DNA from: Pirellula staleyi DSM 6068
GTDB taxonomy: Bacteria > Planctomycetota > Planctomycetia > Pirellulales > Pirellulaceae
Assembly (NCBI GenBank): GCA_000025185.1
Contig: CP001848.1
Location: 1,680,001-1,712,000 of the forward strand
DNA length: 32,000 nt
Direction: 5' to 3'
The notes under the pieces were generated by a model. It did not search any database and was not told the DNA's origin. It saw only the letters and a list, made by a program, of their open reading frames with translations. Position numbers and translations under genes: made by a program. Within the stretch, counting starts at the first letter, position 1. The number at the start of each line of letters is the position of its first letter. Positions 1 through 32,000 of this stretch are shown piece by piece.

Positions 1-57
1 GTCAGGTACACCGAGCCACACGCGATAAGGATCGAAATCGATGGCGGTTTCTGCCAT
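1..57 (-). CDS. 5' end of a CDS running off the left edge (hypothetical; DPYxxWLG-type N-terminus)
   Basis: Hand translation of the minus strand from ATG at 57-55 gives MAETAIDFDPYRVWLGVPD, open to the window edge. I recall D-P-Y-x-x-W-L-G-[IV]-P as a recurrent N-terminal motif of planctomycetal proteins. Too short for the ORF track, and the SD is weak. Confidence 0.35.
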   Translation of the reverse strand, partial: MAETAIDFDPYRVWLGVPD

Positions 58-174
58 GGTTCGCACTTGATTCTCTGAAGGAACAGGACGGGTGGTGGGC
101 TAGGTGGGAGGTCGAGCAGCGGAGGATTCCGTCAATTGTTGACGCACGCGACACGTTTGCTCGTCCGTGATGAT

Positions 175-1365
175 TTACTCACTCACCACCATCAGCAGAT
201 TCAGCGACACTTCTCCGATCCGGGGATGCCCAGTGGCAATGCGAATCGTTCCGTAGGGATTGCCAAGCATCTGACAGGCAGGGGCATCTTCGGGAATGGT
301 GATGACAAGGTCATAGAGCCCAGCGACTTGATCGTCGGACTCGTGAGGCTTTAGTTCAGCCTGCAGGAAATCGGGGATCAGCGTGATTTTCGGCGCGGTG
401 AGCGTCGGTTCATCGTCCCGAATCTTGACGAGCACCTTGGTGGCCTTGGCCTTCCCTTGCTTGGTCTTGCCGAGATCGATTTGACCTTCGCCGTCGAGCG
501 AACTGACAGCCGCCCCGTACATGGTGAGCCGAAGTCCCACTTGGCCTTTGAGTTCCAGTTGAAAATCGATCGGCTGAGCACCCGGCGTTCCGGGCGAGAC
601 TTGCATGTACAGCGTGTCGCTAAAGTTCCCTTGCGGCAGGTCGGGGGGGAGGGTGACGACGAGCTTCTGCACCATTTTGGCGTCGTAGTCCGGCAAATCG
701 TCGATCGTCGCGGGCTCGATTTTCCACGCTAGGCCCGGCAAATTCGACTTCAGGTTGCTGAGCGTGAAGTTGTCATACAGCTGCGAGTAAAGAAGCACCG
801 ACGCTGTGGTTTCCGTGCCGGGCTGCATCTTCGGGACGATGATCTCGGGCACGTTAGCGTTGAGTTCCTGCCGCACTTTTCCCTTCACGTTAAAGTCGAT
901 CGACTTACGGAACGGGTCGTTGGTTTTGATTTCGGCATAGTGTGAGTAGAACAAGTTGTAGCGCCCGGTATTCCACTCGAGCTTCACTTTCCCTTCGCCA
1001 CCGGGGGGGATTTCGCGGTCGGAGAGTCCACCGACCGTGCACTTGCAGGTGGTGCTGCCGACATCGAGCTTCAGCGGCGCATCGCCGTCGTTGCGGATGA
1101 CAAACTCATGAAAGCCATCGGTCAGCGGGTCCATGACACCGAAGTCGTACTCTTTCGACGGCGCGATCGCTTCGGGCAATTTGGTTTTCTTGCGTCCCTC
1201 GACGGTGGCCGCCTCGACAATAGCGGCTCCATTCTCGCCAATGACCACGCGCAGTTCGGGTGAGTCGCGATGCTTATACAGAAAAGTGCTCTGCGACGAC
1301 GCATAGACAATCAGCGTGGCGAGGGCGAGCAGAATCGTGGCGACAATGGCAACGGTGCGATTCAT
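175..1365 (-). CDS. DUF1573 domain-containing membrane-anchored protein
   Basis: ORF 175..1647. Start moved to ATG 1365-1363, where MNRTVAIVATILLALATLIVYA forms an N-terminal TM anchor; the 94 upstream codons are Arg/Pro-rich and look non-coding. YDFGVMDPLTDGFHEFVIRNDGDAPLKLDVGSTTCKCT...IPPGGEGKVKLEW fits the DUF1573 pattern (FDFG..G....F.N.G..PL.I...sCGCT...I.PG...I.V). Confidence 0.8.
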   Translation of the reverse strand: MNRTVAIVATILLALATLIVYASSQSTFLYKHRDSPELRVVIGENGAAIVEAATVEGRKKTKLPEAIAPSKEYDFGVMDPLTDGFHEFVIRNDGDAPLKLDVGSTTCKCTVGGLSDREIPPGGEGKVKLEWNTGRYNLFYSHYAEIKTNDPFRKSIDFNVKGKVRQELNANVPEIIVPKMQPGTETTASVLLYSQLYDNFTLSNLKSNLPGLAWKIEPATIDDLPDYDAKMVQKLVVTLPPDLPQGNFSDTLYMQVSPGTPGAQPIDFQLELKGQVGLRLTMYGAAVSSLDGEGQIDLGKTKQGKAKATKVLVKIRDDEPTLTAPKITLIPDFLQAELKPHESDDQVAGLYDLVITIPEDAPACQMLGNPYGTIRIATGHPRIGEVSLNLLMVVSE

Positions 1366-1770
1366 AAGAGCAAGAATCCGTCGGGACTGAGATAGCAAAC
1401 GACCTGTGGAGTGTTTGGCGGCGATGCCATCCTGGCGACGATTGGGAAATCGCGCCGCTGGGCCTTGCGGCGCGAGGTTTGTAGTCTGCCTCACCGCTGT
1501 GAAGATTGAGTGAAGTAATGATGAAGCGAGTTGCGGTTGAACTCGATATTCACACCTCTTCAGCCGCTTCCTTGCACCCGCAATCGGCTGCGGCAAAGCG
1601 CATGAAAAAGGACAGGCGAAGAGCATGGCCCTCCGCCTGTCCGGCATGTTGTCAATCGTTGTGGTAAGTCAAAGCGAGGGGGTACTTCGCGAAGCAGGGT
1701 TCACCGCCGACGAGTCGTGGTGAGTCCGTTGCTGGCGAGAAGCTTTATCGTTGAGGTTCGCTCGCGGAGG

Positions 1771-1805
1771 GAGATTCTGGCGTCGACCTGCGACACCAGA
1801 ATCTC
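1771..1805 (-). terminator. Perfect 10-bp hairpin 26 nt downstream of the DUF1559 gene stop (no U-tract)
   Basis: GAGATTCTGG (1771-1780) and CCAGAATCTC (1796-1805) are exact reverse complements with a 15-nt loop. No T-run follows on the minus strand, so it may be a terminator or an mRNA 3' stabiliser. Confidence 0.3.
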
Positions 1806-1830
1806 GTGATCACGTGGAGCGAAGACACGA

Positions 1831-3087
1831 CTAGTCTTCCAGGGTGCCCTTGGTGAGCTTGAACAACCAGATACCGTTGAAGATTTCTCCAGGTGGGAGT
1901 TCGACAACGTTGTCGCTGTAACCGATCGCCGAGGTGTCGGCCAAACCTGGCGTCACTGGGAAGCCTGGGTTGAGGAAGCCGTCGCCGTTGCTATCGGTGA
2001 ATTCCTTCACAGCACCGTCAGCCATCACGATATTGCAGCTGGCGTTCTTGCCACCACCGTGGGTAGCAAACCAGTCGCGCGTGTCTTGGAGGTAGGTGTT
2101 GTTGACAGTTCCGAGAGGTTCGTCGCAATCCTTGCGGAAGTCGCACGAGATTTGGTTGCTCATGTTGGTGCCGACAGGGATCAGCTTGACGCCGTTCGAA
2201 CCGTTCCAGAAAGCAGGACCGTCGTTGAACGCTTCGCTCAGAAGAGCACCCGATGGAATCAGGGACTTCGTGGTGGCGGTGCCGAGACCGGTGTTGATGT
2301 AGTCGGTGGGGCTGATTTCGAGCGTAACAGCCATCACAGCTTCGTCGACGTCACCAGGAGCCGAGTCACCCAGGAGGGGAATCGACGAGGTGGGAACGCC
2401 AGCGTTTTCAGCAACACGACGGGTCAGAGGACCTTGCGTACCACCGAAGCCCTTATGGCCCGAACCGCTGAGAGCGGAGGTGAGCACTGGCGAGCTTTGG
2501 TTAGCTTGGGTCACACGGGGGGCCGTGCGAGCCATGAAGTAGCTCTGAGCGTAGTTGTTGTTGAAGCCTTCACCAATGAAGTAGTGCGAGACGAACGTAG
2601 CGCGCTGAGCGGTATCGTCGTCGGTGCCGCCGAAACCTTCGGCTGGAGCTGGACCAGCAACGCCACGCCATTCCGACTTGCCGCAGAGGCCAGCAGTCAA
2701 GCGAGCGGCTGGAACGCCGTCGGACAGTTCGGTCGTGTTACGACCGTAGACGTCGTTCAGCTTTTCGGTGCCGAGCAGTGGGTTGCTGGGGCAGGTCATT
2801 TCGCTGGGCTTAGCAGCATTGATGGCGACAAGGTCAGCGACCCAGCCCCAAGTGTCCAAGCAACCGTCGCGACGGAAGTCCGAAGCACCGGTGCAGTAGC
2901 GACCCGAAGGATCTTTGTCGGCGAACAGCTGGAAGCCGATGCCGAACTGACGGAGGTTGTTCTTGCAAGCTGCATTGCGGGCAGCTTCACGAGCACGGCT
3001 AACAGCTGGGAGAAGCAGGGCGACCAGGATGCCGATGATCGCAATGACCACGAGCAACTCGATCAGGGTAAAACCACGACGTTTCAT
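1831..3087 (-). CDS. DUF1559 family protein with prepilin-type N-terminal cleavage/methylation domain (H-X13-DG variant)
   Basis: ORF 1831..3105. Start placed at ATG 3087-3085, preceded by AGGAG with a 7-nt spacer. [29 protein letters not shown] is a classic type IV pilin-like N-terminus. [17 protein letters not shown] and the C-terminal [17 protein letters not shown] are typical of the planctomycetal DUF1559 / H-X9-DG family. Confidence 0.9.
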
Positions 3088-3732
3088 CTCAAACTCCTGA
3101 AACAAAGAAACAAAAAATGTGCGAACCGAGGCGTATTGCGAGAGTTAGTCGTAGTGAGCTCTGGGGGCTTGAACTGCGACTGACGCTTGCGATCAAAAAA
3201 CTTGTGAACCGTTCCAACTGTGGCTGCGTACTGGGTGAAAACTCTTGGGTTCTGTGAGCACTATCGTGTCGATGCCGTGGGAAGATCTGACCGAGATTGT
3301 GAGTAACTCCCGAGAAACTCTTCCGAAGATTGTCGACTGAAACTCTCTTCTTCAACCTGCTTCCACCAAGCTCTGCTTTTTCCATCCGTTTCTGTGAAGC
3401 CCGCTCGATCGCTGCTCTTCGCACGGCGATCTAGCACCCCAAAGAAGCCAAAACTCTAGTTGCCGGTTTCAAACGTTGTGTGTGTGTTCCGTAAAGGTTT
3501 GCGGAAACGGGGAACGTTCTTTCCTGCTCGCCGGCGCCCACCCCACACTCGTGTGGACACCTCAGACACTTGCCGAGACGCTCTGCTTGAGTAGCTGGAA
3601 CCGAGCCATTGTGTGCGACAAAAACCGGCTCTCGAAATCACGTTTCTCTAGGCGTTTTTTGAGCATTTCGCAGAGTCTTTGGCCCATCGCGCGGCGCTAG
3701 TGCAGAGCAGATTTCTAGCGCAGCTGTGGTAT

Positions 3733-3759
3733 TTCGTGCGCACCGCAGGTGCGCACGGA
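3733..3759 (-). terminator. Palindromic hairpin 22 nt downstream of the second DUF1559 gene stop (no U-tract)
   Basis: GTGCGCAC (3736-3743), loop cgcag, GTGCGCAC (3749-3756). The self-complementary octamer occurs twice, extendable by C:G, U:G and U:A pairs. No T-run on either strand. Confidence 0.3.
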
Positions 3760-3780
3760 CTCTACGATCACGCCCCGCTG

Positions 3781-4965
3781 TTATTCGCGTTTGGCGTCGA
3801 GCGAGTACAAGCTGAAGATCTCGTCGGGGCTCACTTCCATTTCGCTATCCTCGAAGCCACCGACTGCGGGGAAGCCGTTGTTGAGCGAACCATCGCGATT
3901 GGTATCGGTGAAGGAGCGAACGCTCCCATCGACGAACAGAATGTTGCAGGCACCACGATGCACCGGAGCAAAACCGCGATAGTCTTGCATGGCATCTTTG
4001 GCCCACACGCGCCACCAACCACCAGCACCCTCTTTGGGTGTGAAGTCGGCAAAAGCAGGGGGAACCACTTCGCTCATGTCGGCGATGCGTACCGGTCCAC
4101 GTGTGAACGACTGTGCCATCGGTGTGCCGCTTAGGATCCGGCCAAAACCGACATCAAGCGTCCCCACTGTCTCACCATCGCCGATGATCGGAACAAAGCT
4201 CGAAGCAGCCTTGGCCGTATCGCTGAGCGTGCGTCGCATCCCACCACGTGTGGTGTTGCGGCTGCGAACATCGCTGCCACATCCGGGAATCGCTTGGCGA
4301 GGATTGCCGTAGAGCAAGTTCACTTCACTACGGACCAGGAACCACGATGCGGTGTAGTTGGTGTTGTAATGCTTGTCGTAGATTTCGGTCTTCACCACGC
4401 TCGAACGAGCATCACTGGCCGTGGGAGACGCACCGACAATCGCGCGGCAAGGGTTGGTGATTGTCGTTCCGTCGATGGCCAATTTGGGAGGACTGCCGAG
4501 CACGTTTTGGATTTGCATGCATGGAAACGGTCCCGCACCTTGAAAGGCTGTGACGTCGCGCTGCAGCAGGTCGTTGTAAGTCTCGCTGACGAGAGCGTTG
4601 TTGGAAGGGCAGAGCATGCCGCCGACAGGAGTTCCTTGGTTCACCAGATCGGCGACCCAGCCGATCTCGGTCACGGCCCCATCTTCCATCCAGTTGAAAC
4701 CACCGGTGCACAGGAGTTCGTTATGGCGTTCGGCGTGGACTGACAGACCGAGACCAAATTGGCGGAGGTTGTTTTGGCAGGCAGCGGTGCGAGCTGCTTC
4801 GCGAGCTGCAGAGACCGCCGGGAGCAGCAGCGCCACCAGAAGGCCAATGATCGAAATGACGACGAGCAATTCGACGAGCGTGAACGCACGCTGGTTCGAT
4901 CGACTCGCAAGGTCGCATGATCGTGGTTGGCTCAAGCGGAAATGCCACATAGAAAATCGCTCCAC
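3781..4965 (-). CDS. DUF1559 family protein with prepilin-type N-terminal domain and canonical H-X9-DG
   Basis: ORF 3781..4965 starts with GTG at 4965 (AGGAG 10 nt upstream). An alternative ATG at 4950 has GGAG 9 nt upstream. [27 protein letters not shown] is a pilin-like N-terminus with Ala instead of Gly at -1. [17 protein letters not shown] follows, and [14 protein letters not shown] is an exact H-X9-DG. Confidence 0.9.
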
Positions 4966-5707
4966 AGTTACTCATCTCCTGCCAACTGGCGCTAATGCCC
5001 AGCGGGCGCGTCCGAGCAGGGTCAAGAATCTCACCTAAGTCTCACTGGGCAGATAAAGCAGCCGTGAGTGGGTCGTGAACTTCGAGTTAGCTTCACATGA
5101 AGGATTCGCGCAGAGCGGTTGGCCATGCGTTCGACCGCACAGCGTGGCAATTCGACGCGGGAGTCTCGCTTCAAAAATCGCCGTAAACTGCTTAAGAAGT
5201 GCTACTTAGCACGAATGTTCTGCAGATCCATGTCTGGCCGATGACACGAGCTGAAACGCTCGAACCGGCCGATAGTCGCCAATGCGGTGCGGCTTACCAC
5301 ATGCTTATGCGGAGCGTTTCGAGCCGCCCGAAGCGGAATTTCGAGCTAGGGGATCGAGCGTCTACGCGCGAACTGCGTGCCCCAGGCTGAACCGACTAGC
5401 ACACCCCCAGCAGCGGCAGCAGCCGGCTCGAGCGGCACACTGATTTTCAGTCCTGTGCGGTTTCCCGAAACACTTGCGGGAAATCAAGTTGCTAGCGATG
5501 GAGAACGCTCTTCGCCGGGATTTCGAGGGTTGCTATGCTCCCGGAAATCGGTGTGGCGAAACGTGGTCCAGGAACGTGACCTAAATTCCCCTAAGGATTG
5601 CGGAGCATGGTATCTCGCCCGCGACGCAAGCCACTCGGGACTGCACGTGGACGTTGATTTCGTGCGCTGCTGTCGAACTCTGCTGAATATGAAGGAAGTC
5701 TTGCATC

Positions 5708-7582
<1,875 letters not shown>

Positions 7583-7641
7583 CCATCCACGCCCCACCCG
7601 AGCAGCTGACTTCTTTCCGCTGCTCGGCGAAACAATTTGCG

Positions 7642-7690
7642 AGCCTGTATTTCGAGCCTCAAACGCTTGTAATACAGGCTTTTTTGCTTT
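7642..7690 (+). terminator. Rho-independent terminator of glmS
   Basis: AGCCTGTATT (7642-7651) and AATACAGGCT (7671-7680) are exact reverse complements (10 bp, 19-nt loop), followed directly by TTTTTGCTTT. A second 9-bp hairpin, CCGAGCAGC/GCTGCTCGG, lies at 7598-7627 just after the stop codon. Confidence 0.7.
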
Positions 7691-7763
7691 CAGCCTGCAG
7701 CTCGGTTTTACTGCTCTTCTTCCTCTGCTCTTCTTCAGCTGCTCCTGCCTGCTCCGTCTTTGG

Positions 7764-7819
7764 CTAGTCCCTAGTCCCTAGTCCCTAGTCCCTAGTCCCT
7801 AGTCCCTAGTCCCTAGTTC
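7764..7819. repeat. Heptamer tandem array (CTAGTCC)x7 plus one degenerate copy (CTAGTTC)
   Basis: Counted base by base: seven perfect CTAGTCC units at 7764-7812, then CTAGTTC at 7813-7819. Period 7 puts TAG in all three frames on both strands, because CTAG is palindromic. Confidence 0.95.
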
Positions 7820-7834
7820 CCAGCCTCTGGCTTT

Positions 7835-7879
7835 CTCTCGCCTCTCGCCTTCTCTGGCCTCTGGCCTCTGGCCTCTGGC
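7835..7879. repeat. Heptamer tandem arrays (CTCTCGC)x2 and (CTCTGGC)x4
   Basis: CTCTCGC at 7835-7841 and 7842-7848, a 3-nt spacer, then CTCTGGC x4 at 7852-7879. The array ends 3 nt before the stop codon (7883-7885) of the giant minus-strand gene. Confidence 0.9.
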
Positions 7880-7882
7880 CGC

Positions 7883-10800
7883 TTAGAGGCTGGTGTCTTG
7901 GGAGTTGTTGAAGTCGCCGCGGATGTCGCTGGTGAGGGGGTCGGCATTGGTGTGGGTGCCGAAGAGATCGTTGCCGCTGCCACCGTAAACGGTGTCGCGG
8001 TCGAGGTCGTCGGTGTGGGTGAGATTCGGGGCGACCGGGCCGCCGCTGTTCCAGGCCACCAGCAGCGCGAGCATCGCGGCATCGACCGCGCTGCTATACG
8101 TGTTGCTCGTCGCCGTGTCGCTCGTCCCTTGGTAAGTGGTGATCGCCGCGAGCACCAGGTCGTTGCCGTTGCCGCCGTCGACCAGATCAACGCCGTCGCC
8201 GCCGATCAGTACGTCGTTGCCATCGCGGCCGTACAGCCGATCGTCGCCATCGCCGCCGCTGAGGAAGTCGTCGCCGACATCGCCACTGATCGTGTCGTTC
8301 CCCTGCGCGCCGTAAATGCGGTCGTTGCCCGAGCTGCCACTCAGCTGATCGTTGCCGTAGCCGCCGTGGATCCAGTCGTCACCCGCGCCAGGGCTCACAC
8401 TATCGTTGCCGCCACCGGCGTAGAAGAGATCGTTGCCGCCGAGCGCGCTCAGCGTATCGTTACCGCCGATGTTGAGCTCGTGCGGATTGAGCTCGTCGCT
8501 CGTCGGAGCGTCGTCGCCCCAGACGATGTTGTTGCCGCTGCTGGCATTGATGCGATCGTTGCCGAGACCACCGACCAAGAGGTCGTTGTTGAAGCTGCCC
8601 GTCAGGAAGTCATCTCCCGCTTCACCGTAGAATTCCGCCGGAATCTGCAGGTTCGATTGGTTGATGATGTCGTTGCCGCCGCGGCCGTAGACGAGCGTCT
8701 TGCCAGGGACGTTGTGGTACGTGTAGCTCGAGCCGATCTGCACGCGAGTGCGGCTGGGTTCAAGCGTCGTGTTGGCGCGAGCGAACTGAATCGTGTCATT
8801 GCCATTGGTGCCGCGGATGTAGATGTCATTGATCGTGGCGCTCGTCATCTCGCCATCGTCGGCCAAGTTGAGATCTTCGATCGTGGTGAAGGTGACGGTC
8901 GCGTGCGTCGAGCTCAACACTTGTCCGCTGCTCACGAGCACGGGGCTCGTCGCGGCGAGTCCACCGCCGAGCGCCGAGACATCGATGTTCAGCACATCGC
9001 CCGGCAGCACCGAGGGATCGTTGCCGTTGATGAAGAAGGGGGTCGTGAGGCTCGGGCGAATCATGTCATCGACGCCGTCGAGTTCACTGGCGCTCAGCAG
9101 ATAGCCAGGCGCGGTGCTCGATGGTGTGCCGCCGAAGGTGTCGTCGCCAAGACCACCGTTGAGGGTGAGCCGTGCGAGGAAGTCAGCTGCGTTGACGTAG
9201 AACTGATCGTTGTCTCCGGCACCGGTGACGACGGCGGTATCAAGGTCGTTGGCCGCTTCGGTCATGTTGACGCGGATCGTATCGGCGCCGCCCGACGTGG
9301 TGACATCGAGATCGTCGATGCTCGTGAACGTGATGTCGATTCCCGACGCGATCGTGAGCCCTTCGATCGTGGTGCGCGTGATGACGACGGAGTCGGCCGA
9401 CACACTTCCGCTGTCGACGACGATCAGCGAGTCGTCGTCCCCGGCAACGCCATTGAACGACAGAGTCGAGGCGATGTTCGATGCGGAATTCCCGCTGTCA
9501 AACACCTGGAACGTGTCGACCCCGATGTCGCCCGTTACCGTCACGGGCACGCCACTCTTGATCGCGTGGATGCGAACCGTGTGAGCGCTGTTGTCGGTCG
9601 CCGCGAGCGACGAACCAGCCACGATATCGATGCTCGTGAGGCTCGACGTGCTGTCGATGTTCACCAGATCAATCGCTTCGTTGCCGCCACCCGCGATGAG
9701 GTCGAGCGCGAGGAAACCTTCGAAGGTGGTCGTCGCGACGAGACCCGTATCGGCGGTGATCTCGGTCACGCCATCAGCTGCTGCACCATCGTCGCTGATC
9801 TCGATATCGGCAGTGCTCGTGCTGCTCGAAGCATCGACGACGAGGTTGCCACCAGCGCCGTCGAGGATGAGCGTGTCGAGGTCGGCGAAGCTGACGAGGG
9901 TCAGCGGCGCGCCACTCGGCCCCACACCGACGTTGCCACTTCCTTGACCATCGAGGACGTCGCTGAAGTAACCGACATCAGCGGCAGTAAGGAGCTCGAG
10001 CGCGAGGCTGTTATCGCCGAGTCCGCCATCGAAGTGGATCGTCACATCGGTCAGATTGCTCGCGGTGTAGTAAGCATCGGCGGCTATATTCAAGTGCGCG
10101 CCATTGCTCACACCACCCGACGCGAGGCTGTTGTCGACCAGCGGCGCAGCGCCGTCGAAGCTCGGGAGTCCCGCTGCTGTTTCGCGAATCGTCAGCGACT
10201 CACTATCGCTGCTACCGATCACCGTGAAGCTGTTGATCGTATCGGCCTGGCCACTGAACTTGCCGAGGCCATTCACCTCGACTTCGAACACGTTCGGTGC
10301 ACTCAGGAAGATCTCGATCGCGTCGGCCGCGCCGTTCTGGAAGCCGGCGATTCGCATGTCGAGCACGAGGTTGTAGACCGACGTCAGCGGCGTCGTTTGC
10401 ACCGTTTCAATCGAGCTATACGCAACCCCTGCCGCCGACGCGCCGAACGACCAAACGCCGCTGTAGTTGACTGCGCCGAGCGTCAATGTCGGCACGCCGA
10501 GTCCCGTGATATCGAGCACTAAAAGATCGCCCGCAGGCATCGTCGGATCGCCACCAAAAATGCTGATCGGTGTGCTCGCGAGACCATTGTCTTGATCGGG
10601 CCGGACGTTGAACGTATCGATCTCCGCGCCGCCGGTGAACGTCGCGCTCACCGCGTCGATATCCCCTGCAAAGCTCAGCGTCGCGCCACCCACATCCGCA
10701 CTCGCCGCATCAATCGTCACGCTGACGGTTCCCGTCGCGCTGATCGTGCCGCTGAGGGTCGCATCGTCACCTGCCAGCAGCACCACATTGCTCGTCGAGC

Positions 10801-13800
10801 TGAGTGTGCCACTGACGATGATGTCGTCGTCGGCAGCGCCGGTATCGGTCACCGCGAGGTTCACCGCGCCGGCGGCATTGATGCTCGTGACGGTCATCGT
10901 GCCGGTCGCCGAGGTGATGTCGACGAGACCGTTGTTGGTCGTGATGCTTGTGAGCGTGATGGCGCTCGCTTCATCGATGTCGATCGCGCCGGTGCCAGTG
11001 ACGCTGGCGGTGAGCGTAGCGATGCTCGTATCGAGATCGATCCCGCTAGCGCTCGTCGCGCTCAGGTTACTCGCCGACACATTGAGCACACCTGCGTTCG
11101 CATCCGTAATCGCCCCCGTCGTCGCCACCAGCGTCGCATCGCCTACGGCCGTGATGGTGGTGACGGCGATGTCGCCACTGGCAGCAGTGAGTGTGATGTT
11201 GCCATTCACGGTCGTTGCGGACGAGACTGCGAGGCCGCTGGTCTCGTTGATGTTGATGTTGCCATTGGTTGCGCCGGTCGTGGAAACGATCAGCGACGTG
11301 ATGGTGGTGTCGAGATCGATGGCGTTTGCCACACCGGTGGCAGCCTGCGCGACCAGCAGACCGGTCGCGACGTTTACACTCGCGCCGTTGCCGTCGGAGA
11401 TCGAGCCGGTGAGCGCGGTGAGGGTCACAGCAAGTCCGGCGGTGATCGTGTTGTTCACGCTGATCGAACCACCTGAGGTCAAGCTGATCGCACCACCAGC
11501 GCCAACCATCAGCGGACCATCCACTTCGATCGTATCGGCCCCCACTCCCGTATCAATCGTGATGTTCGCATTCGCATGCGCATTGGCACCACTCGTGATG
11601 GTGACGCTGTCGGCAGCATCGGAGCCACCCGTCACGGTGTTGATCTCGACAGCGATATTGCCCGAGAGATGAACTTGCTCGAACGCCACGCCGCCGCTGT
11701 TGCCACTCACAACGAGGGCTGGAATTGCGGAGGTGGCGACCGTTGCGCCAAAGCCAGCGCTGATGTCGATCGTGTCGGCAGCGCCACCGAAGTTGACGAC
11801 GGCGCTAGCCAGATTAAACATGTTCACCGGCTCGAGACCACGGAACGTGATCGTCCCGGCGAGGGCATCGGAGGTGATCGTTCCGGCGCGGGCAATCACG
11901 GCGTCGCTGGTGTACGTTGCCGTCTGCAATCCGGTGCCGACAATCGCCAGCACATCGCCAAACGAGGGATTGCCGCCAGCTGCAACCGGCGAGCCCTGCC
12001 CTTCACCGTCGTAGTAAATCCCTCCGGGGAGCGCGACGTTGATGGCGTTGAGATTGACGTTCAGTGTGTCGTCGGAATCACCGCCGTAGAACGTGAAGGC
12101 GTTGGGTGGTGTCGTCGTCGTGTAACCACCAATCACCGCGCCATTGTTGAGCGAGTAAGTGACGGTGATGTTCCCCGCCCCATCGGCAGCTGTGACCGTC
12201 ACGATATCAGCACCCGCAGTGCCGTTAATGATCGGCTGTGAATAGAGCGCAACATCGTTCCCCGCACCTGGCCCCGCGCTATCGGCGCTGTAGCTGATGT
12301 AGAACGTGCTTCCACCCACCACCACTGCCGCTCCTTCGGCCAGCCCCGCAAACGTCCCCACCACCGCATCCGTCCCATCATTGGTGATGAGGATGATTTC
12401 CTGCAGCGTTAAAGCGTTGGGTGTGAATCCGCCGAGGAGGGAAACGTTCAGCGTAGCGCCACCAAGATTGATGGTGCCGGTGGTGTTGAGTTGATCGTGA
12501 GTGTTCGCGCCACCATCGCCGGGTGTGAGGCCGCCGATTTCGAAGCTGTATACATTGCCAGCCGAACCGACGATGTTGCCGGTGGCGAGCGTTCCGGTGG
12601 TACTGGTGCCAGTCCCTGCAGCGACGAGGCTCGCGCCAGTTCCCGAGAGTGCGCCGACCACGCTACCAGTGCCCGAGAGAGTGGCCGCAGCAGCGACATT
12701 CACCGAGGAATTAAGAGTTCCGAGGACGCGAAGTTCGCCTGTGCTGACGCTCGTCGAGCCTGCGGAGTTGCCGGCGCCGGTGAGATCGAAGCGTCCCGCG
12801 CCACTCTTGGTGAGTGCGCCGACCACTACCACATTGCCAGAGTTGGAGATGAGTCCCGCTGCTGTGACGGCGAAGTTCGAGCCGATGTTCGTCGAGCCGA
12901 GGTTGATGATGCCGCCGCTGGTGAGCGAGGCTGTTGTGGTGGTCGAGAGCAACGCCGAGGAGACGATGGTGTTGGCCGCCGTGACGCTCACCGAACCAGC
13001 CGTGGTGTTTTGGCTGAAGGTGACATCGTCGCCAGAGGCGATGACGATCGAGCCAGGCGCGCGGCTGTTGCCGACTTGTCCGTTAAAGTTCACGTCTCCC
13101 ACACCAGCGGTGATGGTGAGTGGTAGATCGGGGTTGTATTCGAGGATAAATCGGGTCGCTGCACCATTATTGATGGTGAGGTCGTTCCAGCCACCTGCGC
13201 CGATGATTTCCGCGTAATCTTCATCGCCCGACTGGTTCGGTTCGCCCGAATTCCAGTTCGTATAGAAGCCGTTCTGCGCTGTGCCGCCGGCGGTACCGAT
13301 CCAGAAAATGCTTCCTGCTTCAGGGCCATCCATCCAACGCCATGTACTTTCGGTTTGCAGATCCGAGGCACCAATCCAAGCGCGTCCACCACCGAGGGTC
13401 GCGGTGATGGCGGCGTTTTCAGCAGGCGAGGTGATGTTGGCGAGATAGCCACCAGCAGCGAGTGCCGCTGCGCGAGCAGCGGTCCAGGTGATCGGGCCAC
13501 CGGTGTTCACATTCACGTGGTTGCTGGCGATTTGATTCACTGCGCCGCCGAAGGTGACAGCAGCACCCACAGCGCCATTGGCGGTGGTGTTGATGTTGAC
13601 GGCACCAGCGAGACGAACGCCACCGCTAAAGTTGATGGCAGCCCCTTCGGTGGTGTTGCCCCGCGCGACGGTGGTTTCACCGCTGGCGGTAAACGTTTGG
13701 GTGCCGGTGGTATCGACTCCCACCAGGCTGATGTTGCTGCCGGCAAAGTTCACACTCGACAAACGATAGATCGAGCCCATTACGTTGGCGGCCGAGATCG

Positions 13801-16800
13801 TACCCGCACCAGCGTTGACGCTCAGCGACTGTGGCGAAGCGGCATTGAACTCGACGATATAGTTGCGTGTCGAGGTGATGTTCAAATCGTTCCAGCCACC
13901 CGTGCCGAATTGGAATTCGGCCCCATCTTCGTCGCCCGATTGATTCGGCTCGCCAGTGTTCCAGTTGGCGTAGTTGCCACCCACGGTCGATCCACCAACG
14001 GCGCCACTCCAGAACTGCACGTTGTTATCGGGACCATCGGCCCAGCGCCAGGCCCCTTCGACAGCGGTGTCATTTGCACCAATCCAAGCCGTTCCCGAGC
14101 CGATGGCGTTGATGCGGGAATTCTCGACAGCCGATCGAATCGAAGCGAGGTGCCCGGTAGTTCCCAGGAAGCTGAGCGAGGTGGCGGCAGTACGAGCGTT
14201 GCTCCAAGTCAGCGCCGAGGCGACGATCTGATAATGGCTCATCGTGTCCACGGTGCCGCCGAACACCACATTACCGCCCGCGGTGTTGATCGTGGTTCCG
14301 CTGAGGACGTTGAGAGGTCCGCTGAACGTCACCGCGCCGCCGCTGGTGGTGTGGGTGGCGCGAGTGATGATCGAGTTCGTCGAGGCAAACGTTTGTGCGC
14401 CGGTCGTGGTGACGTCGTCGACCACGATCAGCGGAGCATTCATCGAAACCGATGTCAGAACTGCGCCGCTACCGATGTTGCCACCGACAATCACCGAGCT
14501 TCTTCCATTGGCGGTCAGGGTGCGAGCCCCGCCGCTGCTGTCGATCGTCGACGCAAACTGCAAATCGTCGCCACTTACGGTGACGTTCGTCGCCAAACTA
14601 ACGGTCGAGTTGACTGTCAGGTCCGAAATTGTGGCGACATTGCCACCAAAGCTCGTGCTCGCCGCGCTGATCGTCACGTTGTTGAGCGGCTGATTATTGT
14701 CGCCGACTCCCGCGCCAAACGTCACGTTGCTGCTGCCAGTGCTAATCGTCAAGTCGGCTGCAAACAGGCTGCTGCCGTACTCGATGATATAGGCGTTCGA
14801 CGAACCGACCCCCAGGTCGTTCCAAGTGCCGTTGGCGATCATCGTCGCCGCATCTTCATCGGGCGAGTTGTTCGGTTCACCGGTGCCGTTCCAGTTGGCA
14901 TAGTTGCCACCCACCGTCACGCCGCCCGAGCCACTCCCTGTCCCTTGCCAGAACTGCACCCCTGCGTCAGGGCCGTCGGCCCAACGCCAAGCACCTTCCA
15001 CCAAGACGTCGTTGGCGCCGATCCAAACAGTGGAGGTTCCACCAATCGAGCGGACATAAGCGTTTTCAGCAGCCGAACGAATGTTGACGAGATAGCCGCT
15101 CATTCCATCGAGCGTCGAAGCGAGCGCTAGTGCGCGAGCGTTTGTCCAGTTTTGACCAGCGCCGACAAACACATAGCCCTTCAGCGCGCGAACGTTGCCG
15201 GTGAAGCTCACCGAGCCATCGGTCCCTGCCAGCGAGTCGGTATCGAGCACCAGGCTTTCACCAATTCTCGCATCGCCGTTGATGGCAATCGAACCGGCAT
15301 TGGTACCCAGATCGGTGCTAATGTTGGCCGAGATTTCCGTGCGCTCGGCATTGATCGTCAGGTTGCCGGTGTTGGCAGCGTTGCCGAGTCCCAGTGCGCC
15401 GGTGATCCGCACGATATCGCTCGCGCCGTCGCCGTTGATCGTGACAGCCGACCGCAGATCGGAGCCAGGAGCAACCGTCAGCACTCCAGCATCGGCCCCC
15501 ATGTTGATGGTGAGCTGCTGAGTCGGAACGCTAAACGTGGTGACTTCGAAGGTCGGAGTTCCGTTTTGACTCCGCAGACGGATGAGCCCGTCCCCAAGCA
15601 GTCCGTTATCTTCCAAGATCGCTTGGTCGCTGGTCCCCGGGAGATTGAAAATGGCGATCGCTGGCGAGGCATCGAAATCGGTGAGGACCGGTTCGAGGCC
15701 GGTGTAAGTGATCAGCGTGCCGTCGATGCTGATCGAGCCATCGGTGGCGTTCACATAGTTGTAGGTGACAGTGTTCGGGTTTCCGCCGAGCACTTCCAAA
15801 TCGTCGCCATCGACACCTTGTGTGTTGCCATGGACGGTGATGGGAAGAGCGAAGATCCCGCCCGATGCGGTGTAGTCGATCACGAAGTCGTCGTCGCCAC
15901 CTTGGCCACTGATTTCCAGCGACGAGAGTTGCGACAGCGGAGTGTTGATCGTCAGCACGTTATCGATGAAGACTTGCAGATTGCCGCCACTGGTTTGAAC
16001 GCGGAAATCCTGGTCCAAATTGGTGCCGACCACGGTCGGAGTTTGATCGTAGGCGAGCGTCACGCTATTCGCGCCGTAGGTCAGCTGCATCGGCGCGCCG
16101 TTGATCACGACGAGCCCACTGGTGGGATAGTTGGCGAAAGTGCCACTGATGCCGCCAGCTGCCGAGACAAGCGTTAAGGTGTCGCCTGGGACAGGAACAT
16201 AGCTTCCGGACAGCTGCAGGGTTGCGCCACTCAGAGCGATCGCGCCGCTGCTGCTGAGCGCGTCGTAGCTCCCCGCAGTGTTGCCGCTGATCACCAGTTC
16301 GACGATGCCAGTGGAGCTAAGCGCGGCACTCCCAACCGACAGCGTTCCGGTGGGATTGCCGGGGGCCACGGTCGAAAGCGCTGCTGCGGCAACCGCACCT
16401 GCAATGGTGCCGGTCCCTTCGAGTCGCGCGCCGCTGGCAACGGTGACGTCGGTGGCAGCTGCTCCATCGACGAGCGAGCCATTCACGCGCAGCGTCCCTT
16501 GCGAAACCGTCGTGACGCCGCTGAAGTTGCTGCTGCCACCCAGCGTCAGCACGCCGGTCCCTTGCTTCGTGAGGAAGTTGTTCCCCAAGAGCGAAATCGA
16601 GAGAGCGGCCGGATCGATCACACGCCGACCAAACGGATTGGTGCCATCGAGCTGCTGCCAGAAGGCCTGCACTCCCGAACCGCCATTCCCTTCGTAGTAC
16701 GTGATTTCGATATCGTGCACACCGGCGGTCAAGACGATATCGCCTGTGCGTGTCGTCATCCCTTGCGAGAAGTTGTTGTCGACAACCTGCGTGCCATTGA

Positions 16801-19800
16801 TGAAGAGCTTGCTACCGTCGTCGCTGCGGGTGCCGAAGCGGTACGTCGCATTTTCGGGAACGGTGATTTTTCCGACCCAGCGGCCACCGATGTTGTCCGC
16901 TCCAACATTCACGCCAACGCCTGCATAGACGTTGCCGTTGCTGCCGCCGCGCTCGATCGTGCCACCGAGTCCCGAGGTAATCTCCGTGCCGATACCGAAG
17001 TCGACAAAGCGGGTGAACTTGGTGGTGGGAAGCAGCGTGACGAGCTGATTGGGAAGCGCCACGGTGCCGGGCGAATTGAGCAGCGTGGTGGCCGAGCTGG
17101 GGAATGCGGGGGCGATCGAAGCGGCGTTGAAATACTGGCCGCGCAGACCACCGGGAACAAACGTTCCGGGCGTCGCGATGTCGTTGAGCAGCACGCTCGA
17201 AGGGATGATCTGCCGCGCGAACGACTGACTGCCAGCGCTCAATTGCCAGCTCGCTTGGATACCACCATTGCCACCACTGTCGAACGCTGCGATCAGGATG
17301 TCGTAATCACCCGGGGTGAGATAAATGGTGCCGCTGCGGTTAGTCATCCCTTGCGCGAAGTTGTTATTCACCACTTCGCGACCATTGATGAAGAGCTTGC
17401 TTCCATCGTCGCTGCGGGTGGTGAATTGATAGTGGCCAGCCACCGTAATGCGGATCCGACCTTCCCAGTAGGCCGCCATGTCGTTGCCGACATTCACCCC
17501 AATGCCACCAAAGAAATTGCCGCTGCTGTCACCACGATCCAGGATCGAGCCATTGCCTGGAATGGTTTCTGTTCCACCACCGAAGTCGATCGTGGGGGTC
17601 AGGTAGTTGGCAACGGTGGGGATGTAGGACTGTAAGTTGATCGGCGTCGAAGCGACGTTGATCGGATTGAGGAACGTCGTAGCGCCGCCAGCACCAAGCG
17701 CGTAGTACTCGCCACGGAGACCCCCTTGCACATTGGCTGAGCTGCCGAGTCCCGTCACGTTGCCGGTGACGGTGGTGTTGCCACTTCCCGAGACGCGAAG
17801 ACCCGAGAGTCCGACATCCATGCTGCCGATCGTCAGGCTCGTCCCATCGTTATGAATTCCCATCGTGCCACGATCGACGATCGCAGCCTTCACAGCGCCA
17901 GGGAGCGAAGTGCTTCCCGAGAGAATCACCAGTCCGGTGTTGCCCGCTGCGGCGACATTGCCGAGCGTGATATCTTCCCCAGCGCCAAAGGTCAGATTCC
18001 CTTGCAGCGCCAGCGTTGCGCCGTCACTCACGTAGGTGTCGCTCGTCGTGGTGCCGAGCGCGGCACTCGTTGTGGCCACGAGCGTTCCCCCTGTCACACG
18101 TGTCGGTCCGCTATAGCTCGAGCCGGTGCCAGTGAGGGTGAGCGTTCCGGTGCCATGCTTCGAGAGACCACCATCGATCGTGCGCAAACTGGTCGCGCCA
18201 CCACCGGCGGTTTCGCTCGGCGAGGTGTAGAGCAGGCCATCGACGGTGCTGGTGCCACTGTCGCTGATACCAAAACCAAAGGTCAATCCGAAGTTATTGG
18301 CAGGCACGGCACCACCGTCGCCACCACCATCGCCGAAGCGGATTTCGATGTTGTGCCAGCCGTCCCCGTTGGGGCCCATGCCAAGGTTCAAGCGACCGGT
18401 GCCGGTAGGTGTGCCAGCGTTGGTGTCGCGCAGGTAGAGAGCGCCGTCGATCGTGATCCGGACGTTGTCGTCCATCGATTCGGCAAACGAGACGATCCCA
18501 TCGGCGTCGAAGAACTGACCGGTATAGACCCAAGTGACGTTATCGTTGAGCCAGTAGATGCCGGGGTTTCCGCCGACGCGCGACGTCGCATTGCCAGCCG
18601 GTGTGCCGAGTCGTTGCACGGTGCCAGGATTCGGGCTGGTTTCGTCGAAAGCGCCTGCGAGGAGCCCTTCGAGCAAGCCTTCCTGCTCGTAGCCCAGCAC
18701 GTTGCCGCTTACGAGAGTATTGCCGCTGCCGTCGATCTCCAGTTCAGCGCCGCCGCGAAGTGTGATATCGCTGGTGAGGTTCAGCTGCGACCCAGCATTG
18801 GTGATCATCGCCTGGCCCAGCGCGGTGATCGGACCGGCGATGGTGGAGGTGCCACTCGCGAGGCGAATTGCGCCGTTGAGGTTGTTGCCACGCCCGTTGA
18901 TCGAAAGGGCTTCCGAGGCGGGCAGATTCAAACCTGCAGCGACCAGCAGTTGGCCACCCGCTTGCACCAGCGTATCGCCGTCGCCTGAGCCGAGGGCATT
19001 GTTACTCGTGATACTGACGACACCCGCATTGATGCGCGTCAAACCGACGTAGTTATTGCCAGTTCCGGCGAGGGTGAGTGTGCCGCCACCGTTCTTGACG
19101 ATGCCACCATCGGGCGTGCGCAAGCGCGTGGCGGTTCCATCGATCGTCTCTTCGAGCTTCTGCAGATCGGCGACGTTGCCATTCACGGCCGGATTGCCAC
19201 TTTCGCTCCAGGCAAAACCGTAGGTGCTGCTCCAACCGGTGAAACCGTTGGTGCTGCCACTCGCACCAGCGCCACCACCACCGTTGCTGAAGCGGACCTC
19301 GATATCGTGCCAGCCATCGCCGTTGGGACCCATCCCCAGGTTCAGCGTGCCGGTGCTCGTAGCGACATTCCAGACGCTGTTGTCGAGTCGCACGACCCCA
19401 TCGATCACCACGTAGGTCCGGTCGTCGATCTGCTCGGCAAAGGCGACAACACCATCGGCGTCGTAGAACTGACCGTTGTAAACCCAAGTGGTAGTGCCAG
19501 CCCACGGCGCGACGGAGTTGGCAAACATCTGGCCAAAGCGGAAGCCGTTGGTGAGACCACCATAACCGGCGTAGATCGAGGTGCCGTTGTTAGCCGCGAA
19601 CGACATGTTGCCGCTTTGCGAAGCTTCAAGCAGACCCTCTTGATAGCCGCCCAGTACGTTGCCCGTGATGTTCGTGCTGCCGTTGCCCGAGACCGTGAGA
19701 GTGGCAAATCCGAGGGTGACGTTGCCACTGATGTTATGCGTACCGGCGTCGACATTGATGGTGCCGGAGGTGGCGAGCGTGAGCGGGGTACTGATGGTGT

Positions 19801-20212
19801 TGCCACCTAAATCGTCGTCGATAGCGGTCCCGCCACCAAAATTTTGGGCATCGAGGATGAGCGGATTTCCGCCGAGCGAATAGCCGGTCCCTGTGAAGCG
19901 GAGGGCGTAGCGGTTGGTCGACAGCGTGTCGTTGAACTGCGTGAAGTTGGCGGCAGCGGCCGGGAAAACGAGAACGTCGCCATCTTGCGGCAGCGTGTTG
20001 GAGTCCCAGTTGGTGTTGGTTCCCGAGATCCCCCCGTTCCAGTTGCCATCGACGTCGCCGACCCAGGTGAGAGTGGCGAGCACTTCGCGGCGCTCGAGCG
20101 TTTCGAAGAACATGCGGCGCTTGGAGGCCAGAGTCGACTTCTTCTCACGACGGTCGCGGGGATTTTTAGCGCGAAGCGAAGCTGAACGACGATCGAGTGA
20201 ACCTGAACTCAT
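7883..20212 (-). CDS. Giant (~4,100 aa) secreted/surface mosaic protein: autotransporter-associated beta-strand repeats, PA14 domains, C-type lectin-like domains, beta-helix-like stalk, RTX Ca-binding repeats
   Basis: Single uninterrupted ORF 7883..20344. Start placed at ATG 20212-20210 (GGAG 8 nt upstream), giving MSSGSLDRRS...KRRMFFETLERREVLA. Domain motifs were read directly from the translation and are listed as sub-features. I counted four K.G.G.L.L.G...Y.G.T.V..G.L beta-strand repeats. Confidence 0.9.
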   Translation of the reverse strand: MSSGSLDRRSASLRAKNPRDRREKKSTLASKRRMFFETLERREVLATLTWVGDVDGNWNGGISGTNTNWDSNTLPQDGDVLVFPAAAANFTQFNDTLSTNRYALRFTGTGYSLGGNPLILDAQNFGGGTAIDDDLGGNTISTPLTLATSGTINVDAGTHNISGNVTLGFATLTVSGNGSTNITGNVLGGYQEGLLEASQSGNMSFAANNGTSIYAGYGGLTNGFRFGQMFANSVAPWAGTTTWVYNGQFYDADGVVAFAEQIDDRTYVVIDGVVRLDNSVWNVATSTGTLNLGMGPNGDGWHDIEVRFSNGGGGAGASGSTNGFTGWSSTYGFAWSESGNPAVNGNVADLQKLEETIDGTATRLRTPDGGIVKNGGGTLTLAGTGNNYVGLTRINAGVVSITSNNALGSGDGDTLVQAGGQLLVAAGLNLPASEALSINGRGNNLNGAIRLASGTSTIAGPITALGQAMITNAGSQLNLTSDITLRGGAELEIDGSGNTLVSGNVLGYEQEGLLEGLLAGAFDETSPNPGTVQRLGTPAGNATSRVGGNPGIYWLNDNVTWVYTGQFFDADGIVSFAESMDDNVRITIDGALYLRDTNAGTPTGTGRLNLGMGPNGDGWHNIEIRFGDGGGDGGAVPANNFGLTFGFGISDSGTSTVDGLLYTSPSETAGGGATSLRTIDGGLSKHGTGTLTLTGTGSSYSGPTRVTGGTLVATTSAALGTTTSDTYVSDGATLALQGNLTFGAGEDITLGNVAAAGNTGLVILSGSTSLPGAVKAAIVDRGTMGIHNDGTSLTIGSMDVGLSGLRVSGSGNTTVTGNVTGLGSSANVQGGLRGEYYALGAGGATTFLNPINVASTPINLQSYIPTVANYLTPTIDFGGGTETIPGNGSILDRGDSSGNFFGGIGVNVGNDMAAYWEGRIRITVAGHYQFTTRSDDGSKLFINGREVVNNNFAQGMTNRSGTIYLTPGDYDILIAAFDSGGNGGIQASWQLSAGSQSFARQIIPSSVLLNDIATPGTFVPGGLRGQYFNAASIAPAFPSSATTLLNSPGTVALPNQLVTLLPTTKFTRFVDFGIGTEITSGLGGTIERGGSNGNVYAGVGVNVGADNIGGRWVGKITVPENATYRFGTRSDDGSKLFINGTQVVDNNFSQGMTTRTGDIVLTAGVHDIEITYYEGNGGSGVQAFWQQLDGTNPFGRRVIDPAALSISLLGNNFLTKQGTGVLTLGGSSNFSGVTTVSQGTLRVNGSLVDGAAATDVTVASGARLEGTGTIAGAVAAAALSTVAPGNPTGTLSVGSAALSSTGIVELVISGNTAGSYDALSSSGAIALSGATLQLSGSYVPVPGDTLTLVSAAGGISGTFANYPTSGLVVINGAPMQLTYGANSVTLAYDQTPTVVGTNLDQDFRVQTSGGNLQVFIDNVLTINTPLSQLSSLEISGQGGDDDFVIDYTASGGIFALPITVHGNTQGVDGDDLEVLGGNPNTVTYNYVNATDGSISIDGTLITYTGLEPVLTDFDASPAIAIFNLPGTSDQAILEDNGLLGDGLIRLRSQNGTPTFEVTTFSVPTQQLTINMGADAGVLTVAPGSDLRSAVTINGDGASDIVRITGALGLGNAANTGNLTINAERTEISANISTDLGTNAGSIAINGDARIGESLVLDTDSLAGTDGSVSFTGNVRALKGYVFVGAGQNWTNARALALASTLDGMSGYLVNIRSAAENAYVRSIGGTSTVWIGANDVLVEGAWRWADGPDAGVQFWQGTGSGSGGVTVGGNYANWNGTGEPNNSPDEDAATMIANGTWNDLGVGSSNAYIIEYGSSLFAADLTISTGSSNVTFGAGVGDNNQPLNNVTISAASTSFGGNVATISDLTVNSTVSLATNVTVSGDDLQFASTIDSSGGARTLTANGRSSVIVGGNIGSGAVLTSVSMNAPLIVVDDVTTTGAQTFASTNSIITRATHTTSGGAVTFSGPLNVLSGTTINTAGGNVVFGGTVDTMSHYQIVASALTWSNARTAATSLSFLGTTGHLASIRSAVENSRINAIGSGTAWIGANDTAVEGAWRWADGPDNNVQFWSGAVGGSTVGGNYANWNTGEPNQSGDEDGAEFQFGTGGWNDLNITSTRNYIVEFNAASPQSLSVNAGAGTISAANVMGSIYRLSSVNFAGSNISLVGVDTTGTQTFTASGETTVARGNTTEGAAINFSGGVRLAGAVNINTTANGAVGAAVTFGGAVNQIASNHVNVNTGGPITWTAARAAALAAGGYLANITSPAENAAITATLGGGRAWIGASDLQTESTWRWMDGPEAGSIFWIGTAGGTAQNGFYTNWNSGEPNQSGDEDYAEIIGAGGWNDLTINNGAATRFILEYNPDLPLTITAGVGDVNFNGQVGNSRAPGSIVIASGDDVTFSQNTTAGSVSVTAANTIVSSALLSTTTTASLTSGGIINLGSTNIGSNFAVTAAGLISNSGNVVVVGALTKSGAGRFDLTGAGNSAGSTSVSTGELRVLGTLNSSVNVAAAATLSGTGSVVGALSGTGASLVAAGTGTSTTGTLATGNIVGSAGNVYSFEIGGLTPGDGGANTHDQLNTTGTINLGGATLNVSLLGGFTPNALTLQEIILITNDGTDAVVGTFAGLAEGAAVVVGGSTFYISYSADSAGPGAGNDVALYSQPIINGTAGADIVTVTAADGAGNITVTYSLNNGAVIGGYTTTTPPNAFTFYGGDSDDTLNVNLNAINVALPGGIYYDGEGQGSPVAAGGNPSFGDVLAIVGTGLQTATYTSDAVIARAGTITSDALAGTITFRGLEPVNMFNLASAVVNFGGAADTIDISAGFGATVATSAIPALVVSGNSGGVAFEQVHLSGNIAVEINTVTGGSDAADSVTITSGANAHANANITIDTGVGADTIEVDGPLMVGAGGAISLTSGGSISVNNTITAGLAVTLTALTGSISDGNGASVNVATGLLVAQAATGVANAIDLDTTITSLIVSTTGATNGNININETSGLAVSSATTVNGNITLTAASGDIAVTTITAVGDATLVATTGAITDANAGVLNVSASNLSATSASGIDLDTSIATLTASVTGTGAIDIDEASAITLTSITTNNGLVDITSATGTMTVTSINAAGAVNLAVTDTGAADDDIIVSGTLSSTSNVVLLAGDDATLSGTISATGTVSVTIDAASADVGGATLSFAGDIDAVSATFTGGAEIDTFNVRPDQDNGLASTPISIFGGDPTMPAGDLLVLDITGLGVPTLTLGAVNYSGVWSFGASAAGVAYSSIETVQTTPLTSVYNLVLDMRIAGFQNGAADAIEIFLSAPNVFEVEVNGLGKFSGQADTINSFTVIGSSDSESLTIRETAAGLPSFDGAAPLVDNSLASGGVSNGAHLNIAADAYYTASNLTDVTIHFDGGLGDNSLALELLTAADVGYFSDVLDGQGSGNVGVGPSGAPLTLVSFADLDTLILDGAGGNLVVDASSSTSTADIEISDDGAAADGVTEITADTGLVATTTFEGFLALDLIAGGGNEAIDLVNIDSTSSLTSIDIVAGSSLAATDNSAHTVRIHAIKSGVPVTVTGDIGVDTFQVFDSGNSASNIASTLSFNGVAGDDDSLIVVDSGSVSADSVVITRTTIEGLTIASGIDITFTSIDDLDVTTSGGADTIRVNMTEAANDLDTAVVTGAGDNDQFYVNAADFLARLTLNGGLGDDTFGGTPSSTAPGYLLSASELDGVDDMIRPSLTTPFFINGNDPSVLPGDVLNIDVSALGGGLAATSPVLVSSGQVLSSTHATVTFTTIEDLNLADDGEMTSATINDIYIRGTNGNDTIQFARANTTLEPSRTRVQIGSSYTYHNVPGKTLVYGRGGNDIINQSNLQIPAEFYGEAGDDFLTGSFNNDLLVGGLGNDRINASSGNNIVWGDDAPTSDELNPHELNIGGNDTLSALGGNDLFYAGGGNDSVSPGAGDDWIHGGYGNDQLSGSSGNDRIYGAQGNDTISGDVGDDFLSGGDGDDRLYGRDGNDVLIGGDGVDLVDGGNGNDLVLAAITTYQGTSDTATSNTYSSAVDAAMLALLVAWNSGGPVAPNLTHTDDLDRDTVYGGSGNDLFGTHTNADPLTSDIRGDFNNSQDTSL
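8147..8686 (-). other. RTX / hemolysin-type calcium-binding nonapeptide repeat block (domain of the giant CDS)
   Basis: GRGGNDIIN...GGLGNDRIN...GGNDTLSALGGNDLFYAGGGNDSVSPGAGDDWIHGGYGNDQLSGSSGNDRIYGAQGNDTISGDVGDDFLSGGDGDDRLYGRDGNDVLIGGDGVDLVDGGNGNDLVLA. Roughly 13-15 GGxGxDxUx-type units. One orphan unit, YGGSGNDLF, lies at 7961-7987. Confidence 0.85.
13136..13486 (-). other. C-type lectin-like domain 3 (domain of the giant CDS)
   Basis: WTAARAAALAAGGYLANITSPAENAAI...AWIGASDLQTESTWRWMDGP...YTNWNSGEPNQSGDEDYAEIIGAGGWNDLTINNGAATRFILEY. The WIGxxD, EPN and WND motifs are present and there is no Cys. Confidence 0.8.
13847..14206 (-). other. C-type lectin-like domain 2 (domain of the giant CDS)
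   Basis: WSNARTAATSLSFLGTTGHLASIRSAVENSRI...AWIGANDTAVEGAWRWADGP...YANWNTGEPNQSGDEDGAEFQFGTGGWNDLNITSTRNYIVEF. Confidence 0.8.
14777..15148 (-). other. C-type lectin-like domain 1 (domain of the giant CDS)
   Basis: WTNARALALASTLDGMSGYLVNIRSAAENAYV...VWIGANDVLVEGAWRWADGP...YANWNGTGEPNNSPDEDAATMIANGTWNDLGVGSSNAYIIEY. Confidence 0.8.
16655..17152 (-). other. PA14 domain 2 (domain of the giant CDS)
   Basis: GGLRGQYFNA...GGRWVGKITVPENATYRFGTRSDDGSKLFINGTQVVDNNFSQGMTTRTGDIVLTAGVHDIEITYYEGNGGSGVQAFWQ matches the canonical PA14 pattern. Confidence 0.85.
17243..17725 (-). other. PA14 domain 1 (domain of the giant CDS)
   Basis: GGLRGEYYALG...AAYWEGRIRITVAGHYQFTTRSDDGSKLFINGREVVNNNFAQGMTNRSGTIYLTPGDYDILIAAFDSGGNGGIQASWQ. 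Confidence 0.85.
18305..18694 (-). other. Divergent PA14-like module B (domain of the giant CDS)
   Basis: GYEQEGLLEG...VTWVYTGQFFDADGIVSFAESMDDNVRITIDGALYLRD...LNLGMGPNGDGWHNIEIRFGDGGGDGG. It has the same length and register as module A, 318 aa downstream of it. Confidence 0.5.
19259..19648 (-). other. Divergent PA14-like module A (domain of the giant CDS)
   Basis: GYQEGLLEAS...TTWVYNGQFYDADGVVAFAEQIDDRTYVVIDGVVRLDN...LNLGMGPNGDGWHDIEVRFSNGGGGAG. The layout is PA14/GLEYA-like (G.Y.F....DD....idG....), but the call is by pattern only. Confidence 0.5.
20075..20119 (-). other. N-terminal RRMFFETLERREVLA motif of the giant protein
   Basis: A basic stretch followed by F-E-x-L-E-x-R-x-x-L-A. I recall [RK]R..E.LE.R.LL[AS] as a recurrent N-terminal signature of very large planctomycetal secreted proteins. 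No classical hydrophobic Sec h-region is visible. Confidence 0.5.
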
Positions 20213-20706
20213 GAGCGAAACTCCAAGCTGCAAATTGACGGAGCGCGATCGACAGCCGCAGCGCGGTGGCTTTCCGAGGAAAGTAGCGACTGCGAAGACG
20301 ATCTCGCCGAAAATTTCCACCCCAGGAGTTCTGTTGCACTTCAAACGCTCGGATCGCGCGGCGCAGTGAGCTCGAGCCGCAGCAACGAGTGAACGGTGCT
20401 GCGGATAAGCCAGTGTTGAGCGCGAAGCATCGCCGCACGGCGGCTGGCGATACTGGAAAACGCGGAGAGTTTCGACGAAGCAGGGGTTGCTAAGTAACCT
20501 GAATTCCGTTGCGGTTACGAGGCAGGGCTACGAGCGAAAACTGACGCGAGGCGAGAGAAGTGGGAGAGGCACCTAGTGGGGGAAATTGGGGGAGGTAAGG
20601 GGAACGACTCGAGGCGATCTTGGATTCGTGGCGTGGCAGACTGCTGAGCGCAACGATCAGCGCTTCAGCATAGTTGGGGAGATCCAAAAACGCACCTTCT
20701 GACTAG

Positions 20707-20736
20707 ACAATAATAAGGTGATCGTCAGCCAGTCAA
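20707..20736 (-). promoter_or_regulatory. Candidate sigma70-type promoter for the giant gene (TTGACT-18-TATTGT on the minus strand)
   Basis: Plus-strand AGTCAA at 20731-20736 is the -35 TTGACT. ACAATA at 20707-20712 is the -10 TATTGT. It sits in the only AT-rich patch of the 770-nt upstream region and implies a ~490-nt leader. Confidence 0.3.
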
Positions 20737-20888
20737 CAGAATTTAGTGCAAACTGGATGGAATGTGCACGCAGGGAACGCCTTTTGGGGTGGATAAATGT
20801 CCGCAAATGGGAGTGGCGGAGAGGCGATTGACGTGCCAAAGCGGGTTTGAAGCAGCAGCCGTGAGATCGAAGCGGGCTGATCGGAACG

Positions 20889-20923
20889 CAAAAAAAGCTG
20901 AAGAACCTTGCGGCGCTTCAGCT
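20889..20923 (-). terminator. Rho-independent terminator of the DUF1080 gene
   Basis: AGCTGAAG (20896-20903) and CTTCAGCT (20916-20923) are exact complements with a 12-nt loop. On the minus strand the hairpin is followed by TTTTTTTG (A-run 20890-20896 on plus). It lies 58 nt downstream of the stop at 20981. Confidence 0.75.
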
Positions 20924-20980
20924 TTCATGATCTGGGTGAATAGTCGCGAAAACTATCGCAACTGTTTATCTATAAAGAAC

Positions 20981-21685
20981 TTAGGGTAGTTCTTTGATGT
21001 AGATGTTGCGGAAGTAGAGCGTGTTGCCGTGGTTTTGGAGCTCGATCTGTCCGGTGGGGTAGATCGGCTTGTCTCGTTCCCAGTAGTTCTCGAGCGTGAC
21101 ATCGGTGACCACGTTCTTGCCGTTGAGCTGGATCGTCACCTTTTCACCCACCATGCGGATGAAGAAGGTATTCCACTCACCCACTGGCTTATCGGCCTTC
21201 ACTTCGGCCTGATTGGGGTTCTTTTGGTTGTTCCAGAGGCTTCCCGAGCCCTTGTTGGCACCGAGTTTCCAGAGAGGTTCGTGATCGGTGTCCCAGATCT
21301 GAACCTGAGGGCTGCCACGGAGATAGATGCCGCTGTCGCCTGCTTTTTCGATCTTCCAGTCGACGTAGAGCTCGAAATTGGCGTAGTCCTTGGCGGTGCA
21401 GAGGCTGTCACCCTTGCCGTCGAACACAATGATGCCGTTTTCCACTTTCCAGTGGTCGCGCATCTTTTGATCGGCCTTCGCTTGGGCAGCGGCGAGATCT
21501 TCCGGCTTCATCTCGGCGCGGCTCTTAGGATTGCCAACCAATCCCTTCCAGCCGGTGAGATCGACACCGTTAAACAGGGCCGTGAAACCTTCCGGGGGAG
21601 TGTTCAGCTTTTCCTCGGCAGCGGTTGCCGAGCACCAAACACCGAGGGCAACAAACAAACCAGCAAGCGTGAGCAACGAGCGCAT
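20981..21685 (-). CDS. Secreted DUF1080 (3-keto-disaccharide hydrolase-like) domain protein
   Basis: ORF 20981..21745. Start moved to ATG 21685-21683 (GGAG 9 nt upstream), giving the signal peptide MRSLLTLAGLFVALGVWCSATAAEE. FNGVDLTGWKG...HWKVENGIIVFDGKG..LCTAKDYANFELYVDWKI..AGDSGIYLRG...PVGEWNTFFIRMVGEKVTIQLNGKNV fits the DUF1080 pattern. Confidence 0.9.
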   Translation of the reverse strand: MRSLLTLAGLFVALGVWCSATAAEEKLNTPPEGFTALFNGVDLTGWKGLVGNPKSRAEMKPEDLAAAQAKADQKMRDHWKVENGIIVFDGKGDSLCTAKDYANFELYVDWKIEKAGDSGIYLRGSPQVQIWDTDHEPLWKLGANKGSGSLWNNQKNPNQAEVKADKPVGEWNTFFIRMVGEKVTIQLNGKNVVTDVTLENYWERDKPIYPTGQIELQNHGNTLYFRNIYIKELP

Positions 21686-22020
21686 GGGCGCAAGCTCCAA
21701 AGACACGAGTAGCAAAGGTGGGATATCTAGCGGAGAGCGATCCACGATGGACCGGTCGCGGAGAGTCTAACGCACTTCCCGGGCGATAGCGAGCAAAAAA
21801 GAGGCCCAAAATCGGCTGAATCACCCTTCCGGCGGCGGCTTCCAATATTCCCGGTCCGCTGGCGAATAGAACGATAACGATCGCCGCAAAATAGGTGGCG
21901 AAAGTTAGTCACTGCTCGATTTCTCGTCTACGATGCAGGGAGATTTCCCAACCTGCGGCACGCAGCAACGCACGGGCTTGCTGCCCGATTCCGCCACCTC
22001 AATTTCGAGGAGGAGAGGCC

Positions 22021-22701
22021 ATGTTTGACAGCTACTTGTCGATCGTCTTTTTGGTCATGGCCGTTTTTGGCGGAACAATCCTGACGATTCAATTCGTCCT
22101 CACCGTGCTCGGTGTCGGGGGAGTCGATCTTGTCGAAACTCTGACCCACGATGCCGGTGATATCGCTGATGCCGATGGGTCGGGTGGTGACGCACACAGC
22201 CATCACGGGGGTAGCGATCAATCCGAAGATCCGCATGGTACGGCCTCGCTGCTGGGGATGATCTCGTTTCGAACCCTGGTGGCAGCCGCCACTTTCTTTG
22301 GTTTGGCAGGGCTCGCCGCTGCTGGTGGGCGTCAGCCGCAGGTGGTGCAGGTCGGCATCGCACTCTTAGCCGGCGCGGGCGCAATGTATGGCGTACATTC
22401 GCTCATGCGGGCGATGGGTCGCCTTACCGAAGATGGCACCGTGCGAGTACGTAAAGCCATTGGCCTGGTGGCCACTGTCTACGTGCCGATCGCGGCCCAC
22501 GGCAAGTCGACCGGCAAAGTTCAGCTGTCGCTTCAGAATCGTGTGATGGAATACGAAGCGATTGCCAAAGCTAGCCATTCGCTCGCAACGGGAACGAAGG
22601 TCCGTGTGATAGCCGTCGAAGGAAATGTGCTCGAAGTCGAGCCTCTGGTGACAGAGACCACTGCTTCGCACGCTTCAGCCGAGACCAAAGCACACGCCTA
22701 A
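22021..22701 (+). CDS. NfeD/YqiJ-like membrane protein (flotillin-associated)
   Basis: ORF 21895..22701. Start moved to ATG 22021, preceded by GAGGAGGAGAGG. It has N-terminal TM helices and the C-terminal OB-like pattern GLVATVYVPIAAHGKSTGKVQLSLQNRVMEYEAIA...LATGTKVRVIAVEGNVLEVEPL typical of NfeD. It lies directly upstream of a flotillin gene. Confidence 0.8.
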   Translation: MFDSYLSIVFLVMAVFGGTILTIQFVLTVLGVGGVDLVETLTHDAGDIADADGSGGDAHSHHGGSDQSEDPHGTASLLGMISFRTLVAAATFFGLAGLAAAGGRQPQVVQVGIALLAGAGAMYGVHSLMRAMGRLTEDGTVRVRKAIGLVATVYVPIAAHGKSTGKVQLSLQNRVMEYEAIAKASHSLATGTKVRVIAVEGNVLEVEPLVTETTASHASAETKAHA

Positions 22702-22896
22702 GTTGCTTCTGCTTGGCCTACAGAAACAGAATCAACCAGCTGCGCTCGCTGTGCGCCTGCATCTGCGCACGCGCTCGGCTGCTCACGCTATCGACACGAT
22801 CCCAAACAACATCAAGACCACGACAACGATCACCACCAAGTAGCGCTGCACTACCGAGGCTCACCCCTCCGTCCAGAGATCAAGGAGTAACCCCCC

Positions 22897-24501
22897 ATGG
22901 TTGAAGTACTGATTCCTATTGTGATGGGCGTGATGTTCATCGGCATGCTCGCGTTCGGGCTCTTTATTGCTTTCATCAAGCAATTCAAGCGCTGCCCGAG
23001 CAACCGCGTGCTCGTGATTTTCGGTCGCACCGGCAAAGGTTCGAGCCACACCATCCATGGTGGCGCGAAGTTCGTGTGGCCCTTCATTCAGGACTACGCC
23101 TACCTGAGCCTCGAGCCGATTCAAATCGAAGTTCCTCTGCGTGGCGCACTCTCGTCGGAGAACATCCGCGTGAATGTGCCGAGCGTCTTCACCGTCGCGA
23201 TCGACACCAAGCCCGACGTGATGGCCAACGCTGCTGTTCGTTTGCTCGGCCTCACCGTCCAAGAGATTCGCAAGCAAGCGGAAGAAATGATCTTCGGCCA
23301 GCTGCGACAAGTGATTGCTTCGATGGGCATCGAAGAAATCAACCGCGATCGCGATAAGTTCCTCGAACATGTGCAGCACTCGCTCGAGCCGGAACTGGCG
23401 AAGATCGGTCTGCAGCTGATCAACGTCAACATCACCGACATCACCGACGAATCGGGCTACATCGACGCGATTGGCCAGAAGGCTGCTTCGCTCGCGATTC
23501 AGCAGGCACGTGGCGACGTCGCCGACAACGAAAAGATGGGAGAAACGCGCGTGGCGGCTGCCGAGCGCGATAAGAGCATTCAAGTGGCCAACGCTCGCAA
23601 AGAGCAAGCGATCGGAACCCGCGAAGCACAGCGTGATCAGCTCGTTTCGATTGCCTCGCTCGAACGCGATCAAGAGATCGGTGAGAAGCAAGCGGCTTAC
23701 GAGCGCGAAGCGCAGGTGAAGCTCGCCGAGCGTCAAATGCGTATCCAAGTGGCCGAAGCAGATGCGACGGCGATCGACGGCGAAAACCTTTCCGCCGCTC
23801 GTGTCGCTGCCTCGCAAGCTGAACTCGCTGTGAAAAAAGCCGAAGCCTACGAACGTGGCGAAAGCCGTCGTAAGACAGCCGAAGCAAGCGTGATGGAAGT
23901 TCAAAACCGCGCGCTAGCCAAGGCGGCGCTCGCTGAAGCCGAACGTGTAGAAGCTGAACAGCGTGCCAAGCTCGAAGCTCCTGCCAAGGCTCAAAAGGCC
24001 CGCGCCATTGTCGACGCCGAAGCTGTCGCCGAGAAACGAATCATCGAAGCCAAAGCTGAAGCCGATGCGATCTACCTCAAGCTCGAAGCAGAAGCTCGTG
24101 GTCAGTACGAGATCCTCGCCAAGAAGGGTGATGGTCTCAAGCAGATTGTCGAAGCTTGCGGTGGCGCAAACCAGGCGTTCCAAATGCTGATGCTCGAACA
24201 CCTCGACAACCTGGCGGAAGCTTCGGCCAAGGCGATCTCGAACATCAAGTTCGACAAGGTGGTGGTGTGGGAAGGTGGCGGCAATGGCAACGGACGGAGC
24301 AGCACGGCTGACTTCCTCAGTGGCATGGCGAAGAGCCTGCCGCCGATGATGCAAGTGATGCGCGATATTGGTGGCGTCGAGCTTCCCGAATCGCTCGTGA
24401 AGCTGCATGGCGACAACACTGCCACCGGGACCGCGTCGACCGAAGCAACGTCGACCAGCACCGCAGCCGCTACAAAATCCGAGAAACCACCGAAGGCTTA
24501 A
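22897..24501 (+). CDS. Flotillin family SPFH/band-7 protein (FloT/YuaG-like)
   Basis: AAGGAG lies 9 nt upstream of ATG 22897. An N-terminal hairpin/TM (MVEVLIPIVMGVMFIGMLAFGLFIAFI) is followed by an SPFH domain (RVLVIFGR...FVWPFIQDYAYLSLEPIQIEV...ENIRVNV). A long Ala/Glu/Lys/Gln-rich flotillin coiled-coil region and the conserved tail GGANQAFQMLMLEHLDNLAEASAKAISNIKFDKVVVW follow. Confidence 0.93.
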   Translation: MVEVLIPIVMGVMFIGMLAFGLFIAFIKQFKRCPSNRVLVIFGRTGKGSSHTIHGGAKFVWPFIQDYAYLSLEPIQIEVPLRGALSSENIRVNVPSVFTVAIDTKPDVMANAAVRLLGLTVQEIRKQAEEMIFGQLRQVIASMGIEEINRDRDKFLEHVQHSLEPELAKIGLQLINVNITDITDESGYIDAIGQKAASLAIQQARGDVADNEKMGETRVAAAERDKSIQVANARKEQAIGTREAQRDQLVSIASLERDQEIGEKQAAYEREAQVKLAERQMRIQVAEADATAIDGENLSAARVAASQAELAVKKAEAYERGESRRKTAEASVMEVQNRALAKAALAEAERVEAEQRAKLEAPAKAQKARAIVDAEAVAEKRIIEAKAEADAIYLKLEAEARGQYEILAKKGDGLKQIVEACGGANQAFQMLMLEHLDNLAEASAKAISNIKFDKVVVWEGGGNGNGRSSTADFLSGMAKSLPPMMQVMRDIGGVELPESLVKLHGDNTATGTASTEATSTSTAAATKSEKPPKA

Positions 24502-24576
24502 CGAGCTTTCCTAAGCAGAATTGCGAGCTCGTAGGCTCATCCCTACTTGCCGCAGCTCGCTAAATCGAGAACGATG

Positions 24577-24620
24577 CGCTCGCGCGAAGTTGATCTTCGT
24601 GCGAGCGTTTTTCGTTTCTT
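24577..24620 (+). terminator. Rho-independent terminator of the NfeD-flotillin operon
   Basis: CGCTCGCGCGAAG (24577-24589), loop ttgat, CTTCGTGCGAGCG (24595-24607). This is a 13-bp stem with one G:U pair, followed by TTTTTCGTTTCTT. Confidence 0.85.
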
Positions 24621-24648
24621 GATCCCCTTCGCGCAGGAGTAACGTGCG

Positions 24649-25545
24649 GTGACCAGAACGCCCGAATTCCTGTTATGGTCGATCAGTCGGAAGTGTCCGC
24701 TACGCACCTATCGCAACTGGGACGATCCGCAGCGAACCGAGCGTCATTTGCGAGCTGCGCGGGCCTTTGCCGAGGCGATGGTGGAAGGACGTGTGCTGGG
24801 GGATTTGTGTTTCGATAACGCGGTCGATCCGTGGTCGGTGGCACAGGAAGATGAGCCCCGCGCGTTTCGGATCGAAGCGAGTCTCGCGCATCTCGGGGGG
24901 AGTATTCAGGTCCTCTCGACCTGCGATGAATGCCCCGCGCGAACCCTGGCGGCGGGGAGCAAAAAAATTGCTGCCTCCTGCTATGGCTGGTGGATTTTGC
25001 CCGACGATCCGAGCCCGATTCATCAAACGATCGAGCGCGCCGCGACAGCCGCCAAAGCACTCGACCCCAACGATGCCTGGCCGATGCCGACCTCTCCCTG
25101 CTGGTATGGTGTGTGGCAACAAGGGGTGTTCACGGGGGATCATTTGCCAGCGCTGACGGCGATGCTCGAACAGCAGCGTTTTCCGAGTGAAACGGCGCAG
25201 GCGAGTGCCACGCATCTGGCCGCCGCAGCACGCGTCGCGTTTCTCGAGCGTCTGCCGCTGGTGGTCACTTTGTATCCGCCCGGCCATGTCGAGAATCGGC
25301 TATGGACACTCGATCCTCATTGCCCGCGCTGCCAGGCTCCCTCTAGACACGATCCGGAGCGGTGCGGCGTCTGCGGCTATATCGGCCCAATCACACCGAC
25401 GACGACGTTCAAAGCGCGTGGCTCGCGCCCGTGGCGCCCGCTGTCGCAAGTCGCGCTCCCCGAGGAACGTGCGAAAGTTCGCGAACTGCTCGCTGCACTC
25501 GAAGAAGATCCCGAAGGAAATTCCGACGAGGAATCAAAAGAGTAA
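24649..25545 (+). CDS. Hypothetical Cys-containing protein with C-terminal CxxC-X10-CxxC zinc-ribbon-like motif
   Basis: GTG start at 24649 with AGGAG 9 nt upstream. 298 aa with G/C-ending codon preference like neighbouring genes. CDEC at aa 92-95, HCPRCQAPSRHDPERCGVCGY at aa 224-243 (nt 25321-25374), and an acidic tail EEDPEGNSDEESKE. I recognise no family. Confidence 0.65.
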   Translation: MTRTPEFLLWSISRKCPLRTYRNWDDPQRTERHLRAARAFAEAMVEGRVLGDLCFDNAVDPWSVAQEDEPRAFRIEASLAHLGGSIQVLSTCDECPARTLAAGSKKIAASCYGWWILPDDPSPIHQTIERAATAAKALDPNDAWPMPTSPCWYGVWQQGVFTGDHLPALTAMLEQQRFPSETAQASATHLAAAARVAFLERLPLVVTLYPPGHVENRLWTLDPHCPRCQAPSRHDPERCGVCGYIGPITPTTTFKARGSRPWRPLSQVALPEERAKVRELLAALEEDPEGNSDEESKE

Positions 25546-25565
25546 AGCGAGCTTCAGACGCCCGT

Positions 25566-25594
25566 GTGCCACTGGGCTCTGCCCAGTGCGAAGT
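25566..25594. repeat. Palindromic element copy A (8-bp stem hairpin CACTGGGC-tct-GCCCAGTG with flanks)
   Basis: gTGCCACTGGGCTCTGCCCAGTGCGAAGT. The hairpin core is 25570-25588. Confidence 0.8.
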
Positions 25595-25645
25595 GTAGAT
25601 GGACGCTACGATCTTAGGCAGATTTCGCCCAAAGCATCGGTTCCA

Positions 25646-25675
25646 ACTTCTGCACTGGCGAGACGCCAGTGGCAC
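25646..25675. repeat. Palindromic element copy B, an inverted copy of A (hairpin CACTGGCG-aga-CGCCAGTG)
   Basis: The reverse complement of 25646-25675 is gTGCCACTGGCGTCTCGCCAGTGCAGAAGT. It differs from copy A by a GC->CG swap on both stem arms (pairing kept) and one extra A. The hairpin core is 25653-25671. Confidence 0.8.
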
Positions 25676-25701
25676 CCAAAAACACCTGACATGGGTCGAT
25701 A

Positions 25702-25804
25702 CACGAAGTACTAATTCTCTTCGTGCACTCGGTGCTCTTCGTGGTGCAAGATTACCACGAAGGACACGAAAGACACGAAGTAGTTTTGGCTTTGCAGCTT
25801 CGTA
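25702..25804. repeat. Cluster of seven CACGAAG / CTTCGTG motifs forming nested hairpins
   Basis: CACGAAG at 25702, 25756 and 25774; CACGAAA at 25765; CTTCGTG at 25719 and 25737; CTTCGTA at 25798. The best hairpin is CTTCGTGGT-gcaagatt-ACCACGAAG at 25737-25762 (9 bp). The cluster lies between the convergent hypothetical gene and panB. Confidence 0.75.
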
Positions 25805-25864
25805 GGTCCGGTTCCACCGGACAAGAATTGCGGGCTTGTTTGTACTGAGGATTACCGTGGGCGT

Positions 25865-26668
25865 TTACTTATCGAACTGCTGTTCGGGACCGGGGAACTG
25901 ACCACTCCGGACATCTTCGCGGTATGCCACCACCGCATCGGCAATCGTTTGCTGCAGATGGGCATATTGCTTGACGAAGCGCGGCACATAGCCGTGCGTG
26001 AGTCCCAGCAGATCGTGTAGCACCAGCACCTGTCCATCGCACTGATTGCCAGCGCCAATCCCGATCGTCGGGACACGGAGCTTAGAGGTGATCTCCGCCG
26101 CCAGCGGAGCCGGAATGCATTCGAGCAGTACCGAGAACGCGCCTGCCTCCTGGGCCGAGAGAGCATCGTGGATCAAACGCTCGGCATCGCGCTGCACTTT
26201 ATAGCCCCCCATGGTGTGGACACTTTGCGGGCGGAGTCCCACATGGGCCATCACCGGGATGCCAGCCGAAACCAGACCGGCAATCACGTCGGCTTGTTCG
26301 GCCCCCCCTTCGAGTTTCACAGCCTGACAGCGAGTCTCTTTGATGATCCGCGAGGCATTTTCAATCGCCCGATGCACCCCGAGCAAATTGGTCGGAAACG
26401 GCATGTCGACAATCACCAGCGCATGCTGCACAGCGCGGCCGACCATCTCGGCATGGTAGATCATTTGATCGAGCGTCACAGGCAATGTGGTGTCGTGCCC
26501 CTGCACCACCATCGACATGCTGTCGCCCACTAGAATTGCTTCGATCCCCGCGCCGTCGAGCAAGGCAGCCATCGAGTAGTCGTAGGCGGTCAGCATGCTG
26601 ATCTTGCGACCAGATGCCTTGAAGCTGACGAATTCAGGAACGGTGACGCGGGATGCTCGTTTGGCCAT
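25865..26668 (-). CDS. panB: 3-methyl-2-oxobutanoate hydroxymethyltransferase
   Basis: ORF 25865..27139 trimmed to ATG 26668-26666 (MAKRASRVTVPEF...), giving 267 aa, the typical PanB size. Motifs present: MLTAYDY, VGDSMSMVVQGHDTTLPVTLDQMIYH, DMPF, VKLEGG, HVGLRPQSV. The upstream 157 codons overlap the lnt start region and look non-coding. Confidence 0.93.
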   Translation of the reverse strand: MAKRASRVTVPEFVSFKASGRKISMLTAYDYSMAALLDGAGIEAILVGDSMSMVVQGHDTTLPVTLDQMIYHAEMVGRAVQHALVIVDMPFPTNLLGVHRAIENASRIIKETRCQAVKLEGGAEQADVIAGLVSAGIPVMAHVGLRPQSVHTMGGYKVQRDAERLIHDALSAQEAGAFSVLLECIPAPLAAEITSKLRVPTIGIGAGNQCDGQVLVLHDLLGLTHGYVPRFVKQYAHLQQTIADAVVAYREDVRSGQFPGPEQQFDK

Positions 26669-26968
26669 GTCGGAGTTCGTTGTGCGTGGGGAGAGTCGTC
26701 GCGATCCCGGCAGGCTGGGGAGCGCCACGTTGAAGTCGTGCCAGGGTCTATCATAGCTCGCGCCCTCTCGCGGATGTGATGCTCTGAAGCATTGCAGCGC
26801 TCTTTTTCTGCTACACTTTTGCCCGTTAAGAGCGCCCGTTGCAAACGCCCACTGCGAGGCAGCCACTCGAGGGTTGCCAGGAGGAGAGCTTCGCGCGGGA
26901 AAAAGTTCGCGCAGGCACTGACGGATCGCTCGATCGAGGAGCGGGGCGATGAGGGAAGTTGGGCTACC

Positions 26969-28765
26969 ATGGAGGCGGGACTGAACGTGAACAGCAGCGC
27001 GGAGCGTGAACCACGACAGCGTGCCTCGGGGCGAGCCACCGGCAGCAGCACTGTGGATAAAGGTGGCGACAAGCGTAGTGACAATAGTGGCGACAAGCAG
27101 ACGCGCGATCGCAGCGCGGTGCTTCTCGGCCACTGGCAAACGCTGCTGGTGGCGCTGCTCGGGAGTTTGCTCCTCTATCTGGCGTTTCCTCCTGCGCGGC
27201 TCGGCCTACTAGCCTGGGTGGCCCCCCTTCCCTGGCTCTGGCTTGTCGCTCAGCCGACACTCGCCGCACGTCGACCTTATCTGGCGATTTACCTCGCGTC
27301 GTGGGTCTTTTGGCTCGCGCTACTGCAAGGAATTCGTCTGGCGCATCCGGCACTGATCCTCGGCTGGATTGCACTGGCAGCTTATCTCGCCGCTTACTTG
27401 CCGCTGTTCGTGGCGATCACGCGTCAGGCGGTTCACACGTACAAGATTCCGCTGATCGTGGCCGCGCCGATAGTGTGGGTCGGACTCGAACTGGTTCGCG
27501 GCCGGATGATCAGTGGCTTCTCGCTCGGGGGACTTGCGAACTCGCAAACCGAGTGGGTCACGCTGCTGCAAATCTGCGACCTGGCCGGGGCGTATGGATT
27601 GAGCGCGCTGATGATGATCACGTCTTCGGCGATCCTCGCACTGATGCAAACCGAGCGGTCGAGACTCGCGCGGGTGATTGAGCCGGTAGTGGCGGTGGCG
27701 CTTATCGGCGGCGCGCTGCTGTATGGACAAGCCCGACTCCGCGCGCCGGAATCGGAGGAGACGATTCTTTCGGCAGCGCTCATTCAAGGTTCGCTCGACA
27801 CCGTGTTTGAAGTGAGCCCCGAGCGCGTGCGCGAGACGATCACCACCTATGCGCGACTGACCAGCGAGGCCCGCGCTTCGATCGGCGATCTCGATTTGGT
27901 GATCTGGCCCGAATCGATGTTTCCGATCCCTCGGTTTGATATCGAAGAGCCTCTGGAAGATGATCGCGAAAGTGGGCTAACGAAAGAGCAACTCCGATTG
28001 CGACTCGAGGAGATGAATCGTCAGTTCGATAGTGTGGTGCGTGATGCGGTGGCAAGTCTCAACAGCGAGGCGAATGCTTCGCGACCGACGCTGCTGCTGC
28101 TGGGGACCAACGTGATTCAGTATGGTCCAGGGCCGACGAAGATTTTTAATAGCGCCATGCTGTTCGATCCGCAGGGGACCCGGATCGCTCGCTACGACAA
28201 GATGCACCCGGTGATGTTTGGAGAGTACGTTCCGCTGACCGACCTGTTTCCGTTCCTATATGACCTGACACCGATGGCGGGTGGCTTGTCGGCGGGGGAG
28301 GGTCCGGTGATGTTCGAGGTGGGGGAGGCGAAGCTATCGCCGAGCATTTGTTTCGAGAGTACGGTCCCTCATCTGCTGCGCACGCAAACAGCGCAACTAG
28401 TTGCGCAGCGCGCGCGCCCCGATTGTCTGGTAAACATCACAAACGATGGCTGGTTCTGGGGTTCCAGCTTGCTCGACATGCACCTGCATTGCGCGGTGTT
28501 GCGCGCGGTGGAAAACCGCCGGCCGATGCTGGTAGCCGCCAACACAGGCTTCTCGGCATCGATCGATGGCCGGGGTCGGCTTTTGGAGAGAGGCCCCCGA
28601 CGTGCCGAGCGGATCATCCACGCCCAGGTGCGCCGCGAGAGTCTCACCAGTCCCTACCACACTGTGGGGGACCTCCCCGCCGTGGTTTGTGCGGCACTAG
28701 CGTGGCTGATTGCGATCTCTCAGCAGGTGGGAGAGTTCTGGCAACTGCTCAAACGCCGAAACTGA
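26969..28765 (+). CDS. lnt: Apolipoprotein N-acyltransferase
   Basis: ORF 26792..28765. First ATG taken at 26969; the start is uncertain, and an in-frame GTG at 27117 lies just before the first TM helix. Multiple N-terminal TM helices are followed by a CN-hydrolase domain with VIWPES (Glu), RYDKMHPVMFGEYVP (Lys) and SPSICFES (catalytic Cys). Confidence 0.9.
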   Translation: MEAGLNVNSSAEREPRQRASGRATGSSTVDKGGDKRSDNSGDKQTRDRSAVLLGHWQTLLVALLGSLLLYLAFPPARLGLLAWVAPLPWLWLVAQPTLAARRPYLAIYLASWVFWLALLQGIRLAHPALILGWIALAAYLAAYLPLFVAITRQAVHTYKIPLIVAAPIVWVGLELVRGRMISGFSLGGLANSQTEWVTLLQICDLAGAYGLSALMMITSSAILALMQTERSRLARVIEPVVAVALIGGALLYGQARLRAPESEETILSAALIQGSLDTVFEVSPERVRETITTYARLTSEARASIGDLDLVIWPESMFPIPRFDIEEPLEDDRESGLTKEQLRLRLEEMNRQFDSVVRDAVASLNSEANASRPTLLLLGTNVIQYGPGPTKIFNSAMLFDPQGTRIARYDKMHPVMFGEYVPLTDLFPFLYDLTPMAGGLSAGEGPVMFEVGEAKLSPSICFESTVPHLLRTQTAQLVAQRARPDCLVNITNDGWFWGSSLLDMHLHCAVLRAVENRRPMLVAANTGFSASIDGRGRLLERGPRRAERIIHAQVRRESLTSPYHTVGDLPAVVCAALAWLIAISQQVGEFWQLLKRRN

Positions 28766-29128
28766 TTGTGATGCTGGAACTGGGCCGCCGGAAATAGCAG
28801 CGGCAAACTTCGGGAAAAATGTCCGAATTCCGCTGGTAACGAACCACCCTGTCCCCGGCCATCGTAAGTTAGAGGTGGAGCGGGAAGGTTTTCTTTCCGA
28901 TTCTGGGAACTATTTCGCCGGGCGGTTCTCGCCCTGTAGCCGCCGAATTTCCCGGCTCCGTCACCGATGGGGTAGTGCCGGTTAGTTTGCTCAAGATCGC
29001 CCACTTGGCGTAGGAAAACTTGGCTCGCGAGGCAAGTTGGGGCCGTTTTCGAGATTCTTCGGAGTCTGGTTTGAACCGCACAGAACTCGACCTAAACTTC
29101 CTAGCCAACCGAATTTGAACTCGTTTCG

Positions 29129-29158
29129 TTGACTTTTCATTTCAGCGGAAATTATACT
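29129..29158 (+). promoter_or_regulatory. Near-consensus sigma70-type promoter TTGACT-18-TATACT
   Basis: TTGACT at 29129-29134, an 18-nt spacer, and TATACT at 29153-29158, in an AT-richer patch about 200 nt upstream of the 29355 CDS. Confidence 0.45.
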
Positions 29159-29354
29159 GAAGCGACACTTTTGCCTATTCTCCTCTCAAAGTGAAACGCC
29201 TGCGGACACTTTGCCGCTTGAGTGAAAGCTCGAGCTGGTAAGGATCGTTCTGCCGATTCGCGTTTCGGCTGCTTGTTAGTCTGGTGTGCGGACTGAGCGG
29301 CGGTAGAGGGCTAGTAGTGCTTCGTATACCCTTCCAACCAAGGTAGCGGTAGCC

Positions 29355-30209
29355 ATGACGCTCGTCGGGAAAATCTTCACCGTTCTGATTTTCATCATGA
29401 GCCTCGTGTTCATGTCGTTGTCGCTGATGACCTTTGCGACACATCGCAATTGGAAAGAATTTGCGACCAACGCCTCTCCAGGACCGGGGCAAAAGCTGGG
29501 GCTGATGCAGCGCCTGCAACAGGCCCAGGATCTGAACAAACAACTCACCAGCGAACGGGATCGCATCCTGTTTCAGCTGGCTCAAGAACGCGCTTCACGC
29601 AAAACAGCTCTCGCTGCCATGCAAACGCGTTTGGTCGCTGCCGAATCGGCCCTCGCTGCTCGTCAAAAAGCACTCGACGATCTGACCGCCACCCACAACA
29701 CCACGGCCGAAGCTGCTAAGACTGCGCAGGAACGCCTCACCGCCCTCGAAATGGAAGTGCAAGGCTTGCGCGATGAAGTCCGCGTCACGCAGCAAGATCT
29801 CGACAAGAAGTTCGGCGAAGTGGTCACCCTCACCGATCAGCTGAATCAATCGACCGGCCTCAAGCTTCGTCTCGAAGAACGCAACACGCAGCTCGCCCTG
29901 CAAGTCACCCGCATGAAGATGGTGATGGATGCCAAGGGTCTGACTGAAGACGCTCTCGTCTCGCACATCCCGCCGCAAGTCGAAGGTGTTGTGCTCGCCG
30001 TGAGTGACAAGGATCTGATCGAGATCTCGCTCGGAGCCGACGATGGCCTGAAGGAAGGTCACGTGATGGAAGTGTTCCGTGGCAACACCTACCTGGGACG
30101 CGTTATCATCCGCCGCACCGCTCCTGATCGAGCCGTCGCCCAGATCGTCAAGGAACTCCAGCGAGGCCAGATTAAGAAGGGCGACAATGTCTCTACCAAG
30201 CTCGGCTAG
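29355..30209 (+). CDS. Membrane-anchored coiled-coil protein with small C-terminal beta-domain (hypothetical)
   Basis: ATG 29355. N-terminal TM helix MTLVGKIFTVLIFIMSLVFMSLSLMTF, then ~170 aa of heptad-like Q/E/L/A/R-rich sequence. The C-terminal part is EGVVLAVSDKDLIEISLGADDGLKEGHVMEVFRGNTYLGRVIIRRTAPDRAVAQIV...IKKGDNV. The overall TM + coiled-coil + beta layout loosely recalls periplasmic adaptor (HlyD-like) proteins, by pattern only. Confidence 0.8.
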   Translation: MTLVGKIFTVLIFIMSLVFMSLSLMTFATHRNWKEFATNASPGPGQKLGLMQRLQQAQDLNKQLTSERDRILFQLAQERASRKTALAAMQTRLVAAESALAARQKALDDLTATHNTTAEAAKTAQERLTALEMEVQGLRDEVRVTQQDLDKKFGEVVTLTDQLNQSTGLKLRLEERNTQLALQVTRMKMVMDAKGLTEDALVSHIPPQVEGVVLAVSDKDLIEISLGADDGLKEGHVMEVFRGNTYLGRVIIRRTAPDRAVAQIVKELQRGQIKKGDNVSTKLG

Positions 30210-30381
30210 TCCTTCGTATCAGCCTACGGAAAAGCCCGAAACCAACATCTTCACGATCATGCTGTTGCTGTCGTTCGTGGCGCTGGTTACCGGCTGTGTG
30301 CTGATGCATCTCGAACTGCAACGCTTCGGTCCCGAGTATCCGTTTTGGAAAACTCCTCCGGTGCCGCAGGTCGTGCGCTAA
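30187..30381 (+). CDS. Small single-TM protein, 64 aa (paralogue 1)
   Basis: ATG 30187 sits inside the last 23 nt of the upstream CDS in a different frame, with GAAGGG 7 nt upstream. Sequence: MSLPSSASPSYQPTEKPETNIFTIMLLLSFVALVTGCVLMHLELQRFGPEYPFWKTPPVPQVVR. G/C-ending codons dominate in the TM part. It is a paralogue of the next small ORF. Confidence 0.55.
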   Translation: MSLPSSASPSYQPTEKPETNIFTIMLLLSFVALVTGCVLMHLELQRFGPEYPFWKTPPVPQVVR

Positions 30382-30458
30382 GCGTCTGCTCTCCATCGGT
30401 ACGACTCCGCTTGCTTGTTCGCGATTCGTTGTCCGCTACTTTCATCGAGACCATCGAC

Positions 30459-30635
30459 ATGGCCACTGCCAACAACGAATCGACACCAAAGACCAAGGAA
30501 CGAACGAATCCCTACACCGTGGTGCTGGGACTCACGCTGCTGGCCATCACGCTCGCCTGCATTGCACTGGTGATCGAACTACGTCAGTATGGTAACTTCC
30601 CATTCGAACTAGTGTGGAAGACCCCGAAAATCTAG
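30459..30635 (+). CDS. Small single-TM protein, 58 aa (paralogue 2)
   Basis: ATG 30459. Sequence: MATANNESTPKTKERTNPYTVVLGLTLLAITLACIALVIELRQYGNFPFELVWKTPKI. It aligns with paralogue 1 on TN.[FY]T, the single Cys in the helix, EL..[FY]G, PF and WKTP. G/C-ending codon bias is present but the SD is weak. Confidence 0.55.
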   Translation: MATANNESTPKTKERTNPYTVVLGLTLLAITLACIALVIELRQYGNFPFELVWKTPKI

Positions 30636-30677
30636 TCGGCCGGTCTGCTCTTTAAGCCCACGGAGCGGGGCACTTCT

Positions 30678-31349
30678 TTGCGGCACTACTCGCTAGCGGC
30701 ATCAGGATTCGAGTTAGTTACCGGCGCAATCGCTCGAGCCCGCTGCGCCGAGATTGCTCACTTGCTCGACGAGCGCGACAGCATTTCGCTCGGCTCGCGG
30801 CGTTTACTCGACCAGCCCTGGTGCCGCGAACTGGCCGTAGATTTGCGACGCCATCCACGCATCGCCGCGCTCATTCCAGAAGCGTGGGTTGTCGCGCAGT
30901 GCACCTTGTTCGAGAAATCGCGTGCGACCAATTGGCTCGTGCCGCTGCATCAGGACCTTAGTATTCCTGTGCGCGAGCGGGTCGAACATCCGGAACTCTC
31001 AGGCTGGTCGATCAAAGAGGAAGGCCACTTTGTACAGCCTCCCGCCGAGCTTCTTGCCATGCTGGTGGCGGTGCGATTGCATATCGACCCCTGCGACCAG
31101 CAGGATGGTCCGCTGCGCGTGGTTCCCGATTCTCATCGCGCTGGAAAGCTCTCGCCTGAAGCCTCCGCCGAGCTTCGAAATCGCTCGGGAGAAACGAGTT
31201 GCATCGCCGAGGCTGGTGATGCACTCCTGCTGCGGCCTCTCCTCCTGCATGCGTCGTCGAAAGCGACCGGCAGCAGTCAGCGGCGCGTTCTGCACTTTTT
31301 GTGGGGGCCACCAGCGCTCACGTGCGGGCTTTCTTGGCCTGCCAGCTGA
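30678..31349 (+). CDS. Phytanoyl-CoA dioxygenase (PhyH) family Fe(II)/2-oxoglutarate oxygenase
   Basis: TTG start at 30678 (GGAG 11 nt upstream; no in-frame ATG nearby). LVPLHQDLSIPV provides the H-x-D of the facial triad. HIDPCDQQDGPLRVVPDSH and LLLRPLLLHASSKA provide the distal His. 223 aa. Confidence 0.75.
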   Translation: MRHYSLAASGFELVTGAIARARCAEIAHLLDERDSISLGSRRLLDQPWCRELAVDLRRHPRIAALIPEAWVVAQCTLFEKSRATNWLVPLHQDLSIPVRERVEHPELSGWSIKEEGHFVQPPAELLAMLVAVRLHIDPCDQQDGPLRVVPDSHRAGKLSPEASAELRNRSGETSCIAEAGDALLLRPLLLHASSKATGSSQRRVLHFLWGPPALTCGLSWPAS

Positions 31350-31361
31350 AAGATCGGCCAA

Positions 31362-31396
31362 GTTCGGCCCCTTTCACTTCTGTCTGCCGGCCGAAC
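31362..31396 (+). terminator. Weak hairpin after the PhyH gene
   Basis: GTTCGGCC (31362-31369) pairs with GGCCGAAC (31389-31396) across a 19-nt loop, followed by gccagTTTCTAGTT. It is a poor intrinsic terminator. Confidence 0.25.
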
Positions 31397-31609
31397 GCCA
31401 GTTTCTAGTTAACTTGCGCGACCATTTGCCAGTTTATCCCGTAGTCCAGTGGCCACGACGAGTCAGTCGCGGATATTCGAGCGCATCTCATTTTTTGTAG
31501 CGGCCATTTCGTCAATCTCCACGAGGATTGCAAGCGTCACGCACGCCACCCGTCCGTGCGACACGCATGGGGTTTTCGTAACATCGCCGAGCGAGCAGAG
31601 TCTCAGCCC

Positions 31610-32000
31610 ATGTGCACATCCCTTTCCGAGAGTTCGCTCGAGAAGAACGCCTCGAGCGAAATTTATAGCAGCGAGTATGTGCAGCGGCTGTTCGATGAAA
31701 TGTCGCACACCTATGGCATCGTGAATGTTCTCTCGTCGTTTGGCTTTGCCGTGCGCTGGCGCTCGCAGTGCATCGATCAAGCGCGAGTGGAGGTGGGAGA
31801 TCGTGTCTGCGATTTAATGTCGGGCATGGGAGAGATGTGGCCCGGCCTCGCGCGACAACTGCGCGGGCGTGGCAAGATCGTCGGCATCGACTTCTCGCGC
31901 TCGATGGTCGAGAAGTCCCAGCGAACCCTCGCGCGCATCACTCGGCAAAACGCTGAGCAGCCAATCACCATCGAAGCTCTGCTCGACGACGCGCTCGCCA
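31610..32000 (+). CDS. Class I SAM-dependent methyltransferase, UbiE/COQ5-like (5' part; runs off the right edge)
   Basis: Not in the ORF track because it has no stop inside the window. Hand translation from ATG 31610: MCTSLSESSLEKNASSEIYSSEYVQRLFDEMSHTYGIVNVLSSFGFAVRWRSQCIDQARVEVGDRVCDLMSGMGEMW...GKIVGIDFSRSMVEKSQ. The Y(D/G)..N...S.G....WR motif, the D-L-x-x-G-x-G SAM motif and G.D.S..M are all present. The frame is open from 31445, and GTG 31556 is an alternative start. Confidence 0.75.
   Translation, partial: MCTSLSESSLEKNASSEIYSSEYVQRLFDEMSHTYGIVNVLSSFGFAVRWRSQCIDQARVEVGDRVCDLMSGMGEMWPGLARQLRGRGKIVGIDFSRSMVEKSQRTLARITRQNAEQPITIEALLDDALA

What the first reader, a model, noticed from the sequence alone, without database searches (positions are those of the whole stretch)
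13136..15148. Three cysteine-free C-type lectin-like domains with intact EPN and WND motifs displayed along a bacterial stalk
Three ~120-aa modules (14777-15148, 13847-14206, 13136-13486) keep the CTLD landmarks W..A...(C->A)...G.L..I.S..E, WIG..D, W.W.DG and Y.NW. Each also carries G-E-P-N-[NQ]-S-[PG]-D-E-D and then G-[TG]-W-N-D-L. In animal C-type lectins, EPN plus WND form the Ca2+ site that selects mannose/glucose/GlcNAc-type equatorial 3,4-OH sugars. Here every position that normally holds the disulfide cysteines is Ala, Gly, Ile or another non-Cys residue. Each CTLD is inserted after a V.F.G.V beta-helix-like run. Inference: this is a trivalent Ca2+-dependent glycan-binding head on a giant surface fibre.
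Basis: partly seen in the sequence, partly recalled or inferred. Interest (0 to 1): 0.62.

Follow-up and report, generated by a model that had tools for sequence, protein, structure and literature searches.

The report
Three disulfide-free bacterial C-type lectin domains
A 4,109-residue cysteine-free surface protein of a planctomycete carries three real animal-style C-type lectin domains with complete calcium and sugar sites, so it is most likely a sugar-binding adhesin, but such domains are common, catalogued and untested in bacteria, which makes this a sound and fairly ordinary find.

Summary
Three ~125-aa modules (window 14768-15175, 13838-14233, 13130-13498, minus strand) each pass Pfam Lectin_C (38-40 bits against a cut-off of 22.6). 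They are 49-53% identical to one another. Each keeps EPN, the following Glu and WND, plus all four auxiliary Ca2+-site residues. None has a cysteine: the four canonical Cys columns hold A/A/A, A/G/Y, V/I/I and I/V/L. An AlphaFold model (pLDDT 90) matches only animal carbohydrate-recognition domains (MBP-C, TM 0.90, rmsd 1.8 A).

It has not been tested biochemically.

The lack of cysteine is not special to the lectin domains. The whole protein has none, against about 40 expected. So do six paralogous giant PATR/RTX proteins that share its C-terminal cassette at 94-100% DNA identity and carry other lectin-like domains.

The domain type is widespread. About half of the nearest ~400 metagenomic domains are Cys-free, and close relatives occur in Saccharibacteria, Micavibrio, Bacteroidota, Cyanobacteria and other groups. 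The group is catalogued as CDD cd03603.

This scan has already found the same thing on other DNA several times. I class it as a new member of a known kind, of modest interest.

The parts
7883..20212 (-). Giant gene: 4,109 aa from M45, no cysteine. The open frame runs up to 20344.
   Evidence: P0003 (4109 aa) is identical to P0001 from residue 45. The only Cys residues are at pre-start positions 3, 29 and 31. About 40 Cys are expected at the genome mean of 0.99%.
20075..20122 (-). N-terminal planctomycete motif RRMFFETLERREVLA. No Sec-type hydrophobic region is seen.
   Evidence: Weak PF07595 Planc_extracel hit at aa 75-90. The same motif is at the N-terminus of all six paralogues.
17243..17725 (-). 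PA14 domain 1
   Evidence: PF07691, 2.1e-13, 50.7 bits.
16655..17152 (-). PA14 domain 2
   Evidence: PF07691, 7.3e-17, 62 bits.
16484..16573 (-). Best-scoring PATR (autotransporter-associated beta-strand) repeat, one of four.
   Evidence: PF12951, 6.9e-16; TIGR02601, 2.6e-12.
14768..15175 (-). CTLD 1 (aa ~1724-1859). WIGANDVLVE at 14996-15025, EPNNSPDED at 14852-14878, GTWNDL at 14813-14830. Preceded by VSFTGNV at 15191-15211.
13838..14233 (-). CTLD 2 (aa ~2038-2169). WIGANDTAVE at 14057-14086, EPNQSGDED at 13925-13951, GGWNDL at 13883-13900. Preceded by VVFGGTV at 14249-14269. This is the module that was modelled.
13130..13498 (-). CTLD 3 (aa ~2283-2405). WIGASDLQTE at 13349-13378, EPNQSGDED at 13217-13243, GGWNDL at 13178-13195. 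Preceded by VTFGGAV at 13538-13558 and followed by VNFNGQV at 13073-13093.
7883..12498 (-). C-terminal cassette (aa 2616-4153) shared at 94-100% DNA identity with up to six other giant genes of the same genome. The CTLDs lie in the unique part just upstream of it.
   Evidence: blastn of the gene against its own genome.
7886..8686 (-). RTX nonapeptide block plus an ~87-aa C-terminal tail.
   Evidence: PF00353, 8.5e-34, four stretches. Partial match to NF033943.

Best explanation
The gene encodes a giant, exported, cysteine-free surface protein of a planctomycete that works as a multivalent Ca2+-dependent lectin or adhesin.

Three canonical C-type lectin-like domains project sideways from a beta-strand-rich (PATR-type) stalk. 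This geometry is possible because the N- and C-termini of a CTLD lie next to each other. Each domain is bracketed by V.F.G.V-type strands. Each keeps the full set of Ca2+ ligands:
- Site 2: Glu and Asn of EPN, the Glu of DED, and Asn and Asp of WND.
- Site 1: Asp of WIGxxD, Glu of xEG, Asn/Gln after EPN, and the last Asp of DED.

By analogy with MBP and DC-SIGN, the EPN-type site should bind sugars with equatorial 3- and 4-OH groups (mannose, glucose, GlcNAc) or fucose, through the site-2 Ca2+. Together with the two PA14 domains further N-terminal, the three CTLDs would give avidity for glycan-rich surfaces such as algal or microbial cell walls, exopolymers or marine-snow-like particles.

The two structural disulfides are replaced by small or hydrophobic pairs: Ala with Ile/Val/Leu, and Ala/Gly/Tyr with Val/Ile. 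The most likely reason is that the whole protein class is exported unfolded, probably by a type I-like route given the C-terminal RTX block, and folds outside the cell with Ca2+, where disulfide formation is not available.

Shown: domain identity, fold, residue conservation, absence of Cys, and the paralogue family. Inferred: export route, surface location, Ca2+ and sugar binding, and ligand class.
For: - Lectin_C is above the gathering score three times.
- A confident CTLD model matches only animal CRDs.
- All five site-2 and four site-1 ligand positions are conserved in the three modules, and align with those of DC-SIGN.
- The same ligand set is kept in 115 of 214 Cys-free relatives. Both EPN (106) and QPD-type variants occur, as in functional animal lectins.
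- The same protein has two PA14 domains. PA14 domains of RTX adhesins are proven Ca2+-dependent sugar binders (PMC6650083, PMC8092209).
- Six paralogues on the same chassis carry other carbohydrate-binding-type domains: PA14/GLEYA, F5/8 type C and Laminin_G_3.
- There is a C-terminal RTX block, and an ABC-HlyD-OEP operon elsewhere in the genome.
- The whole protein and its paralogues are Cys-free.
- Among the top 146 related proteins, 71 have only Cys-free CTLDs. These have a median whole-protein Cys content of 0.0%, and 24 carry at least three GGxGxD motifs. Only 1 of the 66 proteins with Cys in every CTLD does.
Against: - There is no biochemical evidence for any bacterial domain of this type. 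I found no paper that tests one.
- Clustering of the ligand side chains could not be measured.
- Modules 2 and 3 have Gln where MBP and DC-SIGN have the site-1 Asn.
- A conserved ~13-residue insertion (FW.G...G....G.Y.NW) in the long-loop region is absent from DC-SIGN. Part of it is modelled with lower confidence (residues 91-100, pLDDT 71), and it could alter the site.
- No T1SS genes lie in the window, and no hit reaches the equivalog cut-offs for HlyD or PrtD.
- The protein lacks the Ig-like extender repeats and the known retention module of LapA-type RTX adhesins.
- Cys-free CTLDs also occur in relatives with ordinary Sec signal peptides, so type I export is not the only possible reason for losing the disulfides.
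Confidence: 0.72

Rival explanations
1. The CTLDs bind Ca2+ but serve mainly as Ca2+-dependent folding or rigidifying modules, or they bind a non-carbohydrate ligand (protein, mineral or ice surface) as many animal CTLDs do. Glycan recognition would then be left to the PA14 domains.
For: - Many CTLDs are not lectins (established knowledge of the superfamily).
- The best single PDB sequence hit by E-value is a type II antifreeze protein, 2afp at 5.5e-10, although it covers the N-terminal half only.
- A long-loop insertion specific to the bacterial group is present.
- Ca2+ is used structurally throughout RTX adhesins (PMC7493085).
Against: - Non-lectin CTLDs normally lose EPN/QPD and WND. Here all nine Ca2+-ligand positions are kept in three copies that have diverged to about 50% identity.
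- Relatives show the EPN/QPD alternation typical of sugar-specificity switching.
Confidence: 0.17
2. The protein is a secreted RTX cytolysin or toxin that uses the lectin domains to target cells, not a cell-attached adhesin.
For: - Partial NCBIfam match to 'RTX family hemolysin' NF033943 (73 bits).
- A C-terminal RTX block is present.
- Relatives are named 'Ca2+-binding RTX toxin-like protein' by JGI.
Against: - The NF033943 score is 73 bits against a cut-off of 1000, and it covers only the nonapeptide repeats.
- No pore-forming hydrophobic domain, acylation region or enzymatic toxin domain was found by Pfam or NCBIfam.
- The architecture of PATR strands plus lectin modules, and the seven-member family with varied binding domains, fit adhesins.
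Confidence: 0.07
3. The CTLDs are variable-region scaffolds of a diversity-generating retroelement, as in the C-type-lectin-fold proteins Mtd and TvpA.
For: DGR target proteins use a C-type-lectin fold (PMC10743442; established knowledge).
Against: - No template-repeat-like near copy of the CTLD-coding DNA exists anywhere in the complete genome. The only other matches are the modules themselves, at 68% identity.
- The domains belong to Lectin_C with a Ca2+ site, not to the FGE/DUF1566-type DGR fold.
- None of the ten flanking ORFs scanned in the window hits a reverse transcriptase family.
Confidence: 0.01

Closest known systems
Animal Ca2+-dependent C-type carbohydrate-recognition domains of the EPN (mannose) type: mannose-binding protein A/C (1rdi, 1kwu), DC-SIGN/CD209 (1sl5, 1k9i), collectin-11 (4yli), SP-D, CD23
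   Same: - Same Pfam family (PF00059).
- Same fold (TM up to 0.90, rmsd 1.8 A).
- WIG motif present.
- EPN, Glu and WND site-2 ligands and the four site-1 ligands are at aligned positions.
   Different: - Neither conserved disulfide is present.
- There is an extra ~13-residue conserved segment in the long-loop region.
- The context is prokaryotic: the domains are embedded in a 4,109-aa beta-strand/RTX protein instead of on a collagenous or coiled-coil neck.
- Sequence identity is only 24-29%.
Bacterial subgroup of C-type lectin-like domains: NCBI CDD cd03603 CLECT_VCBS, and proteins that PGAP names 'lectin-like protein'
   Same: - Prokaryotic Lectin_C domains inside giant repeat proteins (VCBS, cadherin-like, RTX).
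- Members were already listed from Rhodopirellula baltica, Blastopirellula, Prochlorococcus, Synechococcus and Chlorobium (PMC5421131 Table 1; PMC9387257).
- Relatives at 35-51% identity occur in Micavibrio, Saccharibacteria, Planctomycetota, Bacteroidota, Nitrospiraceae, Verrucomicrobia and Polynucleobacter.
- Others occur in Cyanobacteriota and Nitrosopumilus.
   Different: - Assignment to cd03603 itself could not be tested, because no CDD library is available here.
- This protein has three copies on a PATR/RTX chassis together with PA14 domains.
- No ortholog of the three-CTLD region was found among giant proteins.
RTX adhesins with Ca2+-dependent lectin modules: MpIBP and MhLap (PA14 domains), AhLap (CBM), FrhA
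   Same: - Giant size.
- C-terminal RTX repeats.
- Ca2+-dependent sugar-binding modules that bud from the fibre axis (PMC6650083, PMC8092209, PMC12077191, PMC10865825).
- PA14 domains present.
- A probable ABC-MFP-OMP export system in the genome.
   Different: - No tandem Ig-like extender domains and no recognisable LapA-type retention module.
- The N-terminus carries the planctomycete RR.FE.LE.R..LA motif.
- The binding modules lie mid-protein, not next to the RTX block.
- None of the RTX adhesin papers I read reports a CTLD as a ligand-binding module.
Intimin/invasin C-terminal CTLD-like domains, and the DGR variable proteins Mtd and TvpA
   Same: They are bacterial or phage proteins that use a C-type-lectin-like fold for adhesion.
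   Different: - Those folds lack the long-loop Ca2+/sugar site and are not detected by PF00059.
- The domains here are canonical Lectin_C with a complete Ca2+ site.
- No DGR template repeat is present.

Membership tests
Pfam Lectin_C (PF00059) / C-type lectin-like domain superfamily | Profile score above the curated gathering score | tested here: met
   39.8, 38.7 and 39.2 bits against 22.6 for the three modules taken alone. The whole-genome search finds exactly these three.
Pfam Lectin_C (PF00059) / C-type lectin-like domain superfamily | CTLD fold: two helices, two antiparallel sheets, N- and C-terminal strands paired | tested here: met
   AF2 model with pLDDT 90 and pTM 0.85. The 50 Foldseek PDB hits listed are all animal CTLDs, with MBP-C at TMt 0.90 and rmsd 1.8 A.
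Pfam Lectin_C (PF00059) / C-type lectin-like domain superfamily | Two conserved disulfides (C1-C4 and C2-C3) of the canonical animal CTLD | tested here: not met
   The four Cys columns hold A/A/A, A/G/Y, V/I/I and I/V/L. This is a hallmark of animal CTLDs but is not required by the Pfam model. About half of the closest relatives also lack them.
Ca2+-dependent mannose-type carbohydrate-recognition domain (true C-type lectin) | Site-2 ligands: Glu and Asn of EPN, a downstream Glu, and Asn and Asp of WND | tested here: met
   All five are present in all three modules. They align with DC-SIGN E347/N349/E354/N365/D366 (alignment; residue numbering from established knowledge).
Ca2+-dependent mannose-type carbohydrate-recognition domain (true C-type lectin) | Site-1 (auxiliary) Ca2+ ligands: Asp and Glu in the WIGxxD...E segment, Asn after EPN, Asp after the Glu | tested here: met
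   D, E and D are present in all three modules. The fourth position is N in module 1 and Q in modules 2 and 3.
Ca2+-dependent mannose-type carbohydrate-recognition domain (true C-type lectin) | Ligand side chains converge on one metal site in three dimensions | not testable with these tools
   Model coordinates cannot be read here. Convergence is inferred only from the fold match and the residue alignment.
Ca2+-dependent mannose-type carbohydrate-recognition domain (true C-type lectin) | Measured Ca2+-dependent, EDTA-reversible sugar binding | not testable with these tools
   This needs a recombinant domain and a glycan array, ITC or affinity resin.
RTX adhesin (type I-secreted, LapA/MpIBP-like) | C-terminal RTX nonapeptide repeats followed by a short non-repetitive tail | tested here: met
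   PF00353 at 8.5e-34 in the last 267 aa.
RTX adhesin (type I-secreted, LapA/MpIBP-like) | Cognate ABC transporter, membrane fusion protein and TolC-like protein | tested here: inconclusive
   None lies in the window. No hit reaches the equivalog cut-offs. One ABC-HlyD_3-OEP operon lies 1.9 Mb away, but nothing links it to this protein.
RTX adhesin (type I-secreted, LapA/MpIBP-like) | Long run of tandem Ig-like extender domains and an N-terminal retention module | tested here: not met
   Pfam finds PATR beta-strand repeats and no Ig-like repeats. The N-terminus carries the planctomycete motif instead.
DGR variable protein with C-type-lectin fold | Template repeat nearly identical to the variable region, and a reverse transcriptase nearby | tested here: not met
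   No second copy of the CTLD DNA exists in the genome beyond the 68% internal matches. None of the ten flanking ORFs scanned hits a reverse transcriptase family.
CDD cd03603 CLECT_VCBS (bacterial CTLD subgroup) | Score above threshold against the cd03603 position-specific matrix | not testable with these tools
   No CDD library is available. Membership is likely, given 35-51% identity to many bacterial CTLDs and the members listed in PMC5421131 and PMC9387257.

The most novel reading that the evidence does not exclude
The seven giant cysteine-free genes form a repertoire of adhesins that can swap their binding regions. A constant 0.95-1.5-kaa C-terminal stalk, RTX and export cassette is kept almost identical by gene conversion. 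The N-terminal two-thirds carry interchangeable lectin modules: CTLD x3 plus PA14 here, and PA14/GLEYA, discoidin or ConA-like domains elsewhere. Within this system the disulfide-free CTLD would be a Ca2+-gated module. It would stay unfolded during type I-like export and become a functional mannose/fucose-type lectin only in Ca2+-rich external water. It would then be a natural C-type lectin that can be expressed in the cytoplasm without refolding.
Probability: 0.25. Interest if true: 0.55.

Novelty: new member of a known kind. Interest (0 to 1): 0.33.

Why it matters
Canonical C-type lectins are treated as an animal innate-immunity invention that depends on two disulfides. These bacterial domains keep the complete Ca2+ and sugar site without any cysteine, and they are abundant in environmental prokaryotes, yet I could find no biochemical or structural study of one.

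Testing one would do three things:
- Show whether the EPN/QPD specificity code holds outside animals.
- Indicate what planctomycetes hold on to in nature.
- Provide a C-type lectin scaffold that folds without disulfides and is easy to make in E. coli.

This particular locus adds little beyond earlier examples. Its one extra is the context of a seven-gene family of Cys-free giant proteins with a shared C-terminal cassette.

Tried and rejected
- Single-sequence AlphaFold of module 2 failed (pLDDT 30). It worked only with an 18-row alignment.
- The search for homologous proteins with the three-CTLD region found only the protein itself. With one module it found nothing. The word index and the length filter limit both searches.
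- I recalled that the Aeromonas hydrophila RTX adhesin carries a C-type lectin. That was wrong: the paper describes a CBM, an RTX-like domain and a vWFA domain.
- The DGR reading is rejected.
- Equivalog-level T1SS models gave only sub-threshold hits.
They give only weak GtfA_EBD hits.
- The linkers between the CTLDs match no Pfam family.
- The tree of 161 domains is poorly resolved (143 columns, 19 starred branches). It supports only the module 1 plus module 2 sister pair and recurrent changes of Cys state. It says nothing about the direction of any transfer between animals and bacteria.

Full report
**Where it is.** The finding lies inside one very long open frame on the minus strand (window 7883-20344, 4153 codons). 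The public gene call starts at the ATG 44 codons in (window 20212): the 4109-aa database protein P0003 is identical to the translation from residue 45. Flanking genes include DUF1559/N-methyl pseudopilin-like proteins, a DUF1573 protein, glmS and a 3-keto-disaccharide-hydrolase-domain protein. These, with a weak 'Planctomycete extracellular' N-terminal motif, mark the organism as a planctomycete. Its genome is complete at 6.2 Mb in one contig.

**The observation.**
- Pfam finds three Lectin_C stretches in the whole protein (1.2e-26). Each module alone scores 38.7-39.8 bits against a gathering score of 22.6. They are the only Lectin_C domains in the genome.
- The three modules are 49-53% identical.
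- Each has WIGA[NS]D...E, EPN[NQ]S[PG]DED and G[TG]WNDL.
- None contains cysteine. I aligned 408 related domains to the profile. The four columns that carry Cys in 103-119 of them hold A/A/A, A/G/Y, V/I/I and I/V/L in modules 1/2/3.
- A V.F.G.V run precedes each module, and a fourth follows module 3.

**Fold and binding site.**
- A single-sequence AlphaFold run failed (pLDDT 30). With an 18-row alignment of bacterial relatives the model reached pLDDT 90 and pTM 0.85.
- Foldseek against the PDB listed only animal C-type carbohydrate-recognition domains among its best 50 matches: CEL-I, collectin-11, CD23, MGL, SRCL, the mannose receptor, and MBP-C at TMt 0.90 and rmsd 1.8 A.
- Sequence searches of the PDB, with one module and with a profile, likewise list only animal CTLDs. 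No bacterial homologue appears among them.
- In the HMMER alignment to DC-SIGN, the EPN Glu and Asn, the Glu of DED and the Asn-Asp of WND fall on the residues known to ligate the sugar-binding Ca2+. The Asp and Glu of WIGxxD..xEG, the residue after EPN and the last Asp of DED fall on the auxiliary Ca2+ site (alignment; residue roles from established knowledge of MBP and DC-SIGN).
- All nine positions are occupied appropriately in the three modules, except Gln for Asn at one site-1 position in modules 2 and 3.
- I could not read model coordinates. Spatial clustering of the side chains is therefore inferred, not measured.
- Compared with DC-SIGN, the bacterial domains carry a conserved ~13-residue extra segment (FW.G...G....G.Y.NW) in the long-loop region. 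Residues 91-100 of the model, which cover its last part, have lower confidence (pLDDT 71).

**The carrier protein.**
- The protein also has two PA14 domains (50.7 and 62 bits), PATR/autotransporter-associated beta-strand repeats and a strong C-terminal RTX block (8.5e-34).
- From its start codon it has no cysteine at all. The genome's long ORFs average 0.99% Cys, so about 40 would be expected, and P(0) is about 3e-18.
- A blastn of the gene against its own genome shows that the last 2.8-4.6 kb (aa 2616, 2875, 3064 or 3206 to the end) recur at 94-100% identity in six other giant genes. One of these is convergent and only 15 kb away.
- All seven genes begin with the RR.F.E.LE.R..LA motif and are Cys-free after the start.
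- Their unique N-terminal parts differ: PA14 plus GLEYA, F5/8 type C, Laminin_G_3, or nothing recognisable.
- The CTLDs lie in the unique part, just upstream of the shared cassette.
- So the missing disulfides are a property of a whole class of giant exoproteins. Nine of the twelve longest ORFs in the genome are Cys-free.
- An ABC-HlyD-OEP operon exists elsewhere in the genome. No hit reaches the equivalog cut-offs for type I secretion components. The export route is a reasonable inference, not a result.

**How common it is.**
- A profile of the three modules finds 18,307 proteins at E<=0.001 and 516 at E<=1e-30 among 1.84 billion representatives. The top hits are large multi-CTLD proteins.
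- Of 394 near-full-length domains in the top 150, 192 have no Cys, 186 have EPN and 245 have WND.
- The Cys-free domains are the closest relatives: median 89 bits, against 30-44 bits for domains with 4-6 Cys.
- Of 214 Cys-free domains, 115 keep the complete site-2 ligand set. Of these, 106 are EPN-type and the rest QPD-type.
- Proteins whose CTLDs are all Cys-free are themselves Cys-free (median 0.0%). They often carry RTX motifs: 24 of 71, against 1 of 66 for proteins with Cys in every CTLD.
- Named relatives at 35-51% identity come from Micavibrio, Saccharibacteria (these keep the EDC...WND..C disulfide), Planctomycetota, Thermoguttaceae, Bacteroidota, Nitrospiraceae, Verrucomicrobia and Polynucleobacter. 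Others come from Cyanobacteriota ('lectin-like protein') and Nitrosopumilus.
- Within the organism's own family and order, 19 of 41 genomes have Lectin_C, often in ORFs of 3,000-8,500 aa. Across the phylum, 24 of 201 sampled genomes match the bacterial profile at E<=1e-10.
- A rough tree puts modules 1 and 2 as sisters (support 96) with module 3 nearest, so the copies arose by internal duplication. The Cys state changes many times on that tree.

**What is known.**
- The bacterial subgroup is catalogued. cd03603 is cited for a 3,090-aa Synechococcus protein (PMC9387257). A 2016 review tabulates bacterial members including Rhodopirellula baltica and Blastopirellula proteins (PMC5421131).
- I found no paper that tests sugar binding or solves a structure of such a bacterial domain.
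- Work on RTX adhesins shows that PA14 and CBM modules are Ca2+-dependent lectins that bud from the fibre (PMC6650083, PMC8092209, PMC12077191). None of the papers I read reports a CTLD in that role.
- This scan has already reported the same kind of Cys-free EPN/WND bacterial CTLD on several other genomes, and each follow-up judged it genuine but common. My own searches lead to the same conclusion.

**Verdict.** The most likely function is multivalent Ca2+-dependent binding of mannose/GlcNAc/fucose-type glycans by a giant exported adhesin. The absence of disulfides reflects the cysteine-free nature of this class of exported protein. It is a new member of a known, widespread and experimentally neglected family. 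The more unusual feature of the locus is the seven-gene family with a concerted C-terminal cassette, which I followed only partly.

Noticed in passing
window 7883-12498, and genome positions 1669180-1672451, 2966003-2970618, 3694688-3699303, 3961807-3965649, 5368250-5371096 and 5385986-5388832: Seven giant genes (2,976-4,503 aa) share a 2.8-4.6 kb 3' cassette at 94-100% DNA identity, with four different breakpoints. Their N-terminal parts carry different lectin-like domains. This looks like gene conversion keeping a common stalk, RTX and export module constant under interchangeable N-terminal binding regions.
   Followed up: partly
whole genome (G000): Nine of the twelve longest ORFs (at least 2,976 aa) have no cysteine at all, and 54 ORFs of at least 400 aa are Cys-free. 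The mean for long ORFs is 0.99% Cys.
   Followed up: partly
L042 4209-9231 (G000 3568208-3573230): An operon encodes an ABC exporter (589 aa), a HlyD-family protein (459 aa) and an OEP/TolC-like protein (616 aa). It is the only type I-like tripartite set I examined, and it is a candidate exporter for the RTX giants.
   Followed up: partly
window 18206-18745 and 19160-19699 (minus strand): The two duplicated N-terminal modules (GLLE...WVY.GQF.DADG...GMGPNGDGWH) that another first-stage note calls PA14-like are not recognised as PA14 by Pfam. They give only weak GtfA_EBD hits, so their fold is unassigned.
   Followed up: partly
L015, L016, L021 and L023 (Saccharibacteria loci): The CTLDs of Saccharibacteria, at 45-48% identity (tblastn) to the window's modules, keep the EDC...WND..C disulfide and lack the other one. 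This is an intermediate state between the animal domains and the fully Cys-free planctomycete ones.
   Followed up: no
window 12401-13135 and 14207-14776 (minus strand): The beta-strand-rich linkers between and after the CTLDs match no Pfam family, apart from a weak DUF5649 hit. They probably form an undescribed stalk repeat that brackets each CTLD with V.F.G.V and L.I.AG.G.V.F.G.VG strands.
   Followed up: no

Follow-up and report, generated by a model that had tools for sequence, protein, structure and literature searches.

The window analysed here is a 32,000-nucleotide stretch of Pirellula staleyi DSM 6068, and the segment under study carries three open reading frames, Psta_1350 (284 aa), Psta_1351 (64 aa) and Psta_1352 (58 aa). 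They lie on the plus strand where an earlier reading of the DNA from its letters alone (the sequence-only reading) had placed them, at 29355..30209, 30187..30381 and 30459..30635, with both micro-ORFs nested in longer mechanical ORFs (30079..30381 and 30345..30635). Codon use in the proposed micro-frames is like that of real genes, as had been proposed, with a GC3 of 0.66-0.68 that is the same as in neighbouring genes. The three genes had been put forward as an undescribed module of proteins belonging to no recognised family. No described family was indeed found for any of them, since neither Pfam nor NCBIfam gave a family above threshold for Psta_1350, Psta_1351 or Psta_1352, and a literature search by locus tag and for planctomycete coiled-coil and division proteins found these genes nowhere described. 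The ORFs themselves, however, are already deposited in GenBank with exactly the same starts, each labelled "hypothetical protein". The features of the locus are as follows.

26792..28765, plus strand: lnt (apolipoprotein N-acyltransferase; TIGR00546, E 2.6e-70), upstream neighbour with a separate promoter, given as context rather than as an established part of the module; its true start probably lies downstream of 26792
29129..29158, plus strand: putative sigma-70-like promoter of the two-gene unit (TTGACT, 18 nt, TATACT; consensus scan), ~195-200 nt upstream of the ATG of the large gene
29159..29354, plus strand: putative 5' leader of variable sequence, from the alignment and an inferred transcription start, with an SD-like AAGG before the ATG
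29355..30209, plus strand: large gene Psta_1350, 284 aa, predicted bitopic membrane protein, 100% identical to the deposited Psta_1350
29361..29468, plus strand: transmembrane (TM) helix of Psta_1350, aa 3-38 (AF2 model)
29502..29933, plus strand: continuous helix of Psta_1350, aa 50-193 (AF2 model)
29982..30194, plus strand: six-stranded beta-barrel of Psta_1350, aa 210-280 (AF2 model)
30174..30181, plus strand: SD-like AAGAAGGG within the K-K-G codons of the large gene, 6-13 nt 5' of the micro-gene start
30187..30209, plus strand: dual-coding overlap of 23 nt, read as N-V-S-T-K-L-G-stop (C-terminus of the large protein) and as M-S-L-P-S-S-A (micro-protein, +1 frame)
30187..30381, plus strand: micro-protein 1, Psta_1351, 64 aa, ATG start, conserved partner gene with a homologous ORF in 81/81 loci
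30247..30315, plus strand: predicted single TM helix of Psta_1351, aa ~21-43
30459..30635, plus strand: micro-protein 2, Psta_1352, 58 aa, paralogue of Psta_1351, with its own ATG, no overlap and no clear SD
30513..30581, plus strand: predicted TM helix of Psta_1352, aa ~19-41

In the AF2 models the large protein consists of a TM helix, a single helix of ~145 residues that is not a hairpin, and one generic six-stranded beta-barrel; the mean pLDDT for Psta_1350 is 86. The coiled coil had been estimated at ~170 aa, and the helix after the TM segment comes to ~144 residues in the model. Foldseek searches of the PDB with the full model and with the C-terminal domain returned nothing at E<1e-3, and a profile search of PDB sequences gave coiled-coil noise only. 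Structurally, the C-terminal domain comes closest to the N-terminal beta-barrel ('crown') of the F1/V1-ATPase alpha and beta subunits and to FlgT, with TM-scores of 0.54-0.60 over ~73 residues, an rmsd of ~3 A and 20-25% identity to the alpha subunits. What matches (E ~3e-3) is no more than a generic closed six-stranded barrel; Psta_1350 has no nucleotide-binding domain, sits in another context and shows no sequence-level match.

The family of Psta_1350 comprises 598 cluster representatives at E<=1e-30 (~600 clusters at 50% identity). The 150 best-scoring of these measure 179-306 aa, nearly all of them 272-306 aa, and match end to end. Invariant positions include G5, K6, T9, T29, H30, W33 and the barrel motif G-x-D-D-G-L-K-x-G-H, and we propose that large proteins of the family be recognised by an N-terminal M-x-L-V-G-K-I-F...T-H-x-N-W TM helix together with a C-terminal G-[SA]-D-D-G-L-x-x-G-H barrel. 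Some homologues were named FtsB, EnvC, AcrA or YlxW by JGI pipelines, which are inconsistent automatic labels.

The micro-gene Psta_1351 had been described as beginning 23 nt inside the upstream gene, and the overlap is exactly 23 nt, with the micro-gene read in +1 relative to the large gene. This arrangement recurs among the relatives: in 62 of 80 loci the start (ATG or GTG) falls precisely at -23, the overlap is strongly conserved at the nucleotide level, and an SD-like 4-mer (GAGG or AAGG) occurs at -16..-4 in 64 of the 71 distinct loci. The fixed start and the SD-like motif both fit the translational coupling that the overlap had suggested.

Conservation in such a place could also arise if the micro-ORFs were non-functional and owed it to the overlapping large gene or to a regulatory RNA element. 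The first seven codons of Psta_1351 also encode the conserved C-terminus of the large protein, which by itself would constrain that stretch. Past the overlap, however, all 81 of the 81 loci keep the frame open for another 50-100 codons, and dN/dS, calculated on the non-overlapping part only, is below 1 (0.14 for Psta_1351 against its counterpart in locus L002; family median ~0.39). The conserved motifs are amino-acid motifs, kept over 71 sequences in the presence of synonymous variation, and the distant homologues L087, L088 and L090 retain the micro-protein without any overlap. What is more, Rfam gave no match over 28600-30800. These comparative data effectively refute a non-coding origin, to which we give almost no credence, and they indicate that the micro-ORF is under purifying selection.

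Each micro-protein has one hydrophobic segment. Psta_1351 is built of a polar N-tail, one TM helix and a tail reading E-L-x-R-F-G-x-x-Y-P-F-W-K-T, and the core that holds family-wide is K-x3-N-[IV]-Y-T-[VM]-M-L, the TM helix and E-[LM]. The single Cys and the terminal WKTP, previously taken for conserved features, do not extend beyond the P. staleyi paralogue pair and its nearest relatives. All motifs of the proposed pair family are present in the genes of the window. A profile search from the 71-sequence micro-protein alignment, which was built from the loci, retrieved 93 proteins, compared with only 4 from the two-peptide alignment.

The tie between the two genes is equally strict. In each of the 81 related loci with 60 nt or more of DNA beyond it, the homologue of the 284-aa gene is directly followed by an intact micro-ORF, and a large gene lies directly upstream of 9 of 9 micro-protein homologues that were looked up independently. 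A large gene without its small partner was never found among the testable loci, and the proposal that the small ORFs are conserved coding genes tied to the large one is borne out. Psta_1350 and Psta_1351 are, on the comparative evidence, a two-gene core unit common to a large group of planctomycetes.

The second micro-protein has a different history. Its similarity to the first is real: BLASTP aligns them with 19 of 58 residues identical (33%, E 8e-12), and their Smith-Waterman score of 96 compares with 28.9 +/- 6.9 in 2000 shuffles that preserved the composition of N-tail, TM segment and C-tail each on its own, none of which attained 96 (z 9.7). The likeness is therefore not just that of TM-helix composition, and the two peptides can be called paralogues, as first suggested. 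Outside P. staleyi, however, an orthologue of Psta_1352 occurs only in L002 and L003 (59% identity, dN/dS 0.48), and the conserved core comprises two genes rather than the three of the module originally proposed. Tandem second copies in L031/L059 and in L045 look like separate duplications. Psta_1352 is a lineage-specific, recent tandem duplicate of the micro-protein, probably serving as an alternative or redundant subunit.

A PhyH-domain ORF (Pfam E 8e-12) follows, and the 42-nt gap reported between it and the second micro-ORF is correct if the TTG at 30678 is the start. The large protein and both micro-proteins might form one three-protein module, possibly co-transcribed and functionally linked with the PhyH oxygenase. 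The four genes share a strand and are closely spaced in P. staleyi and in L002/L003, and no terminator-like site was found on the plus strand after 30381 or 30635. On the other hand, the second micro-protein and PhyH are confined to the Pirellula lineage (PhyH lies 3' of the pair in 3 of 35 loci), which sets PhyH outside the module, and other lineages have one micro-gene followed by unrelated genes. Such an arrangement does not describe the family as a whole and could hold locally in P. staleyi; we judge it very improbable overall.

Three features that the sequence-only reading had missed lie around the pair: a conserved promoter of its own, lnt upstream and, in divergent lineages, mreBCD-pbp2 downstream. 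The TTGAC and TATACT elements of the promoter are invariant in 12 of 12 aligned loci, and the sequence flanking them is not conserved. The most consistent neighbour is lnt: of the 33 distinct loci whose upstream DNA extends 1.5 kb or more, 25, the most divergent ones included, have it immediately 5' of the pair on the same strand. This linkage allows the reading that the pair acts with Lnt in lipoprotein or outer-membrane biogenesis, for example as a periplasmic tether or ruler anchored in the inner membrane, TolA- or Lpp-like, whose barrel touches the outer membrane or lipoproteins; the modelled helix, at ~21 nm, would be about as long as a periplasm is wide. The pair's promoter nevertheless lies 150-600 nt after lnt, and the pair is intact in the 8 of 33 loci that have lost the linkage, including Anatilimnocola (L001 and L006). 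A conserved order inside one bacterial order may, moreover, just reflect shared ancestry. As to TolA and TonB, the fold search gave ATPase-type barrels rather than their C-terminal fold, no TolQR or ExbBD neighbours appear in any locus viewed, and the sole parallel is the conserved His (H30) at the end of the Psta_1350 TM helix. A partnership with Lnt seems to us unlikely.

Downstream, the pair lies directly before mreB, on the same strand, in L087, L088 and L090. L090 reads lnt, large gene, micro-gene, mreB, mreC, mreD and pbp2 along a single strand, the genes being 50-140 nt apart; in L088 the pair is followed by mreB-pbp2, in L089 by pbp2-gyrA. In Pirellula-like loci gyrA follows the pair directly, giving the same flanks as in the mre-linked loci. 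Of 35 loci with sufficient 3' sequence, only 4, all metagenomic, show the mre linkage, and the downstream gene varies elsewhere. The constant co-encoding and the position before mreB genes in some lineages make the pair a candidate for planctomycete cell-envelope machinery.

To our knowledge, budding planctomycetes lack FtsZ, and many of them lack MreC and MreD. Published surveys report MreD in no PVC proteome, MreC missing from budding planctomycetes and RodZ absent from Planctomycetes (PMC5147048), which leaves the role of RodZ unfilled. The divisome of the budding members has been described as not understood (PMC12288469), and the canonical genes still present were dispensable in Planctopirus (PMC6952346, PMC12288469).

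Among the closest architectural parallels is MreC, likewise bitopic, with an N-terminal TM helix, a coiled coil, a C-terminal beta-barrel and a small membrane partner (MreD) encoded alongside. MreC, however, has two tandem barrels where Psta_1350 has one, and the helix of Psta_1350 is much longer. The barrel matches Listeria MreC (2j5u_A) weakly in Foldseek (22% identity, E about 3e-3); Psta_1350 and three homologues gave no match to MreC (PF04085) at E<=1 in Pfam/NCBIfam, and hhalign of the large-protein family profile against two planctomycetal MreC proteins returned a probability of 1%. In L087 and L090 the large protein is encoded upstream of mreB and beside genuine MreC (PF04085) and MreD; it coexists with them and is therefore not their orthologue. 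Nor is the micro-protein an orthologue of MreD (PF04093), which has several TM helices against its one: it has no Pfam match, and L087 and L090 carry a separate MreD-like gene. RodZ, an elongasome component, is likewise bitopic in the inner membrane and carries a small beta-rich domain at its C-terminus. It was rejected since RodZ has an N-terminal cytoplasmic helix-turn-helix that binds MreB, and no HTH or DUF4115 match was found; the TM helix of Psta_1350 begins at residue 3 and leaves no room for such a domain.

Other envelope proteins fared no better. FtsB, FtsL and DivIC are also small bitopic proteins with a juxtamembrane coiled coil that form obligate pairs, but they gave no Pfam/NCBIfam match and differ in size and by the C-terminal barrel. 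Membrane-fusion proteins (HlyD/AcrA), UPF0749/YlxW, EnvC and FtsB gave no match at E<=1, and the helix is continuous rather than a hairpin. In all, the sequence and profile searches linked the pair neither to MreC, MreD or RodZ nor to any other envelope family.

YhcB (DUF1043; also LapD or ZapG) carries a TM helix at its first residues followed by a coiled coil and is linked to the envelope-synthesis machinery, and in the LapA-LapB system of E. coli a small TM protein is paired with a larger bitopic partner. Neither system matches Psta_1350/1351 in sequence, and both differ from it in gene order and partners. YhcB resembles Psta_1350 in N-terminal architecture alone; it has ~130 aa and no barrel, against 284 aa and a barrel, and DUF1043 (PF06295) gave no match. 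If the large protein were nevertheless inserted N-out, its coiled coil and barrel would be cytoplasmic, and it could be a scaffold like YhcB or the DivIVA-type organisers, with the micro-protein as co-anchor. Like YhcB, Psta_1350 has no cytoplasmic domain ahead of its TM helix, which starts at residue 3; this is consistent with such a scaffold, as are the K+R count (2.2 in the flank after the TM helix vs 1.0 before it) and the cytoplasmic nature of the F1/V1-ATPase barrels among the best matches. The net charges of the two flanks are, however, nearly equal (+1.0 vs +0.8), leaving the topology ambiguous by this measure, and the invariant K6 before a 22-residue hydrophobic stretch resembles an N-in, type II signal anchor. 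The micro-protein, too, is most likely N-in with its conserved aromatic tail outside, matching the conserved T-H-x-N-W at the C-terminal side of the large protein's TM helix. We give the cytoplasmic scaffold a small chance.

The explanation that we put first, tentatively and a little short of an even chance, is that Psta_1350 and Psta_1351 constitute an autonomous two-gene operon under its own conserved sigma-70-type promoter, and that their products form a single membrane complex whose most likely role is in morphogenesis of the cell envelope or peptidoglycan, where it would serve the Rod (MreB/MreC/PBP2) system as an accessory or a scaffold. Translation of the two genes would be coupled through the 23-nt overlap and the internal SD-like motif, so that the proteins are made together. 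The TM helices of both would pack against each other through the conserved polar and aromatic helix ends (K6, T9 and T29-H30-x-N-W33 of the large protein; N-x-Y-T and E43 of the micro-protein). The ~21-nm single helix probably forms a coiled-coil oligomer, which would hold the C-terminal six-stranded barrel at a fixed distance from the membrane. The Rod-type role would have been kept in budding lineages that have since lost the mre genes from the locus. A bolder form of this proposal makes the pair a core, lineage-specific part of an FtsZ-independent morphogenesis or budding machinery of Planctomycetia that took over MreC/MreD/RodZ-type scaffolding of peptidoglycan synthesis. Such a takeover would explain why the pair was kept while mreBCD-pbp2 was lost stepwise from the same locus, and we consider it rather unlikely.

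The growth and division of budding planctomycetes are poorly understood, and the pair offers a concrete, testable candidate for the missing envelope machinery. Its strengths are the size of the family, tight conservation, its own promoter and its place at the head of an mreBCD-pbp2 cluster in some lineages. It also provides a clean example of a conserved micro-protein of <70 aa with a dual-coding start, for which translational coupling may be inferred. Should the pair prove to be generic membrane protein without a morphogenetic role, the two would still be a well-defined new protein family pair for annotation. Gene callers are at present inconsistent on the micro-gene, truncating it to 33-38 aa in several loci.

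A database search identified the 284-aa ORF as Psta_1350 of Pirellula staleyi DSM 6068 (100% identity), and the starts that the sequence-only reading had chosen for the two small ORFs are those of public entries, both named "hypothetical protein".

29355..30209 (+): Psta_1350, large protein, 284 aa
30187..30381: Psta_1351, first micro-protein, 64 aa
30459..30635: Psta_1352, second micro-protein, 58 aa
29129-29158: sigma-70-like promoter, ~195 nt before the large-gene ATG, from a 12-locus alignment

By its ORF coordinates Psta_1351 does start 23 nt within the large gene, in the +1 frame relative to it. Both micro-ORF frames have the codon use of the adjoining genes (GC3 0.66-0.68), and the reported likeness of the two peptides is real (33% identity, E 8e-12), exceeding that of shuffles in which tail and TM composition were kept apart (z 9.7, 0/2000). 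None of the three proteins matched a Pfam or NCBIfam family, sub-threshold coiled-coil noise aside, and the pair of large protein and micro-protein belongs to no described family. What had been observed from the sequence stands; its interpretation as a three-protein module does so only in part.

Homologues of the large protein number 648 in the database (265-286 aa among the 120 matches listed). At E<=1e-30 an exhaustive profile search gave 598 cluster representatives (clustering at 50% identity), of which the top-scoring 150 span 179-306 aa, nearly all being 272-306 aa and aligned over their full length. Around such homologues we sampled 86 loci and scanned the translated + strand of each with an HMM of the two P. 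staleyi peptides. A micro-ORF match followed the large gene in 81/81 loci with at least 60 nt downstream; the six loci without a match had less than 60 nt of sequence remaining past the large gene. Conversely, a protein-database search with a 71-sequence micro-protein alignment returned 93 matches, none named, and all nine that were inspected had a large-gene homologue (271-311 aa) immediately upstream. At one of these nine, L087, that homologue is broken by frameshifts. Since the association holds in both directions, the large gene and the micro-gene are an obligate pair.

The second micro-protein is not a family-wide member. Psta_1352 is a lineage-specific paralogue with orthologues only at loci L002 and L003 (59% identity; the large protein there is 87% identical). 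L031 and L059 carry a distinct second copy (mutually 79% identical), which starts VSLPS as the adjoining first copy does, and L045 carries another, different one, so tandem duplication took place independently at least two or three times. A third gene, coming after the micro-gene and on its strand, is present in a clade with a large protein at 45-46% identity (L065 4100-5572; L084 4208-5737; L092 6389-8683; L095 7308-8462; also L067-L071, L077, L083 and L085). Its product, of 384-764 aa, carries a double CPxC zinc ribbon (DUF7129, E 1e-6) at the N-terminus and a Pro-rich linker, and has no known function.

The micro-gene starts with ATG or GTG exactly at -23 from the end of the large-gene stop in 62/80 loci, and at -29 to -38 in one clade. 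An SD-like GAGG, AAGG, GGAG or AGGA, drawn from the large protein's I-K-[KRE]-G-D codons, lies 4-16 nt before the start in 64/71 distinct sequences, and translational coupling of the two genes is a reasonable inference. Both frames of the overlap are coding: G-D-[NR]-V-[ST]-T-K-[LF]-[SG]-stop of the large protein reads (M/V)-S-L-P-S-S-A in the other frame, which partly accounts for the conservation of the micro-protein N-terminus. Distant loci have a gap of ~65 nt in place of the overlap; the overlap is thus derived, and the micro-protein is independent of it. Overlapping micro-genes are also mis-annotated: public calls at L005 (4875-4976) and L006 (4902-5018) use an internal start that cuts the product to 33-38 aa, as against 57-62 aa from the conserved -23 start.

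The micro-protein consensus is (M/V)SLPSSANQP..QKPGTN[IV]YT[VM]ML, a TM helix, and EL.[RK][FY]G.[YF]PWW.T, with K16, N20, Y22, T23, M25, L26, L40, E43, L44 and W54 invariant or nearly so. Neither motif stressed earlier characterizes the family: the supposedly conserved Cys is variously C, T, S or W, and WKTP is restricted to P. staleyi. L087-L090, the most divergent members, have lost the FG.YPWW tail and retain KQ..N[IV]YTMML, the helix and E[LM]..Y. For codons outside the overlap, median pairwise dN/dS is ~0.39; comparison with L002, the closest relative, gives 0.14 (copy 1) and 0.48 (copy 2). Some homologues bear Pro/Gly/Ala/Met-rich C-terminal extensions. The extensions at L053 (864-1655), L055 (1020-1853) and L057 (864-1508) are ~150-220 aa long with tandem PGGPAGMPMA-like repeats, and the one at L060 (1230-1532) is ~45 aa long, clear repeats being absent.

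Across 12 aligned upstream regions, otherwise unalignable, TTGAC, a 17-18 nt spacing and TATACT are invariant. With this element and an SD-like AAGG ahead of the large-gene ATG, the pair seems to form a transcription unit of its own. The ~195-nt leader that follows the promoter (29129-29354 in all) is variable in sequence, gave no Rfam match, and is unexpectedly long for a small membrane operon.

The AF2 model of the large protein (37-sequence alignment, mean pLDDT 86) runs from a TM helix (aa 3-38) through a single continuous helix (aa 50-193) to a six-stranded barrel (aa 210-280), the last reaching pLDDT 80 when modelled by itself. By fold the barrel came closest to F1/V1 ATPase subunits, in their N-terminal barrels (TM-score 0.54-0.60), and to FlgT, at E ~3e-3; in the full-model search it also matched Listeria MreC, again at E ~3e-3. 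No match fell below E 1e-3 in the full-model or barrel-alone searches, and profile-profile comparison of the family with planctomycetal MreC gave a probability of 1%. A fold this generic does not assign a function. Flanking net charges (+1.1 on the N side vs -0.3; the L088 N-tail is KKKKAKVKK) suggest that the micro-protein N-terminus is inside. In the large protein they are ambiguous (+1.0 vs +0.8), and a YhcB-type cytoplasmic scaffold is a live rival reading of the pair. The large protein's invariant K6 and the long hydrophobic stretch after it resemble a type II signal anchor, from which we lean, weakly, to a periplasmic coiled coil and barrel.

Gene neighbourhood is the one line of evidence on function. 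The gene lnt lies immediately upstream on the same strand in 25/33 distinct loci, and a role of the pair tied to Lnt and the outer membrane counts likewise as a live alternative. The gene downstream is not constant (gyrA in 5 loci, PhyH in 3, unrelated genes in 23); PhyH, earlier suggested as possibly co-transcribed, occurs there in the Pirellula lineage only. In four of the divergent loci found through micro-protein matches, elongasome genes stand beside the pair.

L090, 5388-10249: lnt, large gene, micro-gene, mreB, mreC, mreD, pbp2
L087: pair, mreB, mreC, mreD
L088, 5303-8613: lnt, pair, mreB, pbp2
L089, 5329-7380: lnt, pair, pbp2, gyrA
Pirellula-like L004 (5220-8021), L007, L046, L051, L091: lnt, pair, gyrA directly

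Because the stretch from lnt and the pair to gyrA holds mreB-mreC-mreD-pbp2, mreB-pbp2, pbp2 only or nothing, according to lineage, it looks as if elongasome genes were lost step by step at one locus while the pair was kept. According to published surveys, some budding planctomycetes are without MreB, MreC is absent from budding planctomycetes and RodZ from the planctomycete phylum, and MreD was found in no PVC proteome (PMC5147048); the divisome of budding planctomycetes has been called not understood (PMC12288469). Linkage to mre genes at deep-branching loci and the MreC-like architecture make envelope or peptidoglycan morphogenesis our best guess for the role of the pair, a tentative one that falls somewhat short of probable. 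Strong comparative evidence argues for a two-subunit membrane complex, encoded in a self-contained operon widespread in Planctomycetia. The proteins are real, widely conserved and unnamed, and of moderate interest pending a phenotype or interaction.

Elsewhere in the window, the panB (25865-27139, -) and lnt (26792-28765, +) mechanical ORFs overlap head to head by ~350 nt. The HMM matches do not set in before aa 164 of panB and aa 125-170 of lnt; both genes therefore begin further inside these ORFs, leaving more divergent intergenic DNA than the ORF list shows. A giant ORF of 4153 aa (7883-20344, -), with PA14, C-type lectin, PATR and RTX calcium-binding repeats, probably encodes a secreted or surface adhesin-like protein. 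Two DUF1559 proteins with an N-terminal methylation (prepilin-like) motif and one DUF1573 protein, families typical of planctomycetes, are encoded at 1831-3105 (-), 3781-4965 (-) and 175-1647 (-).
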